Assembly: GCF_024298765.1 (NCBI RefSeq) | Contig: NZ_CP101210.1 | DNA length: 64,000 nt | DNA from: Escherichia coli | GTDB lineage: Bacteria; Pseudomonadota; Gammaproteobacteria; Enterobacterales; Enterobacteriaceae | Reading direction: 5' to 3' (one strand) | Part shown: piece after piece, positions 1 to 64,000 of the stretch | Layout of the letters: every line of letters begins with the position of its first letter | How positions within the stretch are numbered: position 1 is the stretch's first letter | Made by a program: the position numbers and the translations under genes | Notes under the pieces: model-generated | What the model was told of the DNA's origin: nothing | The model's input: only the letters and a program-made list of their open reading frames with translations | Database searches by the model: none

Positions 1-182
1 CCCCATTCAAGAACAGCAAGCAGCATTGAGAACTTGGGAATCCAGTCTCTCTTCCACCTGCTGATCTGCGACTTATCAACTCCCACAGCTTCCGCTGTCT
101 TCTCAGTTCCAAGCATTGCGATTTTGTTAAGCAACGCACTCTCGATTCGTAGTGCCTCGTTGCGTTTGTTTGCACGAACCAT
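1..182 (-). CDS. cII: Lambda CII transcriptional activator, N-terminal part only (gene runs off window start)
   Basis: Reverse-strand translation from ATG at 182..180 gives MVRANKRNEALRIESALLNKIAMLGTEKTAEAVGVDKSQISRWKRDWIPKFSMLLAVLEW. Confidence 0.9.
   Translation of the reverse strand, partial: MVRANKRNEALRIESALLNKIAMLGTEKTAEAVGVDKSQISRWKRDWIPKFSMLLAVLEW
160..173 (+). promoter_or_regulatory. pRE region: CII-binding direct repeat TTGC-N6-TTGC overlapping cII start
   Basis: ttgcgtttgtttgc on the strand antisense to cII; matches the known CII recognition motif. Confidence 0.6.
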
Positions 183-261
183 ATGTAAGTATTTCCTTAG
201 ATAACAATTGATTGAATGTATGCAAATAAATGCATACACCATAGGTGTGGTTTAATTGGAT

Positions 262-293
262 GCCCTTTTTCAGGGCGGGGATGGGTAAGAGCG
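262..293 (-). promoter_or_regulatory. nutR (boxA CGCTCTTAC, boxB GCCCTGAAAAAGGGC) between cro and cII
   Basis: Reverse complement of 262..293 reads cgctcttacccatccccgccctgaaaaagggc. Confidence 0.75.
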
Positions 294-300
294 GGGTTAT

Positions 301-510
<210 letters not shown>

Positions 511-527
511 TTAGTACATGCAACTAT

Positions 528-591
528 TATCACCGCCAGAGGTAAAATAGTCAACACGCACGGTGTTAGATATTTATCCCTTGCGGTGATA
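528..591. promoter_or_regulatory. Right operator OR1 (528..544), OR2 (551..567), OR3 (575..591) with divergent pR and pRM
   Basis: Three 17-bp sites tatcaccgccagaggta, caacacgcacggtgtta, tatcccttgcggtgata between cro and cI. Confidence 0.88.
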
Positions 592-598
592 GATTTAA

Positions 599-1315
<717 letters not shown>

Positions 1316-1442
1316 TAGGAAGTAAGTTTTATGTTGACGGCACAGTCAACTTGGCATAGATTAATTAAACCAAGCCCAGCCCCGTTCGCAGACAATTGTT
1401 AATATCTGCATAACGGCTCTGGGCTATTTTTTTGGGACTCTT

Positions 1443-2300
1443 ATGAAGAAAGCAGCAATTTTAATTGATGCGGGTTTTTTCATGCAGCGTGTTCATGCTA
1501 CGCATCGTAAACACTTCGCCGAGCATGAACTGACTGCGCAATGCATAATGAAAGTAATATGGTCAATGGTTCTTTCCCATCTTAATGGAAAACGTCAATC
1601 ACAAGAACGTAGGGAACCGCTTGAGCTTTATAGAATTTACTTCTATGACTGTCCACCACTCGACATTCAAACACGCCTTCCACTTCCTGAGCCTGGCAAT
1701 AAGACGCCTGGTCGCAAGAATTTCAAACTCGAAAAATCATATATTCTGAGAACGGAGCTGCATGAAGAGTTAAGAAAAACTCGAAAAACAGCCTTAAGAT
1801 TAGGGAATCTTGTTGATAATAAGCGATGGCAACTAACTACATTCTCCCTTGATGCTCTGATGAAAGGAACGAAAAAATGGGATGAACTGACAAATGATGA
1901 TTTTTACTATGACATCAAACAAAAACAAGTTGATATCAAGCTAGGGATGGATATCACGACTTTAGCTTATGAAAAACTTGTTGATGTAATTGTCCTTGTT
2001 GCTGGGGACTCAGACTTTGTGCCTGCCGCCAAACACGCCAGAATTAAAGGTATTGATTTTATTCTTGATCCACTAAGACAGAATGTTACCCCATCACTGT
2101 CAGAGCACATTGATGGAGTTCAGTCATACAGCTTGATATCAGGACTTGCCGATGCTTTACATGTTGAGCCAGACCCGGCACCTGACTGGTGGGAAGATCG
2201 AAAAAAAGGCAAGCCTAGGGGAAAAAACAATAGCGGTAAACGCAGGTATGGAAACACTCAAGCTGAGTCTGCAAAGAAACATCAAAGAAATAAACGATAA
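1443..2300 (+). CDS. NYN/LabA-like PIN-fold predicted nuclease with Lys/Arg-rich C-terminal tail; occupies the rexA-rexB position
   Basis: 285-aa ORF with ATG start; motifs AAILIDAGFF, VDIKLGMD and VLVAGDSDFVPAAKHARIKGIDFILD resemble NYN acidic motifs; does not match my recollection of RexA; AT-rich. Confidence 0.75.
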   Translation: MKKAAILIDAGFFMQRVHATHRKHFAEHELTAQCIMKVIWSMVLSHLNGKRQSQERREPLELYRIYFYDCPPLDIQTRLPLPEPGNKTPGRKNFKLEKSYILRTELHEELRKTRKTALRLGNLVDNKRWQLTTFSLDALMKGTKKWDELTNDDFYYDIKQKQVDIKLGMDITTLAYEKLVDVIVLVAGDSDFVPAAKHARIKGIDFILDPLRQNVTPSLSEHIDGVQSYSLISGLADALHVEPDPAPDWWEDRKKGKPRGKNNSGKRRYGNTQAESAKKHQRNKR

Positions 2301-2309
2301 TCCCATCAA

Positions 2310-2336
2310 CCCGGCCACCGAGCCGGGTTTTCTTTG
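2310..2336 (+). terminator. Rho-independent terminator after the NYN gene
   Basis: cccggc-caccga-gccggg hairpin followed by ttttctttg. Confidence 0.6.
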
Positions 2337-2491
2337 CCTCACGATCGCCCCACCTAAAAACACATAACCAATTGTATTTATTTTAAAATTAATAGGTGCA
2401 ACTCACTAAACAACGCAATTCTGATCTCTCGATCACCTCCCAAGCCACACAACCCTGCAAAAAATAAATCTATATAAAAAACATACAGATA

Positions 2492-2552
2492 ACCATCTGC
2501 GGTGATAAATTATCTCTGGCGGTGTTGACACAAATACCACTAGCGGTGATAC
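2492..2552 (+). promoter_or_regulatory. Left operator OL3 (2492..2508), OL2 (2511..2527), OL1 (2535..2551) with pL (-35 ttgaca 2525..2530, -10 gatact 2547..2552)
   Basis: aaccatctgcggtgata, tatctctggcggtgttg, taccactagcggtgata upstream of N. Confidence 0.88.
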
Positions 2553-2592
2553 TAAACACACCAGCAGGACGCACTAACCCACATGAAGGTGA

Positions 2593-2623
2593 TGCTCTTA
2601 AAAATTAAGCCCTGAAGAAGGGC
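2593..2623 (+). promoter_or_regulatory. nutL (boxA tgctcttaa, boxB gccctgaagaagggc)
   Basis: gatgctcttaaaaattaagccctgaagaagggc between pL and N. Confidence 0.8.
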
Positions 2624-2781
2624 AGCATTCAAAGCAGAAGGCTTTGGGGTGTGTGATACGAAACGAAACATTGGCCGGAAGTGCGAATCCGGATTAGCTG
2701 CAAATGAGCCAATCGTGGGGTGTTTTCGTTCAGGACTACGACTCCCACACACCACCAAAGCTAACTGACAAGAGAATCCAG

Positions 2782-3679
<898 letters not shown>

Positions 3680-3802
3680 TTAAAAGACAGGCATACTAAT
3701 AAACACTGCACTGTGTATTTATTCCAACGAGTGAATACACGGAGCAATGTCGCTCGTAACTAAACAGGAGCCGACTTGTTCTGATTATTGGAAATCTTCT
3801 TT

Positions 3803-3829
3803 GCCCTCCAGTGTGAGGGCGATTTTTTA
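3803..3829 (+). terminator. Rho-independent terminator upstream of ea10 (tL1-like)
   Basis: gccctc-cagtgt-gagggc hairpin followed by gattttttat. Confidence 0.5.
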
Positions 3830-3848
3830 TCTATGAGGATATGAATAG

Positions 3849-4217
3849 GTGTCAAACATCAAAAAATACATCATTGATTACGACTGGAAAGCATCAATAG
3901 AAATTGAAATCGACCATGACGTAATGACAGAGGAAAAACTTCACCAGATTAATAATTTCTGGTCAGACTCTGAATACCGACTCAATAAACACGGCTCTGT
4001 ATTAAATGCTGTATTAATCATGCTGGCGCAACATGCTCTGCTTATAGCAATTTCAAGCGACTTAAATGCATATGGTGTTGTGTGTGAGTTCGACTGGAAT
4101 GATGGAAATGGTCAGGAAGGATGGCCTCCAATGGATGGTAGCGAAGGAATAAGAATTACCGATATCGATACATCAGGAATATTTGATTCAGATGATATGG
4201 CTATCAAGGCCGCCTGA
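3849..4217 (+). CDS. ea10: Ea10-like protein (122 aa)
   Basis: GTG-initiated ORF MSNIKKYIIDYDWKASIEIEIDHDVMTEEKLHQINNFWSD...; position collinear with lambda ea10. Confidence 0.8.
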   Translation: MSNIKKYIIDYDWKASIEIEIDHDVMTEEKLHQINNFWSDSEYRLNKHGSVLNAVLIMLAQHALLIAISSDLNAYGVVCEFDWNDGNGQEGWPPMDGSEGIRITDIDTSGIFDSDDMAIKAA

Positions 4218-4289
4218 GTGCGGCTTTACCGCATACCAATAACGCTTCACTCGAGGCGTTTTTCGTTATGTATAAATAAGGAGCACACC

Positions 4290-4430
4290 ATGCAATATGC
4301 CATTGCAGGGTGGCCTGTTGCTGGCTGCCCTTCCGAATCTTTACTTGAACGAATCACCCGTAAATTACGTGACGGATGGAAACGCCTTATCGACATACTT
4401 AATCAGCCAGGAGTACCCAAAAATGGATAA
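4290..4430 (+). CDS. cIII: CIII (FtsH inhibitor), 46 aa here because of an in-frame TAA
   Basis: [46 protein letters not shown] then TAA at 4428..4430. Confidence 0.85.
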   Translation: MQYAIAGWPVAGCPSESLLERITRKLRDGWKRLIDILNQPGVPKNG

Positions 4431-4566
4431 AAAACTTATGGCTATCCAGACAAAATTCACTATTGCCACTTTTATTGGCGATGAAAAGATGTTTCGTGAG
4501 GCCGTCGACGCTTATAAAAAATGGATATTAATACTGAAACTGAGATCAAGCAAAAGCATTCACTAA
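4423..4566 (+). CDS. kil: Kil (host-killing, FtsZ inhibitor), 47 aa
   Basis: [47 protein letters not shown] overlapping cIII end and gam start as in lambda. Confidence 0.8.
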
Positions 4567-4937
4567 CCCCCTTTCCTGTTTTCCTAATCAGCCCGGCATT
4601 TCGCGGGCGATATTTTCACAGCTATTTCAGGAGTTCGGCCATGAACGCTTATTACATTCAGGATCGTCTTGAGGCTCAGAGCTGGGCGCGTCACTACCAG
4701 CAGATAGCCCGTGAAGAGAAAGAGGCAGAACTGGCAGACGACATGGAAAAAGGCCTGCCCCAGCACCTGTTTGAATCGCTATGCATCGATCATTTGCAAC
4801 GCCACGGGGCCAGCAAAAAAGCCATTACCCGTGCGTTTGATGACGATGTTGAGTTTCAGGAGCGCATGGCAGAACACATCCGGTACATGGTTGAAACCAT
4901 TGCTCACCATCAGGTTGATATTGATTCAGAGGTATAA
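4521..4937 (+). CDS. gam: Gam (RecBCD inhibitor)
   Basis: 138-aa [64 protein letters not shown]... Confidence 0.95.
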
Positions 4938-4942
4938 AACGG

Positions 4943-5728
4943 ATGAGTACAGCACTCGCAACGCTGGCAGGGAAGCTGGCTGAACGTGTCGGCATGGATT
5001 CTGTCGACCCACAGGAACTGATCACCACTCTTCGCCAGACGGCATTTAAAGGCGATGCCAGCGATGCGCAGTTCATCGCATTGTTGATCGTCGCCAACCA
5101 GTACGGCCTTAATCCGTGGACGAAAGAAATTTACGCCTTCCCTGACAAGCAGAACGGCATCGTTCCGGTGGTGGGCGTTGATGGCTGGTCCCGTATCATC
5201 AATGAAAACCAGCAGTTTGATGGCATGGACTTTGAGCAGGACAATGAATCATGTACATGCCGGATTTACCGCAAGGACCGTAATCATCCGATCTGCGTTA
5301 CCGAGTGGATGGATGAATGCCGCCGCGAACCATTCAAAACCCGCGAAGGCAGAGAAATCACCGGACCGTGGCAGTCGCATCCCAAACGGATGTTACGGCA
5401 TAAAGCCATGATTCAGTGTGCCCGTCTGGCCTTCGGATTTGCTGGTATCTATGACAAGGATGAAGCCGAGCGCATTGTCGAAAATACCGCATACACTGCA
5501 GAACGTCCGCCGGAACGCGACATCACTCCGGTTAACGATGAAACCATGCAGGAGATTAACACTATGCTGATTGCCCTGGACAAAACATGGGATGACGACT
5601 TATTGCCGCTCTGTTCCCAGATATTTCGCCGCGACATTCGCGCATCGTCAGAACTGACACAGGCCGAAGCAATGAAAGCTCTTGGATTCCTGAAACAGAA
5701 AGCCTCTGAACAGAAGGTGGCTGCATGA
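4943..5728 (+). CDS. bet: Bet (Red-beta single-strand annealing protein)
   Basis: 261-aa [69 protein letters not shown]... Confidence 0.97.
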
Positions 5729-6405
5729 CACCGGACATTATCCTGCAGCGTACCGGGATCGACGTGAGAGCTGTCGAACAGGGGGATGATGCATGGCACA
5801 AATTACGGCTCGGCGTCATCACCGCTTCAGAAGTTCACAACGTGATAGCAAAGCCCCGCTCAGGAAAGAAGTGGCCTGACATGAAAATGTCCTACTTCCA
5901 CACCCTGCTGGCTGAGGTTTGCACCGGTGTGGCTCCGGAAGTTAACGCTAAGGCGCTGGCCTGGGGAAAACAGTACGAGAACGACGCCAGAACCCTCTTT
6001 GAGTTCACTTCCGGCGTTAATGTTACTGAATCCCCGATCATCTATCGCGACGAAAGTATGCGCACCGCCTGCTCTCCCGATGGTTTATGCAGTGACGGCA
6101 ACGGCCTTGAACTGAAATGCCCGTTTACCTCCCGGGATTTCATGAAGTTCCGGCTCGGTGGTTTCGAGGCCATAAAATCGGCTTACATGGCCCAGGTGCA
6201 GTACAGCATGTGGGTGACGCGAAAAGATGCCTGGTACTTTGCCAACTATGACCCACGAATGAAGCGTGAAGGCCTGCATTATGTCGTGGTTGAGCGGGAT
6301 GAAAATTACATGGCGAGTTTTGACGAGATGGTGCCGGAGTTCATCGAAAAAATGGACGAGGCACTGGCTGAAATTGGTTTTGTATTTGGGGAGCAATGGC
6401 GATGA
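5725..6405 (+). CDS. exo: Exo (lambda exonuclease, Red-alpha)
   Basis: 226-aa [68 protein letters not shown]... Confidence 0.97.
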
Positions 6406-6584
6406 CGCATCCTCACGATAATATCCGGGTAGGCGCGATCACTTTCGTCTACTCCATTACAAAGCGAGGCTGGGTATTTCCCGGCCTTTCTGTTATCAGA
6501 AATCCCCTGAAAGCACAGCGGCTGGCTGAGGAGATAAATAATAAACGGGGAGCTGTATGCACAAAGCATCTCCCGTTGAGTTAA
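6396..6584 (+). CDS. Lambda orf60a-like small protein
   Basis: [58 protein letters not shown]... immediately after exo. Confidence 0.6.
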
Positions 6585-6748
6585 GAACGAGTATCGAGAT
6601 GGCACATAGCCTCGCTCAAATTGGAGTCAGGTTTGTGCCAATACCAGTAGAAACAGACGAAGAATTTCATACGTTAGCCGCATCCCTTTCACAAAAGCTG
6701 GAAATGATGGTGGCGAAAGCAGAAGCAGATGAGAGAGACCAGGTATGA
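6557..6748 (+). CDS. Lambda orf63-like small protein
   Basis: 63-aa [66 protein letters not shown]. Confidence 0.6.
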   Translation: MHKASPVELRTSIEMAHSLAQIGVRFVPIPVETDEEFHTLAASLSQKLEMMVAKAEADERDQV

Positions 6749-6824
6749 CAACCACTGAATGCATTTTTCTGGCAGCGGGCTTCATATTCTGTGTGCTTAT
6801 GCTTGCCGACATGGGGCTTGTTCA

Positions 6825-7040
6825 ATGACACCTCAGCAAGAAAACGCCCTTCGCAGCATTGCCCGTCAGGCTAATTCTGAAATCAAAAAAGCCAGACAGC
6901 AGTTTCCGGATAAAAACGTCGATGACATTTGCCGTAGCGTACTAAAGAAGCACCGCGAAACGGTAACGCTGATGGGATTCACACCGACTCATTTAAGCCT
7001 GGCGATCGGCATGTTGAACGGCGTCTTTAAGGAACGGTGA
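6825..7040 (+). CDS. Lambda orf61-like small protein
   Basis: ORF from ATG 6825 MTPQQENALRSIARQANSEIKKARQQFPDKNVDDICRSVLKKHRETVTLMGF...; start choice uncertain. Confidence 0.5.
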   Translation: MTPQQENALRSIARQANSEIKKARQQFPDKNVDDICRSVLKKHRETVTLMGFTPTHLSLAIGMLNGVFKER

Positions 7041-7138
7041 ACATGAAAAGCAAAATCATCAGGGAGCTACAGGCTCCTTTTTTATTATTCGCATTCACCC
7101 TCAAGCGTATTAACCAACAATTCAGGGATTAATGAAAG

Positions 7139-7360
7139 ATGGCAGACATCATTGATTCAGCATCAGAAATTGAAGAATTACAGCGCAACACAGCAATAAA
7201 AATGCGCCGCCTGAACCACCAGGCTATATCTGCCACTCATTGTTGTGAGTGTGGCGATCCGATAGATGAACGAAGACGCTTGGCCGTTCAGGGTTGTCGG
7301 ACTTGTGCAAGTTGCCAGGAGGATCTGGAACTTATCAGTAAACAGAGAGGTTCGAAGTGA
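7139..7360 (+). CDS. TraR/DksA-family C4 zinc-finger protein (lambda orf73-like)
   Basis: 73-aa ORF with CCECGDPIDERRRLAVQGCRTCASC four-cysteine finger. Confidence 0.8.
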   Translation: MADIIDSASEIEELQRNTAIKMRRLNHQAISATHCCECGDPIDERRRLAVQGCRTCASCQEDLELISKQRGSK

Positions 7361-7905
7361 GCGAAATTAACTCTCAGGCACTGCGTGAGGCGGCAGTAGC
7401 AATTGAAACAGTAGCAACACCTCAAAAATTGCTGGCATTTCGTATGAAAGTCACACCTCAGGTTGTGCTGGCTCTACTGGATGAACGAGATGCATTAAAT
7501 GAACGCCTAGCCGAACTGGAGGCTGATTTAGCAGGGCTGGCCGAAGACCACCAGAAAGCGACTGAGTCAATTAAGCAGGCTGATGCAGCTGTTAAGTTGG
7601 CACACGAGAAGTTTTCGGCGCTGGCGGCGGAGAATGAGCTGGCTCGTAAAGCAGTTCAGGAATTCTGCGATGTTGTTGGCGACAGCACCGAGGTTATCTG
7701 CGAGGAGATTGGGAGAGATGGTGTTCTGGTTATTTTGGAGGCCATGAAGGCAACAGGAAATATGCCAGCCACCGATGCTTTCCTGGCTGAAGTACGGGCG
7801 CAGGGGGTGGAGATGATGCGCGAACATCCATCAATCAAACTTTGCTCTTTGACGCACATATGTGATGAGTTAGCCGCCCAGCTTCGCAAAGGAGGCAACC
7901 AGTGA
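7357..7905 (+). CDS. ea22: Ea22-like protein (182 aa, coiled-coil)
   Basis: 182-aa ORF collinear with lambda ea22; MSEINSQALREAAVAIETVATPQKLLAF... Confidence 0.7.
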   Translation: MSEINSQALREAAVAIETVATPQKLLAFRMKVTPQVVLALLDERDALNERLAELEADLAGLAEDHQKATESIKQADAAVKLAHEKFSALAAENELARKAVQEFCDVVGDSTEVICEEIGRDGVLVILEAMKATGNMPATDAFLAEVRAQGVEMMREHPSIKLCSLTHICDELAAQLRKGGNQ

Positions 7906-8035
7906 CTGGACATGCAGCAATCCTCGACATGTGCTGTGGCAGTCGCATGTTCTGGTTAGATAAGAATGACGAACGGGCGAGATAAGCGATCGGTTAAGTG
8001 CTATAGTAATGCGCTTTTGTATTTATGGAGTGAAT

Positions 8036-8734
8036 ATGAAAAATATCCTACTGGCATCATTGTTAGTGGCATCGCCGGGTGCATTTGCAGCCAGCTTTGA
8101 CTGCCAAAAGGCTTCGACAGCAATCGAACATAAAATCTGCGATAACGAACGTCTGTCAAAATTAGACGAACAGCTTAGCTCTGCCTATTCTAGTGCCCTC
8201 AAAGGAAACCCAGAGAACGCAGACACCCTAAAAATGGTTCAACGTCAGTGGGTAAATATGCGTGGAAAACTCACTGATAATAAGGCTCTGGAGCTGGCTT
8301 ATCTTATCCAAATTAATGGCCTCAAAGGTTTGGGGAGTTCAGTCAGCGTAACAGCGGCCAATGACATACCCACGTCGGCGCAGAAACATTCTAAAGAGCA
8401 GGAAGATACAAGTAAGGCAGAAGCTAAGTCGGTCAAGAACGGCAATAAGCTAACCTTAGAGTCATTCCGAGCTAAATATGTAGAAGTAGATGGTGAGTAT
8501 TACAGCACGACATCCATTCCTAGAGGCAGTTCGTTCTTGTTCACTTGCGCTAGTCGTATTGCTGATGACCAAGTGAATATTTGGAAGAAACAGGCAGCCA
8601 AAGAGGGCAAAATCGACCTATTCTTTGAGGTTGAGAATCACTTACACACGGCTATGTTGAACGCCAATTTTCAGAAGTTGAATTCAGACCCTGCCAAAAG
8701 AGGTATTTGTAATCTGATTAACGCAGTGCCGTAA
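8036..8734 (+). CDS. Secreted protein with signal peptide and DUF1311/LprI-like N-terminal domain; replaces ea8.5
   Basis: MKNILLASLLVASPGAFAASFDCQKASTAIEHKICDNERLSKLDEQLSSAYSSALKG...QRQW; GGAG RBS before ATG 8036. Confidence 0.7.
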   Translation: MKNILLASLLVASPGAFAASFDCQKASTAIEHKICDNERLSKLDEQLSSAYSSALKGNPENADTLKMVQRQWVNMRGKLTDNKALELAYLIQINGLKGLGSSVSVTAANDIPTSAQKHSKEQEDTSKAEAKSVKNGNKLTLESFRAKYVEVDGEYYSTTSIPRGSSFLFTCASRIADDQVNIWKKQAAKEGKIDLFFEVENHLHTAMLNANFQKLNSDPAKRGICNLINAVP

Positions 8735-8744
8735 GTAAATTTAG

Positions 8745-8775
8745 GGCCACAGTTGTGGCCTTAAATATTTTTTTC
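8745..8775 (+). terminator. Putative rho-independent terminator after the DUF1311 gene
   Basis: ggccac-agtt-gtggcc hairpin followed by T-rich run. Confidence 0.45.
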
Positions 8776-8970
8776 AGCCTTTTCTTATTTGTAATAAGCA
8801 GTACTTGGTAGTGCTTATAAAACAGAATAAAAAATATATGACTTTGGCGATTACCCAGTAAAGATATTCGAAATAAATGTAAATATCGACAATGAATAAC
8901 TATCCTCGCACTCGCGGGGATTTCTTTTATCTGAACTCGCTACGGCGAGTTTTTTTTATGGAGATGATAA

Positions 8971-9138
8971 ATGCACTTCCGAGTCACAGGTGAATGGAAT
9001 GGAGAACCATTCAACAGAGTTATCGAAGCCGAGAACATCAGCGACTGCTATGACCACTGGATGCTGTGGGCGCAGATAGCACATGCAGACGTAACCAATA
9101 TTCGAATTGAAGAACTGAAAGAACACCAAGCCGCCTGA
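8971..9138 (+). CDS. Lambda orf55-like small protein (below 60-aa ORF-track cutoff)
   Basis: MHFRVTGEWNGEPFNRVIEAENISDCYDHWMLWAQIAHADVTNIRIEELKEHQAA; collinear with lambda orf55 upstream of xis; followed by gccgcc..ggcggc hairpin + T-run. Confidence 0.65.
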   Translation: MHFRVTGEWNGEPFNRVIEAENISDCYDHWMLWAQIAHADVTNIRIEELKEHQAA

Positions 9139-9177
9139 TGGCGGTTTTTTCTTGCGTGTAATTGCGGAGACTTTGCG

Positions 9178-9396
9178 ATGTACTTGACACTTCAGGAGTG
9201 GAACGCACGCCAGCGACGCCCAAGAAGCCTTGAAACAGTTCGTCGATGGGTACGCGAGTGCAGGATATTCCCTCCTCCGGTTAAGGATGGAAGAGAGTAT
9301 CTGTTCCACGAATCAGCGGTAAAGGTTGACTTAAATCGACCAGTAACAGGTAGCCTTTTGAAGAGGATCAGAAATGGGAAGAAGGCGAAGTCATGA
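9178..9396 (+). CDS. xis: Excisionase Xis
   Basis: 72-aa ORF MYLTLQEWNARQRRPRSLETVRRWVRECRIFPPPVKDGREYLFHESAVKVDLNRPVTGSLLKRIRNGKKAKS. Confidence 0.96.
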   Translation: MYLTLQEWNARQRRPRSLETVRRWVRECRIFPPPVKDGREYLFHESAVKVDLNRPVTGSLLKRIRNGKKAKS

Positions 9397-10444
9397 GCGC
9401 CGGGATTTACCCCCTAACCTTTATATAAGAAACAATGGATATTACTGCTACAGGGACCCAAGGACGGGTAAAGAGTTTGGATTAGGCCGAGACAGGCGAA
9501 TCGCAATCACTGAAGCTATACAGGCCAACATTGAGTTATTTTCAGGACACAAACACAAGCCTCTGACAGCGAGAATCAACAGTGATAATTCCGTTACGTT
9601 ACATTCATGGCTTGATCGCTACGAAAAAATCCTGGCCAGCAGAGGAATCAAGCAGAAGACACTCATAAATTACATGAGCAAAATTAAAGCAATAAGGAGG
9701 GGTCTGCCTGATGCTCCACTTGAAGACATCACCACAAAAGAAATTGCGGCAATGCTCAATGGATACATAGACGAGGGCAAGGCGGCATCAGCCAAGTTAA
9801 TCAGATCAACACTGAGCGATGCATTCCGAGAGGCTATAGCTGAAGGCCATATAACAACAAACCCGGTCGCAGCCACTCGCGCTGCAAAATCAGAGGTAAG
9901 GAGATCAAGACTTACGGCTGACGAATACCTGAAAATTTATCAAGCAGCAGAATCATCACCATGTTGGCTTAGACTTGCAATGGAACTGGCTGTTGTTACC
10001 GGGCAGCGAGTTGGTGATTTATGCGAAATGAAGTGGTCTGATATCGTAGATGGATATCTTTATGTCGAGCAAAGCAAAACAGGCGTAAAAATTGCCATCC
10101 CAACAACATTGCATGTTGATGCTCTCGGGATATCAATGAAGGAAACACTTGATAAATGCAAAAAGATTCTTGGCGGAGAAACCATAATTGCATCTACTCG
10201 TCGTGAACCGCTTTCATCCGGCACAGTATCAAGGTATTTTATGCGCGCACGAAAAGCATCAGGTCTTTCCTTCGAAGGGGATCCGCCTACCTTTCACGAG
10301 TTGCGCAGTTTGTCTGCAAGACTCTATGAGAAGCAGATAAGCGATAAGTTTGCTCAACATCTTCTCGGGCATAAGTCGGACACCATGGCATCACAGTATC
10401 GTGATGACAGAGGCAGGGAGTGGGACAAAATTGAAATCAAATAA
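9374..10444 (+). CDS. int: Integrase Int (tyrosine recombinase)
   Basis: 356-aa ORF MGRRRSHERRDLPPNLYIRNNGYYCYRDPRTGKEFGLGRDRRIAITEAIQANIELFSG... overlapping xis end. Confidence 0.97.
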   Translation: MGRRRSHERRDLPPNLYIRNNGYYCYRDPRTGKEFGLGRDRRIAITEAIQANIELFSGHKHKPLTARINSDNSVTLHSWLDRYEKILASRGIKQKTLINYMSKIKAIRRGLPDAPLEDITTKEIAAMLNGYIDEGKAASAKLIRSTLSDAFREAIAEGHITTNPVAATRAAKSEVRRSRLTADEYLKIYQAAESSPCWLRLAMELAVVTGQRVGDLCEMKWSDIVDGYLYVEQSKTGVKIAIPTTLHVDALGISMKETLDKCKKILGGETIIASTRREPLSSGTVSRYFMRARKASGLSFEGDPPTFHELRSLSARLYEKQISDKFAQHLLGHKSDTMASQYRDDRGREWDKIEIK

Positions 10445-10532
10445 TGATTTTATTTTGACTGATAGTGACCTGTTCGTTGCAACAAATTGATAAGCAATGC
10501 TTTTTTATAATGCCAACTTAGTATAAAAAAGC
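10445..10532. other. attL: P' arm plus 15-bp core (10518..10532, ttagtataaaaaagc = reverse complement of GCTTTTTTATACTAA)
   Basis: Sequence downstream of int matches lambda P' arm and core, followed by bacterial attB flank aggcttca. Confidence 0.9.
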
Positions 10533-10578
10533 AGGCTTCAACGGATTCATTTTTCTATTTCATAGCCCGGAGCAACCT

Positions 10579-11862
10579 GTGAACACATTTTCAGTTTCCC
10601 GTCTGGCGCTGGCATTGGCTTTTGGCGTGACGCTGACCGCCTGTAGCTCAACACCGCCCGATCAACGTCCTTCTGATCAAACCGCGCCTGGTACCTCTTC
10701 TCGCCCGATTCTGTCGGCAAAAGAAGCGCAGAATTTCGATGCTCAACACTATTTTGCATCCCTGACACCAGGTGCGGCAGCGTGGAATCCTTCCCCGATT
10801 ACCCTGCCTGCACAACCTGACTTTGTTGTCGGCCCGGCGGGTACTCAAGGTGTAACGCATACCACGATTCAGGCGGCGGTAGATGCGGCAATTATCAAGC
10901 GTACCAACAAGCGCCAGTATATTGCCGTGATGCCTGGTGAGTATCAGGGAACGGTATATGTCCCTGCCGCTCCGGGTGGAATTACTCTGTACGGTACAGG
11001 TGAAAAACCGATTGATGTGAAGATTGGGCTTTCCCTTGATGGGGGCATGAGCCCTGCCGACTGGCGTCACGACGTCAACCCGCGCGGCAAATATATGCCA
11101 GGTAAACCAGCGTGGTATATGTACGATAGCTGCCAGAGCAAACGCAGCGACAGTATCGGCGTTCTCTGCTCTGCGGTCTTCTGGTCACAAAACAATGGAC
11201 TGCAACTGCAAAACCTGACCATCGAAAACACGCTGGGCGATAGCGTAGATGCGGGTAACCATCCGGCGGTGGCACTGCGTACTGATGGTGACCAGGTACA
11301 GATTAACAACGTTAACATTCTCGGTCGTCAGAACACCTTCTTTGTCACCAACAGCGGTGTGCAGAACCGTCTGGAAACGAATCGTCAGCCGCGTACGCTG
11401 GTGACCAACAGCTACATTGAAGGGGATGTGGATATCGTTTCTGGTCGCGGCGCAGTGGTGTTCGATAATACCGAATTCCGCGTGGTGAACTCACGTACTC
11501 AGCAAGAAGCGTATGTGTTTGCACCGGCTACGCTGTCCAACATTTACTACGGTTTCCTCGCCGTAAACAGTCGTTTCAATGCTTCCGGTGATGGCGTGGC
11601 GCAACTGGGCCGCTCGCTGGATGTTGATGCCAATACCAACGGTCAGGTGGTGATCCGTGATAGCGCCATCAACGAAGGTTTTAACACAGCCAAACCGTGG
11701 GCTGATGCGGTGATTTCCAATCGTCCATTCGCGGGTAACACCGGCAGCGTTGATGATAACGACGAAGTACAGCGCAATCTGAATGACACTAACTACAACC
11801 GCATGTGGGAATACAATAACCGCGGCGTGGGTAGCAAAGTGGTTGCAGAGGCGAAGAAGTAG
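10579..11862 (+). CDS. ybhC: YbhC outer-membrane lipoprotein (pectinesterase-like acyl-CoA thioesterase)
   Basis: 427-aa ORF with lipoprotein signal MNTFSVSRLALALAFGVTLTACSS; GTG start. Confidence 0.9.
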   Translation: MNTFSVSRLALALAFGVTLTACSSTPPDQRPSDQTAPGTSSRPILSAKEAQNFDAQHYFASLTPGAAAWNPSPITLPAQPDFVVGPAGTQGVTHTTIQAAVDAAIIKRTNKRQYIAVMPGEYQGTVYVPAAPGGITLYGTGEKPIDVKIGLSLDGGMSPADWRHDVNPRGKYMPGKPAWYMYDSCQSKRSDSIGVLCSAVFWSQNNGLQLQNLTIENTLGDSVDAGNHPAVALRTDGDQVQINNVNILGRQNTFFVTNSGVQNRLETNRQPRTLVTNSYIEGDVDIVSGRGAVVFDNTEFRVVNSRTQQEAYVFAPATLSNIYYGFLAVNSRFNASGDGVAQLGRSLDVDANTNGQVVIRDSAINEGFNTAKPWADAVISNRPFAGNTGSVDDNDEVQRNLNDTNYNRMWEYNNRGVGSKVVAEAKK

Positions 11863-11875
11863 GAGCTGTTAACTA

Positions 11876-11992
<117 letters not shown>

Positions 11993-12002
11993 ATGGCGCT
12001 TT

Positions 12003-14264
12003 TTACATCTGACGGTTTTTATTGAAGTTAATCAAACTACCCGCCTTGATAATCTCGCGCTCTTCAGCAGTCAGACTTTCCATATAGAGCGTAATCTCCG
12101 TTACCGGTGCATCTTCATGGATCACATAACCTTTAAACGTCGTTCCAGGATTATCCAGCGCCGCTTTAATGCCAGGGATGTAAATGTAATCCCCCACTTC
12201 AAACGTTGGTGCTTCCGCCATTTGCAGCGGTAACATCCCCCAGTTGATGACGTTAGAACGGTAGCGTTTAGTCGCGTATTCCTCGGCAATATTCGCCAGA
12301 CCGCCAATCACACGCTGGCAGCTCGCCGCCTGCTCACGCGCAGAACCATCGCCTGGTTTCACCGCATAGACCATGCTGCCAATTTCAGTTTGCAGCGGAT
12401 CAATATGCTCCTGACCAGCAATCTGCTTAATGCGCGCAAACACCTCTGTCAGCTCGCTGACATTCCCCGCCAGACGCTGATTTTCCAGCTCAGCAGTCGC
12501 TTTACTTCTGCCAACATAACCGGGATCGCGGCGTGACAGGGTAAACTCCGCCAGACCAATCGGATTTGAACGATAAGAAGAGGTTTCACCGGAAGGAATC
12601 AGTTCGTCGGTGGTGGTGACTTCGTCGAGGATCTTCGAGCACACTTTGAGGACGATATTGTCAGTCAGCGCGCCCAATTCCGGCCAGTCTTTGATGTTCG
12701 GTCCGTAGATCAGCGGTTGCTGGGTCGCCCCTTTCACAAAGCCTTGATAGACGCGATTTTTATACGGCGTTACATCGAAGGCGTACTCCGGCACGTTGTC
12801 CCAGCAATCGAGTTCGCTGGCAGAGGTTAAATAGCCACCGTTTGCCGCAGTTGCAGCGATAGAACGAGCGTCCATCAACGCCACCGCTGACATCTGCCCA
12901 TTAGCTGGCTTAGAGCCTTCGCGGTTCGGGAAGTTACGCGTGGTGTGGCGAATACTCAAACCGTTGTTGATTGGCGTATCGCCCGCACCAAAGCATGGGC
13001 CGCAGAACGCGGTTCTGATGATTGCGCCTGCGCCAATCAAATCTGCTACCACACCTTTTTTGGCGAGATCCATAAACACCGGCTGTGATGACGGGTAAAC
13101 CGCCAATGAGAAGGTATCGTTGCCGCAGGATTGACCGCGCAGCGCATTCGCCGCCGCGATGACGTTTTCGTAGTTACCGCCAGAACAGCCCGCGATAATC
13201 CCCTGCTGCACTTTCAGGCGACCATTTTCCACTTTATCCAGCAGCGAGAGTTTGGCTTTACCGTGCGCCACGCGTTCGGACTCAATTTCAATCTCACGCA
13301 GAATGTCGGTCAGGTTCTGGTTCAGCGTGTCGATTTCATACACGTTGCTCGGGTGGAATGGCAGCGCAATCATTGGTTTGATGGCGCTTAAATCAACGCT
13401 GATGCAGCCATCGTAGTACGCCATTGGTTGAGGGTTAAGTTGGCAGTAATCCTGGCCGCGACCGTGCAGCGCCAGCCAGTTATGGACTTCTTCATCGGTT
13501 TGCCAGACAGAACTTAAACAGGTCGTTTCAGTGGTCATCACGTCAACGCTGTTACGGAAATCGGTAGAGAGCGCTGCAACACCGGGACCTACGAACTCCA
13601 TCACTTTGTTTTTGACGTAACCGTTTTTGAACACGGCACCGATGATAGCCAGCGCCACATCCTGCGGCCCCACATACGGCGCAGGTTTTCCGGTCAGATG
13701 CACCGCAACCACGCCCGGATAGTCGATATCCCAGGTGTCATTAAGCAGCTGTTTTACCAACTCGCCGCCGCCCTCGCCAACCGCCATTGTCCCTAACGCA
13801 CCGTAACGGGTATGGCTGTCTGACCCGAGGATCATTTTGCCGCCGCCCGCCATCATTTCACGCATATATTGATGGATGACCGCAATATGCGGTGGCACAA
13901 AAATACCGCCATAACGCTGGGCCGCCGATAAACCAAAAACATGGTCATCACCGTTAATGGTGCCGCCCACAGCACAGAGTGAGTTATGGCAGTTGGTCAG
14001 CACATACGGCAGCGGGAAACGTTCCATACCGGACGCTTTAGCGGTCTGTACAATACCAACAAAGGTAATATCGTGAGAGGCTAATGAATCAAACTTAATT
14101 TTAAGTTTATCCATATTTCCGGACGTATTATGAGAAGAGAGAATAGACCAGGCAATAGTGCCTTTTTTTGCTTCTTCTTTTTTTATTTCGCCGGTGAAAT
14201 GTTCTTCGGCAATTATTTCGTTATTGCTGGCGAGAAACACGCCTTTTTCAGATAACTTGATCAT
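12003..14264 (-). CDS. ybhJ: YbhJ aconitase-family protein
   Basis: Long ORF, aconitase-like; start taken at ATG giving [16 protein letters not shown] (753 aa). Confidence 0.85.
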
Positions 14265-14446
14265 CAAATGCTCCAGATATCTGCGCACCGTGAAGTGCGC
14301 AGAAAGATAATAAATGGATATACTCTAAATAATTCGAGTTGCAGGAAGGCGACAAGCGAGTGAATCCCCAGGAGCTTACATAAGTAAGTGACTGGGGTGA
14401 GCGAACGCAGACGCAGCACATGCAACTTGAAGTATGACGAGTATAT

Positions 14447-15880
14447 TTACAGCATGTTCCAGCCGATCAGCATATTCCACCACCACACGCCGAGGGTGAT
14501 ATGCACCAGGAAGGTTAATATCGTCAGTACCGCACCGACCAACCACCAGGATTTAATATCGTTGTAACCCACGCCAAAGATGACCGGACCTGCCGCGCCG
14601 CCATAGTGAGTAACCATGCCGCCATAGGAGTTAGAGAACAACAGTGCCAGCGCGGTTAACATTAACGGTGCGCCGGAGACATTCGCCAGCATGGCAAATA
14701 CCGGTAACATGGCAACGATATAGGCACTACCAGAAGCGAAGAAATAACGCACGATGATGCTGAGGAAAATAATAACGAAGAAAGCAACGTTACCGTGACC
14801 ATCAAATGCCAGGTTATTTTTAAAGACTTCAGCTAACCATTCGAAGAATTTAACTTTCGATAATAAGGAGCTTAAGCCGATAATACCGCCGTACCAGATT
14901 AAGGTATTCCAGCCGCCTTTATTTTTAACCACGTCTTCCCAGGTAACGATACCCAGCAGCAGCATAGTTGCCATAACAACGATTGCCACGGTGGATTCAT
15001 CAACCCCCAGAGACTTACTGAAAATCCAGCCCAGCAGCGCCAGCACAAAGACACCGAGCAGCATTTTTTCGCGGATTTTCATCGGTCCCAGTTCGGCAAG
15101 GCCCGCTTTAGCGATGGTTTTGTTATCCACCTTCTTAATTTCTGGTGGATACATGGTGTAAATCACCAGCGGGGTGACCAGCAGCATAATGATGCCCGGC
15201 AATCCGGCGGCTAGCGCCCATCCACCCCAGCTAATTTGCAGGTGCAGAATGTCGTTGATCATTTTCAGCGCCAGAATGTTCCCCGCCATTGCGGTAAAGA
15301 ACATATAGCTGGTGGTTTTAGTGACCATGTAAATGGACATCATCAGGTAATGTCCAACACGACGCGGACTTTTTTCCGGTTCTGATCCCAAAGCCACTGC
15401 CACGCTGTTGATGATCGGTAACACGATGCCGCCCGCACGCGCGGTGTTAGACGGTGTTGCCGGAGCCAGTACCAGATCGAGAAATACCGTAACGTAACCC
15501 AGACCCAGGGTAGTGCTACCAATTTTACCAATCAGCAGATAGGCAATACGTTTACCTAAGCCTGTGGTTACAAACGCGGCGCTTAAAGTAAACGCAGAAA
15601 ACACCAGCCAGGTGGTACCGGAAGAGTAACCGCTTAATACGGCGGTGGTTTTAAATTCCCCACCTGATAAGTTACCCACCACTACCATCGATGCGGCGAC
15701 GGCAATTAACAGTACGACAGGTTCCGGGAAAGGCTTGATAACCAGCCCCACAATGGCCGCCAGGTAAATACCAAAAAGCACCCACGCCAGTTCGCTTAAT
15801 CCTGCCGGAGCTGGCATAAAGCCAATAATACATGGGATCGCTAATATCAGAATTAGCTTCCATAACGATTTTTTATTCAT
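14447..15880 (-). CDS. ybhI: YbhI DASS-family anion transporter
   Basis: 477-aa polytopic membrane ORF. Confidence 0.88.
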   Translation of the reverse strand: MNKKSLWKLILILAIPCIIGFMPAPAGLSELAWVLFGIYLAAIVGLVIKPFPEPVVLLIAVAASMVVVGNLSGGEFKTTAVLSGYSSGTTWLVFSAFTLSAAFVTTGLGKRIAYLLIGKIGSTTLGLGYVTVFLDLVLAPATPSNTARAGGIVLPIINSVAVALGSEPEKSPRRVGHYLMMSIYMVTKTTSYMFFTAMAGNILALKMINDILHLQISWGGWALAAGLPGIIMLLVTPLVIYTMYPPEIKKVDNKTIAKAGLAELGPMKIREKMLLGVFVLALLGWIFSKSLGVDESTVAIVVMATMLLLGIVTWEDVVKNKGGWNTLIWYGGIIGLSSLLSKVKFFEWLAEVFKNNLAFDGHGNVAFFVIIFLSIIVRYFFASGSAYIVAMLPVFAMLANVSGAPLMLTALALLFSNSYGGMVTHYGGAAGPVIFGVGYNDIKSWWLVGAVLTILTFLVHITLGVWWWNMLIGWNML

Positions 15881-15955
15881 TTAATATCCTGTTCTTTCTG
15901 TATGACTCATACAGAATTCCTTTATTGATTGTCATTATCACGACAACAAAATTTT

Positions 15956-17008
15956 TCAGGGAAGATAAACTTCACCGGAAAATATTTTTCTTGTCGTCCG
16001 AATAACAGATGCGCGTAACGTCGTGGCATCCTGACCTTCATTACTTAAATGAACGTCGAGCGCACCACTGGGGTGTTCAATATTGATATTGCCGTATCCT
16101 ACAGAAGGGACGATTTGTCGGGTGACGGTGCCTTCCAATGCACAACTACAGGAAATAGCAATAGCACCGGTTATCGCCAAAGCGCGATGGCAAGAATGCG
16201 GCATAAAATAACGCACATTAATTGCCCCGCCTTTCTGCGCTGGAGAAATAAGTACAGGTTTAGGGATAACCATATTACTGACATCGCCTAAGCCCATTGC
16301 TTTACCCGCTTGTAGACGGATAGATTCAATGCTGGCTAATAATGCTTTGTCGGCATCCAGCTCTGCCGGTAATTCATAGCCTGTTTTTCCCAGATATTCA
16401 GCAGGAATAATGACAACTGGCATCGCCATATCGATACAGGTCACCGGGACATCGTCAAAATAATCAATCTGATTATCCGTCGGGAAGACTTTTCCGGTTT
16501 TCGTTCCGGCGGCATTCAGGAAAGTGAGCGCAACCGGTGCGGCAGTACCCGGTACGCCGTCAATTCTGGCGCTACCCTCGTACTCGACAACACCATTTGG
16601 CGTTTGCACATCAGCTTCGATAAACGTACCCGTATTGACGTTGCGGATACGTACGCGGGTAACTGGCGAAGTCGCTGCAATCAAACCATTTTCAATGGCG
16701 AATGCCCCAACGCCAGACAGCATATTGCCGCAGTTAGGCGTGGTATCGACACGTTGCTCATGGACGATAACTTGAGCAAACAGATAATCGACATCTGCAC
16801 GCGGATCGCTGGAGCGGCTAATAATGGCGACTTTACTGGTCAGCGGATTACCGCCGCCAATACCGTCAATTTCCAGATCGTTACCGGAACCCATAATTGC
16901 CATCAATATTTTATCGCGCTGCGTTTGATCTTCGGGTAGATGTTCCGCTAACAGGAACGCGCCCCTCGAGGTTCCACCTCGCATCATCACGCAGGGTATT
17001 TTTTTCAT
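15956..17008 (-). CDS. ybhH: YbhH (PrpF/AcnD-accessory isomerase family)
   Basis: 350-aa ORF MKKIPCVMMRGGTSRGAFLL... Confidence 0.88.
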   Translation of the reverse strand: MKKIPCVMMRGGTSRGAFLLAEHLPEDQTQRDKILMAIMGSGNDLEIDGIGGGNPLTSKVAIISRSSDPRADVDYLFAQVIVHEQRVDTTPNCGNMLSGVGAFAIENGLIAATSPVTRVRIRNVNTGTFIEADVQTPNGVVEYEGSARIDGVPGTAAPVALTFLNAAGTKTGKVFPTDNQIDYFDDVPVTCIDMAMPVVIIPAEYLGKTGYELPAELDADKALLASIESIRLQAGKAMGLGDVSNMVIPKPVLISPAQKGGAINVRYFMPHSCHRALAITGAIAISCSCALEGTVTRQIVPSVGYGNINIEHPSGALDVHLSNEGQDATTLRASVIRTTRKIFSGEVYLP

Positions 17009-17191
17009 AATAATGCCCTCAATTTAAAAACATAACTTATTGCGATATGGTTACATTAAGGGCAAAGCATCTCTAATGACTTTAGCTCAACGATTAATAA
17101 CATTTTTTCATTAATTTAAGTTGGCTAAATGCAGTTAAAATTTTTAACTGCCAGTCACCCAAAATCGTCGCTTCCATTTTCCGGAGTAATA

Positions 17192-18145
17192 ATGAAGCAT
17201 GAATTATCAAGTATGAAGGCATTTGTCATACTGGCAGAGTCCAGTTCATTTAACAATGCTGCTAAATTACTCAATATTACGCAACCTGCATTAACGCGAA
17301 GAATAAAAAAGATGGAGGAAGATTTACACATTCAACTATTTGAGCGTACAACTCGCAAGGTTACGTTAACAAAAGCAGGAAAAAGGTTGCTCCCGGAGGC
17401 GCGGGAATTAATAAAAAAATTCGATGAAACGCTTTTTAATATTCGTGATATGAATGCTTATCATCGTGGTATGGTGACGTTAGCGTGTATTCCGACCGCA
17501 GTATTTTATTTTTTACCGCTGGCAATCGGTAAATTTAATGAGCTGTATCCCAATATTAAAGTGCGGATTCTGGAACAAGGCACGAATAATTGCATGGAAT
17601 CGGTGCTGTGTAACGAATCAGACTTTGGCATAAACATGAACAACGTCACAAATTCATCCATTGATTTTACCCCACTGGTCAACGAGCCGTTCGTGCTGGC
17701 CTGTCGGCGTGACCATCCATTGGCCAAAAAGCAGCTTGTAGAATGGCAGGAGTTAGTGGGTTACAAAATGATTGGCGTACGCTCCTCCAGCGGCAACCGA
17801 CTATTGATAGAACAACAGCTAGCCGACAAGCCCTGGAAGCTGGACTGGTTTTACGAAGTGCGTCATCTTTCGACGTCATTAGGGCTGGTGGAGGCGGGAC
17901 TGGGGATTTCGGCGCTTCCTGGTCTGGCAATGCCCCATGCGCCCTATTCTTCGATTATTGGTATCCCGCTGGTGGAACCGGTTATACGTCGGACATTGGG
18001 GATTATTCGCCGCAAAGATGCCGTGCTTTCTCCGGCAGCTGAACGCTTTTTTGCCTTGCTGATTAATTTGTGGACTGACGATAAAGACAATTTGTGGACC
18101 AATATCGTCGAACGCCAGAGACATGCGTTACAGGAGATAGGTTAA
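17192..18145 (+). CDS. ybhD: YbhD LysR-family transcriptional regulator
   Basis: HTH LysR N-terminus MKHELSSMKAFVILAESSSFNNAAKLLNITQPALTRRIKKMEE; divergent from ybhH. Confidence 0.88.
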   Translation: MKHELSSMKAFVILAESSSFNNAAKLLNITQPALTRRIKKMEEDLHIQLFERTTRKVTLTKAGKRLLPEARELIKKFDETLFNIRDMNAYHRGMVTLACIPTAVFYFLPLAIGKFNELYPNIKVRILEQGTNNCMESVLCNESDFGINMNNVTNSSIDFTPLVNEPFVLACRRDHPLAKKQLVEWQELVGYKMIGVRSSSGNRLLIEQQLADKPWKLDWFYEVRHLSTSLGLVEAGLGISALPGLAMPHAPYSSIIGIPLVEPVIRRTLGIIRRKDAVLSPAAERFFALLINLWTDDKDNLWTNIVERQRHALQEIG

Positions 18146-18185
18146 TACACCGGCGCAGAAGAGACTGCGCCGGGTAAATCAGCGG

Positions 18186-19217
<1,032 letters not shown>

Positions 19218-19335
19218 CTAAAATTAGTCGCTTTTGGCGGTGAATGCTGAATTAAAACGCAGAATTTTGTCCGATAGTGGTATCGGTGTACCATTCGCGC
19301 AGACGAAAATTCTTAACCTTAATCTGGAATACGCC

Positions 19336-20154
19336 ATGACCACACGCGTGATTGCTCTCGACTTAGACGGCACCTTATTGACCCCGAAAAAGACCTTGCT
19401 TCCATCATCGATAGAAGCCCTGGCCCGCGCTCGCGAAGCAGGCTATCAATTAATCATCGTCACAGGTCGCCATCACGTCGCTATTCATCCTTTTTATCAG
19501 GCGCTGGCGCTGGATACACCTGCTATTTGCTGTAATGGCACCTATTTGTATGATTATCATGCAAAAACTGTGCTGGAAGCGGACCCAATGCCTGTTAACA
19601 AAGCCCTGCAACTCATTGAGATGCTGAATGAACACCACATTCACGGTCTGATGTATGTGGATGATGCGATGGTTTATGAGCACCCGACCGGACATGTCAT
19701 TCGCACGTCTAACTGGGCGCAAACCCTGCCGCCGGAACAGCGTCCGACTTTCACACAAGTCGCTTCTCTGGCTGAAACGGCGCAACAAGTTAACGCCGTA
19801 TGGAAGTTCGCCCTGACGCACGATGACCTGCCGCAATTGCAGAATTTTGGTAAGCATGTCGAACATGAACTGGGACTGGAGTGTGAATGGTCCTGGCACG
19901 ATCAGGTTGATATTGCACGCGGCGGCAACAGCAAAGGTAAACGTTTGACGAAATGGGTTGAGGCGCAAGGCTGGTCGATGGAAAACGTCGTGGCCTTCGG
20001 CGATAACTTCAATGATATTAGTATGCTGGAAGCCGCTGGTACAGGCGTGGCGATGGGCAACGCCGATGACGCAGTAAAAGCGCGCGCCAACATTGTGATT
20101 GGTGATAACACCACCGACAGCATTGCCCAGTTCATTTATAGCCACCTGATTTAA
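19336..20154 (+). CDS. ybhA: YbhA HAD-family pyridoxal phosphate phosphatase
   Basis: MTTRVIALDLDGTLL HAD motif; 272 aa from internal ATG of the 306-aa track ORF. Confidence 0.88.
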   Translation: MTTRVIALDLDGTLLTPKKTLLPSSIEALARAREAGYQLIIVTGRHHVAIHPFYQALALDTPAICCNGTYLYDYHAKTVLEADPMPVNKALQLIEMLNEHHIHGLMYVDDAMVYEHPTGHVIRTSNWAQTLPPEQRPTFTQVASLAETAQQVNAVWKFALTHDDLPQLQNFGKHVEHELGLECEWSWHDQVDIARGGNSKGKRLTKWVEAQGWSMENVVAFGDNFNDISMLEAAGTGVAMGNADDAVKARANIVIGDNTTDSIAQFIYSHLI

Positions 20155-21213
20155 TCAGGCGGTTATCGACACACTTTTAATTTGCGCATACAGCCACAGG
20201 CCAGGTTTGATCGCCAGTTCATCCCTGGCCCACGGGCTGATACGCGCCCACAGCGTTTTACCGCCGACTTCCAGCTCCACTTCCACCTGGCCGTTGTCGT
20301 CATAACTATTAACAACTTTTGCCCGCAATACGTTACGAATGCTGGTTTGCTGTGGCGGTTGTAAAACCAGCGAGACATCGGAAGCCTGAATGCGGATGCG
20401 TAGCGCAGCTTGCAGCGGTTCGTCCAGCTTATTGACCCACAAATGCTGATCGCCCAGCGCCAGCGCGGTCATCGCGTAATGCGGATGATGCTCAAGTACT
20501 GTCACTTTCAGAATGCTACTTTGTTGCTCTTTCGGTAGCCACGGATTCATCACGCTACTACCCCAGACTTCTTCCAGCGCGCCAAAGGCTTTCACCTGAC
20601 CGTTTTCCAGTACCATCACTCTGTCTGCCAGATGGAGGATTTCATCCAGCGAATGGCTGACATACAACATCGGAATGTTGATTTCCCGCGTCAGACGTTG
20701 CAGATAAGGCAACAGTTCGCGTTTACGCGGAATATCCAGTGACGCCAGCGGTTCATCCAGCAACAGCAATTCCGGTGCTGTCAGCAAAGCCCGACCAATC
20801 GCCACGCGCTGTTTTTCGCCTCCGGACAGGCTGCCTGGTAAACGTTCAAGCAACGGTTCAATGCCTAAAAGCGCCACCAGCTTATCGAACTGATTGACCA
20901 TGCTTTTCGCCATGCCGTAGCGCAGATTGCCACGCACTTTGTAATGCGGGAACAGCCGCGCATCCTGAAAAACATAGCCAACGCGACGCTTTTCCGGCGA
21001 CAGGCAGATACCTTTTTCGGCATCATTTAGTACCCGACCATTGAGGACAATCCGCCCTTTTTGCGGACGTGTCAGTCCACTGATGGCGTTAATCAGCGAA
21101 GTTTTTCCGGCACCGGAGACGCCAAAGATAGCAGTTATGCCATTGGCGGGCAGCGTTTCATCAATGGTCAGGCAATGGTTGCCCAACGTCTGGGAAAAAT
21201 TCAGTTCCAGCAT
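20155..21213 (-). CDS. modC: Molybdate ABC transporter ATPase
   Basis: 352-aa ORF with Walker [10 protein letters not shown] and TOBE domain. Confidence 0.93.
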
Positions 21214-21215
21214 GA

Positions 21216-21905
21216 TTAGCGCCCTGCCCGTTCACGGCTGATTCTGGCCAGCCATTCTGAAATCAACAGGGAGATCATCGCCAGCGCAATAGAAATAATG
21301 CACAGTCTCGCCGCGCCACTTTCCCCGCCGGGGGTCTGGATCAGGGTATACATGGCAGAAGGAATGGTTCGCGTTTCACCAGGAATGTTCGACACAAAGG
21401 TGATGGTTGCACCAAACTCACCGAGAGAACGAGCAAAAGCCAGTACCGTACCAACAATAATGCCCGGTAAGGTCAGCGGTAACGTGATAGTAAAGAAAAC
21501 GCGCCAGCGCCCGGCACCCAGTGTTCTTGCGGCCTGTTCCAGTTTGATATCAACACCTTCCAGCGCCAGACGAATTGCCCGCACCATCAGCGGAAACGAC
21601 ATAACGGCGGCAGCGAGAACCGCGCCGCGCCAGCTAAAGGCGAAGGTAATGCCAAACCAGTCATACAGACGTTCACCGATAAATCCGCGCCGTCCCATCG
21701 AAACTAATAATAAGTAACCGACGACCACGGGCGGTAACACCAGCGGTAGATGCAGTACGCTGTCGAGCAGAGCTTTGCCCGGAAACGTGCAACGCACCAG
21801 TAACCAGGCAAAAAAGATCCCAAACGGCAGGCTAAACAGCACAGCCAGGGAAGAAACTTTCAGGCTTAATAAAACTGCCTGCCATTCTGGATCAGTCAGT
21901 ATCAT
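21216..21905 (-). CDS. modB: Molybdate ABC transporter permease
   Basis: 229-aa membrane ORF. Confidence 0.93.
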
Positions 21906-22678
21906 TACTTGGTTGTAAATCCGTAACGTTTAAAGATTTCCGCAGCCTGCGGCCCTTTCAAATAATCATAAAATGCTTTCACTGTCGCATTGTTATGCCC
22001 TTCCACAACAGCAACCGGATATTCCACTTTTTTATGTGAATCTTCCGGGAAGGTGGCAACCACTTTTACCCCTTTGCTGGCAACTGCGTCAGAACCGTAA
22101 ACAATACCCAGCGGCGCTTCATTGCGTTCGACCAACGCCAGCGCGCCACGAACATCTTCCGCCGGAGCCAGTTTCGGGGAGAGCGTATCCCATGCGCCCA
22201 GTTTTTGCAGTGCTTCTTTTGCATAAATGCCAGCGGGAACATGTTCCGGATCGCCAACCGCCAGACGACCGCCATTCAGCAGCGAAGTCCAGTTGGTTTT
22301 GCTGTCGATGGTGAAATCTTTCTGCTCGCTGGCTTTCGGTGCTACAACGACCAGGCTATTGCCGAGCAGTGTCTGGCGCGAAGCCGTATCGATCGCTTTT
22401 TTATCAACCGCATAATCCATCCATTTCTGATCGGCAGAAATAAACAGATCCGCAGGCGCACCCGCTTCAATCTGACGGGCCAAAGTAGATGACGAAGCGA
22501 AAGAAGAAACCACATCCACGCCTTTCTCTTTTTTATACTGCGTAGCAATGTCCTGCATTGCGTTAGTCAGTGATGCGGCGGCGAACACCGTGATTTTCCC
22601 TTCATCTGCCAGTGCATTGCCAGCAACAGCGAAAGAGAGTGCCGCCCCGGCAAACAAGTTCAACCATTTACGAGCCAT
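21905..22678 (-). CDS. modA: Molybdate periplasmic binding protein
   Basis: 257-aa ORF with signal peptide MARKWLNLFAGAALSFAVAGNALA. Confidence 0.93.
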   Translation of the reverse strand: MARKWLNLFAGAALSFAVAGNALADEGKITVFAAASLTNAMQDIATQYKKEKGVDVVSSFASSSTLARQIEAGAPADLFISADQKWMDYAVDKKAIDTASRQTLLGNSLVVVAPKASEQKDFTIDSKTNWTSLLNGGRLAVGDPEHVPAGIYAKEALQKLGAWDTLSPKLAPAEDVRGALALVERNEAPLGIVYGSDAVASKGVKVVATFPEDSHKKVEYPVAVVEGHNNATVKAFYDYLKGPQAAEIFKRYGFTTK

Positions 22679-22692
22679 TGGTAACCCCTTAA

Positions 22693-22725
22693 TCTAACGT
22701 TATGTAGGCGACAATATAACGGCTA
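22693..22725. promoter_or_regulatory. ModE operator at modA promoter
   Basis: Reverse complement reads cgttatattgtcgcctacataacgttagattaagg, matching the known ModE site. Confidence 0.7.
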
Positions 22726-22843
22726 ACTCAGAATTTTCCCAGCAGTTATTGCTAACCTTTGTGAGGTAGATGAGAAAAAATATCGGCAGGAAAAGCAGGA
22801 GGTTGAGAAAAAGAAATGCCCGACTAAGCGGGCATTCAGGGAT

Positions 22844-23011
<168 letters not shown>

Positions 23012-23121
23012 TCATGAGACTATTCTAACCGCTAAGCAAAGAAAAGCACTCCCCTTTTGTGCGGTCAGCTTTGCGTGGCGTTCGTTTTCCGTCACAATAA
23101 GACTTTTTCCAGGATATTGTT

Positions 23122-23910
23122 ATGCAGGCCGAAATCCTTCTCACCCTTAAGCTCCAACAAAAATTATTCGCCGACCCGCGCCGCATTTCGCTACTAAAAC
23201 ACATTGCGCTTTCCGGTTCCATTAGCCAGGGAGCGAAAGATGCCGGTATCAGCTATAAAAGCGCATGGGATGCCATTAACGAGATGAATCAGTTAAGTGA
23301 GCATATTCTGGTTGAGCGCGCAACAGGCGGTAAAGGTGGAGGCGGCGCAGTACTGACCCGCTATGGTCAGCGACTGATTCAGCTCTATGACTTACTGGCG
23401 CAAATCCAGCAAAAAGCCTTTGATGTGTTAAGTGACGATGACGCCCTGCCGCTGAACAGCCTGCTGGTCGCGATCTCACGTTTTTCACTGCAAACCAGCG
23501 CCCGTAACCAATGGTTTGGCACCATCACCGCCCGCGATCATGATGACGTTCAACAGCATGTTGATGTCTTACTGGCTGACGGAAAAACACGCCTGAAAGT
23601 CGCAATTACCGCACAAAGCGGCGCGCGTCTGGGGCTGGATGAAGGCAAAGAAGTGTTGATATTACTAAAAGCGCCGTGGGTAGGCATTACTCAGGACGAA
23701 GCGGTCGCACAAAACGCCGACAACCAATTACCGGGTATTATTAGCCATATTGAGCGCGGCGCAGAGCAGTGCGAAGTATTAATGGCGCTACCCGACGGGC
23801 AAACACTGTGCGCCACAGTGCCGGTAAATGAAGCGACTTCTCTTCAGCAAGGACAGAATGTCACGGCCTACTTTAATGCCGACAGCGTGATTATCGCCAC
23901 GCTGTGCTAA
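23122..23910 (+). CDS. modE: Molybdate-responsive regulator ModE
   Basis: 262-aa ORF MQAEILLTLKLQQKLFADPRRISLLKHIALSGSISQGAKDAGISYKSAWDAINEMN. Confidence 0.93.
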   Translation: MQAEILLTLKLQQKLFADPRRISLLKHIALSGSISQGAKDAGISYKSAWDAINEMNQLSEHILVERATGGKGGGGAVLTRYGQRLIQLYDLLAQIQQKAFDVLSDDDALPLNSLLVAISRFSLQTSARNQWFGTITARDHDDVQQHVDVLLADGKTRLKVAITAQSGARLGLDEGKEVLILLKAPWVGITQDEAVAQNADNQLPGIISHIERGAEQCEVLMALPDGQTLCATVPVNEATSLQQGQNVTAYFNADSVIIATLC

Positions 23911-23977
23911 GCGTGTTGACAATTTGTTATGAAACACGTATCCCTGTCAGTAATCGCTGCACAAAATGGGATATAAA

Positions 23978-25450
23978 ATGTCATCGTTGCAAATTTTGCA
24001 AGGCACGTTTCGTCTTAGCGACACAAAAACGCTGCAATTGCCTCAGCTAACGTTAAACGCGGGTGATAGTTGGGCGTTTGTCGGTTCGAATGGAAGCGGG
24101 AAATCGGCGCTGGCCCGCGCGCAGGCGGGGGAACTTCCGCTTTTGAAAGGTGAACGGCAAAGCCAGTTTTCCCACATCACTCGTCTCTCCTTCGAGCAAT
24201 TGCAAAAGCTCGTCAGCGACGAATGGCAGCGGAATAACACCGATATGCTCGGCCCTGGCGAAGATGACACCGGGCGTACCACGGCTGAAATCATTCAGGA
24301 TGAAGTAAAGGATGCACCGCGTTGCATGCAACTGGCGCAGCAGTTCGGTATTACCGCCCTCCTCGACCGACGCTTTAAATACCTTTCCACTGGCGAGACG
24401 CGAAAAACCCTGCTGTGTCAGGCGCTGATGTCGGAGCCTGACTTGTTGATTCTTGATGAGCCGTTCGATGGCCTGGATGTTGCCTCACGTCAGCAGCTGG
24501 CTGAGCTACTCGCCTCGTTACATCAGTCCGGTATTACTCTGGTACTGGTGCTCAATCGCTTCGATGAGATCCCGGAATTTGTCCAGTTTGCTGGCGTGCT
24601 GGCGGATTGTACGTTAGCGGAAACGGGCGCTAAAGAGGAACTGCTCCAGCAAGCACTCGTCGCGCAACTGGCACATAGCGAACAGCTTGAAGGTGTGCAA
24701 CTGCCGGAGCCGGATGAACCTTCAGCACGTCACGCCTTACCCGCCAACGAACCGCGCATTGTGCTGAACAACGGCGTGGTTTCTTATAACGATCGCCCCA
24801 TTCTTAATAACCTTAGCTGGCAGGTGAATCCAGGCGAGCACTGGCAAATTGTCGGGCCAAATGGCGCGGGAAAATCGACGTTATTAAGCCTGATTACTGG
24901 CGATCATCCGCAAGGTTACAGCAACGATTTGACGCTTTTCGGACGACGTCGCGGCAGCGGCGAAACCATCTGGGATATCAAAAAGCATATCGGTTACGTC
25001 AGCAGTAGTTTGCATCTGGATTACCGGGTCAGCACTACCGTGCGTAATGTGATCCTTTCTGGCTATTTTGATTCGATTGGCATTTATCAGGCCGTTTCGG
25101 ATCGCCAGCAAAAACTGGTGCAGCAGTGGCTGGATATTCTCGGCATTGATAAACGCACGGCTGACGCTCCGTTCCATAGTCTTTCCTGGGGACAGCAGCG
25201 TCTGGCGCTGATCGTCCGCGCGCTGGTGAAACATCCGACGTTGCTTATTCTCGATGAACCACTACAGGGGCTTGATCCGCTCAATCGCCAGCTTATCCGC
25301 CGGTTTGTTGATGTGCTGATTAGCGAAGGTGAAACGCAATTGTTGTTTGTTTCGCACCATGCTGAAGATGCGCCTGCCTGTATTACCCATCGTCTTGAGT
25401 TCGTGCCGGACGGTGACTTTTATCGCTATGCGCTGACAAAAATAAACTGA
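23978..25450 (+). CDS. modF: ModF ABC-type ATPase (two ATP-binding domains)
   Basis: Two Walker A motifs GSNGSGKS and GPNGAGKST; start at MSSLQILQG. Confidence 0.9.
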   Translation: MSSLQILQGTFRLSDTKTLQLPQLTLNAGDSWAFVGSNGSGKSALARAQAGELPLLKGERQSQFSHITRLSFEQLQKLVSDEWQRNNTDMLGPGEDDTGRTTAEIIQDEVKDAPRCMQLAQQFGITALLDRRFKYLSTGETRKTLLCQALMSEPDLLILDEPFDGLDVASRQQLAELLASLHQSGITLVLVLNRFDEIPEFVQFAGVLADCTLAETGAKEELLQQALVAQLAHSEQLEGVQLPEPDEPSARHALPANEPRIVLNNGVVSYNDRPILNNLSWQVNPGEHWQIVGPNGAGKSTLLSLITGDHPQGYSNDLTLFGRRRGSGETIWDIKKHIGYVSSSLHLDYRVSTTVRNVILSGYFDSIGIYQAVSDRQQKLVQQWLDILGIDKRTADAPFHSLSWGQQRLALIVRALVKHPTLLILDEPLQGLDPLNRQLIRRFVDVLISEGETQLLFVSHHAEDAPACITHRLEFVPDGDFYRYALTKIN

Positions 25451-25616
25451 GTCGGTAATGCTGACTGTACCGGAGGCGGCCTAAGCGCCCTCTCCGGCCT
25501 ACAGTTCGACGCATCCAGGCATGAAACCGCGACTTTTTTCAGATAAAAAGCTCAATCATTCATAAACCCTCTGTTTTATAATCCATTAATGGCGCATAAA
25601 AAACGGCTAAATTCTT

Positions 25617-25632
25617 GTGTAAACGATTCCAC
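25617..25632. promoter_or_regulatory. gal operator OE within P1/P2 promoter region (OI at about 25730..25745 inside galE)
   Basis: gtgtaaacgattccac upstream of galE; gtggtagcggttacat inside galE. Confidence 0.7.
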
Positions 25633-25710
25633 TAATTTATTCCATGTCACACTTTTCGCATCTTTGTTATGCTATGGTTATTTCATACCATAAGCCTAAT
25701 GGAGCGAATT

Positions 25711-26727
25711 ATGAGAGTTCTGGTTACCGGTGGTAGCGGTTACATTGGAAGTCATACCTGTGTGCAATTACTGCAAAACGGTCATGATGTCATCATTCTT
25801 GATAACCTCTGTAACAGTAAGCGCAGCGTACTGCCTGTTATCGAGCGTTTAGGCGGCAAACATCCAACGTTTGTTGAAGGCGATATCCGTAACGAAGCGT
25901 TGATGACCGAGATCCTGCACGATCACGCTATCGACACTGTGATCCACTTCGCCGGGCTGAAAGCCGTTGGCGAATCGGTACAAAAACCGCTTGAATATTA
26001 CGACAACAATGTCAACGGTACCCTGCGCCTGATTAGCGCCATGCGCGCCGCGAACGTCAAAAACTTTATTTTTAGCTCCTCCGCCACCGTCTATGGCGAT
26101 CAGCCCAAAATTCCATACGTTGAAAGCTTCCCGACCGGCACACCGCAAAGCCCTTACGGCAAAAGCAAACTGATGGTGGAACAGATCCTCACCGATCTGC
26201 AAAAAGCCCAGCCGGACTGGAGCATTGCCCTGCTGCGCTACTTCAACCCGGTTGGCGCGCATCCGTCGGGCGATATGGGCGAAGATCCGCAAGGCATTCC
26301 GAATAACCTGATGCCATACATCGCCCAGGTTGCTGTAGGCCGTCGCGACTCGCTGGCGATTTTTGGTAACGATTATCCGACCGAAGACGGTACTGGCGTA
26401 CGCGATTACATCCACGTAATGGATCTGGCGGACGGTCACGTCGTGGCGATGGAAAAACTGGCGAACAAGCCAGGCGTACACATCTATAACCTCGGCGCTG
26501 GCGTAGGCAGCAGCGTGCTGGACGTGGTTAATGCCTTCAGCAAAGCCTGCGGCAAACCGGTTAATTATCATTTTGCACCGCGTCGCGAGGGCGACCTTCC
26601 GGCCTACTGGGCGGACGCCAGCAAAGCCGACCGTGAACTGAACTGGCGCGTAACGCGCACACTCGATGAAATGGCGCAGGACACCTGGCACTGGCAGTCA
26701 CGCCATCCACAGGGATATCCCGATTAA
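25711..26727 (+). CDS. galE: UDP-glucose 4-epimerase
   Basis: MRVLVTGGSGYIGSHTCVQLLQNGHDVIILDNLCNSKRSVL...; 338 aa. Confidence 0.96.
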   Translation: MRVLVTGGSGYIGSHTCVQLLQNGHDVIILDNLCNSKRSVLPVIERLGGKHPTFVEGDIRNEALMTEILHDHAIDTVIHFAGLKAVGESVQKPLEYYDNNVNGTLRLISAMRAANVKNFIFSSSATVYGDQPKIPYVESFPTGTPQSPYGKSKLMVEQILTDLQKAQPDWSIALLRYFNPVGAHPSGDMGEDPQGIPNNLMPYIAQVAVGRRDSLAIFGNDYPTEDGTGVRDYIHVMDLADGHVVAMEKLANKPGVHIYNLGAGVGSSVLDVVNAFSKACGKPVNYHFAPRREGDLPAYWADASKADRELNWRVTRTLDEMAQDTWHWQSRHPQGYPD

Positions 26728-26736
26728 GGAACGACC

Positions 26737-27783
26737 ATGACGCAATTTAATCCCGTTGATCATCCACATCGCCGCTACAACCCGCTCACCGGGCAATGGA
26801 TTCTGGTTTCACCGCACCGCGCTAAGCGCCCCTGGCAGGGGGCGCAGGAAACGCCAGCCAAACAGGTGTTACCTGCTCATGATCCAGATTGCTTCCTCTG
26901 CGCAGGTAATGTGCGGGTGACAGGCGATAAAAACCCCGATTACACCGGGACTTACGTTTTCACTAATGACTTTGCGGCTTTGATGTCTGACACACCAGAT
27001 GCGCCGGAAAGTCACGATCCGCTGATGCGTTGCCAGAGCGCGCGTGGCACCAGTCGGGTGATCTGCTTTTCACCGGATCACAGCAAAACGTTGCCAGAAC
27101 TCAGCGTTGCGGCATTGACGGAAATCGTCAAAACCTGGCAGGAGCAAACCGCAGAACTGGGGAAAACGTACCCATGGGTGCAGGTCTTTGAAAACAAAGG
27201 CGCGGCGATGGGCTGCTCTAACCCGCATCCGCACGGACAGATTTGGGCAAATAGCTTCCTGCCTAACGAAGCTGAGCGCGAAGACCGTCTGCAAAAAGAA
27301 TATTTCGCCGAACAGAAATCGCCAATGCTGGTGGATTATGTTCAGCGCGAGCTGGCAGACGGTAGCCGTACCGTTGTCGAAACCGAACACTGGTTAGCCG
27401 TTGTACCTTACTGGGCTGCCTGGCCGTTCGAAACGCTACTGCTGCCCAAAGCCCACGTTTTACGGATCACCGATTTGACCGACGCCCAGCGCAGCGATTT
27501 GGCACTGGCGTTGAAAAAGCTGACCAGTCGTTATGACAACCTCTTCCAGTGCTCCTTCCCCTACTCTATGGGCTGGCACGGCGCGCCATTTAATGGCGAA
27601 GAGAATCAACACTGGCAGCTGCACGCGCACTTTTATCCGCCTCTGTTGCGCTCTGCCACCGTACGTAAATTTATGGTTGGTTATGAAATGCTGGCAGAAA
27701 CCCAGCGAGACCTGACCGCAGAACAGGCCGCAGAGCGTTTGCGCGCAGTCAGCGATATCCATTTTCGCGAATCCGGAGTGTAA
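26737..27783 (+). CDS. galT: Galactose-1-phosphate uridylyltransferase
   Basis: 348-aa [38 protein letters not shown]. Confidence 0.96.
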
Positions 27784-27786
27784 GAA

Positions 27787-28935
27787 ATGAGTCTGAAAGA
27801 AAAAACACAATCTCTGTTTGCCAACGCATTTGGCTACCCTGCCACTCACACCATTCAGGCGCCTGGCCGCGTGAATTTGATTGGTGAACACACCGACTAC
27901 AACGACGGTTTCGTTCTGCCCTGCGCGATTGATTATCAAACCGTGATCAGTTGTGCACCACGCGATGACCGTAAAGTTCGCGTGATGGCAGCCGATTATG
28001 AAAATCAGCTCGACGAGTTTTCCCTCGATGCGACCATTGTCGCGCATGAAAACTATCAATGGGCTAACTACGTTCGTGGCGTGGTGAAACATCTGCAACT
28101 GCGTAACAACAGCTTCGGCGGCGTGGACATGGTGATCAGCGGCAATGTGCCGCAGGGTGCCGGGTTAAGTTCTTCCGCTTCACTGGAAGTCGCGGTCGGA
28201 ACCGTATTGCAGCAGCTTTATCATTTGCCGCTGGACGGCGCACAAATCGCGCTTAACGGTCAGGAAGCAGAAAACCAGTTTGTTGGCTGTAACTGCGGGA
28301 TCATGGATCAGCTAATTTCCGCACTCGGCAAGAAAGATCATGCCTTGCTGATTGACTGCCGCTCACTGGGGACTAAAGCAGTTTCCATGCCGAAAGGTGT
28401 GGCTGTCGTCATCATTAACAGTAACTTCAAACGTACCCTGGTTGGCAGCGAATACAACACCCGTCGTGAACAGTGCGAAACTGGTGCGCGTTTCTTCCAG
28501 CAGCCAGCGCTGCGCGATGTCACCATTGAAGAGTTCAACGCTGTTGCGCATGAACTGGACCCAATCGTGGCGAAACGCGTGCGTCATATCCTGACTGAAA
28601 ACGCCCGCACCGTTGAAGCTGCCAGCGCACTGGAGCAAGGCGACCTGAAACGTATGGGCGAGTTGATGGCGGAGTCTCATGCCTCTATGCGCGATGATTT
28701 CGAAATCACCGTGCCGCAAATTGACACTCTGGTAGAAATCGTCAAAGCTGTGATTGGCGACAAAGGTGGCGTACGCATGACCGGCGGCGGATTTGGCGGC
28801 TGTATCGTCGCGCTGATCCCGGAAGAGCTGGTGCCTGCCGTACAGCAAGCTGTCGCTGAACAATATGAAGCAAAAACAGGTATTAAAGAGACTTTTTACG
28901 TTTGTAAACCATCACAAGGAGCAGGACAGTGCTGA
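27787..28935 (+). CDS. galK: Galactokinase
   Basis: 382-aa [52 protein letters not shown]. Confidence 0.96.
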
Positions 28936-29969
28936 ACGAAACTCCCGCACTGGCACCCGATGGTCAGCCGTACCGACTGTTAACTTTGCGTAACAACGCA
29001 GGGATGGTAGTCACGCTGATGGACTGGGGTGCGACTTTACTTTCCGCCCGTATTCCGTTTTCCGATGGCAGCGTCCGCGAGGCGCTGCTCGGCTGTGCCA
29101 GCCCGGAATGCTATCAGGATCAGGCCGCATTTCTGGGGGCCTCTATTGGTCGTTATGCCAACCGTATCGCCAATAGCCGTTATACCTTTGACGGTGAAAC
29201 CGTGACGCTTTCACCAAGTCAGGGCGTTAACCAGCTGCACGGCGGCCCGGAAGGGTTCGACAAACGTCGCTGGCAGATTGTGAACCAGAACGATCGTCAG
29301 GTGCTGTTTGCCCTGAGTTCAGATGATGGCGATCAGGGCTTCCCGGGTAATCTCGGAGCGACGGTACAATATCGTCTGACCGACGATAACCGTATCTCTA
29401 TTACTTATCGCGCCACAGTTGATAAACCTTGCCCGGTGAATATGACTAATCACGTCTATTTCAATCTTGACGGCGAGCAGTCTGACGTGCGCAATCACAA
29501 GTTGCAGATTCTGGCGGACGAATATCTGCCGGTTGATGAAGGCGGCATTCCCCACGACGGCCTGAAATCTGTCGCCGGAACGTCTTTTGATTTCCGCAGC
29601 GCCAAAATCATCGCCAGTGAGTTTCTTGCCGACGACGATCAGCGCAAAGTGAAAGGTTACGATCACGCGTTCTTGTTACAGGCCAAAGGCGATGGCAAGA
29701 AAGTGGCGGCGCATGTCTGGTCAGCAGATGAAAAATTGCAGCTGAAGGTCTACACCACCGCTCCGGCTCTGCAATTCTACTCCGGCAACTACCTCGGCGG
29801 CACACCGTCGCGGGGAACCGAACCTTACACCGACTGGCAAGGGCTGGCGTTGGAAAGCGAGTTTCTGCCGGACAGCCCGAACCACCCTGAATGGCCGCAA
29901 CCGGACTGTTTCCTGCGTCCTGGCGAAGAGTATTCCAGCCTGACGGAATATCAGTTTATTGCTCAGTAA
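28929..29969 (+). CDS. galM: Galactose mutarotase (aldose 1-epimerase)
   Basis: 346-aa [46 protein letters not shown]. Confidence 0.95.
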
Positions 29970-30171
29970 TGTTAAGCCCTCGTCATGAGGGCTTTATCTT
30001 CATATTGTTCAAATCACCAGCAAACACCGACATATTTGCAACTCAATATTCACAACAACCTTACACTGCGACACTATTTTCGCTATGGTTATGCGTAAGC
30101 ATTGCTGTTGCTTCGTCACGGCAATATAATGAGAATTATTATCATTAAAAGATGATTTGAGGAGTAAGTAT

Positions 30172-30924
30172 ATGGCTGTAACTAAGCTGGTTCTGGTTCG
30201 TCATGGCGAAAGTCAGTGGAACAAAGAAAACCGTTTCACCGGTTGGTACGACGTGGATCTGTCTGAGAAAGGCGTAAGCGAAGCAAAAGCAGCAGGTAAG
30301 CTGCTGAAAGAGGAAGGTTACAGCTTTGACTTTGCTTACACCTCTGTGCTGAAACGCGCTATCCATACCCTGTGGAATGTGCTGGACGAACTGGATCAGG
30401 CATGGCTGCCCGTTGAGAAATCCTGGAAACTGAACGAACGTCACTACGGTGCGTTGCAGGGTCTGAACAAAGCAGAAACCGCTGAAAAGTATGGCGACGA
30501 GCAGGTGAAACAGTGGCGTCGTGGTTTTGCAGTGACTCCGCCGGAACTGACTAAAGATGATGAGCGTTATCCGGGTCACGATCCACGTTACGCGAAGCTG
30601 AGCGAGAAAGAACTGCCGCTGACGGAAAGCCTGGCGCTGACCATTGACCGCGTGATCCCTTACTGGAATGAAACCATTCTGCCGCGTATGAAGAGCGGTG
30701 AGCGCGTAATCATCGCTGCACACGGTAACTCGTTACGTGCGCTGGTGAAATATCTTGATAACATGAGCGAAGAAGAGATTCTTGAGCTGAATATCCCGAC
30801 CGGCGTGCCGCTGGTTTATGAGTTTGACGAGAACTTCAAACCGCTGAAACGCTATTATCTGGGTAATGCTGACGAGATCGCGGCGAAAGCAGCAGCCGTT
30901 GCGAACCAGGGTAAAGCGAAGTAA
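30172..30924 (+). CDS. gpmA: 2,3-bisphosphoglycerate-dependent phosphoglycerate mutase
   Basis: [34 protein letters not shown]; 250 aa. Confidence 0.96.
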
Positions 30925-30949
30925 ACGTCATTCGTTTAAAAATGAGAAA

Positions 30950-30977
30950 GCCGACTGCAAGTGAGTCGGCTTTTTTG
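30950..30977 (+). terminator. gpmA rho-independent terminator
   Basis: gccgactgcaagtgagtcggc hairpin followed by ttttttg. Confidence 0.75.
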
Positions 30978-31071
30978 TTTGTCGTTGCTAACAATGGAGC
31001 ACATTGCCTGATGCTACGCTGCGCGTCTTATCAGGGCTGCAAACGTACAGTCATGGCGATTCGACTATAAA

Positions 31072-32124
31072 TTACCCGCGACGCGCTTTTACTGCATTCG
31101 CCAGTTGACGTAACAGAGCATCGGTATCATCCCAGCCAATGCAGGCATCGGTGATGCTCTTACCATAGGCCAGCGGTTCCCCACTCTCGAGGCTCTGATT
31201 GCCTTCCACCAGATGGCTTTCCACCATCACGCCAATAATAGCCTTTTCGCCACCGGCAATCTGCTGGCAAACGTCAGCACAAACATCCATCTGCTTTTTG
31301 AATTGTTTTGACGAGTTAGCATGGCTGAAATCGATCATCACCTGTGCTGGCAGGCCTGCTTTGTTCAGCCCTTCTTTCACTTCAGCAACGTGCTTCGCGC
31401 TGTAGTTAGGCTCTTTACCGCCGCGCAGAATGATATGGCAATCGCCGTTACCGCTGGTATTCACAATCGCCGAATGCCCCCATTTCGTTACGGACAGGAA
31501 GCAGTGCGGCGCACCGGCGGCATTAATGGCATCGATAGCCACTTTAATCGTACCGTCGGTGCCATTTTTGAAGCCGACCGGACAAGAAAGCCCTGATGCC
31601 AGTTCGCGGTGCACCTGCGATTCGGTGGTACGTGCGCCAATTGCGCCCCAGCTCATCAGGTCAGCGAGATATTGTGGGGTGATCATATCCAGGAATTCAC
31701 CCGCCGCTGGCAGACCGCTGTCGTTAATATCGAGCAGCAATTTGCGGGCAATACGCAGACCATCGTTGATCTGGAAGCTGTTATCCATATGCGGATCGTT
31801 AATCAGCCCTTTCCAGCCCACCGTAGTACGCGGCTTTTCAAAATAGACGCGCATCACGATTTCCAGCTCATCTTGCAACTCTTCACGCAGCGTCAGCAAG
31901 CGAGTGGCATACTCTTTCGCCGCGACAGGATCATGAATTGAGCACGGACCAATCACCACCAACAGGCGATCATCATTACCTTTCAGGATCTTATGGATCG
32001 CTTTTCGGGCATGGGCGACCGTATTCGCGGCATTTTCAGTAGCGGGGAATTTTTCCAGCAATGCGACAGGAGGAAGTAACTCTTTGATTTCTTTGATGCG
32101 TAAATCGTCGTTCTGATAATTCAT
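31072..32124 (-). CDS. aroG: DAHP synthase, Phe-sensitive
   Basis: 350-aa ORF MNYQNDDLRIKEIKELLPPVALLEKFPATENAANTVAHARKAIHKILKGNDDRLLVVIGPCSIHDP. Confidence 0.96.
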   Translation of the reverse strand: MNYQNDDLRIKEIKELLPPVALLEKFPATENAANTVAHARKAIHKILKGNDDRLLVVIGPCSIHDPVAAKEYATRLLTLREELQDELEIVMRVYFEKPRTTVGWKGLINDPHMDNSFQINDGLRIARKLLLDINDSGLPAAGEFLDMITPQYLADLMSWGAIGARTTESQVHRELASGLSCPVGFKNGTDGTIKVAIDAINAAGAPHCFLSVTKWGHSAIVNTSGNGDCHIILRGGKEPNYSAKHVAEVKEGLNKAGLPAQVMIDFSHANSSKQFKKQMDVCADVCQQIAGGEKAIIGVMVESHLVEGNQSLESGEPLAYGKSITDACIGWDDTDALLRQLANAVKARRG

Positions 32125-32194
32125 GTCTGTTCCAGTGTTGCCATACTTATCTTAGTGAATGCAATACTTCCAATCTATATCTTCCGTCAGAATG

Positions 32195-32212
32195 TGTAAA
32201 CGGGGTTTTACA
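32195..32212. promoter_or_regulatory. TyrR box (TGTAAA-N6-TTTACA) in aroG promoter
   Basis: tgtaaacggggttttaca upstream of aroG. Confidence 0.7.
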
Positions 32213-32439
32213 CTATGAACGGATTAATCCTGGAATTAGCAAGAAAAACGCCAGATTGTCGCGAAAAACGAGATCTCTCCTACAATTTCTAACTGTAACT
32301 CCTTTGTTTGTTAATTATTTCAAGATTCTCTGCTGGGTATCTTTGCCTGGCTGAAATCTTAAACCATTGCCTTATATTCACCTGCAAATGCACTGTTGGA
32401 AGAGGTTATCCGACATAACGACCATAACAGGAGCATCCT

Positions 32440-32820
32440 ATGAAAATGACAAAACTGGCCACACTATTTTTGACTGCCACTCTAAGCCTTGCCAGCGGTG
32501 CCGCACTGGCTGCCGATAGCGGAGCGCAAAGCAATAACGGCCAGGCAAACGCCGCAGCTGATGCGGGCCAGGTAGCCCCTGACGCCCGTGAAAATGTCGC
32601 GCCAAATAACGTCGACAATAACGGGGTAAATACCGGTTCTGGAGGCACAATGCTGCATCCGGATGGTTCTTCAATGAACAACGACGGCATGACCAAAGAT
32701 GAAGAGCACAAGAACACCATGTGCAAAGATGGTCGCTGCCCGGATATCAATAAAAAAGTCCAAACCGGTGATGGCATCAACAATGATGTCGATACCAAAA
32801 CCGACGGTACCACGCAGTAA
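32440..32820 (+). CDS. ybgS: YbgS periplasmic protein
   Basis: 126-aa ORF with signal peptide [24 protein letters not shown]. Confidence 0.88.
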
Positions 32821-32933
32821 CCCTGCGAAATAGCCAATAATGGGAGAGCGGAGTCTCTCCCTTTTAATTTTTCCCTTCTAAAAGCAGTATGATGTCATAA
32901 AGTTAAGTGAGAATAATTAAGGGATGACTCGTC

Positions 32934-33875
32934 ATGGCGCACTCACACTCACACACTTCCTCACACCTGCCAGAAGATAATAATGCTCGTCGCTTGTTAT
33001 ATGCTTTCGGCGTGACTGCCGGGTTTATGCTCGTAGAAGTCATTGGTGGTTTTCTTTCCGGTTCTCTGGCATTGCTGGCCGATGCGGGTCATATGTTGAC
33101 CGATACTGCCGCCCTGCTTTTCGCCCTACTCGCAGTGCAATTTTCCCGTCGTCCTCCCACCATTCGCCACACTTTCGGTTGGCTAAGATTGACCACGCTC
33201 GCGGCGTTTGTGAATGCCATCGCCCTGGTGGTGATTACTATTTTGATTGTCTGGGAGGCGATAGAACGCTTCCGCACTCCGCGTCCGGTCGAGGGCGGCA
33301 TGATGATGGCAATTGCCGTGGCTGGGCTGCTGGCAAATATACTTTCTTTCTGGTTACTTCATCACGGCAGCGAAGAGAAAAACCTCAACGTGCGAGCAGC
33401 GGCACTGCATGTGCTCGGGGACCTGCTGGGTTCGGTTGGGGCTATTATTGCCGCGTTGATTATTATCTGGACCGGCTGGACACCTGCTGACCCCATTCTC
33501 TCAATACTGGTGTCGCTTCTGGTTCTGCGTAGCGCGTGGCGACTGTTGAAAGATAGCGTGAATGAATTACTTGAAGGTGCACCGGTATCGCTGGATATCG
33601 CCGAACTGAAGCGTCGTATGTGCCGGGAAATCCCGGAAGTCCGCAATGTGCACCATGTGCATGTATGGATGGTAGGCGAGAAGCCGGTGATGACGCTGCA
33701 TGTGCAGGTGATCCCGCCACACGATCACGATGCCTTGTTAGATCAGATCCAACACTACCTGATGGATCACTATCAGATTGAGCACGCCACTATTCAGATG
33801 GAATATCAACCTTGTCATGGGCCAGACTGCCACCTGAATGAAGGGGTGTCTGGCCATTCACATCATCACCATTAA
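32934..33875 (+). CDS. zitB: Zinc efflux cation diffusion facilitator ZitB
   Basis: 313-aa CDF transporter ORF with His-rich ends. Confidence 0.93.
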
Positions 33876-34591
33876 TGGGACAGCGCGCGTGAACCTCTTT
33901 CGCGTGCGCTGTTGATCCACATCCGGCTGCCGTTGAGGGCAATAAAGGTCAGGATGATGTACTCCAGAGACATGGCGTAAACGCCCTGAAGTGCAAAAAT
34001 AACGACGCTAATCACGTTAATAATCACCCACAACAGCCAGTTTTCCACATACTTACGCGTCATCAGAATCATTGCCACGATAGATAACACCATCATGCAT
34101 GAATCCCAGAACGGGAAAGCGTCCGGCTGTAGTTCAGGCATCGCAACCTGTAATCCTAATGCTTGCATGATCATGACTGCCACGCGGGTCAAAAATGCAA
34201 ACACCGGATTGATAAATACTGTCATCAGACCAATCGAAACAACGCAAACCGCTAACCAGCTTAGCGCCTTCGGCAATGGCAACCAGCGAATTTTCAACTC
34301 CGCCTCGTTCTGACTGGTTTGTCGCGACCACGCATACCAGCCGTAAATATTCGCGGCAAAGAAAAACACCTGTAATAGCAGGCTGGCATACAGCTGAATC
34401 TGAAAGAAAATAATGCCAAACAAGGTGACGTTGATCAGGCCAAAGAAGTAGTTGCTGATCTTCTCCAGACTGGCAAGGCCAATACACAGCAACCCGGCGA
34501 TCGTGCCTACCGCTTCGATCCATGAGAGATCATAACCGCCTGCACCTATTGGTATATGTACCAGGATATTCTGCACACTAAAAAAATCCAT
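33872..34591 (-). CDS. pnuC: Nicotinamide riboside transporter PnuC
   Basis: 239-aa membrane ORF downstream of nadA. Confidence 0.93.
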
Positions 34592-34628
34592 CTTTCCCCC
34601 AAAGCGTAACGTTACGCCTTATTATTCG

Positions 34629-35672
34629 TTATCCACGTAGTGTAGCCGCAAAATCCAGCATACGATTGAGCGGCACCAGCGCCCTCTCTCGCAGCCTTTC
34701 ATCAACATGAACCTCGTGATTGCTTCCTTCCTGTTCTAATGCCTCTGCGATGGCCTGAAGGCCATTCATGGCCATCCACGGACAATGCGCGCAGCTGCGG
34801 CAGGTTGCACCCTCACCCGCGGTTGGTGCTTCCAGTAACTCTTTATCTGGCACCGCCTGCTGCATTTTGTAGAAAATGCCCCGATCGGTTGCCACGATAA
34901 GCCGCTGATGTGGCAATGTTTTCGCAGCAGCGATCAGTTGACTGGTGGAACCGACCGCATCCGCCATATCGACAATAGCTTGTGGTGATTCTGGATGCAC
35001 CAGTATGGCAGCATCCGGGTATTCTTCTTGCAAGCGGGTTAACGCCTGAGTCTTAAATTCATCATGCACAATGCAGGCACCCTGCCAGCATAAAATGTCT
35101 GCGCCCGTCTGTTTTTGCACGTAACGCCCCAGATGTTTGTCGGGTGCCCAGATGATTTTTTCACCCAAACTATCCAGATGATCAATAAGTTCGACGGCAA
35201 TGCTTGAAGTTACCACCCAATCTGCGCGCGCTTTTACCGCAGCAGAAGTGTTGGCGTAGACGACGACAGTACGATCGGGATGGGCATCGCAAAATGCGTT
35301 AAATTCTTCAACAGGGCAGCCGAGATCCAGTGAACATTCAGCCTGAAGTGTCGGCATCAGAATTGTTTTTTCCGGACTGAGAATTTTGGCGGTTTCTCCC
35401 ATAAATCTCACCCCAGCGACTAATAACGTAGAAGCGGGATGCTTTGCACCGAAGCGCGCCATTTCCAGAGAATCAGAAATACAGCCACCGGTTTCTTCTG
35501 CCAGTTGTTGAATTTCGGGATCGGTATAGTAGTGGGCAACCATCACCGCATTACGTTCTTTTAGCAGACGTTTTATCTTCTCACGGTAATACGCTTTTTC
35601 ATCAATGCTTAACGGCGTCGGCTTCGGGGGGAAAGGATAAATCGCCGTGTCTGGATCAAACATCACGCTCAT
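34629..35672 (-). CDS. nadA: Quinolinate synthase
   Basis: 347-aa [66 protein letters not shown]. Confidence 0.96.
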
Positions 35673-35916
35673 CTTACCATCTCGTTTTACAGGCTTAACG
35701 TTAAAACCGACATGAGCGTAATATTCGCTGTTATCGGTGAAATTTGTTTTATATGCTAAACAAGATAGTCGAATGGTGGGGAAAAGTCACTCGAATTACG
35801 TATGAGATGCCGAATGCCACACTTTGCGTCTTATTCCTCCGACGTAGAGTTGTTTACGCAGCAAACGCGGAGTATGTCATCAGGGTCAAGAATTGAAATT
35901 GAGAGATGCCTGAATA

Positions 35917-35947
35917 GCAAAAAAGCGCCTTTAGGGCGCTTTTTTGC
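35917..35947. terminator. Bidirectional rho-independent terminator (end of lysT tRNA operon)
   Basis: A-run, aagcgcc..ggcgctt hairpin, T-run. Confidence 0.7.
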
Positions 35948-35949
35948 AT

Positions 35950-36025
35950 TGGTGGGTCGTGCAGGATTCGAACCTGCGACCAATTGATTAAAAGTCAACT
36001 GCTCTACCAACTGAGCTAACGACCC
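35950..36025 (-). tRNA. lysQ: tRNA-Lys (UUU)
   Basis: Reverse complement is GGGTCGTTAGCTCAGTTGGTAGAGCAGTTGACTTTTAATCAATTGGTCGCAGGTTCGAATCCTGCACGACCCACCA; symbol assigned by order. Confidence 0.93.
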
Positions 36026-36058
36026 CTTGCGGGATTATGCTGCTTTAATCATTCAGGA

Positions 36059-36134
36059 TGGTGGGTCGTGCAGGATTCGAACCTGCGACCAATTGATTAA
36101 AAGTCAACTGCTCTACCAACTGAGCTAACGACCC
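36059..36134 (-). tRNA. lysZ: tRNA-Lys (UUU)
   Basis: Identical 76-nt tRNA-Lys sequence; symbol by order. Confidence 0.93.
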
Positions 36135-36182
36135 ATACGGGTGTTACCTGAAAGATTTCTACTCGGAACCAATGTTTAAAAT

Positions 36183-36258
36183 TGGTGGGTCGTGCAGGAT
36201 TCGAACCTGCGACCAATTGATTAAAAGTCAACTGCTCTACCAACTGAGCTAACGACCC
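36183..36258 (-). tRNA. lysY: tRNA-Lys (UUU)
   Basis: Identical 76-nt tRNA-Lys sequence; symbol by order. Confidence 0.93.
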
Positions 36259-36261
36259 GAG

Positions 36262-36337
36262 TGGTGGGTGATGACGGGATCGAACCGCCGACCCCCTCCT
36301 TGTAAGGGAGGTGCTCTCCCAGCTGAGCTAATCACCC
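36262..36337 (-). tRNA. valZ: tRNA-Val (UAC)
   Basis: Reverse complement is GGGTGATTAGCTCAGCTGGGAGAGCACCTCCCTTACAAGGAGGGGGTCGGCGGTTCGATCCCGTCATCACCCACCA. Confidence 0.93.
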
Positions 36338-36388
36338 GATACTGCGCTGGATACTACAAACTACTTCCACCGAACCCACAGTAATTAG

Positions 36389-36464
36389 TGGTGGGTCGTG
36401 CAGGATTCGAACCTGCGACCAATTGATTAAAAGTCAACTGCTCTACCAACTGAGCTAACGACCC
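36389..36464 (-). tRNA. lysW: tRNA-Lys (UUU)
   Basis: Identical 76-nt tRNA-Lys sequence; symbol by order. Confidence 0.93.
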
Positions 36465-36466
36465 GG

Positions 36467-36542
36467 TGGTGGGTGATGACGGGATCGAACCGCCGACCCC
36501 CTCCTTGTAAGGGAGGTGCTCTCCCAGCTGAGCTAATCACCC
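36467..36542 (-). tRNA. valT: tRNA-Val (UAC)
   Basis: Identical 76-nt tRNA-Val sequence; symbol by order. Confidence 0.93.
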
Positions 36543-36577
36543 GATACTACGCTGGATACTACAACTAACTATGTTAG

Positions 36578-36595
36578 TGGTGGGTCGTGCAGGAT
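36578..36595 (-). pseudogene. Orphan 3' fragment of tRNA-Lys (last 18 nt ATCCTGCACGACCCACCA) in the lysT-valT spacer
   Basis: tggtgggtcgtgcaggat matches only the 3' end of the tRNA-Lys genes; upstream sequence is unrelated. Confidence 0.7.
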
Positions 36596-36677
36596 GACTC
36601 GACTTCGTCTCGCCCTTCGGGCCGTTGCTGACGCAACGTTATCCTTCACGTTTTACTACCGCGTCCACCTTAGCGAT

Positions 36678-36753
36678 TGGTGGGTCGTGCAGGATTCGAA
36701 CCTGCGACCAATTGATTAAAAGTCAACTGCTCTACCAACTGAGCTAACGACCC
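36678..36753 (-). tRNA. lysT: tRNA-Lys (UUU)
   Basis: Identical 76-nt tRNA-Lys sequence; first gene of the operon. Confidence 0.93.
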
Positions 36754-36917
36754 ACTTTTTCGTTGCTTTCGGTTTGTTTGATATCCCGTGGCAACGGCGG
36801 CATATATTACTGATTTCAGACTTGAGCGCAACAAAAATTTCGATGTAGATCACTCAACTGCTTATGATTCGCACGACACGACCAGAAATAATGCGACTTC
36901 TGGTCGTGTGTTATGCA

Positions 36918-37709
36918 TTACATCGCGTTCAGACGTTTTTGCGCCTGTTTAGCGCCATCAGTACCAGGGTATTTACTGATAACCTGCTGGTATACGGCTT
37001 TCGCTTTTGCGGTGTCACCTTTGTCCTGCATGATGACGCCGACTTTAAACATCGCATCTGCAGCCTTCGGTGACTTCGGATAGTTTTTCACTACCGAAGC
37101 AAAATAATACGCCGCATCATCTTTTTTACCCTTGTTGTAGTTTAACTGACCCAGCCAATAATTGGCGTTTGGCAGGTAAGTTGAATCAGGGTAATTTTTG
37201 ATGAAATTCTGAAATGCCACCATTGCGTCATCCTGGCGGGATTTATCCTGCACCAGCGCAATAGCTGCATTGTAATCCGTGTTTGCATCACCGCTTTTCA
37301 CCGGCGCGCCAGCATTCGCAGTACCAGCATCAGCTGTCGGCGTCGTTGATGCCGCCACACCGCTTTGATCGCCGCTGGTTGATTGCGCCGCTGCACCACC
37401 GCTGCTGAGGCTGTCGATCTGCAACAGGATCTGCTTTTGCCGCTCCACGACCTGATTCAGTTGATACTGATTTTCCTGAATCTGACCACGCAGGGAATCA
37501 ATATCGGATTGATTATCAGAGAGTTGTTGCTGGAGTTGGGTTAAAAGCTGGCTGTGAGCATTAGAAATACGCTCAAGTTGAGTGACGCGGTCTTCGACCG
37601 AGCCTGAGCCGACACTACTGATTGGTGCCTGAGCAAAAGCGGCCCAGGGGGCCGCTATACCAACCAGTAACGACAGACTCAATAGTTGATGTCTGAAGTT
37701 ACTGCTCAT
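36918..37709 (-). CDS. cpoB: CpoB (YbgF) TPR periplasmic protein
   Basis: 263-aa ORF with signal peptide, coiled coil and C-terminal TPR. Confidence 0.93.
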   Translation of the reverse strand: MSSNFRHQLLSLSLLVGIAAPWAAFAQAPISSVGSGSVEDRVTQLERISNAHSQLLTQLQQQLSDNQSDIDSLRGQIQENQYQLNQVVERQKQILLQIDSLSSGGAAAQSTSGDQSGVAASTTPTADAGTANAGAPVKSGDANTDYNAAIALVQDKSRQDDAMVAFQNFIKNYPDSTYLPNANYWLGQLNYNKGKKDDAAYYFASVVKNYPKSPKAADAMFKVGVIMQDKGDTAKAKAVYQQVISKYPGTDGAKQAQKRLNAM

Positions 37710-37718
37710 GCAATTCTC

Positions 37719-38264
<546 letters not shown>

Positions 38265-38274
38265 TTAATTATTA

Positions 38275-39567
38275 TCACAGATACGGCGACCAGGCAGGGA
38301 ATTTGACCTGTCCATCAGTTGCCGGAAGACGCGCTTTGAAACGCCCATCTGTAGAAACCAAATTCAGCACGGATCCCATCCCCTGAGAAGAGCTGTAGAT
38401 TACCATAGTGCCGTTAGGTGCCAGACTTGGCGTTTCATCCAGGAACGTGGACGACAGAACTTGTACGCCTCCCGTTGCCAGATCTTGTTTGGCAATGTGC
38501 TGCTGCCCACCGTTGGAGCTGACCATTACCATAAATTTACCGTCGCTGCTGACATCCGCATCCTGGTTCTGCGAACCTTCCCAGGTAATACGTTGTGGCG
38601 CACCGCCGTTGATATTCACTTTATAAACCTGCGGACGACCGGCCTGGTCAGAAGTAAATGCCAGGTTCTGGCTGTCCGGGAACCAGGTCGGTTCGGTATT
38701 GTTACTGCGACCATCAGTTACCTGGCGGATCTGACCAGAAGCCAAATCCATTACGTACAGGTTCAGGCTACCGGTTTTCGACAAGGCGAATGCCAGTTTG
38801 CTGCCGTCTGGCGAGAATGCAGGTGCACCGTTGTGACGCGGGAATGAAGCCACCTGACGTACAGCGCCATTTGCCAGCGTCTGAATAACCAGCGCGGAAC
38901 GACCGCTTTCGAAGGTCACATAAGCCAGTTTAGAACCGTCTGGTGACCACGCCGGAGACATCAGCGGTTGCGGTGAACGGTGAACGACAAACTGGTTGTA
39001 ACCGTCATAGTCAGATACGCGCAGTTCATACGGGAACTGACCGCCGTTAGTCTGAACAACGTAGGCAATACGGGTACGGAACGCACCTTTAATACCGGTC
39101 AGTTTTTCAAATACTTCGTCACTGGCGGTATGACCAGCATAACGCAGCCACTGCTTGTTCACTTTGTACGAGTTCTGAGCAAGTACAGTACCCGGTGCGC
39201 CGCCAGTGTCAACAAGTTGATAAGCGACATTGTAAGAACCATCCGGATTCGGAGTGACCTGACCGACAACCACAGCGTCAATGCCCAGCGCGGACCATGC
39301 AGCTGGTTGTACTTCCTGCGCACTACCCGGCTGCTGTGGCAGACGAGCACGATCTAACGGATTAAATTTACCGCTGTTACGCAAGTCAGCAGCAACGATG
39401 CCGCCAATATCTTCAGGTGCCGCACCAGGCCCCGCCCACTGGAAAGGAACAACACCAATAGGACGACCGGAATCTACACCGCTGTCGATCACAATGCGGA
39501 CTTCAGCATGCAGAACTGATGCCCACAGTATGAGAAAACCAAATGCTACTCGTAATGCCTGCTTCAT
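38275..39567 (-). CDS. tolB: TolB periplasmic beta-propeller
   Basis: [30 protein letters not shown]; 430 aa. Confidence 0.95.
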
Positions 39568-39699
39568 CATATCTCCCTTATCTGGACCGATGGCCCACGA
39601 TAATTTAGCAGAATGTTAACAAACTAAAATACACAAAACTACCAGAACCCCGTAGCAACCGGTGCCTGATGTTGACCGTCGGAACAGTCAACATCGCGA

Positions 39700-40989
39700 T
39701 TACGGTTTGAAGTCCAATGGCGCGTTTTTGAACACTTCATATACTGCCTGGCTTGGTGGTTTCGGGATCTTCGCAAGTTTAGCTGCTGCCAACGCAGCTT
39801 GACAAAGTGCGGGATCGCCACCTTCAGGTTTGATATCCAGTAACATACCATCGGGTGCCAGTTTTATGCGCAGCGTACAGGTTTTGCCTGCATAGGACGA
39901 TGCGTCATAGAACTTACTTTCGATAGCAGATTTAATCTGCCCGGCATAGTTATTGATATCGGCCCCTGATGCGCCATTGTTTTTAGTATTACCACTCCCG
40001 GCAGGCGAAGCATTGTTCCCTTTCGCCCCTCCCCCCGTTTTCGGTGCATTCTTACCAGAGCTTAGCTCACCGAAAATATCATCTGCCTCTGCGGCAGCTT
40101 TTGCTGCAGCGGCTTTTTCAGCTGCTGCTTTTGCCGCTGCCGCTTTTTTGTCTGCGGCGGCTTTTTCTGCCGCTGCTTTCTTATCAGCTGCTGCCTTTTC
40201 AGCAGCCGCTTTTTCTGCTGCTTTTTTGTCGGCTGCCGCTTTCTCTGCTGCCGCTTTCTTATCAGCTGCAGCCTTTTCAGCAGCCGCTTTCTTCTCAGCT
40301 TCTGCCTTGGCTTTTTCAGCAGCTTCGGTTGCCGCTTTCTTTCTTGCTTCAGCTGCAGCTGCTTCTGTCGCTTCAGCTTTCTTCTTCAGCGCCGCAGCAG
40401 CAGCCTCGGCTTTTTTCTGCGCTTCGACTGCGGCTTTGGCGGCTTCTGCTTCTGCTTTTTTCTTCGCGTCTGCCGCCGCTTTCTTCGCTGCTTCTTCCGC
40501 AGCTTTAGCATCCGCTTCGGCCTTCGCTTTAGCATCCGCTTCGGCCTTCGCTTTAGCATCTGCCGCCGCTTTCGCTGCCGCCTCTTCCGCTTGCTTCTGC
40601 TTTAACTCGGCCTGTTTTGCGGCTTCTTCAGCCTGCTTTTTCTGCTCCTGAGCCGCTAACCGCTCTTTCTCAAGTTGCTTCAGGCGTTCCTGTTCAGCCG
40701 CTTGTTTCTCACGCAGTTCTTCAGCAGCCTGCTGCTCCTTCATCTTGCGCTGCTCATCAGAACGCTTCGCGCTTGATTCCTGGCTTTGCATACGTTTGTA
40801 CTGCTCAACTACCGCACCTGAATCAACCATGACAGCGTCGATGGACGAACCACCGCCGCCTCCGGCTGAAGCTTCTATATTCTCATCGAACGAACTCCAG
40901 ATCAGCGCCGCAAATAAGATGACATGCAGCACTGCTGAAATAATTATCGCCCGCTTGAGCTTGTCGTTTTGTTCGGTTGCCTTTGACAC
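39700..40989 (-). CDS. tolA: TolA (429 aa here, GTG start)
   Basis: MSKATEQNDKLKRAIIISAVLHVILFAALIW followed by long Ala/Lys/Glu-rich helical domain and C-terminal domain. Confidence 0.95.
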   Translation of the reverse strand: MSKATEQNDKLKRAIIISAVLHVILFAALIWSSFDENIEASAGGGGGSSIDAVMVDSGAVVEQYKRMQSQESSAKRSDEQRKMKEQQAAEELREKQAAEQERLKQLEKERLAAQEQKKQAEEAAKQAELKQKQAEEAAAKAAADAKAKAEADAKAKAEADAKAAEEAAKKAAADAKKKAEAEAAKAAVEAQKKAEAAAAALKKKAEATEAAAAEARKKAATEAAEKAKAEAEKKAAAEKAAADKKAAAEKAAADKKAAEKAAAEKAAADKKAAAEKAAADKKAAAAKAAAEKAAAAKAAAEADDIFGELSSGKNAPKTGGGAKGNNASPAGSGNTKNNGASGADINNYAGQIKSAIESKFYDASSYAGKTCTLRIKLAPDGMLLDIKPEGGDPALCQAALAAAKLAKIPKPPSQAVYEVFKNAPLDFKP

Positions 40990-41053
40990 TCTCGGTTTCC
41001 AAAAACTGTTCGCCTGTTACCCGCTCTCTTTCAAGCAAGGGAAACGCAGATGT

Positions 41054-41482
41054 TTAGATAGGCTGCGTCATTAAACCAACCGATTTCACACCCGCACTAT
41101 GTAACAAGTTCAGTGCTTTAATTATTTCATCGTAAGGCACATCTTTTGCGCCACCGATCAGAAAGACCGTTTTCGGGTTGGCCTTGAAACGGCTGGACAC
41201 TTCCGCCACCACCTGCTCTGGTGGTAAACGCTCCAGACGATCTTTCTCAACCACCACGGTGTACTGACCAATACCAGACACTTCAACAATCACTGGCGGA
41301 TTATCGTTACTGCTCACCGCCTGTGATTCAGTAGCGTCTGGCAGATCGACCTCCACGCTCTGGGTGATGATGGGCGCTGTCGCCATAAAGATCAGCAACA
41401 GCACCAGCAGTACGTCCAGCAACGGTACAATGTTGATTTCGGACTTGAGATCGCGACGACCTCGTCCACGCGCTCTGGCCAT
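41054..41482 (-). CDS. tolR: TolR
   Basis: 142-aa ORF MARARGRGRRDLKSEINIVPLLDVLLVLLLIFMATAPI. Confidence 0.95.
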   Translation of the reverse strand: MARARGRGRRDLKSEINIVPLLDVLLVLLLIFMATAPIITQSVEVDLPDATESQAVSSNDNPPVIVEVSGIGQYTVVVEKDRLERLPPEQVVAEVSSRFKANPKTVFLIGGAKDVPYDEIIKALNLLHSAGVKSVGLMTQPI

Positions 41483-41485
41483 GGC

Positions 41486-42579
<1,094 letters not shown>

Positions 42580-42728
42580 TTTACATCCCGGTAATGCAAC
42601 AAAAGTTAGAGCTTTTAAACGCTGCTACTATACGCGCGCGATTGAGGTTTGGGAATGAGGGCAAGTTAAGGGAGCGTAAAAATTTATGGGCCTGACTCGG
42701 CCCATAAATTTTTAAAGAGAATTCTGAT

Positions 42729-43022
42729 TTAAAAGAAGAAGAAAATCAGCCCGACAATGAGAACAATATCGGCAAGCAATGGGCAAAAAATCCCTTGCCA
42801 GAGAACCTTCTGCGGACGAAAGCCCACGCCGTGAATCACACCAGCACAGACGGCCCACATCAGCAGTAAACCATGCCAGATTTCCAGTTCACTGGTCTTC
42901 GCGGCGAAACGTGATGGGTCCCAAAACATACATCCTGCTAACAGAAGTGCCATCACGAAGGAAAGCGCCCGCAGGGGGCGCTTGTCCATTACCGCATACA
43001 AGGTTGCGATAATCTTACTCAT
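42729..43022 (-). CDS. ybgE: YbgE small membrane protein
   Basis: 97-aa ORF downstream of cydX. Confidence 0.9.
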   Translation of the reverse strand: MSKIIATLYAVMDKRPLRALSFVMALLLAGCMFWDPSRFAAKTSELEIWHGLLLMWAVCAGVIHGVGFRPQKVLWQGIFCPLLADIVLIVGLIFFFF

Positions 43023-43135
43023 CAGATGTCTTCTTGACCGGCTTTGCCTGATTCGACGTGCTCAAGCGCCAGCGCGGTGATTACCCCAAACGAACAGGCA
43101 AGAAGCGTTCCCAGAATCCATGCGAAATACCACAT
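43022..43135 (-). CDS. cydX: CydX, 37-aa cytochrome bd subunit
   Basis: Reverse-strand ORF MWYFAWILGTLLACSFGVITALALEHVESGKAGQEDI; below track cutoff. Confidence 0.88.
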   Translation of the reverse strand: MWYFAWILGTLLACSFGVITALALEHVESGKAGQEDI

Positions 43136-43149
43136 TTTTAGCTCCTTAC

Positions 43150-44289
43150 TTAGTACAGAGAGTGGGTGTTACGTTCAATATCTTCTTTGGTGATACGACC
43201 GAACATTTTCCAGTAACACCAGGCGGTGTAGAGCAGAATGATCGGTACCAGAACCACCGCAACCCAGGTCATGACGTTAAGCGTCAGCTGGCTGGAAGTT
43301 GCATCCCACATTGTCAGACTTGCGTTCATCATGGTGCTGGACGGCATCACAAACGGGAACATTGCGATACCGGCAGTCAGGATGATGCAGGCCAGCGTCA
43401 GGGAGGAGAACACAAACGCCCACGCGGCTTTATCCATACGTGCAGTCAGGATGGTCAGCAGCGGCAGAACCACACCCAGTGCCGGAATAGCCCACAGAAT
43501 TGGCGTGTTGTTGAAGTTAACCAGCCATGCGCCAGCTTCACGAACCACTTCTTTATTCAGCGGGTTAGAGGCTGCGTAATGGTCCATTGTCGATTTCACG
43601 ACATAACCATCGATACCGTACATCACCCATACGCCAGCCAGTGCGAAGCAGACCAGCGTCACCAGTGCCGCCACCTGAGCCGTTGCACGGGTACGCAGGT
43701 GCAGTTCGCCCACGGTACGCATTTGCAGATAGGTTGCGCCCTGAGTAATGATCATCCCTACGCTCACCACACCTGCCAGCAGGCCGAACGGGTTAAGCAG
43801 CTGGAAGAAGTTACCGGTGTAGTACAGACGCAGATATTCATCAACGTTGAATGGTACGCCCTGCAACAGGTTACCGAACGCTACACCAATCACCAGCGGC
43901 GGAACGAAGCTACCAATGAAGATGCCCCAGTCCCACATGTTACGCCAGCGGGTTTCTTCAATCTTGGAGCGGTAATCAAAACCGACCGGACGGAAGAACA
44001 AAGACGCCAGCACGAGGATCATCGCCACATAGAAGCCGGAGAACGCAGCGGCATAGACCATCGGCCAGGCAGCAAACAGTGCGCCGCCTGCGGTGATCAG
44101 CCAAACCTGGTTACCGTCCCAGTGTGGTGCGATGGAGTTAATCATAATTCGACGCTCGGTGTCGTTACGACCGAGGAAACGGGTGAGCATGCCCACCCCC
44201 ATGTCGAAACCGTCAGTGACTGCAAAACCAATCAGCAGAACGCCAACCAGCAGCCACCAGATAAAACGCAATACTTCATAATCGATCAT
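43150..44289 (-). CDS. cydB: Cytochrome bd-I oxidase subunit II
   Basis: 379-aa ORF MIDYEVLRFIWWLLVGVLLIGFAVTDGFDMGVG. Confidence 0.96.
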   Translation of the reverse strand: MIDYEVLRFIWWLLVGVLLIGFAVTDGFDMGVGMLTRFLGRNDTERRIMINSIAPHWDGNQVWLITAGGALFAAWPMVYAAAFSGFYVAMILVLASLFFRPVGFDYRSKIEETRWRNMWDWGIFIGSFVPPLVIGVAFGNLLQGVPFNVDEYLRLYYTGNFFQLLNPFGLLAGVVSVGMIITQGATYLQMRTVGELHLRTRATAQVAALVTLVCFALAGVWVMYGIDGYVVKSTMDHYAASNPLNKEVVREAGAWLVNFNNTPILWAIPALGVVLPLLTILTARMDKAAWAFVFSSLTLACIILTAGIAMFPFVMPSSTMMNASLTMWDATSSQLTLNVMTWVAVVLVPIILLYTAWCYWKMFGRITKEDIERNTHSLY

Positions 44290-44304
44290 TTGACGACTCC
44301 TGTC

Positions 44305-45873
44305 TTAGCGTGCCGGCTGAGTAGTCGTGGAAGACTGCTCAAAGTGATAGCGACCGGTTTTCAGGCTGCTTGGGCCGAGGCGTGCAAACTTGAACATTAA
44401 GAACAATTCTGCCACCAGGAACAGGGTATACAGGCCGCAAATCAGCACCATTGAGAAGATGAGATCGCCTGCGGTCAGTGACGAATTCGCCACAGCTGTC
44501 GGCAGCACTTCACCGATAGCCCACGGTTGGCGGCCATATTCAGCCACGAACCAGCCCGCTTCTACAGCAATCCACGGCAGCGGAATACCGTACAGCGCGG
44601 CGCGCAGCAGCCATTTTTTCTCGCCAATGCGGTTGCGGATGACACTCCAGAAAGAGAGCGCAATGATTGCCAGCAGCAGGAAGCCACACGCCACCATGAT
44701 ACGGAACGCGAAGTACAGCGGCGCTACACGCGGAATGGAGTCTTTGGTTGCCTGTTGAATCTGAGCTTCAGTCGCATCAGCCACGTTTGGCGTATAGCGT
44801 TTCAGCAGCAGACCGTAACCGAGATCTTTCTTCATGCTATTGAACTGGTCACGAACGGCCTGGTCAGTAGAACCAGAACGCAGTTGTTCGAGCAGAGAGT
44901 ACGCCTTCATCCCGTTACGAATGCGTTCTTCATGCTGCACCATCAGTTCTTTCAGGCCGATAACTGGAGTATCCACGGAACGCGTTGCAATGATGCCCAG
45001 CGCGTAAGGGATCTGGATCGCAAATTTGTTCGTCTCCTCTTCCTGATCAGGAATGCCGAACAGAGTAAAGGCAGCAGGTGCAGGTTGCGTTTCCCACTCG
45101 GCTTCGATAGCAGCCAGTTTGGTTTTCTGCACGTCGCCCATTTCGTAACCGGATTCATCACCCAGAACAATAACAGACAGAACGGCAGCCATACCGAAGC
45201 TGGCAGCGATAGCAAAGGAGCGTTTAGCGAAGGCGAAGTCACGACCTTTCAGCATATACCATGCGCTGATACCGAGGATGAACATTGCGCCAGTCACATA
45301 ACCAGAAGCTACGGTGTGAACGAATTTCACCTGAGCAACCGGGTTAAGCACCAGCTCGGAGAAGCTCACCATCTCCATACGCATAGTTTCAAAGTTGAAA
45401 TCGGACGCGATTGGGTTTTGCATCCAGCCGTTTGCAACCAGAATCCACAGTGCGGACAGGTTTGAACCGAGCGCCACCAGCCAGGTGACACACATATGCT
45501 GAACTTTACCCAGACGATCCCAACCGAAGAAGAACAGACCTACAAAGGTGGATTCGAGGAAGAAGGCCATCAGACCTTCGATTGCCAGCGGCGCACCGAA
45601 GATATCCCCTACATAGTGGGAATAGTAAGACCAGTTAGTCCCGAACTGGAACTCCATGGTCAGACCGGTAGCCACACCCAGAGCAAAGTTGATACCAAAC
45701 AACTTGCCCCAGAACTTGGTCATATCTTTATAAATCTGTTTGCCGGAAAGAACGTAGACCGTTTCCATAATGGCCAGCAGGAACGCCATACCGAGCGTCA
45801 GTGGCACAAAAAGGAAGTGGTACATCGCGGTCAAGGCAAACTGTAAGCGCGACAGTTCGACTATATCTAACAT
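44305..45873 (-). CDS. cydA: Cytochrome bd-I oxidase subunit I
   Basis: [70 protein letters not shown]; 522 aa. Confidence 0.96.
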
Positions 45874-47201
45874 CATGACTCCTTGCTCATCGCATGAAGA
45901 CTCCGAGAGTGAACCCCGTTAGAAAGGGTCACACGCATGCCCCAATACAAAATTATTTGCTCGCCTCTATCGTTGCCATTTCATCAAAAGAGGAAAAGAC
46001 AATGATAAAAAAGTTACAAATGTGTTAATGAATAAACCAAATTGATCCCGTAATTATATTACGCCGCAAAATCCTTACAATAAACAGGTTTTTATTGAGC
46101 AAATTTGCATTTTTCGACAGTGATCAATTTATAGCGAAATTGTCACGATCTCACCAATTTGATCTACAACAATTTATCGTGTTTTGCAGATTTTTTTCAA
46201 GAATTAAAAATTGATTTATATCAAAATCAACCATATATGTTAATTATGTGTGAATCATGAGCCACTGGTAACTTTATTGTTAATTTATTGTAACAAAATA
46301 GCACAGTAAAATTACCCACATGGAAATATATAGATAAAAAACCAGTATTTTATTTAACAGAGCCGCTTTATCGACTTTTTATAATACTAATTAGTTAGAG
46401 TAGCTACTTTATTGCCATTTTACATAACATATTTTTATCAACGTTAATTGATTGTTGTCTTTATGAGCAACGTACTGTAAATCCGTCACTTATTGTTTCA
46501 TTGGTAATAATCACAAGAAGAAATAGATACCTTAGGTATAGTCAGATGGAACAAGGATTTTCAAAATAAAATATATATGGTATTAATATTTCCCGATCTG
46601 TATTCAATGATTAGCTCAAAGATTGAAAATCAAGAGAAATTGTTATAGCAGTGATACGAAACAACAAAACGGAATGATTGCCAGCCGTTAGAAAACACCG
46701 GACACTCTCGTGTAAAAAGCTACCCTGTCTATGGATATAGCGATATCAACTCATCAAGCGTGGACTGAATGATATTCAGCTCCATATGGGCGGCAACCTG
46801 GAGGATAAACATGATTTCGCCGTTGGAATCAAGGTTGTTCTGCAATATCTACCAGACTGCTTCAATTTATCTGTTTTGGCAGTGCCATAATCTTAATTTA
46901 ACTATTTGAAGATGATGATATTGTAAGATGCCAGAAATTTAGTAATCTGGAGAACCATGTTTACGATCACTAAATATTAAAGTAATAGTCGATAATTCAG
47001 TAACACATCGGGTAATATAATGTATTGATACATAATCATATTAAAAATTCGTGATTAAATAACATAAGAATATGTTTTATTATCATTAAAAAACCTTCTA
47101 TTTCCATCATCCTTAAGATAATAGAACAGTGAATGATGGATAACTTCACCAGAAAAACAAGCAAGAATATAAAATTTAAAAATATGATTCCACTTTCATT
47201 G

Positions 47202-48317
47202 TTATAAAATGGCATCGTGAAGAGCGAGTTGATAATACTGCAATGCATCAGCGTCCTGTCCAGCAGTTTCATAAATTTTGGCAATGTTATAATAGGAGTT
47301 AGCGCGCATTGTCGCCGCATTTGCTCCACTGGCTAACGAGATCGCTTTACGATTTGCCCAAATTGCTTCCGCGATGTTGCCATTTTTCTGATACGCCAGC
47401 CCCAGGTTACTAAATGCCTGTCCGTAATTGCCGTCTAATTCTGTTGCCTGTTGGAAGAGTTGAATGGCTTGCTCAAGTTGACCGGTTTTATAAACAGCTT
47501 CACCTTCGCGATTATATTTTCTTGCCAGTTGAGTATCTCCACTGTTTTGCATCGCAGGTGAAGCCGGAGTTGAAGAACCCGTCGCAGGCATTATCACAGT
47601 GGCTAAATCCCTGACGCCTAATGTGGTGTCGTTAAAATTGGCGCTGGTAACAGAGTTGATATCTTCAAACTCGCCGTTTGGATTGAGTTTAAACACGGTC
47701 CAGATGTTCCCTCGTTTTCCAGCAGGGACACTATAACTACGCACCAGGGAGCTCCCTACATAAACAAACACTTTTGCCTTACTGGCAGAGAGATAATTAC
47801 TGTTGGGCAACCCTTTGTTGCTATAGTCCTGCACGGCATAGATGTAACTTTCGCCAAAATGCTTTTTGCTGATAGTGACAGTTTCTGATCCATAGCTATC
47901 CGTATCATCAACATCCAGATTAGCATCAGTCCCCTCTTTACTATCAAAATAGATATGTCCGCCAGGGAAGATCAAATGTGAATCAAGATCAAAAGGCTTT
48001 TCGCCCCAGCTCAAAACTACACGCATGCCATCCAGACTAGTCATTGCCGGACTAATCGCATAAGTCATGCCAGCACACGAACATTTGACCACCAGATTAG
48101 AATAGCCCTCTTTTTTGACGATCAATAAAGCATCTTGATCATCAGCAAATGTAGAACCCAGATTAACGCTGCCCGATGCATTTGTGGTTCCAGAAACAGA
48201 TTGTGCGCCATTGCGTTGCAGCGTCACCGATACTCCCTCAATGCGTTTATCTTTCACTGTCGCACTTAAAATATCGATATTTACATCGGCCGCATAAACG
48301 TCCGAATTTACACCCAT
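47202..48317 (-). CDS. Hypothetical protein with C-terminal TPR repeats in the position K-12 has mngRAB; N-terminal start uncertain
   Basis: 371-aa ORF; C-terminal ...AIQLFQQATELDGNYGQAFSNLGLAYQKNGNIAEAIWANRKAISL...ALQYYQLALHDAIL. Confidence 0.6.
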   Translation of the reverse strand: MGVNSDVYAADVNIDILSATVKDKRIEGVSVTLQRNGAQSVSGTTNASGSVNLGSTFADDQDALLIVKKEGYSNLVVKCSCAGMTYAISPAMTSLDGMRVVLSWGEKPFDLDSHLIFPGGHIYFDSKEGTDANLDVDDTDSYGSETVTISKKHFGESYIYAVQDYSNKGLPNSNYLSASKAKVFVYVGSSLVRSYSVPAGKRGNIWTVFKLNPNGEFEDINSVTSANFNDTTLGVRDLATVIMPATGSSTPASPAMQNSGDTQLARKYNREGEAVYKTGQLEQAIQLFQQATELDGNYGQAFSNLGLAYQKNGNIAEAIWANRKAISLASGANAATMRANSYYNIAKIYETAGQDADALQYYQLALHDAIL

Positions 48318-48454
48318 CAGGGCCAGAGCAACCGGCAGAACAATTTTCTTCTTGTATAAATGCTTTTACAGAACGGAGAGGGGATATTTTGCCGGGCATT
48401 ATTGCGCAGAAGATGGGAGAAAAGCAGTGGGCAAACTTTTCAGATTAGTGCCCG

Positions 48455-48556
48455 AATAAAAAAGGCCATCATAAGATGGCCAACCATGTCGAAACCGACA
48501 GCCCTTCGCCCCTCCTGTAGAGGGAAGCGGCGAGGGCTATTTCTTATTACAGATAT
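48455..48556 (-). ncRNA. sdhX: SdhX (RybD)-like 3'UTR sRNA of the sdh-suc operon with intrinsic terminator
   Basis: About 100 nt downstream of sucD stop ending in ggccatc..gatggcc hairpin plus T-run; boundaries approximate. Confidence 0.55.
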
Positions 48557-49426
48557 TTATTTCAGAACAGTTTTCAGTGCTTCACCGATATCCGCCAGGC
48601 TGCGAACGGTTTTCACGCCTGCGGCTTCCAGAGCAGCGAATTTCTCATCCGCAGTCCCTTTACCACCGGCAATGATCGCACCTGCGTGACCCATACGTTT
48701 GCCTTTCGGCGCAGTCACACCAGCGATGTAACCCACAACTGGCTTGGTAACGTGCTCCTTGATGTACGCCGCTGCTTCTTCTTCAGCGCTACCGCCGATC
48801 TCACCGATCATCACGATCGCTTCGGTCTGCGGATCTTTTTCGAACATTTCGAGGATGTCGATAAAGTTAGAGCCAGGGATCGGGTCGCCGCCGATACCAA
48901 CGCAGGTCGACTGACCGAAACCGTAATCCGTGGTCTGTTTAACCGCTTCATAGGTCAGCGTACCGGAACGGGAAACGATACCCACTTTACCCGGTTTGTG
49001 AATGTGACCCGGCTGGATACCGATTTTGCATTCCCCCGGGGTGATAACGCCTGGGCAGTTCGGGCCGATCATACGAACGCCTGCTTCATCCAGTTTCACT
49101 TTCACCGTCAGCATATCCAGCGTCGGGATGCCTTCAGTGATGGTGATAATCAGTTTGATGCCTGCATCGATAGCTTCCAGAATGGAGTCTTTGCAGAACG
49201 GTGCTGGTACGTAGATAACAGAGGCGGTAGCGCCAGTAGCAGCAACAGCTTCACGCACGGTGTTGAACACTGGCAGGCCGAGGTGGGTAGTACCGCCTTT
49301 ACCTGGGGTTACGCCGCCAACCATTTTAGTGCCGTATGCAATGGCCTGTTCTGAGTGGAAAGTCCCCTGGCTACCGGTAAAGCCCTGGCAGATAACCTTG
49401 GTGTTTTTATCAATTAAAATGGACAT
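48557..49426 (-). CDS. sucD: Succinyl-CoA synthetase alpha subunit
   Basis: 289-aa [48 protein letters not shown]. Confidence 0.97.
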
Positions 49427-50592
49427 TATTTCCCCTCCACTGCGGCAACAACCTGCTGAGCTGCATCCGTCAGACCTTTTGCTGCAATAATATTCAGGCC
49501 GCTGTCAGCCAGTTTCTTCGCGCCGAGTTCGGCGTTGTTACCTTCCAGACGTACCACGACCGGTACGTTAACACCCACTTCCGCTACCGCGCCGATGATA
49601 CCGTCAGCGATCAGGTCGCAACGAACGATACCGCCGAAGATGTTAACCAGAACGGCTTTCACTTTGTCGTCAGAGAGGATGATTTTGAACGCTTCGGTTA
49701 CACGTTCTTTGGTTGCGCCGCCGCCAACGTCCAGGAAGTTAGCTGGTTCGCCGCCGTGCAGTTTAACGATGTCCATGGTGCCCATCGCCAGGCCTGCGCC
49801 GTTAACCATACAACCGATGTTACCGTCCAGCGCAACGTAGTTCAGTTCCCACTGTGCAGCCTGTGCTTCACGCGGATCTTCCTGCGACTGGTCACGCATT
49901 TCGCGCAGATCAGGCTGGCGGAACAGTGCGTTGCCATCAGCGCCCAGTTTGCCGTCGAGGCAAATCAGATCGCCCTGTTTGGTAATGACCAGCGGGTTGA
50001 TTTCGATCAGCGCCAGGTCGCGCTCCAGGAAAATGGTCGCCAGGCCCATGAAGATTTTGGTGAACTGCTGAACCAGTTTACCTTCCAGACCCAGTTTGAA
50101 CGCCAGCTCGCGTCCCTGATACGGCATCGGGCCAGTCAGCGGATCAAGCGCAACTTTGTGGATCAGGTGCGGAGTTTCTTCCGCCACTTTTTCAATTTCC
50201 ACGCCGCCTTCGGTGGAGGCCATAAAGACCACACGACGGGAACTACGGTCAACAACGGCACCGAGATACAGCTCTTTAGCGATATCGGTCGCTGCTTCAA
50301 CCAGAATCTGGTTAACCGGTTGGCCATTGGCATCTGTTTGATACGTTACCAGACGCTTGCCCAGCCAGTTTTCTGCAAAAGCACGGATGTCTTCTTTGCT
50401 GTTTACCACTTTCACACCGCCCGCTTTACCGCGGCCACCAGCGTGAACCTGACATTTCACTACCCACGGACCGGCACCGATTTTTGAAGCGGCTTCTTCT
50501 GCTTCGCGCGGAGTAGTACAGGCATAACCCACCGGTGCTGGTAAGCCATAGCGGGCAAAAAGTTGTTTTGCCTGATATTCATGTAAGTTCAT
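49426..50592 (-). CDS. sucC: Succinyl-CoA synthetase beta subunit
   Basis: 388-aa [64 protein letters not shown]. Confidence 0.97.
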
Positions 50593-50685
50593 GTGTTCTG
50601 TCCATCCTTCAGTAATCGTTATCTTTTAAACCGTAGACCGACACCCTATTCACGTCGGTCTACAGTGCAGGTGAAGCTTAAACTA

Positions 50686-51903
50686 CTACACGTCCAGCAG
50701 CAGACGAGTCGGATCTTCCAGCAACTCTTTGATCGTTACCAGGAAGCCCACGGATTCGCGACCATCGATCAGACGGTGATCGTAGGACAGCGCCAGGTAC
50801 ATCATCGGCAGGATCTCAACCTGACCATTCACCGCCATCGGACGATCTTTGATAGCGTGCATACCCAGAATTGCGCTCTGCGGCGGGTTGATGATAGGCG
50901 TTGACATCAGGGAACCGAACACACCACCGTTGGTGATGGTGAAGTTACCACCGGTCAGATCTTCAACCGTCAGCTTGCCGTCACGGCCTTTAACTGCCAG
51001 CTCTTTGATTTTCTTCTCGATGTCTGCCATGCCGAGGGTATCGACATCACGCAGAACCGGCGTCACCAGGCCGCGCGGCGTAGAAACCGCCATACTGACG
51101 TCGAAATAGTTGTGGTAAACCACATCATCGCCGTCGATAGACGCATTCACTTCCGGGTAACGTTTCAGGGCTTCAACCACCGCTTTCACGTAGAAGGACA
51201 TAAAGCCCAGACGAATGCCGTGGCGTTTTTCAAACGCTTCACCGTACTGCTTACGCAGATCCATAATCGGCTTCATGTTGACTTCGTTGAACGTGGTCAG
51301 CATGGCGGTGGAGTTTTTCGCTTCCAGCAGACGCTCTGCCACACGCTTACGCAGGCGGGTCATCGGGACACGTTTTTCGCTACGTGCAGCCAGGGCCGGT
51401 TGCGCCGCCGGAGCAGCCGCTGCCGGAGCAGACTCTTTCGCCGGGGCTTTCGCCAGATGTTTTTCCACATCTTCACGGGTCAGACGACCACCCACACCGG
51501 TGCCTTTAATGGCGCTGGCGTCGAGGTTATGTTCAGCCAGCAGGCGACGGATCGCCGGGCTTAACGCATCGTTGTTTTGCTCTTCCAGAGACGCCTGCTG
51601 GCGTTGCGCCGGAGTGGACGCTTTCTCTTCAGATTTCGCGCTGGTTTCTTTACCCGCGCTGTTGCCTTCACGCAGGCGACCAAGGATCTGACGAGACGTT
51701 ACCGTTGTACCTTCATCTTCCAGAACCGCATCCAGAATGCCGTCTGCTGATGCCGGTACTTCCAGTACCACTTTGTCAGTTTCGATTTCTACCAGCACTT
51801 CATCACGTACGACTGCGTCGCCGGGTTTTTTATGCCAGGTTGCGACGGTGGCATCGGCTACGGATTCAGGCAGGTCAGGGACCAGAATATCTACGCTACT
51901 CAT
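50686..51903 (-). CDS. sucB: 2-oxoglutarate dehydrogenase E2 (dihydrolipoyl succinyltransferase)
   Basis: 405-aa [54 protein letters not shown]. Confidence 0.97.
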
Positions 51904-51917
51904 TGTGTATCCTTTAT

Positions 51918-54719
51918 TTATTCGACGTTCAGCGCGTCATTAACCAGATCTTGTTGCTGTTTCTGGTGAACGGACATATACCCTACCGCCGGAGAGGCGG
52001 AGGCCGGGCGGCCTGCATAACGCAGAGAAGCCCCAAACGGAATCACTTCACGGAAATGATGCTGGCTGCAGTACCATGCGCCCTGGTTGAGCGGCTCTTC
52101 CTGGCACCAGACAAAATCCTTGACGTGAGCAAACTGCTGCAACACTTCCTGCATCGCTTTATGCGGGAACGGGTAGAGTTGCTCGATACGCACAATGGCG
52201 ACATCGTGTTGATTGTTCTTACGACGTTGTTCCAGCAGGTCGTAATAAACCTTACCAGAACACATCACTACACGCTTAACGCCCTTCGGATCAAGCTCGT
52301 CGATTTCACCGATGGCTGGCAGGAAGGTGCCGTTCGCCAGTTCTTCGAGGCTGGAAACCGCCAGCGGATGACGCAGCAGGGATTTCGGCGACATCACGAC
52401 CAGCGGACGACGCATCCCGCGCAGCGCCTGACGACGCAGCATGTGGTAAACCTGTGCCGGGGTAGAAGGTACGCAAACCTGCATGTTTTGCTCAGCACAA
52501 AGTTGCAGATAACGTTCCAGACGCGCGGAGGAGTGCTCCGGCCCCTGCCCTTCGTAACCGTGCGGCAGCAACATCACCAGACCACACATCCGGCCCCATT
52601 TCTGTTCGCCAGAGGAGATGAACTGGTCGATAACCACCTGCGCACCGTTGGCGAAGTCACCGAACTGCGCTTCCCAGATGGTCAGAGTGCGTGGTTCTGC
52701 GGTGGCATAACCGTATTCAAACGCCAGCACGGCTTCTTCTGACAGTACGGAGTCCCAGACACGGAACGCGCCCTGACCGTTATGGATGTGTTGCAGCGGC
52801 GTGTAAGTGGAACCGTTAGACTGGTTGTGGATCACCGCGTGGCGGTGGAAGAAGGTACCGCGACCGGAGTCTTCACCCGACAGGCGAACCGGAATGCCTT
52901 CATCAACCAGCGTGGCGTAAGCGAGGTTTTCCGCACCGCCCCAGTCGAACAGTTTCTCACCGGCTGCCATTGCCTGGCGATCGCCATAAATCTTGGCAAC
53001 GCGAGACTGCATTTCAACTGCTTCCGGCACCGTACTGATGCGTTTAGCCAGTTCCTGCAGGCGCTTCATCTCAACTTTGTTCGGGTACTCTTCGTCCCAT
53101 TCGTGGTTGAGGTATGGCGACCAGGTGAAAGAGTGCATGTTCATCGGACGCCACTCTGCTACCACGCAATCGCCAGCATCCAGCGCATCGCGGTACAGGT
53201 TAACCATCTCGGTGGCATCTTCCAGCGTCGCCACTTTTTCCTGCTCCAGCTTGTCAGCGTAGATTTTGCGCGGCGTCGGATGTTTTTTGATTTTCTGATA
53301 CATCAGCGGCTGGGTTGCGCTCGGCTCGTCGGCTTCGTTGTGGCCATGACGGCGGTAGCACACCAGGTCGATGAAGACATCACGTTTAAAGGTGTTACGG
53401 AAATCGAGCGCCAGACGGGTCACAAAGGCAACGGCTTCCGGATCATCCGCGTTTACGTGGAAAATCGGTGCCTGAACCATCTTACCGATATCAGTACAGT
53501 ACGGCGTCGAACGGGCATCCAGCGGGTTAGAGGTGGTGAAGCCAACCTGGTTGTTGATAACGATACGTACCGTACCGCCAACTTCATAGCCACGCGCTTT
53601 CGACATGTTCAGGGTTTCCTGAACCACGCCCTGTCCGGTCACTGCGGCGTCACCGTGGATGGTGATTGGCAGCACTTTGTTGCTGCTCGGCTCATCAAGT
53701 CTGTCCAGACGGGCACGAACAGAACCGATAACTACCGGGCTGACAATCTCAAGGTGAGACGGGTTAAACGCCAGCGCCAGGTGCACCAGGCCGCCATCGG
53801 TCTGGAAGTCAGACGAGAAGCCCATGTGGTATTTCACGTCACCCGTGCCGAGGTGTTCTTTATGTTTACCGGCGAACTCGTCGAACAAGTCTTGCGGTTT
53901 TTTACCCAGCACGTTCACCAGCACGTTCAGACGACCACGGTGCGCCATCCCGAGAACCACTTCGCGGGTGCCGCTGTTGCCAGCGTGGCGGATCATCTCT
54001 TTAAGCATCGGGATTAACGCGTCACCGCCTTCCAGCGAGAAGCGTTTTGCGCCAGGGAATTTTGCGCCGAGGTAACGTTCAAGGCCTTCAGCGGCGGTCA
54101 GTTCGCTTAAGAAGCGTTTTTTCTCTTCGCTATTGAAAGTCGCGCGACCAGACTCGATACGCTGTTGGATCCAGCGTTTTTCTTCGGTGCTGGTGATGTG
54201 CATATACTCGGCACCAATCGGGCCGCAGTAGGTTTGCTTGAGGGCTTCCAGCAGCTCGCCGAGTTTCATGGTTTCTTTGCCGCTGGCAAATGAACCGACG
54301 TTGAAGGTCTCCTGGAAGTCTGCTTCGGTCAGATCGTGGAAAGATGGATCCAGATCGGCCACTTTATCTTGCTGCCACAGTCCCAGCGGATCGAGATTCG
54401 CATGCTGGTGACCACGGAAGCGGTATGCGTTAATGAGCTGCAGGACTTTAACCTGCTTCACATTGGTGTCAGGGTCGGAGATCGTTGAAGAGTAACGTGA
54501 AGCGTCTTTCGCCAGGCGGCGGAAATATTCACGCGTTTGAGAGTGGAATTGATCCGGTTTGACTCCCGTACCAGGTAACTGCTGGAACGTCGAACGCCAG
54601 TTAGCGTCAACCGAGTCAGGATCGGTTAAGAAGTCTTCATAGAGCTGTTCTATCCAGCTCTGGTTTGCGCCAGAGAGGTAAGAAGAGTCCAACCAGGCTT
54701 TCAAAGCGCTGTTCTGCAT
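51918..54719 (-). CDS. sucA: 2-oxoglutarate dehydrogenase E1
   Basis: 933-aa [44 protein letters not shown]. Confidence 0.97.
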
Positions 54720-54904
54720 CGTGATCCCTTAAGCATCTTTTTTATGCTTACTTCGCCGTGGATACTACCACGCACATTTCATATCTGATGTGCGTGCCGG
54801 GGTTCACTTGTTGCGGACTTGTCGTGTTTTCTGCGTCCGCTAAGGAACCTTTAAAAACTGTCTTAGTGTCAGGGGCAGTTTTTAAAGATTTCCTGCATTT
54901 CTTT

Positions 54905-55078
54905 TGTAGGCCGGATAAGGCATTCACGCCGCATCCGGCGCTGTTTGCCTGATGCGACGCTTGCGCGTCTTATCAGGCCTACGGTTTCTGCATTTCTTTT
55001 GTAGGCCGGATAAGGCGTTCACGCCGCATCCGGCACTGGTTGCCTGATGCGACGCTTGTGCGTCTTATCAGGCCTGGG
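54905..55078. repeat. REP/BIME cluster in sdhB-sucA intergenic region
   Basis: Two copies of gtaggccggataaggc..cacgccgcatccggc..gcctgatgcgacgctt..gcgtcttatcaggcc units. Confidence 0.85.
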
Positions 55079-55079
55079 T

Positions 55080-55796
55080 TTACGCATTACGTTGCAACAA
55101 CATCGACTTGATATGGCCGATGGCGCGCGTCGGGTTCAGCCCCTTCGGACATACACTGACGCAGTTCATGATGCTGTGACAGCGGAATACGCTGAATGCA
55201 TCGCTCAAACCGTCGAGGCGGCTGTCAGTCTCGGTATCACGGCTATCGATCAGGAAACGATATGCCGCTAACAAGCCTGCCGGGCCGATAAACTTATCGG
55301 GATTCCACCAGAAAGACGGACAAGAGGTTGAACAACATGCGCAGAGAATACATTCATACAGCCCGTCGAGTTTTTCGCGCTGCTCTGGCATCTGTAAATG
55401 CTCGCGAGCTGGCGGATTTTGTCCATTATTCAACAGGTAAGGCTTAATTTTCTCATATTGCGCATAGAATTGTCCCATGTCTACCACCAAATCGCGGATC
55501 ACCGGTAAACCTGGCAGCGGGCGAATCACAATCTTCTTGCCCGGCTGGTTGAGTGCCGAAATCGGGGTAATACAGGCCAGACCATTCTTGCCGTTCATGT
55601 TCAGACCGTCGGAACCGCACACACCTTCACGGCAGGAGCGACGGAACGACAGGCTGGGATCTTTCTCTTTCAGCTGGATAAGCGCATCCAGCAGCATCAT
55701 GTCACGACCTTCTTCCGCTTCCAGGGTGTAATCCTGCATACGCGGAGCATCATCAACATCCGGGTTATAGCGATAAATTGAAAACTCGAGTCTCAT
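55080..55796 (-). CDS. sdhB: Succinate dehydrogenase iron-sulfur subunit
   Basis: 238-aa ORF MRLEFSIYRYNPDVDDAPRMQDYTLEAEEGRDMMLLDALIQLKEKDPSLSFRRSCREGVCGSDG. Confidence 0.97.
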   Translation of the reverse strand: MRLEFSIYRYNPDVDDAPRMQDYTLEAEEGRDMMLLDALIQLKEKDPSLSFRRSCREGVCGSDGLNMNGKNGLACITPISALNQPGKKIVIRPLPGLPVIRDLVVDMGQFYAQYEKIKPYLLNNGQNPPAREHLQMPEQREKLDGLYECILCACCSTSCPSFWWNPDKFIGPAGLLAAYRFLIDSRDTETDSRLDGLSDAFSVFRCHSIMNCVSVCPKGLNPTRAIGHIKSMLLQRNA

Positions 55797-55811
55797 TTTC
55801 CTGTCTCCGCA

Positions 55812-57578
55812 TTAGTAAGTACGAATCTTCGGCGGGAATGCCGGGCGCAGTTTCGGTTCCATGTTGACGCTTCGGCGCGTCATGGATTCCGACTCAGGCA
55901 GATACAGGGAGTGGCACAGCCAGTTTTCATCATCACGATCCGGGAAGTCGAAGCGGCTATGTGCGCCACGGCTTTCGGTACGGAAGTTGGCAGAAACAGC
56001 CGTTGCATACGCCGTTTCCATCAGGTTATCCAGTTCCAGGCACTCAACGCGCTGGGTGTTGAACTCGCTGGAAGTGTCATCCAGACGGGCATTTTTCAGA
56101 CGCTCGCGGATAACTTTCAACTGCTCAAGCCCTTTCGCCATCGCATCACCTTCACGGAAGACCGAGAAGTTATGCTGCATACATTCTTGCAGCGCTTTAC
56201 GAATCGCCACCGGATCTTCACCGTTACGATTATTGTTCCAGCGGTTCAGACGATCCAGAGATGCTTCAACATCAGACTCGCTGGCATCGCGCAATGCGCC
56301 CTGCTCGGCGATAGACTCTTGCAGATGCAAACCCGCTGCGCGACCAAAGACCACCAGGTCCAGCAGCGAGTTGCCGCCCAGACGGTTAGCGCCGTGTACC
56401 GATACACAAGCGATTTCACCAACGGCAAACAGCCCCGGAACAACCACATCTTCGCCTTTCTCGTTCACCGTCAGCGCCTGACCGGTCACTTTGGTCGGAA
56501 TACCGCCCATCATGTAGTGACAGGTTGGGATAACCGGAATCGGCTCTTTCACCGGATCAACGTGAGCGAAGGTACGGGAGAGTTCCAGAATACCCGGCAG
56601 ACGGGATTCGAGAACTTCTTTACCCAAGTGGTCAAGTTTCAGTTTCGCGTGTGGCCCCCACGGACCATCACAGCCGCGACCTTCACGGATTTCAATCATG
56701 ATGGAACGCGCCACCACGTCACGGCCCGCCAGGTCTTTGGCGTTCGGCGCATAACGCTCCATAAAGCGTTCGCCATGTTTGTTCAGCAGATAACCGCCTT
56801 CACCACGGCACCCTTCGGTGACCAGTACGCCCGCACCGGCAATACCGGTCGGGTGGAACTGCCACATTTCCATATCCTGCACTGGTACGCCTGCACGGAT
56901 AGCCATGCCGACGCCGTCGCCAGTGTTAATGTGGGCGTTGGTAGTGGACTGATAAATACGCCCTGCCCCGCCAGTCGCCAGCACGGTAGCGCGAGCTTTG
57001 AAGTAAACCACTTCACCAGTTTCGATGCACAGTGCGGTACAACCGACCACCGCGCCATCCTGGTTTTTCACCAGATCCAGCGCATACCACTCGGAGAAAA
57101 TGGTGGTGTGGTTTTTCAGGTTCTGCTGATAAAGGGTGTGCAACAGTGCGTGACCGGTACGGTCAGCTGCCGCCGCAGTACGTGCCGCCTGCTCGCCGCC
57201 GAAGTTTTTCGACTGACCGCCAAACGGACGTTGATAGATACGACCATCATCAAGACGCGAGAACGGCAGGCCCATATGTTCCAGTTCCAGAATCGCTTCC
57301 GGCCCGGTTTTACACATATATTCAATCGCGTCCTGGTCACCGATATAGTCCGAACCTTTTACGGTGTCGTACATATGCCATTCCCAGTTATCTTCATGGG
57401 TATTACCCAGCGCAACGGTAATGCCGCCTTGCGCAGAAACGGTATGGGAACGGGTCGGGAAGACTTTAGAGAGCAGCGCACAGGTCTGACCGCTCTGGGA
57501 AATTTGCAGCGCCGCGCGCATACCTGCGCCACCGGCACCAATCACAACTGCATCAAATTCTCTGACTGGCAATTTCAT
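55812..57578 (-). CDS. sdhA: Succinate dehydrogenase flavoprotein subunit
   Basis: [52 protein letters not shown]; 588 aa from internal ATG. Confidence 0.97.
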
Positions 57579-57925
57579 CACACACCCCACACCACAACGA
57601 ATCCATAAATCACGTAAACCACCAGAGCAACGACAATCACCAGTTGCAGCATCAGGCGCAAGGCCAGCGGTTTAACGTAGTCGGTCAACACCTGCCACAT
57701 GCCGATCCAGGCATGGATCAAGATAGAAAACAGCGCCAGCAGGGTGAACACTTTGGTGAACGCAGAGGCGAAGAAACCGATCCAGACTTCATATGTCAGT
57801 TCGCCACTGGTGGCGAAAAAACCGACCATATAAATGATGTAGAGCGTCAGGACGATAGCGGTAGCGCGAACGAGGATGAAATCATGTACGCCATTGCGTC
57901 CTAATGCGGAGGCGTTGCTTACCAT
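57578..57925 (-). CDS. sdhD: Succinate dehydrogenase membrane anchor SdhD
   Basis: 115-aa membrane [40 protein letters not shown]. Confidence 0.95.
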
Positions 57926-58308
57926 ACGAGGACTCCTGCGAGAAGTGAAAGCACGACAGTAATAACAAAGGAGATTTTGGCGGAGCGTTTACCCGCTTCG
58001 AATGTTTCTTCCAGATAGCCAAAATCCATCATCATGTGGCGAATACCTACGACGACGTGATACGCCAGAGCGGTAAGGATGCCCCACATGATAAATTTGA
58101 CGAAGAAGCTGCCCATAATCGCGGAAGCTTGCTCGAAACCTTCAGGGGAAGAGAGGCTGGTACCCAGAAGCCACAGCAGGATGCCCACTGCAACAAAGGT
58201 GATCACACCGGAAACGCGATGGAGAATGGACGCTATCGCCGTGATGGGGAACCGGATGGTCTGTAGGTCCAGATTAACAGGTCTTTGTTTTTTCACATTT
58301 CTTATCAT
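57919..58308 (-). CDS. sdhC: Succinate dehydrogenase cytochrome b556 subunit SdhC
   Basis: [49 protein letters not shown]; 129 aa. Confidence 0.95.
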
Positions 58309-59016
58309 GAATAACGCCCACATGCTGTTCTTATTATTCCCTGGGGACTACGGGCACAGAGGTTAACTTTCTGTTACCTGGAGACGTCGGGATTTCCTTC
58401 CTCCGGTCTGCTTGCGGGTCAGACAGCGTCCTTTCTATAACTGCGCGTCATGCAAAACACTGCTTCCAGATGCGAAAACGACACGTTACAACGCTGGGTG
58501 GCTCGGGATTGCAGGGTGTTCCGGAGACCTGGCGGCAGTATAGGCCGTTCACAAAATCATTACAATTAACCTACATATAGTTTGTCGGGTTTTATCCTGA
58601 ACAGTGATCTGCGTCACGATAACAACATTTATTTAATTTTTAATCATCTAATTTGACAATCATTCAACAAAGTTGTTACAAACATTACCAGGAAAAGCAT
58701 ATAATGCGTAAAAGTTATGAAGTCGGTATTTCACCTAAGATTAACTTATGTAACAGTGTGGAAGTATTGACCAATTCATTCGGGACAGTTATTAGTGGTA
58801 GACAAGTTTAATAATTCGGATTGCTAAGTACTTGATTCGCCATTTATTCGTCATCAATGGATCCTTTACCTGCAAGCGCCCAGAGCTCTGTACCCAGGTT
58901 TTCCCCTCTTTCACAGAGCGGCGAGCCAAATAACAAACGGGTAAAGCCAGGTTGATGTGCGAAGGCAAATTTAAGTTCCGGCAGTCTTACGCAATAAGGC
59001 GCTAAGGAGACCTTAA

Positions 59017-60300
59017 ATGGCTGATACAAAAGCAAAACTCACCCTCAACGGGGATACAGCTGTTGAACTGGATGTGCTGAAAGGCACGCTGGGTCAAGAT
59101 GTTATTGATATCCGTACTCTCGGTTCAAAAGGTGTATTCACCTTTGACCCAGGCTTCACTTCAACCGCATCCTGCGAATCTAAAATTACTTTTATTGATG
59201 GTGATGAAGGTATTTTGCTGCACCGCGGTTTCCCGATCGATCAGCTGGCGACCGATTCTAACTACCTGGAAGTTTGTTACATCCTGCTGAATGGTGAAAA
59301 ACCGACTCAGGAACAGTATGACGAATTTAAAACTACGGTGACCCGTCATACCATGATCCACGAGCAGATTACCCGTCTGTTCCATGCTTTCCGTCGCGAC
59401 TCGCATCCAATGGCAGTCATGTGTGGTATTACCGGCGCGCTGGCGGCGTTCTACCACGACTCGCTGGATGTTAACAATCCTCGTCATCGTGAAATTGCCG
59501 CGTTCCGCCTGCTGTCAAAAATGCCGACCATGGCCGCGATGTGTTACAAGTATTCCATTGGTCAGCCATTTGTTTACCCGCGCAATGATCTCTCCTACGC
59601 TGGTAACTTCCTGAATATGATGTTCTCCACGCCGTGCGAACCGTATGAAGTTAATCCGATTCTGGAACGTGCTATGGACCGTATTCTGATCCTGCACGCT
59701 GACCATGAACAGAACGCCTCCACCTCCACCGTGCGTACCGCTGGCTCTTCGGGTGCGAACCCGTTTGCCTGTATCGCTGCAGGTATTGCTTCACTGTGGG
59801 GACCTGCGCACGGTGGTGCTAACGAAGCGGCGCTGAAAATGCTGGAAGAAATCAGCTCCGTTAAACACATTCCGGAATTTGTTCGTCGTGCGAAAGACAA
59901 AAATGATTCTTTCCGCCTGATGGGCTTCGGTCACCGCGTGTACAAAAATTACGACCCGCGCGCCACCGTAATGCGTGAAACCTGCCATGAAGTTCTGAAA
60001 GAGCTGGGTACCAAAGATGACCTGCTGGAAGTGGCTATGGAGCTGGAAAACATCGCGCTGAACGACCCGTACTTTATCGAGAAAAAACTGTACCCGAACG
60101 TCGATTTCTACTCTGGTATCATCCTGAAAGCGATGGGTATTCCGTCTTCCATGTTCACCGTCATTTTCGCAATGGCACGTACCGTTGGCTGGATCGCCCA
60201 CTGGAGCGAAATGCACAGTGACGGTATGAAGATTGCCCGTCCGCGTCAACTGTATACAGGATATGAAAAACGCGACTTTAAAAGCGATATCAAGCGTTAA
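59017..60300 (+). CDS. gltA: Citrate synthase
   Basis: 427-aa [68 protein letters not shown]; divergent from sdhC. Confidence 0.97.
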
Positions 60301-60328
60301 TGATTGATTGCTAAGCCGTTTACTTTCC

Positions 60329-60361
60329 GGACCCGCCTTTAATAGAGCGGGTTCTTTTTTA
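60329..60361 (+). terminator. gltA rho-independent terminator
   Basis: acccgc..gcgggt hairpin followed by tcttttttat. Confidence 0.75.
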
Positions 60362-60689
60362 TATGGCTGAACATAATAAATTGTAAAAATTAAACCAGAT
60401 GCAAATACCCATTAATAAGGTGAAAAAATGTGACAAGTCACATACTGAGCAGAATGATAAGTTTATTTTTTTACTTTCCTGCCGGTAGCATTGTTAACCC
60501 AATGAAAATTATGCATATCCATCCCACCCCATCTTTCATCTCATTAAACAATAAATTTATGCACTCAATTATTCCATTCTTTATATAACAAGCTTTTTAA
60601 TATTGTTAAATAAAACCAAATACATTCAACTGTCAGTTAATATATTCTTGCCTCGCAACACTCTATCTCATTATTTAAAGGACTCAGCT

Positions 60690-61256
60690 ATGTTTAAAGG
60701 ACAAAAAACATTTGCCGCACTGGCCGTATCTCTGCTGTTCACTGCACCTGTTTATGCGGCTGATGAAGGATCCGGTGAAATTCACTTTAAAGGTGAAGTT
60801 ATTGAAGCACCGTGTGAAATACATCAGGATGATATTGATAAAGAAGTTGAACTCGGTCAGGTGACCACCAGCCACATTAATCAGTCGCATCACAGCGATG
60901 CCGTTGCTGTCGACCTGCGCTTAGTCAACTGCGATCTGGAAAACTCCAACAACGGTTCCGGCGGCAAGATTTCTAAAGTTGCAGTCACCTTTGACAGCTC
61001 AGCGAAAACCACCGGCGCAGATCCGATTCTCAACAACACCAGCACGGGTGAAGCGACCGGTGTCGGCGTGCGTTTAATGAATAAAGATCAAAGCAATATC
61101 GTTTTAGGCACCGCTACTCCAGATATCGACCTGGCACCAACCTCCAGCGAACAAACGTTAAATTTCTTTGCGTGGATGGAACAAATTGATCAGGCTACGC
61201 CCGTAACACCAGGCGCAGTTACGGCGAATGCGACCTACGTACTGGATTATAAATAA
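60690..61256 (+). CDS. ybgD: Fimbrial subunit (chaperone-usher pilus)
   Basis: MFKGQKTFAALAVSLLFTAPVYAADEGSGEIHFKGEVIEAPCEI; 188 aa. Confidence 0.88.
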   Translation: MFKGQKTFAALAVSLLFTAPVYAADEGSGEIHFKGEVIEAPCEIHQDDIDKEVELGQVTTSHINQSHHSDAVAVDLRLVNCDLENSNNGSGGKISKVAVTFDSSAKTTGADPILNNTSTGEATGVGVRLMNKDQSNIVLGTATPDIDLAPTSSEQTLNFFAWMEQIDQATPVTPGAVTANATYVLDYK

Positions 61257-61306
61257 GTATCACTTTGGCGGCGTCATCGCCGCCTTTCTTCAAATATTTA
61301 TCAGGT

Positions 61307-63766
61307 ATGGACACCGTGAATATTTATCGACTCTCTTTTATATCCTGCCTGGTCATGGCGATACCTTCCGCATTGGCGGTCGAATTCAACCTGAATGTCC
61401 TCGATAAATCGATGCGAGATCGCATTGATATTTCATTATTAAAGGAAAAAGGGGGCATTGCTCCCGGTGAATATTTTGTTAGCGTTACAGTAAATAACAA
61501 CCAAATCAGTAACGGACAAAAAATTGACTGGAAAAAGAACGGTGACCAAACCATTCCGTGTATTAATGATTTACTGGTAGATAAATTTGGTTTAAAACCT
61601 GAAGTTCGTCAGTCGTTACCACGGTTAAACCAGTGCGTCGATTTTAGCTCCCGGCCTGAAATTCTCTTCATTTTTGATCAGGCTAGCCAGCAACTGAATA
61701 TCACTATTCCACAAGCCTGGCTGGCGTGGCACTCAGATAACTGGACTCCCCCCTCAACATGGAAAGAAGGTGTCGCCGGCGTCCTGATGGACTACAACCT
61801 GTTTGCAAGCAGCTACCGCCCACAGGATGGTAGCAACAGCACTAACCTGAACGCCTATGGAACAGCCGGAATTAACGCGGGAGCATGGCGTTTACGCAGT
61901 GATTACCAATTGAATCAGACCGATAGCGATGATAACCATGAACAGTCAGGCGAAATATCACGCACCTATCTTTTTCGTCCATTACCGCAATTAGGTTCAA
62001 AATTAACCCTTGGTGAAACGGATTTCAGTTCCAATATTTTCGACGGCTTTTCTTATACCGGCGCGGCACTGGCAAGTGACGATCGGATGTTACCGTGGGA
62101 GCTACGCGGCTACGCCCCACAAATCAGCGGCATTGCACAAACCAACGCCACCGTCACCGTGAGTCACTCAGGGCGAGTTATTTACCAGAAGAAAGTCCCA
62201 CCAGGTCCGTTTATCATTGATGACCTTAATCAGTCCGTCCAGGGTACGTTAGATGTCAAAGTGACGGAAGAAGATGGTCGGGCGAACAATTTCCAGGTTT
62301 CGGCAGCATCGACGCCTTTCCTTACGCGCCAGGGGCAGGTTCGCTATAAACTTGCTGCCGGTCAGCCGCGAACATCTATGTCTCATCAAACTGAAAATGA
62401 AACCTTTTTTAGCAATGAAGTTTCCTGGGGGATGCTGTCAAATACCTCACTGTACGGCGGCCTGCTGATTTCGGGTGACGACTACCATTCTGCCGCAATG
62501 GGTATCGGGCAAAATATGCTGTGGCTTGGTGCATTGTCGTTTGATGTCACGTGGGCCAGTAGTCAGTTTGATACTCAGCAGGACGAGCGGGGCTTAAGTT
62601 ACCGCTTTAATTACAGCAAACAAGTGGATGCCACCGACAGCACGATTTCGCTCGCCGCTTATCGTTTCTCCGATCGTCATTTTCACAGCTACGCCAACTA
62701 TCTGGATCACAAATACAACAACAGCGATGCGCAGGACGAAAAACAGACGATCAGCTTATCCGTGGGCCAACCGATTACCCCACTGAACCTCAATCTGTAC
62801 GCCAACCTGCTGCATCAAACCTGGTGGAATGCAGACGCCTCCACGACCGCCAACATCACGGCGGGTTTTAATGTTGATATTGGTAACTGGAGAGATATCT
62901 CGATCTCGACGTCATTCAATACAACCCATTACGAAGATAAAGATCGCGACAATCAGATTTACCTGTCGATTTCGCTCCCCTTCGGTAACGGGGGGCGGGT
63001 CGGTTATGACATGCAAAACAGTAGTCACAGCACCACACACCGCATGTCGTGGAATGATACGTTAGATGAACGTAATAGCTGGGGCATGTCTACCGGACTG
63101 CAATCCGACCGTCCGGATAATGGAGTCCAGGTGAGCGGTAACTATCAGCACCTGAGTTCAGCGGGTGAGTGGGATATTTCTGGTACCTATGCCGCCAATG
63201 ATTACAGTTCCGTCAGCAGCAGCTGGAGCGGTTCTTTCACGGCAACTCAATATGGTGCGGCGTTCCATCGTCGCAGCTCCACCAATGAACCACGTCTGAT
63301 GGTCAGTACCGATGGCGTGGCAGATATTCCGGTTCAGGGCAATCTCGACTACACCAACCATTTTGGCATTGCGGTGGTGCCGTTGATTTCCAGTTATCAG
63401 CCTTCCACCGTGGCGGTGAACATGAATGATTTACCCGACGGCGTAACAGTGGCAGAAAACGTTATCAAAGAAACGTGGATTGAAGGCGCGATAGGTTACA
63501 AATCGCTGGCTTCCCGTTCCGGTAAAGACGTTAACGTCATCATTCGCAACGCCAGCGGTCAGTTCCCTCCCCTCGGTGCGGATATCCGCCAGGATAACAG
63601 CGGCATTAGCGTGGGGATGGTTGGCGAGGAAGGACATGCCTGGTTAAGCGGAGTCGCTGAAAATCAAATGCTTACCGTGGTCTGGGGTGATAGTCAGCAT
63701 TGCTCGCTCCATCTTCCTGAACATATGGAAGACACCGCAAATCGACTGATTTTACCTTGTCATTAA
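61307..63766 (+). CDS. ybgQ: Fimbrial outer-membrane usher
   Basis: Long usher-family ORF; start at MDTVNIYRLSFISCLVMAIPSALA is my best guess. Confidence 0.85.
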   Translation: MDTVNIYRLSFISCLVMAIPSALAVEFNLNVLDKSMRDRIDISLLKEKGGIAPGEYFVSVTVNNNQISNGQKIDWKKNGDQTIPCINDLLVDKFGLKPEVRQSLPRLNQCVDFSSRPEILFIFDQASQQLNITIPQAWLAWHSDNWTPPSTWKEGVAGVLMDYNLFASSYRPQDGSNSTNLNAYGTAGINAGAWRLRSDYQLNQTDSDDNHEQSGEISRTYLFRPLPQLGSKLTLGETDFSSNIFDGFSYTGAALASDDRMLPWELRGYAPQISGIAQTNATVTVSHSGRVIYQKKVPPGPFIIDDLNQSVQGTLDVKVTEEDGRANNFQVSAASTPFLTRQGQVRYKLAAGQPRTSMSHQTENETFFSNEVSWGMLSNTSLYGGLLISGDDYHSAAMGIGQNMLWLGALSFDVTWASSQFDTQQDERGLSYRFNYSKQVDATDSTISLAAYRFSDRHFHSYANYLDHKYNNSDAQDEKQTISLSVGQPITPLNLNLYANLLHQTWWNADASTTANITAGFNVDIGNWRDISISTSFNTTHYEDKDRDNQIYLSISLPFGNGGRVGYDMQNSSHSTTHRMSWNDTLDERNSWGMSTGLQSDRPDNGVQVSGNYQHLSSAGEWDISGTYAANDYSSVSSSWSGSFTATQYGAAFHRRSSTNEPRLMVSTDGVADIPVQGNLDYTNHFGIAVVPLISSYQPSTVAVNMNDLPDGVTVAENVIKETWIEGAIGYKSLASRSGKDVNVIIRNASGQFPPLGADIRQDNSGISVGMVGEEGHAWLSGVAENQMLTVVWGDSQHCSLHLPEHMEDTANRLILPCH

Positions 63767-63780
63767 TTAAGGAAATGAAA

Positions 63781-64000
63781 ATGACATTTATGAAAGGACT
63801 ACCCCTTTTGTTGTTGGTTGCCAGTCTGTGCAGCCACGCTGCACTACAACCCGATCGCACTCGTATTGTGTTTAACGCTAATGATAAAGCTACCAGTCTG
63901 CGCGTGGATAATCGTAGCGATAAACTCCCCTACCTCGCTTATTCCTGGCTCGAAAATGAAAAAGGGGAGAAAAGCGATGATCTTCTGGTTGCCCTGCCAC
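63781..64000 (+). CDS. ybgP: Fimbrial periplasmic chaperone, N-terminal part (runs off window end)
   Basis: MTFMKGLPLLLLVASLCSHAALQPDRTRIVFNANDKATSLRVDNRSDKLPYLAYSWLENEKGEKSDDLLVALP PapD-like. Confidence 0.85.
   Translation, partial: MTFMKGLPLLLLVASLCSHAALQPDRTRIVFNANDKATSLRVDNRSDKLPYLAYSWLENEKGEKSDDLLVALP

Follow-up and report, generated by a model that had tools for sequence, protein, structure and literature searches.

RtT elements were first seen downstream of the tRNA genes tyrT and tyrV. In Escherichia coli K-12, the tyrT/tyrV region gives four matches of 133–138 bits to the RtT family, and its annotation includes a tiny tpr ORF and a 171-nt rttR (b4425), whose 5′ end lies 8 nt past the tyrV CCA and whose 3′ end coincides exactly with the CCA of a tRNA-Tyr fragment. 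A repeated tRNA 3′ end is also part of the classic post-integration layout, in which an insert separates an intact tRNA from a second copy of its 3′ end, the direct repeat beginning in the T loop. Spacers of tRNA precursors can themselves give rise to regulatory RNAs, of which 3′ETS-leuZ is an example.

Here we examine a repeated tRNA 3′ end in a spacer of the lysT operon of an E. coli strain, within a 64,000-nt stretch of DNA (the window). The operon comprises seven tRNA genes on the minus strand, from 36753 down to 35950 (ARAGORN), and its lysT-valT spacer is 135 nt long. We consider it likely that the repeated end is the 3′ terminus of a 100-nt short-form RtT unit that is linked to a tRNA, transcribed within the tRNA precursor, derived from a tRNA and dispensable. 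The element is ordinary and known in kind, the RtT family being already curated in Rfam.

The lysT-valT spacer and the RtT family

The genes of the operon and the parts of the spacer are located in the window as follows.

36678-36753, minus strand: lysT, tRNA-Lys(UUU) (ARAGORN; Rfam tRNA 79.2 bits)
36678-36695, minus strand: upstream copy of the direct repeat, the last 18 nt of lysT
36578-36677, minus strand: assigned short-form (5′-truncated) RtT unit, 100 nt, made up of an 82-nt core and the 18-nt tRNA-Lys end (RF00391; exact gap in strain IHE3034)
36651-36677, minus strand: variable 5′ leader of the unit, AUCGCUAAGGUGGACGCGGUAGUAAAA (alignments and minimum-energy fold)
36578-36595, minus strand: orphan copy of the tRNA-Lys 3′ end, 18 nt, exact
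36543-36577, minus strand: residual lysT-valT spacer, 35 nt, CUAACAUAGUUAGUUGUAGUAUCCAGCGUAGUAUC, the entire spacer where the element is absent
36467-36542, minus strand: valT, tRNA-Val(UAC), the next gene of the operon (ARAGORN)
36389-36464, minus strand: lysW (ARAGORN)
36262-36337, minus strand: valZ (ARAGORN)
36183-36258, minus strand: lysY (ARAGORN)
36059-36134, minus strand: lysZ (ARAGORN)
35950-36025, minus strand: lysQ (ARAGORN)

The sequence TGGTGGGTCGTGCAGGAT occurs exactly six times in the window, at five tRNA-Lys 3′ ends and as the orphan at 36578-36595, and it had no match in any of 100 dinucleotide-preserving shuffles. Read on the RNA strand, the orphan is AUCCUGCACGACCCACCA, which begins with the final two bases of the T loop and continues through the 3′ strands of the T stem and the acceptor to the discriminator and CCA. 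Both the identity of the 18-mer with the tRNA-Lys 3′ ends and its division into T-stem 3′ half, acceptor 3′ strand and CCA, as given in a preliminary description of this DNA, are thus borne out. The small gccc-ttc-gggc stem pointed out there is real as well (36612-36622) and corresponds to helix P3 below. Of the coordinates 36578-36676, the start was correct and the end one base short, the element being 36578-36677. The remaining claims fared less well. The preceding ~80 nt had been called unrelated; these 82 nt are the conserved RtT core (RF00391), common to the tyrT and Arg-tRNA operons of E. coli. A scan for a tRNA-like fold had also been suggested there; neither ARAGORN nor Rfam RF00005 detected a tRNA in the spacer (36543-36677). 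We therefore rejected a tRNA or pseudo-tRNA reading, as no cloverleaf was returned by either program.

RF00391 (RtT, the tyrT "rtT" element) matched positions 36578-36746 on the minus strand with 60.6 bits (Rfam threshold 45), in an alignment that laid the 5′ half of the model on lysT itself. Searched alone, the spacer scored 42.5 bits, just below 45, as a 5′-truncated match to model positions 51-130; the spacer copy is without the 5′ 40% of the model. The spacer stretch GGAUAACGUUGCGUCAGCAACGGCCCGAAGGGCGAGACGAAGUCGAGUCAUCC tracks the RF00391 consensus almost base for base, and the core aligns base for base with the tyrT RtT units. Other features of the family were likewise found. The unit begins at the base next to the lysT CCA, on the same strand and inside the tRNA transcription unit, with valT 35 nt further on; all 18 bases of its tRNA-end copy, including CCA, equal the upstream lysT 3′ end; and alignments and pair counts recover the core hairpins and junction sequences of RF00391. 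No significant similarity was found between the 5′ part of the unit and tRNA-Lys positions 1-58. In this subtype, GGUGG of the leader can pair with the 3′ CCACC; the leader is not conserved across subtypes.

Compared with the tyrT RtT or 178-bp repeats (RF00391, rttR b4425), the window unit shares the core of P2, the GCCCGAAGGGC hairpin, P4 and GAGUMAUCC. It also shares the position just downstream of a tRNA on the same strand, the exact copy of the tRNA 3′ end with CCA, and the arrangement as repeated units between direct repeats. However, it is 100 nt long rather than ~171-178 nt and lacks model positions 1-50, which comprise the GGGGAAGGAUGAGAA..AAGGUUCGA segment and the following hairpin; it is therefore a short form. 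Furthermore, it carries a tRNA-Lys rather than a tRNA-Tyr end, lies between two tRNA genes rather than after the last, and has the tpr frame without a proper start. Phage and genomic-island tRNA sites resemble it in having a direct repeat of the tRNA 3′ end beginning in the T loop, but here there are no mobile-element genes and the insert is an 82-nt structured core found at many tRNAs. Like 3′ETS-leuZ, the element would be a by-product of processing of a polycistronic tRNA precursor; unlike such tRNA-spacer RNAs, it is a member of a repeat family and terminates in a tRNA-like CCA. Finally, AaHKsRNA22 of Aggregatibacter (RF02902) presents the same order of GAACG, hairpin, G-CCC(C)-loop-GGG(G)-C, GAG, hairpin and GAGUA. 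Its model nevertheless scored 13.4 bits here and 24.7 bits on a Rhodanobacteraceae copy against a threshold of 39.8, and it has no tRNA 3′ end.

Several other Rfam matches were noted in the window. Just upstream of the tRNA operon, as in K-12, lies the CpoB/ybgF intercistronic RNA thermometer (37680-37818, minus strand; 153.7 bits). A YrlA (Y RNA-like) match over two of the tRNA-Lys genes (35974-36114, minus strand) reached 44 bits against a threshold of 69 and is probably an effect of tRNA likeness. Further away are a phage lambda cIII thermoregulator (4277-4335, plus strand; 88.5 bits), which indicates a lambdoid prophage at that end of the window, and two adjacent naRNA4 matches (nucleoid-associated RNA, REP-type repeats; 54909-55074, plus strand; 79.6 and 86.8 bits).

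A predicted four-helix fold closed by the tRNA-Lys end

The fold was derived from an alignment of 22 short and medium units. Fifteen have a tRNA-Lys end (E. coli, an Escherichia sp., two Citrobacter, Pluralibacter, Edwardsiella and Pseudescherichia) and seven a tRNA-Arg(ACG) end (E. coli, Citrobacter, two Enterobacter, Brenneria and a metagenome-assembled genome). RNAalifold, run on the 22 units, returned the same four helices (P1–P4) as the structure drawn by hand. In the window these are placed as follows.

36641-36650, minus strand: P1 5′ strand, CGUGAAGGAU (90.5% paired, 22 sequences)
36623-36638, minus strand: P2 hairpin, CGUUGC-GUCA-GCAACG (RNAalifold, fold and pair counts)
36612-36622, minus strand: P3 hairpin, GCCC-GAA-GGGC (anchor of the genome scan)
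36601-36609, minus strand: P4 hairpin, GAC-GAA-GUC (pair counts)
36586-36595, minus strand: P1 3′ strand, AUCCUGCACG, the first ten bases of the orphan 18-mer
36578-36585, minus strand: tail, ACCCACCA, ending in CCA

This predicted four-helix fold, closed by the 18-mer, is backed by compensatory changes. Among the 22 units, 95% of cells were paired, compared with 27-48% when the 3′ partners were slid by 1-3 columns. Changes on both sides occurred at six pairs, and no shuffle attained the observed values. At P1 pair 11-72, every Lys unit has U-A and every Arg unit has G-C; this switch with tRNA type indicates that changes in the tRNA-derived 3′ strand are matched in the 5′ strand. At pair 13-70, the Arg units have G-C, and 14 of the 15 Lys units have a conserved A·G mismatch. 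The P1 5′ strand CGUGAAGGAU looks like GCAGG, the 5′ strand of the T stem, with three further bases that pair into the acceptor 3′ strand. When P1 5′ strands were set against their own and foreign 3′ fragments, the own fragment was clearly better in Tyr, Arg, Gln and short-form Lys units; the same test was weak in many long forms, where the partner is the T-stem 5′ strand.

Variation in the internal hairpins was assessed over 161 distinct family members. P2 took the form of 104 different hairpins, with a mean of 5.9 bp as opposed to 3.2 in shuffles, and P4 that of 82 different segments (3.3 versus 1.8 bp); P4 pair 51-58 occurs as GC, AU, CG, UA and UG. P3 was nearly invariant across members, which were found with a pattern that fixes P3. 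The Rfam consensus pairs UUCG with CGAA, a pairing that we found unsupported because GAA-to-GUA variants are uncompensated; P3 was thus taken as a local hairpin. The single-sequence fold, at -35.5 kcal/mol (z = -2.2), is modestly better than shuffles. Within the stems, G·U pairs (14) were in weak excess over A·C (7), and on this count RNA-level and DNA-level structure are not separable.

Copy number and distribution of the units

Among E. coli strains, the lysT operon contains from zero to five RtT units. K-12 has one in each of its four long spacers (after lysT, lysW, lysY and lysZ), all of the short form, and a fifth past the lysQ terminator. The fifth is a long form that duplicates the 18-nt tRNA-Lys end and the whole 36-nt terminator; in the K-12 lysQ region (2184-2345 of the compared locus), two identical terminators lie 155 bp apart, while the window strain has one. 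The preliminary description had proposed the K-12 spacer as a reference, and the unit there is an ortholog, with three or four base differences from the window unit and five units in the operon instead of one. The window strain has kept the first of these five and is missing the other four. Its three other spacers are 98-100 nt shorter than those of K-12, the breakpoints coinciding exactly with the CCA of the tRNA and that of the fragment, and its operon at 35950-36464 contains no RtT units, having one terminator after lysQ and no fifth unit. RefSeq applies the label "RtT sRNA" to the K-12 fifth unit only; the spacer units, including this one in a strain whose sequence equals that of the window, are unlabelled.

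In strain IHE3034 the operon has no unit anywhere. Exactly these 100 nt are missing, with the breakpoint at the 18-nt direct repeats, and the lysT CCA is followed directly by CTAACATAG... in a spacer of 35 nt. Genome counts were based on BLAST coverage of at least 80%. By this measure, the lysT-valT unit (181-nt spacer query) is present in 4,015 of 5,426 complete genomes (~74%) and the K-12 operon layout in 1,063 of 5,426. In a quantile sample, ~23% of genomes, IHE3034 among them, matched only from the 18-mer onward. Conservation in all reference strains, with no processing role, had been named in the preliminary description as a refuting condition; the fragment is not so conserved, and the condition applies imperfectly. 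Citrobacter werkmanii and C. youngae have an orthologous lysT-unit-valT arrangement with ~93% identity, including the leader and the trailer and flanks. The presence of an ortholog in two Citrobacter species favours loss in the strains without the unit. The unit is therefore probably ancestral, and its absence would be the result of precise deletion between the 18-nt direct repeats.

To survey the family, we scanned one genome per species with the pattern CCCGWAGGGYGA-N6-20-GARTMATCC and obtained at least 120 loci; since this pattern fixes P3 and the GARTMATCC junction, it misses divergent members, and covariation in P3 is not judgeable from its matches. Matches came from many Enterobacterales as well as from Thioalkalivibrio, Halieaceae, Sedimenticola, Marinobacterium, Alteromonas, Marinobacter, Chromatiales, Rhodanobacteraceae and Gilliamella. 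Among the matches listed, 105 cores have an upstream tRNA on the same strand, and 86 of these carry at least 17 nt identical to its 3′ end; the remaining 19 carry near-copies of the upstream tRNA end with one to a few mismatches. The upstream tRNAs belong to at least ten anticodon classes (Tyr-GUA, Lys-UUU, Lys-CUU, Arg-ACG, Gln-CUG, Gln-UUG, Ser-GGA, Ser-CGA, Pro-CGG and Pro-UGG). Hafnia, Budvicia, Alteromonas and Sedimenticola have a divergent local tRNA-Lys, and the fragment there shows the same differences.

Other arrangements were also observed. Between Arg-tRNA(ACG) genes there are RtT units of medium length, for example in E. coli SCPM-O-B-8794 (locus 2456-2810), and in such units the P1 5′ strand GCACCAGGGAGGAU is complementary to nearly the whole 3′ fragment AUCCUCCCGGAUGC. 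In Photorhabdus, Pluralibacter and Edwardsiella, a core copy is followed by a conserved ATCCTCACGTACT..GTACGCTCC and no tRNA 3′ end. A Rhodanobacteraceae metagenome-assembled genome contains at least eight dispersed copies of the P2-P3-P4 module with no tRNA nearby. Several of these copies lie between ~20-bp inverted repeats (GTCATTCCCGCG... / ...CGCGGGAATGAC; GTCATTCCCGCGCAAGCGGGA ... TCCCGCTTGCGCGGGAATGAC) and look like a miniature transposable element. The dispersed tRNA-less copies gave no Rfam match at threshold and only a weak match to AaHKsRNA22.

Origin, RNA fate and significance

Long units offer a possible explanation of how the tRNA-derived ends arose. In these, the stretch that abuts the core on its 5′ side corresponds to the local tRNA up to exactly the base that precedes AUCC, with the tRNA broken at position 58 in Lys, 67 in Tyr, 59 in Pro, 73 in Ser and 56 in Gln. 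In Photorhabdus caribbeanensis (NZ_RCWB01000021.1, 5438-7870), 14 tandem 174-bp units stand behind two normal tRNA-Lys genes, and Rfam calls all 14 RtT (80-89 bits). Thirteen of the 14 could be parsed; in each, a 64-nt insert lies between positions 1-58 and the final 18 nt of tRNA-Lys, and a 35-nt spacer follows that is the same as that behind the normal tRNA-Lys genes. ARAGORN misses these interrupted copies until the insert is removed; after its removal in silico, all 13 parsed units were recognized as tRNA-Lys(UUU), with 2-6 substitutions, often G1 to A. Interrupted tRNA-Lys units are present in P. cinerea and P. namnaonensis too.

The short form of the window retains a T-stem-like 5′ strand, P2-P4 of the module and the 18-mer, but neither the tRNA body nor the insert's first hairpin. 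The T-stem-like strand of short Lys units reads GAAGG versus GCAGG in the tRNA, and that of Arg units is an exact GGAGG. By homology with the long forms, the short form appears to descend from one interrupted in the T loop. An RtT unit would then be a copy of the local tRNA gene with a structured ~64-nt module lodged after position 58 in its T loop, and in the window unit almost none of the tRNA body upstream of the insert would be left. For the family as a whole, we tentatively put forward, as a possibility that we rate somewhat doubtful, that RtT units are remnants of tRNA copies split at a fixed T-loop site (after nt 58, UUCGA|AUCC) by a ~64-nt module that is, or once was, perhaps mobile. 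This reading is suggested by the same module at that site in Lys, Tyr, Pro, Ser and Gln tRNA copies and by filled and empty tRNA-Lys genes lying side by side in the 14-unit Photorhabdus array; that the module may be mobile is suggested by the related module in the dispersed, inverted-repeat-flanked Rhodanobacteraceae elements. We found no description of a T-loop insertion or of the dispersed-element module in the searchable literature, a search that did not extend to the older primary papers, and this reading of the family may be new.

The preliminary description had favoured a relic of partial duplication or unequal crossover within the seven-gene operon, which would have left a stray tRNA-Lys end and filler. 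Part of this stands: the tRNA-Lys end is duplicated, the 18-mer equals the neighbouring gene ends, the trailer past it resembles the lysW-valZ spacer, and recombination at the repeat accounts for gain and loss, with exact presence or absence in IHE3034, K-12 and the window strain. A one-off event is what the data speak against. RtT units in many genera, as well as those of tyrT and the Arg-tRNA operon, share homology with the 82 nt, Citrobacter has an orthologous copy, and the hairpins covary; given that the core recurs at tyrT, in Arg-tRNA operons and with ten anticodon classes, we regard a one-off relic of the lysT operon as extremely improbable. A scar of an integrative element that once used the T loop and 3′ end of tRNA-Lys, with the 18-mer as the displaced original end, would account for the sequence of intact tRNA, insert and 3′-end repeat starting in the T loop. 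Yet only 82 nt lie between the repeats, with no integrase, phage genes or credible ORF; the same core is present four times in the K-12 operon and behind other tRNAs, with the matching 3′ end each time; and long forms also carry the T-stem 5′ strand, which is not an integration product. An attachment scar is thus very unlikely. In a separate scan of viral contigs, most matches were chance matches in GC-rich coding DNA and the few true RtT resembled host tRNA flanks, and a phage origin was rejected.

The assignment to a short-form RtT unit leaves room for a function of the RNA, whether as a stable trans-acting RNA (in the stringent response or as a sponge) or as a cis-acting guide or timer of precursor processing. 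Core and structure are kept across orders of Gammaproteobacteria, and RtT homologues appear on Actinobacillus Northern blots (PMC4986893). In Klebsiella, Rfam-based annotation lists four RtT RNAs (166-170 nt) under neighbouring locus tags, and their expression changes (PMC4147364); their length matches Rfam matches of the lysT-operon type, which suggests that they lie in the lysT operon. Secondary citations link rtT RNA to the stringent response. On the other hand, the unit is missing from about a quarter of E. coli genomes and varies from zero to five copies per operon, the window copy is without the 5′ 40% of the tyrT RNA, no target or partner is known, and no stable spacer species has been reported in K-12 (PMC4176162). 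Such a function is improbable for this unit, though less remote than a scar or a relic. The element itself is dispensable for the operon, and any function is at most modulatory.

Coding and transcriptional roles were considered as well. Two small ORFs lie in the element (36574-36649, minus strand; from the ORFs overlapping 36500-36720), neither with a credible start, and peptide coding was rejected. One encodes 26 arginine-rich amino acids from a GTG start; the other, 20 amino acids from a TTG start, has RQRPEGR in common with the tyrT Tpr because the core is homologous, and the Tpr start region is missing. No promoter-like site was found in the element. A terminator role was also rejected, the sole terminator-like match being P2 on the wrong strand, at chance frequency.

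According to the preliminary description, remnants of this kind can act as RNase processing sites. Mapping of the K-12 lysT operon assigns primary cleavage to RNase P; RNase E cleaves within the 133-150-nt spacers only if RNase P is inactive, and 3′ trailers are removed by RNase II and PNPase and then RNase T (PMC4176162). Probing of the K-12 spacers revealed large intermediates only, in RNase mutants, and no stable spacer species was described (PMC4176162). For the window unit, we propose that RNase P would cut at the valT 5′ end and that 3′ exonucleases would trim the 35-nt trailer back to P1 and CCA. The same trimming would account for the exact CCA end of the 171-nt tyrT rtT RNA. A by-product RNA of ~100 nt would be left, with CCA as the end of a single-stranded tail; judging from this analysis, the chance that it would be detectable as a discrete RNA is about even. 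At the DNA level, the lysT 3′ end and the orphan 18-mer together make a direct repeat that lets the unit be lost precisely, and the same kind of repeat allows units to be gained or lost elsewhere in the operon.

Given that about one quarter of E. coli genomes lack the unit and that the operon works without it, the element matters little in the window itself. The 18-nt repeats give rise to a length polymorphism of the operon (zero to five units) that can confuse assembly, primer design and the interpretation of Northern blots, and the spacer copies carry no label in standard RefSeq annotation. The published processing study treated the 133-150-nt spacers as plain spacers (PMC4176162), and methods that capture RNAs by their CCA ends could pick up RtT units. 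If the wider pattern of a fixed T-loop site across many tRNA families and of arrays of complete interrupted tRNA-Lys genes is borne out, it would open an old unexplained repeat to direct tests.

Follow-up and report, generated by a model that had tools for sequence, protein, structure and literature searches.

The tolA gene of the window, a 64,000-nucleotide stretch of Escherichia coli DNA (RefSeq assembly GCF_024298765.1, contig NZ_CP101210.1), contains 2.5 perfect copies of a 24-bp repeat in the part of the gene that encodes domain II, one copy more than K-12. The tract is an in-frame variable-number tandem repeat (VNTR): the units are arranged head to tail, strains differ by whole units, and copy number is homoplasic among strains. 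Judged from the genome comparisons, the tract would be a second natural length-variable site in TolA domain II, low in copy number and recurrently slipping. We attribute the variation to misalignment of direct repeats followed by clonal inheritance, with an effect on the protein that is most likely small or neutral, and we give this reading a probability of about 0.85.

The tolA gene and its 24-bp repeat

TolA domain II bridges the periplasm from the TolQR motor to domain III, which binds TolB and Pal. The features of the window that are relevant to this analysis are the following:

39700-40989, minus strand: tolA coding sequence, 1,290 bp, GTG start, 429 aa (ORF list)
Around tolA, minus strand: operon ybgC-tolQ-tolR-tolA-tolB-pal-cpoB (ORFs of the window)
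40537-40560, minus strand: first repeat copy in coding order, tolA nt 430-453, codons 144-151, DAKAKAEA
40513-40536, minus strand: second repeat copy, tolA nt 454-477, codons 152-159, DAKAKAEA
40502-40512, minus strand: partial third copy GATGCTAAAGC, tolA nt 478-488, codons 160-163
40368, minus strand: private nonsynonymous SNP, tolA nt 622 G>A, Ala208Thr (K-12 Ala200Thr), in domain II outside the repeat
40088-40300, minus strand: 15/18-bp tolA repeat array, residues ~230-301, tolA nt 690-902, C-terminal part of domain II

The open reading frame is a genuine TolA, as an earlier note on this DNA had proposed. The 429-aa product passes two NCBIfam equivalog models, NF007065 (526.1 bits, cut-off 213) and TIGR02794 (308.3 bits, cut-off 59.45), and RefSeq labels the same 1,290-bp gene in relatives as tolA; its record for the 429-aa TolA of the lineage is WP_000030668.1. 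The operon context is that of tolA, with tolB, pal and cpoB downstream and tolR, tolQ and ybgC upstream, and the gene order is colinear with the annotated loci of K-12 and of the lineage. The three-domain layout is also present. A hydrophobic segment is seen in the translation at the N-terminus, domain II (residues 48-318) has 106 Ala, 53 Lys and 40 Glu among its 271 residues, and residues 300-429 match the solved domain III chains 1tol, 3qdp, 2x9a and 1s62. The full-length protein matches the 421-aa TolA of the TolQRA cryo-EM entries.

By exact matching, GCTTTAGCATCCGCTTCGGCCTTC is found on the plus strand at 40502-40525 and again at 40526-40549. The earlier note had described a tandem duplication at 40503-40550; the two copies are there, with a start one base earlier, and a partial third copy, absent from that note, extends the perfect 24-base periodicity to 40560. 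Tandem Repeats Finder reports the same tract (40502-40560, period 24, 2.5 copies, 100% matches, score 118), a total of 59 bp or tolA nt 430-488. On the coding strand the unit is GATGCTAAAGCGAAGGCCGAAGCG, which is translated as DAKAKAEA; the AKAEADAK unit named earlier is this peptide read in another phase. With codons 144-163 the repeat lies, as claimed, inside helical domain II, which is rich in Ala, Lys and Glu. The tolA of the window matches itself perfectly over at most 35 nt, at offset 24, and a 1.5-copy allele over only 13 nt; in 500 codon shuffles of domain II the longest self-match averaged 10.7 nt and reached at most 19 nt. The repeat is well above what chance would give in a domain of such low-complexity composition.

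The tolA gene of K-12 MG1655 is 1,266 bp long, encodes 421 aa and has 1.5 copies of the unit. The sole gap in its alignment with the tolA of the window is 24 bp of the repeat. The earlier claim that one 8-residue unit has been added to give 429 aa is borne out by this alignment, and the reference does not share the repeat count of the window. The two full copies are identical, so the extra copy relative to K-12 may be either one and is not definable. The other protein differences from K-12 are A180V, which is common to the lineage, and the private A200T (A208T in the numbering of the window).

The 15/18-bp array further downstream, for which Tandem Repeats Finder gives rows with periods of 15, 30, 33, 45 and 78, has the K-12 length in the window and aligns to K-12 with no gap. 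We considered whether the 24-bp tract might be this published array, and this was ruled out by position (nt 430-488 against nt 690-902).

Copy-number alleles and independent origins

Copy number was surveyed in 5,426 complete genomes, and for rare states on other backbones the numbers given here are minima. In the first census, a 131-base query spanning the repeat was used and the matches were ranked by identity to the window. As this census was blind to duplicates on the K-12 backbone, a synthetic K-12-type duplication query was added. The identical 131 bases were found in one piece in 55 complete E. coli genomes, and of the other 5,423 genomes with a match, most give an alignment of 107 bases, which corresponds to 1.5 copies. 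Copies (n) can be counted across assemblies with the pattern GCGGCA(GATGCTAAAGCGAAGGCCGAAGCR)nGATGCTAAAGCT.

Four copy-number states were found. About 5,360 of the 5,426 genomes (~99%), K-12 among them, have 1.5 copies. At least 60 genomes (1.1%) have 2.5 copies, namely the 55 with the identical 131 bases, FDAARGOS_943 and four of the K-12 type. A synthetic 0.5-copy query identified at least three genomes with 0.5 copies (A37, Q5 and GF130), which encode one identical 408-aa TolA. The 3.5-copy state, with a TolA of 437 aa, was seen with a 3.5-copy query in SCU-171 alone among the matches listed, and the sequence was inspected. Alleles differ by whole units, with alignment gaps of exactly 24 or 48 bp, and alleles with 0.5, 1.5, 2.5 and 3.5 copies exist on one tolA backbone with 0 SNPs between them outside the indels (1.27 kb). 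The 0.5-copy allele (tolA at 1112-2338 of the fetched loci) additionally lacks 15 bp in the C-terminal repeat array, and the three isolates with this protein came from a rodent in Australia, a quail in Russia and chicken meat in Switzerland.

Among the natural tolA genes that were sampled, the shortest has 1,158 bp (matched in two pieces) and the longest 1,314 bp; these lengths convert to about 385-437 aa, so that a TolA of 429 aa is unremarkable. An exact look-up of six TolA alleles in a collection of 15 billion proteins gave 0 matches; the K-12 TolA was likewise absent, which makes this collection uninformative about abundance. Two of the 5,433 tolA matches are on plasmids instead of chromosomes. 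The tolA of the O157:H7 strain PV15-279 aligned with just 32% of the 131-base repeat query, which suggests that this tolA is rearranged or interrupted near the repeat.

The duplication is found on three tolA backbones. In 13E0767, MB50 and OkiPb01716, tolA is the K-12 gene except for the duplication, and OkiPb01683 has the K-12-type duplication on a further tolA variant. Both copies in these four genomes end in GCA, a K-12-specific codon, whereas the codon in the copies of the window lineage is GCG. The duplicates in these genomes were therefore copied from a K-12-type unit and have an independent origin. FDAARGOS_943 has the duplication on the third backbone, 18 SNPs from the lineage allele. 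Taken together with the contracted and the further expanded alleles, these comparisons point to at least five events: the duplication arose independently three times, one allele expanded further and one contracted.

OkiPb01683 has a TolA of 422 aa (tolA at 1112-2380 of the fetched locus), the result of the 24-bp duplication and a net loss of 21 bp. A cluster of differences in this gene is located at tolA nt 759-870, inside the 15/18-bp array, so both repeat tracts vary in one allele. The TolR and TolB of this strain are also variant proteins.

Clonal inheritance, proposed repeat misalignment and possible selection

A 24-kb query around tolA (window positions 28000-52000) returned 57 genomes that are at least 99.8% identical. 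The span of the match fits 2.5 copies in 45 of these relatives, is exactly 24 bp shorter in 11 and corresponds to 3.5 copies in one; 1.5 copies were confirmed in the sequences of five of the 11 shorter relatives (GPEC1035, 20Ec-P-124, D10, CT30 and APEC E12049). The 55 carriers of the identical 131 bases belong almost entirely to one near-clonal lineage, and many of them came from chicken, turkey or other avian sources. The carriers 14EC020 (PMC6206212) and APEC O2-211 (PMC6256689) are ST117. A SNP matrix of nine near-clonal genomes over ~48 kb contained 30 SNPs, all of them private to single genomes, and no sites informative for ordering the copy-number change. Private SNPs of this kind would indicate a recent star-like expansion of the lineage. 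In a CRISPR-spacer scheme (PMC10740950), E12049 was grouped with APEC O2-211 and apart from E14033. With 1.5 copies in E12049 and 2.5 copies in the other two, this grouping gives a weak hint that the copy states are non-monophyletic.

The window has six private SNPs (23468, 39654, 40368, 45751, 60713 and 63430), none of which was found in ten relatives over 48 kb; each of the other lineage members has two to six, and this similarity fits a recent star-like expansion. Position 39654 is in the intergenic spacer between tolA and tolB. The best match to the tolA of the window among 5,425 genomes is 99.9% identical, and none is 100% identical. In 2009C-3133 the only two private SNPs in 48 kb are in tolR and tolQ (window equivalents 41212 and 41554). 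RefSeq lists the TolR and TolQ of this strain under separate accessions, WP_060564979.1 and WP_077870398.1, so both SNPs appear to be protein-altering; that both fall in the TolQR motor of a single strain is a curious coincidence. Strain 64.1 and MSHS 133 have kept the 24-bp duplication, and their 24-kb match is 15 bp shorter than the query, which would fit one 15-bp unit fewer in the C-terminal tolA array.

SCU-171 and 2017.09.02CC are ~120 and ~200 SNPs, respectively, from the ST117-type core in 48 kb. SCU-171 shares an SNP-free tract of 23.0 kb with the core (fetched-core coordinates 6350-29371) and 2017.09.02CC shares one of 18.8 kb (15879-34666). These tracts cover the tol-pal and cyd genes and their flanks are ~1% diverged, a pattern that indicates mosaic genomes with recombination boundaries on both sides of the tract. 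The two strains were for this reason rejected as independent lineages, and their alleles probably reflect either identity by descent or import through recombination. In SCU-171 the third copy arose in the 23-kb SNP-free tract, with no SNP accumulated nearby.

Rearrangement mediated by short repeats, by slipped-strand mispairing or unequal sister-strand exchange, predicts exact gains and losses of one unit, and the alleles observed at the 24-bp site follow this prediction. Direct repeats 24 bp apart bracket the unit in the 1.5-copy alleles: GATGCTAAAGC (11 nt) in the lineage and GCAGATGCTAAAGC (14 nt) in K-12. Misalignment of these flanking repeats would add or remove exactly one unit, either through slipped-strand mispairing at replication or because sister chromosomes recombine unequally. 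After one duplication the perfect self-homology of the tract extends over 35 nt, and both gains and losses of units should then become easier. The 2.5-copy allele of the window arose on the ST117-type tolA backbone, and most of the lineage has inherited it clonally; the protein remains intact and is one DAKAKAEA unit longer. Contractions of the 15/18-bp tolA array occur at ~7x10^-5 and are mainly RecA-dependent (PMC3477136); by analogy, recombination instead of replication slippage may be the route at the 24-bp site. If alpha-helical, the eight added residues, which favour helix, would lengthen the protein by ~1.2 nm by standard helix geometry, or ~3% of the 271-residue domain II. By analogy with the published TolA variants, a small effect of eight residues at codon 152 is possible and a large one is unlikely.

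TolA is required for the entry of group A colicins and Ff phages and for detergent tolerance, and the tract length might therefore have been tuned adaptively, with bile or detergents, group A colicins or filamentous phages as the selective agents and with 2.5 copies aiding the success of the ST117-type lineage. The duplication is present on three backbones and predominates among the close relatives (45 of 57). In the other tolA array every non-wild-type length resulted in graded deoxycholate tolerance and lower plating of fd; synthetic copy-number variants shifted deoxycholate tolerance over four orders of magnitude and reduced fd plating to 28-43% (PMC3477136). These published effects, however, were obtained with changes of at least 25 residues in a different tract. 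Domain II chimeras of other length or composition kept colicin uptake, so gross changes are tolerated in this function, whereas for stabilising the outer membrane domain II has to be structured (PMC10666116). Hitch-hiking would also make an allele predominate in a near-clonal lineage such as this one, in which all SNPs over 48 kb are private, and recurrence is expected from mutation alone given the flanking direct repeats. Additionally, both a contraction (0.5 copies) and an extra expansion (3.5 copies) are seen, which argues against a single favoured direction, and ~99% of genomes stay at 1.5 copies. We regard adaptive tuning as improbable, at perhaps one chance in ten. Somewhat less probable still is the fuller proposal that the 24-bp site is a second tunable element of TolA, in which 0.5-3.5 copies alter the reach or stiffness of the helix and shift bile and detergent tolerance and susceptibility to colicins and phages, 2.5 copies are favoured in poultry-associated ST117, and the repeated duplications reflect selection.

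The data here neither support nor exclude selection on length, which the earlier note had called plausible. Clonal inheritance explains the frequency of the allele, which hardly occurs outside one near-clonal lineage, and recurrence at the site is what is expected of a slippage hot spot without selection. Clonal inheritance together with a mutational hot spot accounts for all of the observations.

It is also quite unlikely that the duplication arose once and was spread by gene conversion of a short patch, with no hot spot at the site. Recombination does move the tolA region, as is seen in the SNP-free 19-23 kb of SCU-171 and 2017.09.02CC between flanks that are ~1% diverged. In FDAARGOS_943 no backbone-specific SNP lies closer to the repeat than ~85 nt on its upstream side and ~45 nt on its downstream side, which makes a patch of <180 bp possible. 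A single origin is contradicted, however, by the GCA codon in both copies of the four K-12-type duplicates against GCG in the lineage, and two more events, which gave the 0.5- and 3.5-copy alleles, took place separately on a single backbone. An assembly artefact was raised in the earlier note, and assemblers can miscount repeats. Such an error, or one of sequencing, can be dismissed for the source genome because a standard read is longer than the 59-bp tract, 55 other complete genomes from unrelated projects contain the identical 131 bases, five more have the duplication on other backbones, and RefSeq lists the 429-aa protein as WP_000030668.1.

Under the reading of misalignment followed by clonal inheritance, the practical value of the site is small, and neither a new mechanism nor a new type of system is suggested. 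The 24-bp indel can serve as a marker, by PCR size or in silico, that flags most members of the ST117-type lineage. It is not usable alone as a phylogenetic character because it is homoplasic, with at least five events. The alleles also form a natural series of -8, 0, +8 and +16 residues on one otherwise identical TolA, which could be used to probe how finely outer-membrane stabilisation, the import of colicins and the entry of Ff phages depend on the length of the helix that transduces force.

Comparison with known repeat systems

A literature search, with the earlier 234-isolate survey of Zhou et al. outside its scope, returned no report of the E. coli 24-bp tolA site as a VNTR. A study of TolA in APEC (PMC11343052) deals with a deletion mutant only and describes no alleles. 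The closest known system is the tolA array described by Zhou, Michiels and Aertsen in 2012 (PMC3477136), which has 13 imperfect units of 15/18 bp and varies from 8 to 16 units across 234 natural isolates. The 24-bp site shares with this array its location in domain II of tolA, natural in-frame variation of copy number, and changes of protein length without loss of function. It differs in that its 24-bp unit is perfect rather than imperfect, is of another length and sequence, and is present in only 0.5-3.5 copies.

VNTR loci internal to tolA are used in MLVA schemes for Salmonella and Klebsiella. The site described here is like slipped-strand tandem duplications and such VNTRs in its flanking direct repeats of 11-14 nt, its whole-unit alleles, its recurrence on unrelated backgrounds and the occurrence of both gains and losses. 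Unlike the loci used for MLVA typing, it has a very low copy number and is far less variable, with ~99% of genomes in one state. There is also a likeness to contingency loci, since the repeat is in an envelope gene that is exploited by phages and colicins and its units are gained and lost reversibly. In contrast to contingency loci, the changes at the 24-bp site are in frame and do not switch the gene on and off, and one state dominates the population.

Follow-up and report, generated by a model that had tools for sequence, protein, structure and literature searches.

A Structural Allele of the sucD–cydA Interval in Escherichia coli with a Putative Relic of a TPR-repeat Gene

The DNA between sucD and cydA in the 64-kb window (the whole stretch of 64,000 nucleotides analyzed here, from Escherichia coli) is ordinary, already-known pangenome variation, namely one structural allele among four common ones. 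It is likely that this allele is one form of the spacer that separates the suc operon from cydAB and is prone to deletion and insertion. The tetratricopeptide repeat (TPR) ORF within it appears to be a non-functional relic of a 397-aa secreted-protein gene, and the AT-rich DNA beyond the cydAB promoter region appears to be a functionless relic as well.

Structural Alleles of the sucD–cydA Interval

The interval is bounded by cydA (cytochrome bd-I subunit I; 44305–45876, minus strand) and sucD (succinyl-CoA synthetase alpha subunit; 48557–49426, minus strand), as given by the ORF list and RefSeq annotation (for sucD, that of an identical locus); RefSeq starts cydA at the second methionine (45873). 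Both genes match those of K-12, and the neighbors run tolQ-ybgC-ybgE-cydX-cydB-cydA … sucD-sucC-sucB-sucA, so that the K-12 gene order and the 2.7-kb interval described in a first-pass annotation of this DNA are borne out (2.68 kb). The 2683-bp interval recurs as 100% identical copies in many RefSeq E. coli genomes and is therefore not an assembly artefact. The absence of mngR, mngA, and mngB, also described at first, agrees with tblastn searches using the K-12 MngR, MngA, and MngB proteins, which gave no match at E ≤ 1e-3 across the full 64 kb.

Directly after the sucD stop codon lies the small RNA sdhX (sucD 3′ UTR; about 101 nt; 48456–48556, minus strand), with 97% identity to the K-12 sequence that carries the ncRNA annotation sdhX; the alignment spans 48458–48700 at the same identity. 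A hairpin followed by a T-run, a putative rho-independent terminator, is located at its end (48464–48481, minus strand). A permissive Rfam search of 45000–49500 gave zero matches, sdhX included. The spacer from this terminator to the original start of the TPR gene (48354–48455, minus strand) forms a sucD-TPR junction particular to the window allele; the divergent strain E69 has it at 85% identity, and it is about 71% alignable with DNA downstream of mngB in ST131-type strains.

Four structural alleles, counted with four junction or marker queries, cover 5415 of the 5426 complete E. coli genomes, and their breakpoints were mapped by BLAST against K-12, TO148, O157, and an ST73-like strain. The K-12 type is found in 3173 genomes (58%), the methylaspartate-island type (O157) in 1131, the type with mngRAB and the TPR gene (ST131) in 565, and the sucD-TPR type of the window, whose junction query had to be fully covered, in 546 of the 5426 (approximately 10%), including the type strain and Nissle 1917. 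In the 565 genomes (ST131, SE15, TO148) the order is sucD-mngR-mngA-mngB-TPR-cydA, with the same AT-rich DNA present. Since mngRAB stands there beside the TPR gene and its AT-rich DNA, they are not alternatives, and the initial view that mngRAB had been replaced finds no support. E2348/69 carries mngR together with glmS and two island genes adjoining cydA. Contigs encoding an identical SucD showed the K-12 and ST131 arrangements only and included zero outgroups. Among the B2 sequence types studied, mngA, mngB, and mngR were reported only in ST131 (PMC9836092); strains with the window allele should lack the MngA/MngB mannosylglycerate route, in agreement with these pangenome data. The sucD–cydA interval is a textbook intergenic hot spot, at which different cassettes, whole or in remnants, segregate in one species, an observation of little weight alone.

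The TPR-repeat ORF and Its Full-length Form

The ORF at 47202–48317 (minus strand; 1116 bp; 44.6% G+C versus 49.8% for the window) encodes 371 aa and is named tetratricopeptide repeat protein in RefSeq (WP_000538731.1). Pfam TPR matches fall at residues 266–366 (best E 2e-9), and the AlphaFold model of a full-length relative is all-beta over residues 22–236 and helical from 247, in keeping with the beta-rich N-terminus and C-terminal TPR repeats that had been noted from the translation. Among the matches listed from Pfam and NCBIfam only TPR families appeared, with none for the N-terminal two-thirds of the protein, and a PDB sequence search with the family profile found TPR proteins only. The model contains a TerD-like beta-sandwich fold, and the family conserves an acidic stretch, NLDVDDTxxxGPET; the TerD family itself was absent among the Pfam matches listed and among the NCBIfam matches. 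The label DUF2135/YfaP is given by one source only (JGI), as a source name, and DUF2135 was not among the best 25 of the 35 Pfam domain matches (those listed to E 0.5; the remainder are weaker, to E 10). An exact look-up of protein P0113 of Escherichia sp. E4694 gave no record.

The full-length form comprises 397 aa, with a signal peptide, an Ig-like domain, a TerD-like domain, and three to four TPR repeats. Full-length relatives begin MKKIVLPVALAL…; with the putative cleavage site shown, this start reads MKKIVLPVALALMGINADVYA/AD. The signal peptide was judged from the sequence, with a basic n-region, a hydrophobic core, and a small-x-small site as defining marks, and an N-terminal hydrophobic leader is present in all 27 aligned relatives. 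The dN/dS ratio between genera (0.065–0.08) points to strong purifying selection on the family.

The window copy differs from this form at both ends. Its 5′ alignment has AAG at 48351–48353 (minus strand) where the ST131-type and E69 alleles have ATG, and the exact 41-mer with the AAG start occurs in 540 genomes. With this change the signal peptide is lost: the first ATG of the window ORF falls within the hydrophobic core, and, judged from the sequence, the ORF has no Sec-type signal peptide translated from a start codon. At the 3′ end, BLAST breakpoints and CTGGCG microhomologies mark where 259 bp have been deleted by comparison with the ST131-type allele (junction at 47218–47230, minus strand; window 47224 corresponds to L003 4471/4731), and the junction 41-mer occurs in 528 genomes. 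This deletion took the last 64 bp of the gene, the terminator hairpin, and approximately 195 bp further downstream. The ORF consequently ends in …QLALHDAIL, without the last 21–23 residues and without a complete TPR array and capping helix; among the lost residues are A377 and R392, which are invariant in 27 family members, and Y386, which is nearly so. Related alleles are also damaged. RefSeq flags the TPR gene of an O6:K2:H1 strain as a pseudogene with an internal stop, and strain E69, which shares the sucD-TPR junction and has the ATG and 3′ end intact, carries a large internal deletion.

The 371-aa ORF may nevertheless be a working gene, translated from an internal ATG (or from an ATT three codons past the lost start) as a protein without a classical signal peptide. 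The 1116 bp remain open in most of the approximately 540 genomes, RefSeq calls a protein, and strain RS218 has a 380-aa model with an alternative start. We regard this possibility as unlikely, because the copy has lost its canonical start and the greater part of a signal peptide whose hydrophobic leader all 27 relatives have, because invariant C-terminal residues are deleted, because one strain carries an internal stop, and because dN/dS between two AAG alleles is 0.66, a sign of relaxed constraint, against about 0.07 between genera. The carriers are about 99% identical, so that the open frame may reflect only a recent lesion. The RefSeq 371-aa protein is probably a truncated relic, which annotation and pangenome pipelines will keep apart from the 397-aa parent.

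AT-rich DNA Upstream of cydAB

The DNA between cydA and the TPR ORF (45877–47201; 1325 bp) is very AT-rich, as had been observed at the outset, with 31.5% G+C against 49.8% for the window. Its ORFs of at least 40 aa are two only (44 and 46 aa), together with the tail of a 97-aa ORF with a GTG start (47036–47329), which overlaps the TPR ORF out of frame for most of its length; the statement that 45950–47200 contains no ORF of 60 aa or more holds apart from this overlap. The 1325 bp are composed of a 379-bp cydAB promoter region common with K-12 and 946 bp of putative relic DNA.

The promoter and leader of cydAB (45877–46255, minus strand) are common to all E. coli alleles, as shown by alignments with K-12, O157, TO148, and E2348/69. 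A scan for FNR boxes predicted two FNR-type boxes, TTGATTTATATCAA (46211–46224) and TTGATCTACAACAA (46159–46172), at the 52-bp spacing found in K-12, as befits the regulatory region, and a promoter scan predicted a promoter-like TTGTAA-16-TATAAT (46053–46080). An upstream ORF of 21 codons that overlaps the start of cydA was set aside, because the middle of its peptide is not conserved in other genera.

The distal part (46256–47201; 30.9% G+C) begins where K-12 homology ends, at 46255; it is present in approximately 1105 genomes and missing from K-12-type genomes. Part of it, 46263–46539, is 80–83% identical to the end of the O157:H7-type methylaspartate island that lies nearest cydA. Further upstream of cydA, at 46720–46832 (plus strand), lies a relic of glmS (methylaspartate mutase subunit S), interrupted by a stop codon and an indel; its order and orientation are those of the O157-type island. 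For this relic, tblastn aligned 35 aa at 54% identity (E 8e-6 for the interval and 2e-4 for the whole window), its DNA is 74–76% identical, and its peptide matched only two NCBIfam models, both methylaspartate mutase S (E 0.045 and 0.076). The other 11 island proteins had no tblastn match in the interval below E 0.1. The first-pass suggestion of decayed DNA is right. A phage search with the distal DNA gave no match, and a plasmid search gave three records only (two of about 4.9 Mb and one of 0.73 Mb); these match the O157-shared segment alone and look chromosomal, and were discounted as plasmid similarity.

It is tempting to ask whether 46256–47201 extends the control of cydAB, as an H-NS platform, a promoter, or a small RNA that tunes cytochrome bd-I. 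DNA of 31% G+C directly upstream of the cydAB promoter region, kept in approximately 1105 genomes, would suit such a role, and ArcA has been proposed to relieve H-NS repression at the adjoining promoter region (Govantes et al., 2000, cited in PMC3798270). On the other hand, the segment is missing from 58% of genomes (K-12 type), diverges by 6–16% between haplotypes, has gaps of 91 and 163 bp in E69, and holds a recognizable gene fragment; promoter-like sites are not in excess (13 found versus 9.9 ± 3.3 in shuffled sequence), and Rfam gave no match. Such a role seems improbable, and it would be compatible with the reading of the interval as one allele of an unstable spacer. For the DNA upstream of cydAB, K-12 is unrepresentative of about 40% of E. 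coli, a point that matters when K-12 promoter maps are applied to pathogenic or probiotic strains.

Origin of the Locus and Comparison with Known Systems

The order sucC-sucD-TPR-cydA-cydB was found in two Pectobacterium species and in Enterobacter sp. BIGb0383; two more Pectobacterium loci end at the TPR gene, with only TPR-cydA-cydB visible. In Pseudocitrobacter the order is sucD-TPR-(OMP-like gene)-mngR-mngA-mngB-cydA. Identity to the E. coli proteins falls in the same order for the TPR protein (77%, then 63%), SucD (97%, then 92–95%), and CydA (93%, then 85–91%). The occurrence of sucD-TPR-cydA in other genera implies that this backbone is old and that mngRAB is a variable insert; accordingly, sucD-sdhX-TPR gene-cydA appears to be ancestral and older than E. 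coli. The species-level scan looked for exact matches to short stretches of the E. coli peptide, which detect gene-bearing species only, and E. albertii, E. fergusonii, Salmonella, and Citrobacter lay outside its reach, so that the ancestral reading is drawn from a few genera. Other observations point away from it. In Enterobacter sp. BIGb0383 the TPR gene stands at the same distance from that of E. coli as the Pectobacterium genes do, and is close to the latter, which hints at some transfer among Enterobacterales; the family is patchy over phyla, with members in Bacteroidota, Campylobacterota, and a Nitrosomonadales MAG (39–56% identity); and mngRAB stands in a different place with respect to the TPR gene in Pseudocitrobacter than in E. 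coli ST131. In addition, the two E. coli TPR alleles differ at dS 0.21, far above the flanking genes (cydA is 99.8% identical), and at least one of them may have been imported.

These features bear on the proposal that a foreign AT-rich segment, TPR gene and non-coding DNA together, was horizontally acquired in place of mngRAB. The low G+C (31% for the spacer, 44.6% for the ORF, and 49.8% for the window), the patchy family, and the deeply divergent E. coli alleles speak for it, but it is decidedly improbable given the coexistence of mngRAB with the TPR gene and AT-rich DNA in 565 genomes, the TPR gene that follows sucD in Pectobacterium, in Enterobacter sp., and in Pseudocitrobacter, and the normal promoter region that makes up the cydA-proximal third of the AT-rich DNA. 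Nor does the interval resemble a genomic island with mobility signatures and an empty site in related genera: no integrase, tRNA, or other mobility gene was seen in its ORF list, a repeat search found only short chance-level two-copy matches and no flanking repeats as boundaries, plasmid and phage similarity is lacking, and the gene occupies the site in three other genera. Of the first-pass reading, decay and the absence of mngRAB are supported, whereas replacement by acquired DNA is not. The opposite case considered at first, a common ancestral arrangement with AT-rich DNA that is simply the cydA regulatory region, is about half right, since sucD-TPR-cydA looks old but the regulatory region accounts for only 379 of the 1325 AT-rich bases.

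A likely history of the unstable spacer is as follows. An old backbone, sucD-sdhX-TPR gene-cydA, would predate E. coli, its resident gene encoding a periplasmic protein exported through Sec and made up of a signal peptide, an Ig-like sandwich, a TerD-like sandwich, and three to four TPR repeats. Some other lineages have mngRAB inserted directly after the sdhX terminator, and others have a 13.5-kb methylaspartate (glutamate fermentation) island adjoining cydA; the window allele is without mngRAB and has island scraps only. The change of ATG to AAG ended production of the signal peptide, and a microhomology-mediated deletion of 259 bp removed the conserved last helix and the terminator. SdhX would remain intact, mannosylglycerate uptake and use via MngA/MngB would be absent, and cydAB would remain under FNR and ArcA through the intact core promoter region in a changed upstream context. 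It is very improbable that the exported Ig-like/TerD-like/TPR protein is an anciently syntenic envelope partner of suc and cyd in Enterobacterales whose decay in about 10% of E. coli, with the different AT-rich DNA, alters H-NS/ArcA/FNR control of cytochrome bd-I in B2/ExPEC-type lineages (Nissle 1917, ST73, ST95).

Among known arrangements, K-12 (sucD-sdhX-mngR-mngA-mngB-cydA; NC_000913.3) shares with the window the flanks, sdhX (97%), and the core cydAB promoter elements, including the two FNR boxes 52 bp apart. By contrast, K-12 has 5.9 kb (mngRAB and a REP-containing tail) where the window has 2.2 kb, has neither the TPR gene nor the distal AT-rich DNA, and carries a different haplotype of the promoter-proximal region, in which a leader patch fails to align. 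The ST131/SE15/TO148 allele (sucD-sdhX-mngRAB-TPR(397 aa)-cydA) is closer, with 93% DNA identity in the TPR gene and 91–99%, by segment, in the AT-rich DNA beside cydA, but it possesses mngRAB, and its TPR gene retains the ATG start, the signal peptide, the complete C-terminus, and a terminator of its own; the window lacks every one of these features. The O157:H7-type methylaspartate (mesaconate-pathway) island occupies the same intergenic site and shares 260–280 bp beside the cydA promoter region and the glmS fragment; it comprises 12 intact genes in about 13.5 kb, without the TPR gene or mngRAB, whereas the window keeps only about 110 bp of glmS. The loci of the Pectobacterium species and Enterobacter sp. 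BIGb0383 are alike in gene order, orientation, and domain layout (63% protein identity); unlike that of the window, their TPR genes are intact, with leader and full C-terminus, and the spacer to cydA is only 690–730 bp with 38–40% G+C. TerD proteins are generally described as cytoplasmic. The TerD-like domain of the TPR family, at 15–17% identity to the calcium-binding TerD-family proteins SCO6318 (PDB 2qz7) and Klebsiella TerD (2kxt), differs in its putative export and in its fusion with an Ig-like domain and TPR repeats.

The sucD-cydA interval and its TPR gene

The interval between sucD and cydA (45874-48556) is a variable spacer in Escherichia coli, and the version seen here is a real but ordinary structural allele, common and already annotated. 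It occurs at 100% identity in many RefSeq genomes, such as strain 104 and several avian isolates. As described in the first-pass annotation, the flanks keep the K-12 order on the minus strand (sucA-sucB-sucC-sucD, the interval, cydA-cydB-cydX-ybgE-ybgC-tolQ), and mngRAB is missing: K-12 MngR, MngA and MngB, used as tblastn queries, gave 0 matches within the 64-kb window. The interval contains an ORF of 371 aa (47202-48317, minus strand) with TPR matches at residues 266-366, separated from cydA by 1325 bp of 31.5% G+C (49.8% for the window). This AT-rich stretch had been called free of ORFs of 60 aa or more, which is correct except that a 97-aa out-of-frame ORF extends into 47036-47200. In two loci, one number is missing from the series of RefSeq locus tags between cydA and the TPR gene (DDV95_RS21330 in the annotated locus L001, 4001-5328; ECTO148_RS17615 in the TO148 locus L003, 3125-4666), and the skipped tags may mark a dropped annotation once called in the AT-rich DNA.

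The start codon of the TPR gene (48351-48353) is AAG in place of ATG, and from the upstream stop codon to the internal ATG chosen by RefSeq no alternative ATG, GTG or TTG is available. A 259-bp deletion flanked by CTGGCG repeats converts the last 21-23 residues to LHDAIL; the gene thereby loses its own terminator hairpin as well as the invariant residues A377 and R392. A 41-mer with the AAG is present in 540 genomes, and 528 carry the deletion junction; thus, both lesions are essentially fixed in the window allele. The earlier suggestion that this DNA is decayed holds. The dN/dS between two AAG alleles is 0.66 (9 non-synonymous and 4 synonymous changes), and one of this pair, which contains an internal stop, is annotated as a pseudogene. 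Loss of function is therefore only inferred: the counts are low, and most carriers retain an open frame.

Full-length relatives begin with MKKIVLPVALALMGINADVYA/AD, a sequence that resembles a typical Sec leader. The beta-rich N-terminal region noticed earlier corresponds, in an AlphaFold model of a full-length relative (built on 27 relatives; pLDDT 88.7), to a pair of beta sandwiches (residues 22-95 and 96-236); a linker follows, and the helical repeats start at residue 271. The beta part matched no sequence profile in Pfam, NCBIfam or PDB sequence searches. At best we can guess that the protein is exported and serves as a protein-binding scaffold, possibly one that also binds calcium. The TerD-like middle domain is also present within very large multidomain proteins.

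Age and origin of the TPR gene

With the full-length 397-aa protein as query and a single genome for each species, a scan that detects only gene-bearing species gave 28 loci. The order sucC-sucD-TPR-cydA-cydB is found in two Pectobacterium species and Enterobacter sp. BIGb0383; two more Pectobacterium loci end at the TPR gene, so that only TPR-cydA-cydB is visible. Pseudocitrobacter vendiensis has sucD-TPR-(OMP-like gene)-mngR-mngA-mngB-cydA. The E. coli protein shares 77% identity with its Pseudocitrobacter counterpart and 63% with those of Pectobacterium and Enterobacter sp., SucD and CydA identities rank the genera in the same way, and the dN/dS of the TPR gene between genera is 0.065-0.08. 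Homologues at 39-56% identity occur in Bacteroidota, Campylobacterota and a Nitrosomonadales MAG (L012-L030, full-length, including Flavobacterium, Chryseobacterium, Tenacibaculum, Sulfuricurvum and Helicobacter burdigaliensis), and none of these loci has suc or cyd neighbours. The most economical, though unproven, reading is that sucD-TPR-cydA is the ancestral backbone, since the scan is blind to species lacking the gene and stops short of close outgroups such as E. albertii, E. fergusonii and Salmonella.

Two observations within E. coli point in the same direction. Strain E69 has the sdhX-TPR junction of the window at 85% identity, with the ATG and 3' end intact and a large internal deletion. 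In TO148, a terminator-like hairpin 3' of mngB resembles the sdhX terminator (GGTCATCTCCGGATGGCCTTTTTG; L003 ~5880-5990, and the ST131-type locus L035, 8770-8900) and is followed by the spacer motif TAATCTGAAAAGT that follows sdhX in the window. The second sdhX-like hairpin and the common motif suggest that mngRAB was inserted at the sdhX terminator, and it looks as if the recipient would have been a sucD-sdhX-TPR ancestor. Rather than the proposed replacement of mngRAB, the interval is better described by cassettes lost and inserted differentially around a resident gene that is old and itself decaying. MngB, MngR and MngA of the ST131 type are 91%, 96% and 97% identical to those of K-12. The two E. 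coli TPR alleles (window 47202-48317 and L003 4667-5860) show a dS of 0.21, and their AT-rich DNA differs by 6-9%, whereas the neighbouring cydA is 99.8% identical, which implies that the spacer haplotypes are much older than their flanks, or were imported.

The TPR gene precedes mngRAB in P. vendiensis and follows it in E. coli ST131. The extra P. vendiensis gene (257 aa; L007 5642-6415) has a signal-peptide-like N-terminus, and we guess that its product is an outer-membrane protein.

The AT-rich DNA and the cydAB promoter

The possibility that the AT-rich DNA is simply the cydA regulatory region holds for the 379 bp adjoining cydA (45877-46255), which comprise the promoter and leader, and fails for the distal 946 bp (46256-47201), which are missing from K-12-type genomes. 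The promoter region contains two FNR-type boxes at the K-12 spacing and a promoter-like TTGTAA-16-TATAAT site. Its haplotype is common to the window, O157:H7, TO148/ST131-type strains and E2348/69, with K-12 as the outlier (L002 8080-8458), and a leader patch at ~45935-45995 is unalignable between the two haplotypes. K-12 promoter maps may therefore not carry over directly to ~40% of E. coli. A candidate leader hairpin (45909-45932, minus strand; GTGACCC...GGGGTTCAC) has a Pseudocitrobacter counterpart altered on both arms (ATGAACC...GGTTCAT), a change that looks compensatory. An upstream ORF of 21 codons terminates in an ATGA overlapping the cydA start; its peptide is unconserved in the other genera compared.

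Within the distal DNA, 46263-46539 matches the edge of the O157-type island on its cydA side, and 46720-46832 is a broken glmS fragment (tblastn E 8e-6), in the order and orientation expected from that island and matching only the NCBIfam families of methylaspartate mutase S. The rest found no relatives in plasmid or phage searches. Divergence between haplotypes is 6-16%, with gaps in E69. We interpret the distal DNA as what erosion has left of earlier cassettes. It could conceivably play a part in the H-NS-dependent control described for cydAB (Govantes et al., 2000, as cited in PMC3798270), although no result here favours such a role.

Alleles of the interval in E. coli

Junction or marker queries against 5426 complete genomes assigned 5415 to four alleles: the K-12 type (mngB-REP-cydA junction; 3173), the methylaspartate-island type (1131), the ST131 type (mngB-TPR junction; 565) and the window allele (sdhX-TPR junction; 546), whose carriers include the type strain ATCC 11775, Nissle 1917, avian isolates and strains of serotypes O18:H1 and O6:K2:H1. 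A fifth, rare arrangement, seen in an O127:H6 E2348/69 derivative (L036 3200-9400), reads sucD-mngR-mngA fragment-ISEc13-glmS-two hypothetical genes-cydA; here an IS-associated deletion fuses the mng cassette to the methylaspartate island, which shows that the two can share one site. Among the B2 sequence types of a published pangenome study, mngA, mngB and mngR were reported only in ST131 (PMC9836092); absence of mng in such lineages is thus already on record.

Homology to K-12 is restricted to 45700-46255 (cydA and 379 bp upstream) and 48458-48700 (the sucD 3' end and sdhX), between which K-12 has 5.9 kb (mngR, mngA, mngB and a REP-containing tail) and the window 2.2 kb. ST131-type strains (TO148, SE15 and others) carry sucD-sdhX-mngR-mngA-mngB-TPR(397 aa)-AT-rich DNA-cydA, and TO148 is collinear with the window interval at 93-95% identity up to 14 bp before the true start of the TPR gene, the sole break being the 259 bp missing from the window at 47224. 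By contrast, the O157:H7 site has neither mng nor the TPR gene and reads sucD-LysR-cobO-fumarase-transporter-DUF4387-AtuA-methylaspartate ammonia-lyase-mutE-glmL-glmS-two hypothetical genes-cydA; its homology to the window runs from cydA outward to 46514-46539, with a further short match within glmS.

Follow-up and report, generated by a model that had tools for sequence, protein, structure and literature searches.

The 32-codon open reading frame (ORF) found upstream of cydA in this Escherichia coli window (the window being the whole stretch of DNA analysed, 64,000 nucleotides) very probably arose by chance from a deletion scar and is most likely without function. Judging from alignment, the 645-bp scar (46540-47185) is the remainder of an island that was once inserted between cydA and the neighbouring gene for a tetratricopeptide-repeat (TPR) protein. 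The stretch around the ORF, read by sequence comparison, is almost certainly a deletion scar composed of pseudogene fragments of glmS and hutU, unannotated but ordinary. The biological importance of the locus is small. It does provide a clean example of how a convincing Shine-Dalgarno motif and ORF can arise from decayed coding sequence, and it advises caution in predicting small ORFs in intergenic, seemingly AT-rich spacers.

Relics of glmS and hutU in the cydA-TPR spacer

The window is oriented in reverse of the usual K-12 map, and its first 48.9 kb differ from E. coli strain 104 (NZ_CP029164.1) at 8 bases. It belongs to the mng-less E. coli type, in which sucD, the TPR gene and cydA stand in this order; the mngR-mngA-mngB genes that K-12-type strains have between sucD and cydA are missing. 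The gene neighbourhood is as follows:

43150-44289, minus strand: cydB
44305-45876, minus strand: cydA
47202..48317, minus strand: intact gene for a TPR protein, between the scar and sucD (RefSeq annotation; Pfam TPR hits)
48557-49426, minus strand: sucD

The 32-codon ORF falls within the spacer of 1326 bp that separates cydA from the TPR gene. It is on the strand opposite cydA, with 935 bp between it and the start of cydA, and it converges with the TPR gene. The sequence-only reading had placed it in an AT-rich cydA upstream region. This description fits the spacer as a whole, with a GC content of 31.5%, but not the setting of the ORF itself, given its strand and distance from cydA and a core at 46697-46890 that reaches 43.8% GC. 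The flanks of the core have 25-33% GC, and this difference was the first hint of former coding sequence.

To find relatives of the stretch we used 46700-46990 as the query in a sensitive blastn search of 5426 complete E. coli genomes, 1105 of which carry it at 97-100% identity. Such carriers account for ~20% of the complete E. coli genomes; among them are IHE3034, ST131, Nissle 1917, 536 and ATCC 25922. In 86 other E. coli genomes, query bases 122-186 (window 46821-46885) match annotated hutU with 81.5% identity over 65 nt (E 3e-7 against 28 Gb). One of these 86, EC12, contains an intact island at exactly the site of the scar in the window. There, cydA is followed by two hypothetical genes and by glmS-glmL-glmE, methylaspartate ammonia-lyase and further genes, all reading away from cydA. 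Next come a LysR regulator and HAL-hutG-hutI-hutD-permease-hutU, the latter reading towards cydA, and then rtcB, mngB-mngA, mngR and sucD. Local alignment of the window against a 37-kb EC12 stretch showed that the two are colinear at 97% identity up to 46539 and that the sucD flank is 99.5-100% identical from 48456 onward. The scar consists of four pieces:

46540..46717, plus strand: relic of the 5′ flank of the lost glmS operon, confined to 1106 carrier genomes, with 87.6% identity in the divergent strain E69
46718..46820, plus strand: pseudogene fragment of glmS (methylaspartate mutase S subunit), corresponding to codons ~58-102 of 149
46821..46885, minus strand: pseudogene fragment of hutU (urocanate hydratase), codons 23-44, with two in-frame stops
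46894..47185, no strand assigned: relic of the hutU 5′ intergenic region (the hutU-rtcB spacer of EC12), 64% identical over 297 columns (E 3e-23, local blastn)

The glmS piece was matched at both the DNA and protein levels. Blastn aligned 46720-46751 to EC12 glmS at 78% (32 nt) and 46752-46832 at 73.6% (87 columns), while tblastn of GlmS residues 69-102 against 46720-46821 gave 19/35 identities (E 2e-6), with the relic reading LPCLWI*RYQLIKRGLNDIQLHMGGNL-EDKHDFA (asterisk, stop). The relic shares with EC12 GlmS (WP_000710397.1) the stretch RGL-DI-L--GGNL--KHDFA, and its position at the cydA end of the island and its direction, away from cydA, are those of glmS in EC12. By contrast with that gene, it has no intact reading frame: ~45 of the 149 codons are present, at ~74% DNA identity, and they are broken by an in-frame stop, a frameshift and a 3-nt deletion, with the first codons missing and a truncation at codon ~102. 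It is not a gene.

The hutU piece is shorter. Residues 24-42 of HutU (HCKNWQIEAAYRMLQNNLD) aligned by tblastn to HCQNR*IEAVW*ILQNNLD in the relic, with 12/19 identities and 2 stops. Relative to EC12 hutU (WP_000042922.1), both the similarity and the synteny of the 5′ spacer are preserved, as the relic of this spacer follows the fragment in the expected order, but only 22 of 565 codons are left and the start and rest of the gene have been deleted. Between the hutU fragment and the spacer relic ~315 bp are missing, including the hutU start and first 22 codons. The glmS and hutU fragments adjoin at ~46820/46821, where two convergent operon heads meet, and ~18.5 kb of EC12-equivalent sequence is missing between these heads. 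The alignments thus establish the homology of each piece and the junction. Identity between the relics and the EC12 island amounts to only 64-82%. The island that was lost was therefore a diverged copy, and an EC12-like gene content between the two heads is what we infer for it.

A second genome preserves an intermediate state. E69 (CP089930.1), a divergent strain labelled E. coli, was found by scanning species-representative genomes with the TPR protein and contains a less eroded scar with the identical glmS/hutU junction. In E69, the counterpart of 46540..46717 continues directly into the glmS ribosome binding site (RBS) and ATG. E69 keeps 91 bp absent from the window (...ACTCTCTGCCTTACAAAGGATTCCCCATGAAGAAAGCAACACATGTGATTGGCGTT), which are nearly identical to the RBS, ATG and first ten codons of EC12 glmS, and this settles the identity of glmS. 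The E69 relic reads MKKATHVIGV joined directly to DAIVLSPIYGYSDID, the latter corresponding to GlmS 56-70. To the right of window position ~47020, the E69 sequence is unrelated to that of the window.

The sequence-only reading had also raised the idea that the small ORFs were remnants of the genes that once occupied the mng position. That they derive from decayed fragments of real genes is correct, but these genes are glmS and hutU, parts of an island situated between cydA and mngB in other E. coli. Derivation from mngR, mngA or mngB, the occupants of the interval in K-12, might be expected since the window has no mngRAB and its sucD flank is, up to 48456, the same as in mng-carrying strains. 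The pieces, however, match glmS and hutU, and tblastn of MngB, MngR and RtcB against 46300-48560 gave chance-level matches (E 0.7 or worse), leaving an mng origin with a negligible probability. Searches of the same interval with EC12 GlmL and the two hypothetical proteins encoded between cydA and glmS likewise returned chance-level matches only.

Origin of the open frame and its Shine-Dalgarno motif

The plus strand around the ORF start reads ctGGAGGataaacATG, in which GGAGG (46800-46804) is separated by a 6-nt spacer from ATG at 46811. The 32 sense codons that follow encode MISPLESRLFCNIYQTASIYLFWQCHNLNLTI, and the stop codon ends at 46909. The strong Shine-Dalgarno and 32-codon frame reported from the sequence alone are thus present, with the motif at a distance from the start codon that falls in the 5-9 nt range and an open frame behind it. 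Also borne out is its unannotated status, as the RefSeq annotation at the ORF is "none" in every matching record listed. In the ORF listing the same frame is longer (46 codons, 46769..46909), with an in-frame ATG 14 codons upstream of 46811. The features that overlap the glmS/hutU junction are:

46800..46804, plus strand: "Shine-Dalgarno" GGAGG, within the glmS-frame CTG GAG GAT (Leu-Glu-Asp)
46811..46909, plus strand: 32-codon ORF, +1 out of frame relative to the glmS relic, crossing the junction after 10 nt and antisense to the hutU relic thereafter
46786..46890, plus strand: 34-codon ORF (MGGNLEDKHDFA...), the glmS frame itself, its first 12 codons being GlmS relic
46729..46845, minus strand: 38-codon ORF initiated at TTG, its codons 1-6 (LQNNLD) corresponding to HutU 37-42 and the remainder antisense to the glmS relic

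Comparison with intact glmS reveals where both signals come from. The EC12 gene reads CTG GTG GTC GGA AAA CAT GAC TTC GC (L V V G K H D F A), and the window relic CTG GAG GAT AAA CAT GAT TTC GC (L E D K H D F A); the alignment of relic and EC12 glmS at GGAGG sets CTGGTGGTCGGAAAACATGAC against CTGGAG---GATAAACATGAT. The ATG at 46811 is cAT-Gat of the His-Asp pair in the glmS frame (46811 minus 46720 is 91, or 1 mod 3). Beyond the hutU fragment, the ORF extends into the former hutU leader.

The ATG of the 32-codon ORF on the plus strand and that of a 27-codon ORF on the minus strand share the CATG palindrome at 46810-46813; thus, both "starts" derive from one His codon of the glmS relic. The 27-codon peptide (MFILQVAAHMELNIIQSTLDELISLYP), which had been taken for a protein fragment, is indeed encoded, as the tail of the 38-codon ORF, but is itself antisense to the glmS relic; the match to HutU is found only just upstream of it, in LQNNLD and the stop-interrupted stretch. 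We considered, and rejected, an assignment of the whole minus-strand peptide (ELNIIQSTLDEL...) to HutU (CFDKILESLKNL), as part of it is antisense to glmS and HutU is represented only by LQNNLD and the stop-interrupted upstream stretch. The 38-codon and 34-codon ORFs are just as incidental in origin. In an exact look-up of four small peptides, the minus-strand 38-mer was the sole one ever called as a gene; it figures as an automatically called "hypothetical protein" in a few GenBank submissions, such as ECOK1_0731 of IHE3034, and is absent from RefSeq.

The choice of null model decides whether the motif and frame together exceed chance. When the 1.3-kb AT-rich spacer was shuffled by dinucleotides, GGAGG-N4-9-ATG with at least 32 codons behind it occurred in only 1% of the shuffles. 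For the whole 64-kb window, shuffles gave ~2.4 expected cases versus 5 observed, of which two are annotated gene starts and two are in-frame internal Met codons. The pattern is unusual locally because the stretch is former coding sequence. A second Shine-Dalgarno-like motif, ctGGAGaaccATG at 46948-46958, is located ~140 nt downstream within the relic hutU leader; the frame after it has 7 codons only (MFTITKY), and its ATG is GTG in strains 2A and SA186.

We infer the following order of events. The ancestor would have carried an EC12-like island between cydA and the TPR gene/sucD, with two converging operons, a rightward, glmS-led methylaspartate operon for glutamate fermentation and a leftward, hutU-led histidine-utilisation operon. 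A single deletion, which spans ~18.5 kb on the EC12 map, would have taken out everything between glmS codon ~103 and hutU codon ~23, so that the heads of the two operons came to face each other. Smaller deletions may subsequently have removed the hutU start and ~250 bp of the hutU leader and, in the window lineage only, a further 91 bp including the glmS RBS, ATG and first codons, and the relics presumably drifted afterwards. A 3-nt deletion and substitutions would have turned glmS CTG-GTG-GTC-GGA-AAA-CAT-GAC into CTG-GAG-GAT-AAA-CAT-GAT, which is GGAGG-N6-ATG when read out of frame. The open frame that follows consists of 10 nt of out-of-frame glmS relic and then of antisense hutU fragment and former leader. 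The scar also dates the loss: the methylaspartate/histidine-utilisation island had gone from the cydA-sucD interval before the carrier lineage and E69 separated.

Conservation and tests of function

If the ORF encoded a small protein, its start and frame should be under selection in the carriers. We found neither conservation of start and frame nor purifying selection. A variant alignment revealed that the start ATG is ACG (AAACATGAT to AAATACGAT) in 2A, AVS0096, FDAARGOS_1252 and SCU-124. When an exact match of a 43-nt probe was required, the ACG variant was present in 194 of 1106 carriers (17.5%), including Nissle 1917, and the ATG form in 910 of 1106. The other E. coli substitutions within the frame are all amino-acid-changing: CAG to AAG (Q to K), CAT to AAT (H to N) and, in HH45, GGA to GCG. 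E69 lacks the 15 nt (CTGGAGGATAAACAT) that hold both signals, therefore neither the "Shine-Dalgarno" nor the ATG is present there, and its frame corresponding to the 32-codon ORF also contains stops.

The rate of change points in the same direction. Scar segments of the window diverge from their E69 counterparts by 12.3-14.8%, with indels in addition, compared with 14.9% and 19.3% at four-fold degenerate sites of cydA and sucD, respectively, and only 5.7% in the cydA regulatory region (45877-46539). The scar is diverging at the neutral rate. These data speak against the proposal, made from the sequence alone, that the ORF may be a small protein.

A young, lineage-restricted small protein that arose de novo from pseudogene debris, with a fortuitous Shine-Dalgarno and ATG on a transcript from the surviving glmS-operon promoter, is the least improbable of the alternatives. 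The near-ideal, strong GGAGG-N6-ATG geometry, its rarity in local shuffles, the ATG form in the great majority of carriers and the former glmS operon 5′ flank still in place upstream (46540-46717) would all agree with it. The loss of the start in 194 carriers, the absence of both signals from E69, the exclusively amino-acid-changing substitutions and a divergence equal to that of four-fold degenerate sites do not. Moreover, a crude consensus scan predicted no sigma-70-like promoter on the plus strand of 46300-46811; over 46300-47300 it returned 5 promoter-like sites versus 5.7 expected and no terminator-like site. The scan is too crude to exclude a relic glmS promoter, which might persist within 46540-46717 and drive plus-strand transcription. 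Neither the 32-aa nor the 46-aa peptide was called as a gene in a collection of ~15 billion proteins, and the 32-aa peptide shows no transmembrane or other recognisable feature. Taken together, we regard such a small protein as improbable. The more specific version, a very young de novo gene in which the 3-nt deletion in the dead glmS fragment made a perfect Shine-Dalgarno and the surviving glmS-operon promoter provides transcription, is somewhat less probable again. Were it true, most B2/G-type E. coli would make the 32-aa peptide and strains of the Nissle 1917 type (ACG) would not; this natural ACG variant is a ready-made negative control for translation tests of the ORF. In the literature we found no ribosome-profiling study of the locus in a carrier strain, and nothing on the island or scar or on profiling of uropathogenic strains that bears on the locus. 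The reading we favour remains a by-product of the scar, and the ORF is probably not expressed.

The same window provides a useful contrast. CydX and AcrZ, encoded by cydX (43022-43135) and acrZ (22844-22993), are conserved, experimentally verified small proteins, of the kind that ribosome profiling or tagging has brought to light. The 32-codon ORF resembles them in length (15-50 aa class) and in having a Shine-Dalgarno-like motif suitably spaced from its ATG. Unlike these two RefSeq-annotated, conserved genes, however, it is unconserved within the carrier lineage, changes neutrally and is explained by the relics.

A leader peptide had also been suggested from the sequence alone; we considered a leader or upstream regulatory ORF of the cydABX operon, with which the position in the long spacer upstream of cydA would agree. 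Its strand and distribution refute this, and we give the idea essentially no weight. The ORF lies on the opposite strand, 935 bp from where cydA starts, and converges with the TPR gene. It is also outside the part of the spacer common to other E. coli, which ends at 46539, and ~80% of E. coli genomes, every one of which has cydA, lack its sequence.

It is very unlikely that the scar encodes a small RNA or other cis-acting element to which the ORF is incidental. The convergent relic operon heads might permit overlapping transcripts, an argument from their arrangement only. Yet a search of 45000-49000 against Rfam returned no match at E values up to 1, the predicted RNA fold of 46760-46920 is unremarkable (z = -0.87), and the consensus scan for terminators and the neutral divergence with indels described above give no sign of such an element.

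The sucD-TPR-cydA neighbourhood

The gene that borders the scar encodes a TPR protein of 371 aa, with Pfam TPR hits only in residues ~266-366 and no Pfam family in the N-terminal ~250 aa. Relatives are located between sucD and cydA in Pseudocitrobacter vendiensis (77% identity, there with mngB) and Enterobacter sp. BIGb0383, and several Pectobacterium species likewise have a relative (~64-65%) between these two genes. The arrangement is kept in Pseudocitrobacter, Enterobacter and Pectobacterium, which suggests that the sucD-TPR-cydA order is an old one in Enterobacterales. Remoter relatives (41-58%) are found in Pseudomonas, Nitrosomonadales and Campylobacterota genomes and in many Bacteroidota. 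In some strains the TPR gene is disrupted (AVS0096 has an internal stop, E69 an internal deletion), and in SA186 it is annotated with a longer frame.

The locus tags of strain 104 skip DDV95_RS21330 between cydA (RS21325) and the TPR gene (RS21335), and the skipped number may stand for a feature of the scar that a previous round of annotation had called and a later one dropped. Elsewhere in the window, positions 1-10444 comprise the left part of a lambda-like prophage (cII, cro, a cI-like LexA-family repressor, N, cIII, kil, gam, bet, exo, xis and int), the integrase end of which directly adjoins ybhC within the interval from the gal operon to that gene. Seven tRNA genes, five for Lys and two for Val, are located at 35950-36753 on the minus strand between nadA and cpoB, according to the annotation of strain 104.

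Follow-up and report, generated by a model that had tools for sequence, protein, structure and literature searches.

This locus raises the question of how, or whether, a gene is translated when its reading frame seems to begin with a signal peptide and has no start codon in front of it. The window is a stretch of 64,000 nucleotides from Escherichia coli (contig NZ_CP101210.1), and the gene is a tetratricopeptide repeat (TPR) ORF on its minus strand, at 47202-48353, with a frame that is open across 383 codons in this strain. The 1,411 bases around it are 100% identical to E. coli strain 104 (NZ_CP029164). From the in-frame TAA (48368-48366) to the first ATG the codons are AAG CAT TTA TAC AAG AAG AAA ATT GTT CTG CCG GTT GCT CTG GCC CTG, which translate as K H L Y K K K I V L P V A L A L and are followed by M. 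The initial annotation was right that no canonical start precedes this ATG (0 of the 16 codons is ATG, GTG or TTG), and right again that an out-of-frame ATG lies about 80 nt upstream: it is at 48399-48397, 82 nt (27 codons plus 1) before ATG 48317. The sequence from the internal ATG reads ATG GGT GTA AAT TCG GAC GTT TAT GCG and then GCC GAT, which gives GVNSDVYA before AD, an AxA-type cleavage site. The stretch as a whole, KKKIVLPVALALMGVNSDVYA followed by AD, has the n-, h- and c-region anatomy of a Sec signal peptide. Three options had been offered for it: initiation at a rare start codon, a frameshift in the N-terminus, and decay of the gene. Based on comparison with intact alleles, the ORF is very probably the third: what remains, in its original place, of a gene that encoded a secreted TPR protein and became a pseudogene by loss of its start codon, its Shine-Dalgarno (SD) sequence and its 3' end. 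The features are collected in Table 1.

Table 1. Features of the TPR locus, in positions of the whole window
Feature	Position	Strand	Basis or placement
Intrinsic terminator of sucD (GGCCATCTTATGATGGCC, then a T-run)	48454..48481	-	upstream of the putative TPR pseudogene
Out-of-frame upstream ATG; heads a 50-aa ORF; outside the gene	48397..48399	-	
TAA, in frame, in the former 5'UTR; upstream bound of the start-less ORF	48366..48368	-	sequence reading
Former Shine-Dalgarno: AAGGA in intact alleles, AAGCA here; G>C at 48362	48361..48365	-	allele alignment
Former start codon: ATG in intact alleles, AAG (Lys) here; T>A at 48352	48351..48353	-	allele alignment
Remnant of a 21-codon Sec signal peptide, (M>K)KKIVLPVALALMGVNSDVYA, cleavage before AD	48291..48353	-	homologous signal peptides in 24 aligned family members
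Internal ATG, codon 13; RefSeq/PGAP start of the 371-aa 'tetratricopeptide repeat protein' WP_000538731.1	48315..48317	-	
Still-open remnant for the mature protein: transthyretin-like domain, TerD-like domain, linker, three TPRs	47225..48290	-	
Junction of the 259-bp deletion (~47224), then out-of-context tail LHDAIL and TAA stop	47202..47224	-	blastn and junction sequences against AZ159

Two types of intact allele were found in E. coli. In the first, carried by about 565 complete genomes such as Ecol_AZ159, the gene follows mngB; its protein, from ST131-type strains, is annotated at 397 aa (WP_000725054.1) and starts with MKKIVLPVALALLGMNAGAYA before AD. In the second, seen in MSB1_4I and five other genomes, a 397-codon ORF comes directly after sucD, which is the position of the gene in the window. 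The intact alleles share the window's domain order and are 92-95% identical to it in nucleotides over the gene, but the SD AAGGA, the ATG start and the complete C-terminus, all lost in the window, are still present in them. A further difference of the AZ159-type gene is its place, after mngB instead of directly after sucD.

By inspection, the AZ159 signal peptide consists of MKK, IVLPVALALLGM and NAGAYA before AD: a basic n-region, a hydrophobic core and a small-x-small cleavage motif. The window segment matches the real signal peptide of the intact alleles, MKKIVLPVALAL(L/M)G..., residue for residue, and by this homology its signal-peptide look is not due to chance. The initial annotation's signal-peptide-like N-terminus stands in so far as it is homologous to a real signal peptide, but its leading K-H-L-Y does not: these residues are former 5'UTR, outside the ancestral protein, and the ancestral start was the codon that is now AAG at 48353-48351.

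Two substitutions make up the difference between the window and the intact alleles at the initiation site. Both AZ159 and MSB1_4I have AAGGATTTATACATGAAGAAAATT where the window has AAGCATTTATACAAGAAGAAAATT, and both have AAGGATTTATAC-ATG-AAGAAAATTGTT where the window has AAGCATTTATAC-AAG-AAGAAAATTGTT. The computed duplex with the anti-SD is -5.4 kcal/mol in intact AZ159, in MSB1_4I and in allele L011, and -0.1 kcal/mol in the window. The third lesion is at the other end of the gene. In the intact AZ159 sequence, CTGGCG direct repeats lie at both bounds of the 259 bp that the window lacks, and this deletion takes 20 codons from the end of the TPR gene and about 195 bp beyond it. The last 20 residues, YTEKNKPSYEEAIARVKTKM, are swapped for LHDAIL in the window allele. 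The residues lost include Y386 and R392, which are invariant in 24 homologues, and the capping helix (384-396) of the TPR module.

The same alignments bear on the second option, in which the N-terminus would come from ATG 48399 by way of an indel or a programmed frameshift (MPGKISPLRSVK fused to the TPR frame), or in which the sequence would simply be wrong. An ATG does lie 82 nt upstream in the other frame, and there are A-runs (GTAAAAGC, GAAAATT) in between. However, the window and the intact MSB1_4I allele align without an indel from the TAA to the internal ATG, and a frameshift is therefore excluded. ATG 48399 is also found upstream of the intact MSB1_4I gene, where it is equally out of frame, and it is missing from the AZ159-type allele. 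Sequencing error was rejected, as the identical 61-mer occurs in 433 independently assembled complete genomes. We consider this option exceedingly improbable.

In the RefSeq model, translation begins instead at ATG 48317 and gives a cytoplasmic TPR protein of 371 aa. No canonical start comes earlier in the frame, and in strains 104 and AH21E028 the PGAP annotation has a CDS from this ATG. Against this model, the position of the ATG is within the hydrophobic core of the signal peptide, as the initial annotation had noticed and as both direct reading and the homologue alignment confirm; signal-peptide N-termini were seen by inspection in 24/24 aligned homologues. The internal Met is not conserved, being Leu in the AZ159 allele and variable across the family, and its anti-SD pairing is weak (-2.4 kcal/mol). 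PGAP also picks the same internal ATG in MSB1_4I, despite an intact SD and ATG 36 nt upstream, and the call was therefore taken to be propagated from the protein cluster and not to be evidence in itself. A cytoplasmic protein made from this start is very unlikely.

As a rare start codon, AAG 48353, ATT 48344 or CTG 48338 might each serve, in a down-tuned gene that makes low amounts of exported protein. The frame is open across all 383 codons, and by inspection the AAGAAG upstream of CTG 48338 matches AAGGAG in 5/6 positions. Near-cognate and non-cognate codons do initiate in E. coli reporters, at 0.01-3% of AUG; AUU and CUG reach 1-2%, and other non-AUG codons, including AAG, 0.01-1% (Hecht et al., bioRxiv 10.1101/063800). 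In the window, however, the SD is destroyed too, and the duplex energies for these candidate starts are -0.1 to -1.6 kcal/mol, so that the output from a non-canonical codon here is probably below the reporter levels. By computation, no alternative to the lost start pairs more strongly than -2.4 kcal/mol, against -5.4 in the intact alleles, and no canonical codon is available before 48317. Initiation at ATT or CTG would furthermore drop the basic n-region of the signal peptide. Downstream, the C-terminal capping helix is deleted, constraint is relaxed, an invariant Pro is replaced, and a third or more of the carriers have gained a nonsense mutation besides. Trace expression from a non-AUG start might conceivably occur in the window allele, but we judge a working gene of this kind to be quite unlikely, and of the three options in the initial annotation the rare start codon is unlikely and the frameshift unsupported.

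Homologues outside E. coli were used to ask what the ancestral gene looked like. A protein homologue search was filled, in its top 120, by near-identical E. coli proteins only, and the outgroup came from a genome scan of one genome per species, which found 31 loci. These come from Pseudocitrobacter (76% identity), Enterobacter sp., Pectobacterium, Cellvibrio, a Nitrosomonadales genome, many Bacteroidota, Sulfuricurvum and Helicobacter. All of the loci with a readable 5' end (27/27) begin with ATG or GTG, continue with a basic and hydrophobic signal peptide and then read (V/I)LSA(T/V)VKD; in two Bacteroidota homologues the signal peptide contains a lipobox-like Cys. Within E. coli the start is ATG in AZ159, MSB1_4I and E69, and AAG in the window. 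The initial annotation had held that orthologues which start at the same internal ATG and are cytoplasmic would speak against its reading. The homologues start 12 codons upstream of that ATG and carry signal peptides, and they give no such counter-evidence.

The gene also follows sucD in Pseudocitrobacter, Enterobacter sp., Pectobacterium fontis and Pectobacterium zantedeschiae. Within the fetched flank, cydA comes next in Enterobacter sp. and in both Pectobacterium, and is not seen in that of Pseudocitrobacter. On the minus strand of the window the order is sucB(odhB)-sucC-sucD, the intrinsic terminator, the TPR ORF, 1.3 kb of AT-rich DNA and cydA. As the order sucD-gene-cydA is common to other genera, the window keeps the ancestral position, and the gene decayed in place. 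The genes mngR-mngA-mngB are missing from the window and lie between sucD and the TPR gene in other E. coli, e.g. Ecol_AZ159. Since the AZ159-type megablast match begins only at query position 194, it was considered whether the 5' end of the gene had been deleted together with mngRAB. This idea was rejected: the sequence upstream has diverged but is still homologous, the start aligns base for base, and the ancestral order sucD-gene-cydA contradicts it as well.

Several features of the neighbourhood were recorded along the way. On the cydA side of its intact TPR gene, MSB1_4I has an accessory island, annotated with an RtcB fragment, a LysR regulator, cobO and a class I fumarate hydratase. Given this island and the mngRAB genes of other strains, the sucD-cydA interval is therefore an insertion/deletion hot spot in E. 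coli. The sucD 3'UTR (48454-48556) holds a strong intrinsic terminator and is, we assume, the SdhX (RybD) sRNA; an Rfam scan of 45800-48700 at the gathering threshold gave 0 matches, SdhX included. Between the TPR remnant and cydA, 45877-47201 is 1.3 kb of AT-rich DNA (31.5% GC) with 95% identity to the matching AZ159 region. Its ORFs of at least 50 aa amount to one spurious-looking 97-aa GTG ORF. This interval, which we take to be longer than its K-12 equivalent, presumably holds a long cydAB regulatory region.

A census of 5,426 complete E. coli genomes, by exact or near-exact matching of 61-mers around the start site, was used to see how common the start-less allele is. The TPR gene is carried by about 1,110 of the 5,426 genomes. 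The start-less 61-mer, centred on the AAG, is found exactly in 433 of them and with up to 2 mismatches in 113 more, 6 of which are of the intact MSB1_4I type; this puts the start-less allele in about 540 of 5,426 genomes (~10%). AAG was retained in all of the near-match genomes that were sampled (HH45, 09-02E, 82.0311 and AREA_R504). Carriers include CFT073, Nissle 1917, ATCC 25922, 83972 and the type strain DSM 30083, presumably all of phylogroup B2. The allele is fixed in a large, successful E. coli group of extraintestinal pathogens and commensals (of the type of CFT073, Nissle 1917 and DSM 30083). One could imagine that it is still alive, with very low and possibly regulated expression from AAG, ATT or CTG in the absence of an SD and with traces of an exported TerD-like/TPR protein, but we hold this to be highly doubtful.

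Many of the sister copies carry further damage. W332, which is invariant in 24 homologues, is still intact in the window strain (codon 47360-47358) but has become a stop (TGG>TGA/TAG) in at least 183 start-less genomes by exact 61-mer, Nissle 1917 among them. HH45 has a frameshifted copy and 82.0311 a 6-nt deletion. In CFT073, SCU-101, 09-02E, 82.0311 and AREA_R504 the gene carries a pseudogene flag in RefSeq; for CFT073 the reason, as given in the RefSeq annotation only, is an 'internal stop'. The unrelated E. coli strain E69 (CP089930.1) keeps its SD and ATG and has a 456-nt internal deletion at ~1955, equal to 152 codons and divisible by three, which removes about residues 88-239, essentially the TerD-like domain. 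W332*, the frameshifts of HH45, the deletion of 82.0311 and the 456-nt loss of E69 indicate that the TPR gene is being lost by several independent routes. On the exact window 61-mer background, none of the 5,426 genomes has a single-lesion intermediate (ATG with AGCA, or AAG with AGGA), and the loss of the ATG and the loss of the SD are accordingly left unordered in the history that we propose.

Selection on the gene was evaluated over 377 shared codons, with substitutions polarised by the AZ159 allele as outgroup. The window branch has 6 synonymous and 12 non-synonymous changes (omega ~0.59), its intact sister MSB1_4I has 15 and 3 (omega ~0.06), and the AZ159 outgroup branch has 37 and 18 (omega ~0.14). 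The window branch differs from the MSB1_4I branch (6:12 vs 15:3; Fisher's exact test, p=0.006) and, on its 18 changes only, is not distinguishable from neutral (p=0.27). One of the changes specific to the window, P156S (47888-47886), alters the YGPET motif, in which all 24 aligned homologues agree. Together with W332*, the frameshift and the 3' deletion, this ratio describes a gene under relaxed constraint that has gathered extra lesions.

Some observations speak against the pseudogene reading and would fit residual function too. All 383 codons can still be read without a stop, and 297 genomes match exactly the window-type 61-mer with TGG at codon 332; the omega of 0.59 on the window branch is below 1, though on 18 changes only. 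The open frame in the window strain is nevertheless due to chance and is no evidence of function, because 3.6-4.1% of the possible substitutions in the ORF create a stop and the probability of no stop after ~18 of them is about 0.5.

The following history is very probable. The changes from ATG to AAG and from AAGGA to AAGCA knocked out translation initiation in the window's E. coli lineage, and a 259-bp deletion between short direct repeats removed the last 20 codons. Neutral drift followed, with the frame staying open in the window strain by chance, and sister strains have since gained the nonsense mutation, frameshifts and small deletions. The pseudogene reading brings together what was observed of the three lesions, the population frequency, the relaxed constraint, the ancestral state and the synteny, and the window allele presumably makes no meaningful amount of protein. 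The 'decaying gene' of the initial annotation is the option that held up, through the T>A loss of the start, the loss of the SD, the 3' deletion, the relaxed constraint and the knockouts in sister strains.

The main value of this result is a correction of the annotation, in which a start has been called within a signal peptide. The 371-aa protein that RefSeq derives from this ATG is probably artefactual, and WP_000538731.1 and WP_000538732.1 (371 aa each) most likely do not exist as proteins. As the start-less allele is present in ~10% of complete E. coli genomes, the error is therefore widely propagated. In MSB1_4I (NZ_LR898874.1) RefSeq/PGAP likewise starts the gene at the internal ATG, at 1529 instead of 1565, for a product of 385 aa. 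This protein, WP_024193058.1, is 12 residues too short, and its start was probably propagated from the cluster of the start-less allele. Beyond annotation, the locus offers a clean and datable example of stepwise decay in an accessory gene, with lesions of the SD, the start codon and the 3' end and then nonsense and frameshift mutations.

The product of the intact gene is exported and uncharacterised, and it joins an unusual TerD-like domain to TPRs; it may merit study in ST131-type strains, where the gene is intact. Searching the literature by locus and by RefSeq accession gave no result. The intact protein, of about 397 aa, is made up of a signal peptide, two beta-sandwich domains and a TPR module of three repeats. 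Of these, Pfam detects only the C-terminal TPRs (TPR_1, TPR_2 and TPR_12 above the gathering threshold; TPR_1 reaches 50.5 bits in the window ORF, where the cut-off is 27.8), and Foldseek matches them to CTPR and HOP with probability 1.00. The N-terminal ~250 residues matched no Pfam family at E<=10, a spurious DMAP1_like aside, and no PDB entry by sequence; the YfaP / DUF2135 name is a JGI label only, and Pfam gave no DUF2135 match in the N-terminal 251 residues. The resemblance to TerD is one of fold alone, and the domain falls outside the Pfam TerD sequence family. Acidic motifs are linked to Ca2+ in TerD, and the invariant acidic motifs here suggest, by analogy, that the TerD-like domain may bind Ca2+. 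The intact protein is presumably periplasmic, and it is most likely a periplasmic or exported adaptor for protein interactions.

Compared with known TerD-family proteins (PDB 2qz7, SCO6318; 2kxt, Klebsiella TerD), the TerD-like domain has merely 16-17% sequence identity. TerD itself is cytoplasmic, whereas the TPR-gene protein appears to be exported and has its TerD-like domain fused to a transthyretin-like domain and TPRs. Three-repeat TPR modules with a capping helix (CTPR3, 1na0; HOP TPR2A, 1elr) are matched by residues 274-396 of the intact protein, with a TM of about 0.85-0.9 and 20-34% identity; unlike these modules, the window allele has lost the end of its last repeat helix and the whole capping helix. 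As a case of decay, the locus falls in with a process, reductive or neutral, that is established in E. coli and Shigella. Start-codon-loss pseudogenes as a class share with the window a single-base change of the ATG, later lesions and a relaxed dN/dS. In these terms it is a biologically ordinary pseudogene, and it is notable solely in being annotated as an intact CDS from an internal ATG.

Follow-up and report, generated by a model that had tools for sequence, protein, structure and literature searches.

The window, which is the whole stretch of 64,000 nucleotides of Escherichia coli DNA that was analysed, carried sucD on its minus strand (48557..49426) as the last gene of the sdhCDAB-sucABCD operon, and the mRNA of this gene is the parental transcript of the element described here. 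The sucD ORF encoded 289 aa and was annotated as sucD in both Nissle 1917 and CT282. Its product was identical to K-12 SucD in 289/289 residues, and the two genes differed by 26 nucleotides, all of them synonymous. Upstream of sucD, and also on the minus strand, lay ORFs of 388, 405 and 933 aa; in Nissle 1917 and CT282 the corresponding run of genes was labelled sucA, odhB (sucB), sucC and sucD.

The element began at the first base past the sucD TAA stop and shared the strand of sucD, with the minus-strand sequence 3' of the stop reading AUAUCUGUAAUAAGAAAUAGCCCUCGCCGCUUCCCUCUACAGGAGGGGCGAAGGGCUGUCGGUUUCGACAUGGUUGGCCAUCUUAUGAUGGCCUUUUUUAU. The initial annotation had placed here about 100 nt ending in a GC hairpin and a U-run; both were present, the hairpin as GGCCATC/GATGGCC (48481..48464) and the run as TTTTTT (48463..48458). 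The coordinates proposed, 48455-48556, were right within one base, the K-12-equivalent span being 48456-48556. Beyond the element there was a co-directional ORF for a TPR-repeat protein, followed by cydA.

The host strain was of the Nissle/LF82/APEC type. A 22-kb piece of the window was 100% identical to avian/poultry isolates such as CT282 and APEC17, and identity to Nissle 1917 was 99.1% along 12 kb.

Several other elements were recorded elsewhere in the window. Two adjacent Rfam naRNA4 (REP/BIME-type) matches (54909-54979 and 55004-55074, plus strand) lay in the sdhB-sucA intergenic region just upstream of sucA, on the strand opposite the operon. A cluster of seven tRNAs (Lys and Val in the CT282 annotation) with an RtT RNA match (35953-36753, minus strand) had just upstream of it a full-length match to the CpoB/ybgF thermometer (37680-37818, minus strand; 153.7 bits), and together they are the standard tol-pal-cpoB-lysT neighbourhood. 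The lambda cIII thermoregulator element of Rfam was matched over its full length (4277-4335, plus strand; 88.5 bits), which indicated a lambdoid prophage segment close to where the window begins, past the gal/mod side of the region; there were no prophage genes in the examined stretch of CT282, a 100% identical strain.

Identity, fold and conservation of the element

In K-12 MG1655 the ncRNA sdhX (b4764, 'small regulatory RNA SdhX') occupies the 101 nt directly 3' of sucD (NC_000913.3, 765050..765150). The full-length form of 101 nt aligned with the window (48456..48556, minus strand) ungapped and with 97/101 bases identical, and the homology between the window and K-12 ended exactly after the terminator tail. 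With sdhX positions numbered from the first base past the sucD stop codon, the four substitutions from K-12 to the window were A45G (48512) and U46G (48511) in the 5' hairpin (both in its 3' arm), G83U (48474) in the terminator loop, and G100A (48457) in the tail past the U-run. The whole katG arm and the terminator stem were unchanged from K-12. The initial annotation had proposed alignment to the K-12 seed region as a check; when this alignment was run, the seed UUCGACAUGGU, G62 (48495) and C34 were identical, and the seed was thus conserved. Positions 62 and 34 of the window being G and C, respectively, the numbering used by Miyakoshi et al. 2019 (PMC6393394) fits the window sequence.

Homology to K-12 sdhX therefore settled the identity of the element, and the SdhX architecture that had been attributed to the sucD 3'UTR was borne out by the ungapped match. 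It can be held with high confidence that the segment 48456..48556 of the minus strand is sdhX, encoding the 3'UTR-derived SdhX (formerly RybD) with its published mechanism. The identification was correct but already known, and the biology is not new.

The 101-nt sequence had a predicted fold of -44.2 kcal/mol, compared with -27.2 +/- 3.5 kcal/mol for shuffled sequences (z = -4.85; 0/200 shuffles as good). The window and K-12 alleles shared a three-part fold: a long 5' hairpin whose loop was CUCUACA, a seed region that was largely open but where a weak 4-bp helix of GUCG with CGAC was predicted to be able to form, and the terminator hairpin. The 5' hairpin (positions 19-57; 48500..48538, minus strand), which is the variable, E. 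coli-specific part, appeared in both the MFE and the centroid structures with outer arms AGCCCT/AGGGCT. In the predicted fold, A45G and U46G converted the U31-A45 pair to U31-G45 and replaced the G29-U46 pair by C30-G46; the bulge was shifted from C30 to G29, and the stem was therefore kept. The Rho-independent terminator hairpin GGCCAUC-UUAU-GAUGGCC (48464..48481, minus strand) had a perfect 7-bp stem with 5 GC pairs and a 4-nt loop. It was followed by a U6 tail and then AU (48456..48463, minus strand), presumed to be the 3' Hfq-binding module by extension from findings in K-12 and Salmonella (PMC6393394).

Identity of the 5' hairpin as a REP/BIME repeat was considered and rejected: a query with the hairpin matched a median of 1 site per genome (maximum 2). 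RepRanger (PMC12306157) listed no REP for sdhX.

Among 5426 complete E. coli genomes, the sdhX locus was found in 5425, with a median of one per genome. A 30-nt block comprising the seed and the 5' arm of the terminator (positions 53-82) was identical in 5366/5426 genomes, and the 3' 45 nt with the window states U83 and A100 occurred in 1120 genomes. Differences from K-12 were fewer in sdhX (4/101) than at the synonymous sites of sucD (26/~215; pS = 0.12; Fisher p = 0.023). This lower divergence is consistent with purifying selection acting on the 3'UTR.

Annotation sources gave little trace of the element. No Rfam family matched sdhX at the gathering score, and relaxing the cut-off to E <= 10 yielded chance matches only, to the terminator part of RyhB (16.2 bits vs 55) and to a fungal snoRNA; as an SdhX model was absent among the Rfam hits, this is no argument against SdhX. 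No sdhX annotation was present in the three PGAP RefSeq E. coli records inspected (NZ_CP022686.1, NZ_CP184040.1 and NZ_CP095798.1). The name was given only in the MG1655 reference record NC_000913.3, and in a second MG1655 record (NZ_AKVX01000001.1) sucD was the only feature beneath the match. Automated annotation thus appears to miss this well-characterised sRNA, and in view of the missing PGAP annotation in these three records and the missing Rfam match, its recognition requires homology to K-12.

Downstream neighbourhood

The initial annotation had noted that the sequence downstream of the element differed from that of K-12, where mngR follows, and this was confirmed. In K-12 the convergent mngR has its stop codon 2 nt beyond sdhX and is followed by mngA, mngB and cydA. 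In the window mngRAB was absent, and its place was taken by the TPR-repeat ORF (47202..48317, minus strand; 371 aa; Pfam TPR_1, TPR_2 and TPR_12), which lay outside the sRNA and started 138 nt past sdhX. About 1.3 kb between the TPR ORF and cydA carried no long ORF in the window. The CT282 record annotates the TPR ORF as a normal CDS, and that of Nissle 1917 flags it as a pseudogene, with an internal stop; in strain 1438 its length was 397 aa.

The direct junction of sdhX with the TPR gene occurred in 546/5426 genomes, including Nissle 1917 and LF82, and the TPR gene as such in 1104 genomes; the configuration is a common strain polymorphism of E. coli. Strain 1438 carried both sets of genes, in the order sucD-sdhX-mngR-mngA-mngB-TPR-cydA, and its mngRAB genes were flanked by the sdhX terminator GGCCATCTTATGATGGCCTTTTT and a terminator after mngB, GGTCATCTCCGGATGGCCTTTTT. 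The latter, compared as GGTCATCtccgGATGGCCTTTTT, matched the sdhX terminator at 19/23 positions (0/1000 shuffles as good). The sequence of the window past the sdhX terminator was homologous to that of strain 1438 past the mngB terminator (window 48318-48481; strain 1438, L004, 163-359 and 5790-5930; minus strand).

As mngRAB was bounded by two similar terminators, the window resembles either the product of a deletion or a pre-insertion state. Comparison of these sequences suggests that mngRAB was deleted between the two terminator copies, or that the window has kept the state that preceded mngRAB insertion. Under either history sdhX was intact, and the host strain retained the full regulator despite a rearranged downstream neighbourhood.

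Seed, target sites and the proposed mechanism

The seed UUCGACAUGGU (positions 64-74; 48483..48493, minus strand), with the core CGACAU, matched exactly the published seed, which lies just 5' of the terminator and whose core complements codons 1 and 2 of ackA (PMC6393394). In that study the strictly conserved stretch of SdhX was covered by an alignment of eight species (Figure 1A), and compensatory mutations were used to establish that G62 is required to repress fdoG and that C34, in the E. coli-specific upstream region, is required to repress katG.

The ackA, katG and fdoG genes of the host genome are outside the window, and the target sites were accordingly deduced from those of K-12 and from how little they vary within E. 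coli. On K-12 ackA (-40..+30), the seed paired, as UUCGACAUGG with CCAUGUCGAG, through 10 contiguous pairs across the AUG (-15.3 kcal/mol). The energy of this duplex alone was only moderately distinctive, as 13/1000 shuffled seeds did at least as well. The region -20..+20 of ackA was identical in 5423/5426 E. coli genomes, and the site is therefore almost certainly present in the host strain; the figures from ~5400 genomes thus quantify the invariance of both the SdhX seed and its ackA site. The katG-pairing arm GCUUCCCUCUACAG (positions 29-42, including C34; 48515..48528, minus strand) was identical to K-12 in its 14 nt and paired with CUGUAGAGGGGAGC of K-12 katG, at about -22..-9 in the Shine-Dalgarno region, through 14 contiguous pairs (-27.3 kcal/mol).

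A scan of the 3'UTR for the RNase E-type motif RN|WUU found it once only, as GGUUU at positions 61-65 (48492..48496, minus strand). Cleavage at GG|UUU would fall between G62 and U63 (48494) and would leave a 3' fragment of 37-39 nt, a predicted size that matches the 38-nt SdhX2 of PMC6393394. At a computed -13.3 kcal/mol (z = -3.86), the 39-nt form had a 13-nt single-stranded seed with the terminator and the U-tail 3' of it, a predicted layout that is the usual one for an Hfq-dependent sRNA.

[quoted passage not shown] RNase E would then free it from the sdh-suc mRNA as forms of ~101 nt and ~38 nt, and the single-stranded seed 5' of the terminator would pair, with Hfq, around the ackA start codon and repress the translation of this acetate kinase gene. 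Expression of the TCA-cycle operon would thereby be coupled to acetate and acetyl-phosphate metabolism, a connection already established for SdhX. Further targets in E. coli are fdoG, reached via G62, and katG, reached via the upstream arm around C34. By extension from the experiments in K-12 and Salmonella, RNase E processing, Hfq binding and repression would be expected to take place in the host strain as well.

Two other explanations were weighed against this reading. The element might act in cis only, as a terminator or stabiliser that protects the sucD mRNA, and have no role in trans. A hairpin with a U-run is a generic terminator, and the pattern was not enriched in the region over shuffled sequences (2 terminator-like patterns seen vs 2.8 expected), so that the pattern alone was within chance; moreover, a role in cis does exist, since removing the 3'UTR in its entirety reduced SucD protein (PMC6393394). 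However, the seed, flanked by the 5' hairpin and the terminator, is an exact match to the experimentally validated one of K-12, and the seed block was invariant in ~99% of E. coli genomes as against a 12% difference from K-12 at sucD synonymous sites, which a bare terminator would not need. A role in cis is also compatible with the sRNA role and not an alternative to it, and an exclusively cis-acting element is accordingly very improbable. Even less credible is the production of SdhX from its own promoter inside sucD, in the manner of MicL within cutC, instead of by processing of the operon mRNA: the one weak sigma-70-like match in sucD (49002..48975, minus strand; 9/12 positions) was ~420 nt upstream, promoter-like matches (7 vs 3.8 +/- 1.7 by chance) were within about two standard deviations of expectation, and neither a transcription start site nor a conserved promoter was reported to have been found for SdhX, with dependence on RNase E shown in Salmonella (PMC6393394).

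Variation of the katG arm and comparison with known systems

The sole mildly new point was allelic variation affecting the katG arm, and its computed effect was small. The computed cost of opening the arm was 8.0 kcal/mol for the window allele and 6.3 kcal/mol for the K-12 allele, a difference of ~1.7 kcal/mol, with all 14 pairing bases kept. A third allele, from strain 1438 (L004 5821-5921, minus strand), had U36C and U46G relative to K-12; U36C introduced a mismatch inside the 14-nt katG duplex, with a computed energy of -22.5 vs -27.3 kcal/mol. The possibility that A45G and U46G strengthen the hairpin and so sequester the katG arm was considered and rejected: both alleles already pair C33/C34, and only the bulge moves. 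That natural alleles of the 5' hairpin tune the katG arm strain by strain is a doubtful proposition on these computed energies, although a conceivable one. If it were true, control of catalase by SdhX would differ among E. coli lineages while control of ackA would be fixed.

The presumed general design of SdhX, an mRNA tail released by RNase E with a terminator and U-tail as its Hfq module, is that of CpxQ, SroC, NarS and MalH (review PMC9438474); SdhX differs from them in parental mRNA, seed and targets, and has no sequence relationship with them. SdhX1 (87 nt) and SdhX2 (38 nt) of Salmonella Typhimurium (PMC6393394) share with it their origin in the sucD 3'UTR, processing by RNase E (presumed for the window copy), the seed UUCGACAUGGU and ackA as the primary target. 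The Salmonella sRNA has U at the site that is G62 in E. coli and in the window, and fdoG is therefore not repressed by it, and it lacks the katG-pairing arm, which was kept in the window (PMC6393394). Compared with K-12 sdhX, the window copy differed in its four substitutions and in its MFE (-41.3 kcal/mol for K-12 vs -44.2 kcal/mol for the window), and was alike in its place after sucD, 101-nt length, predicted fold, seed, G62, katG arm and terminator stem.
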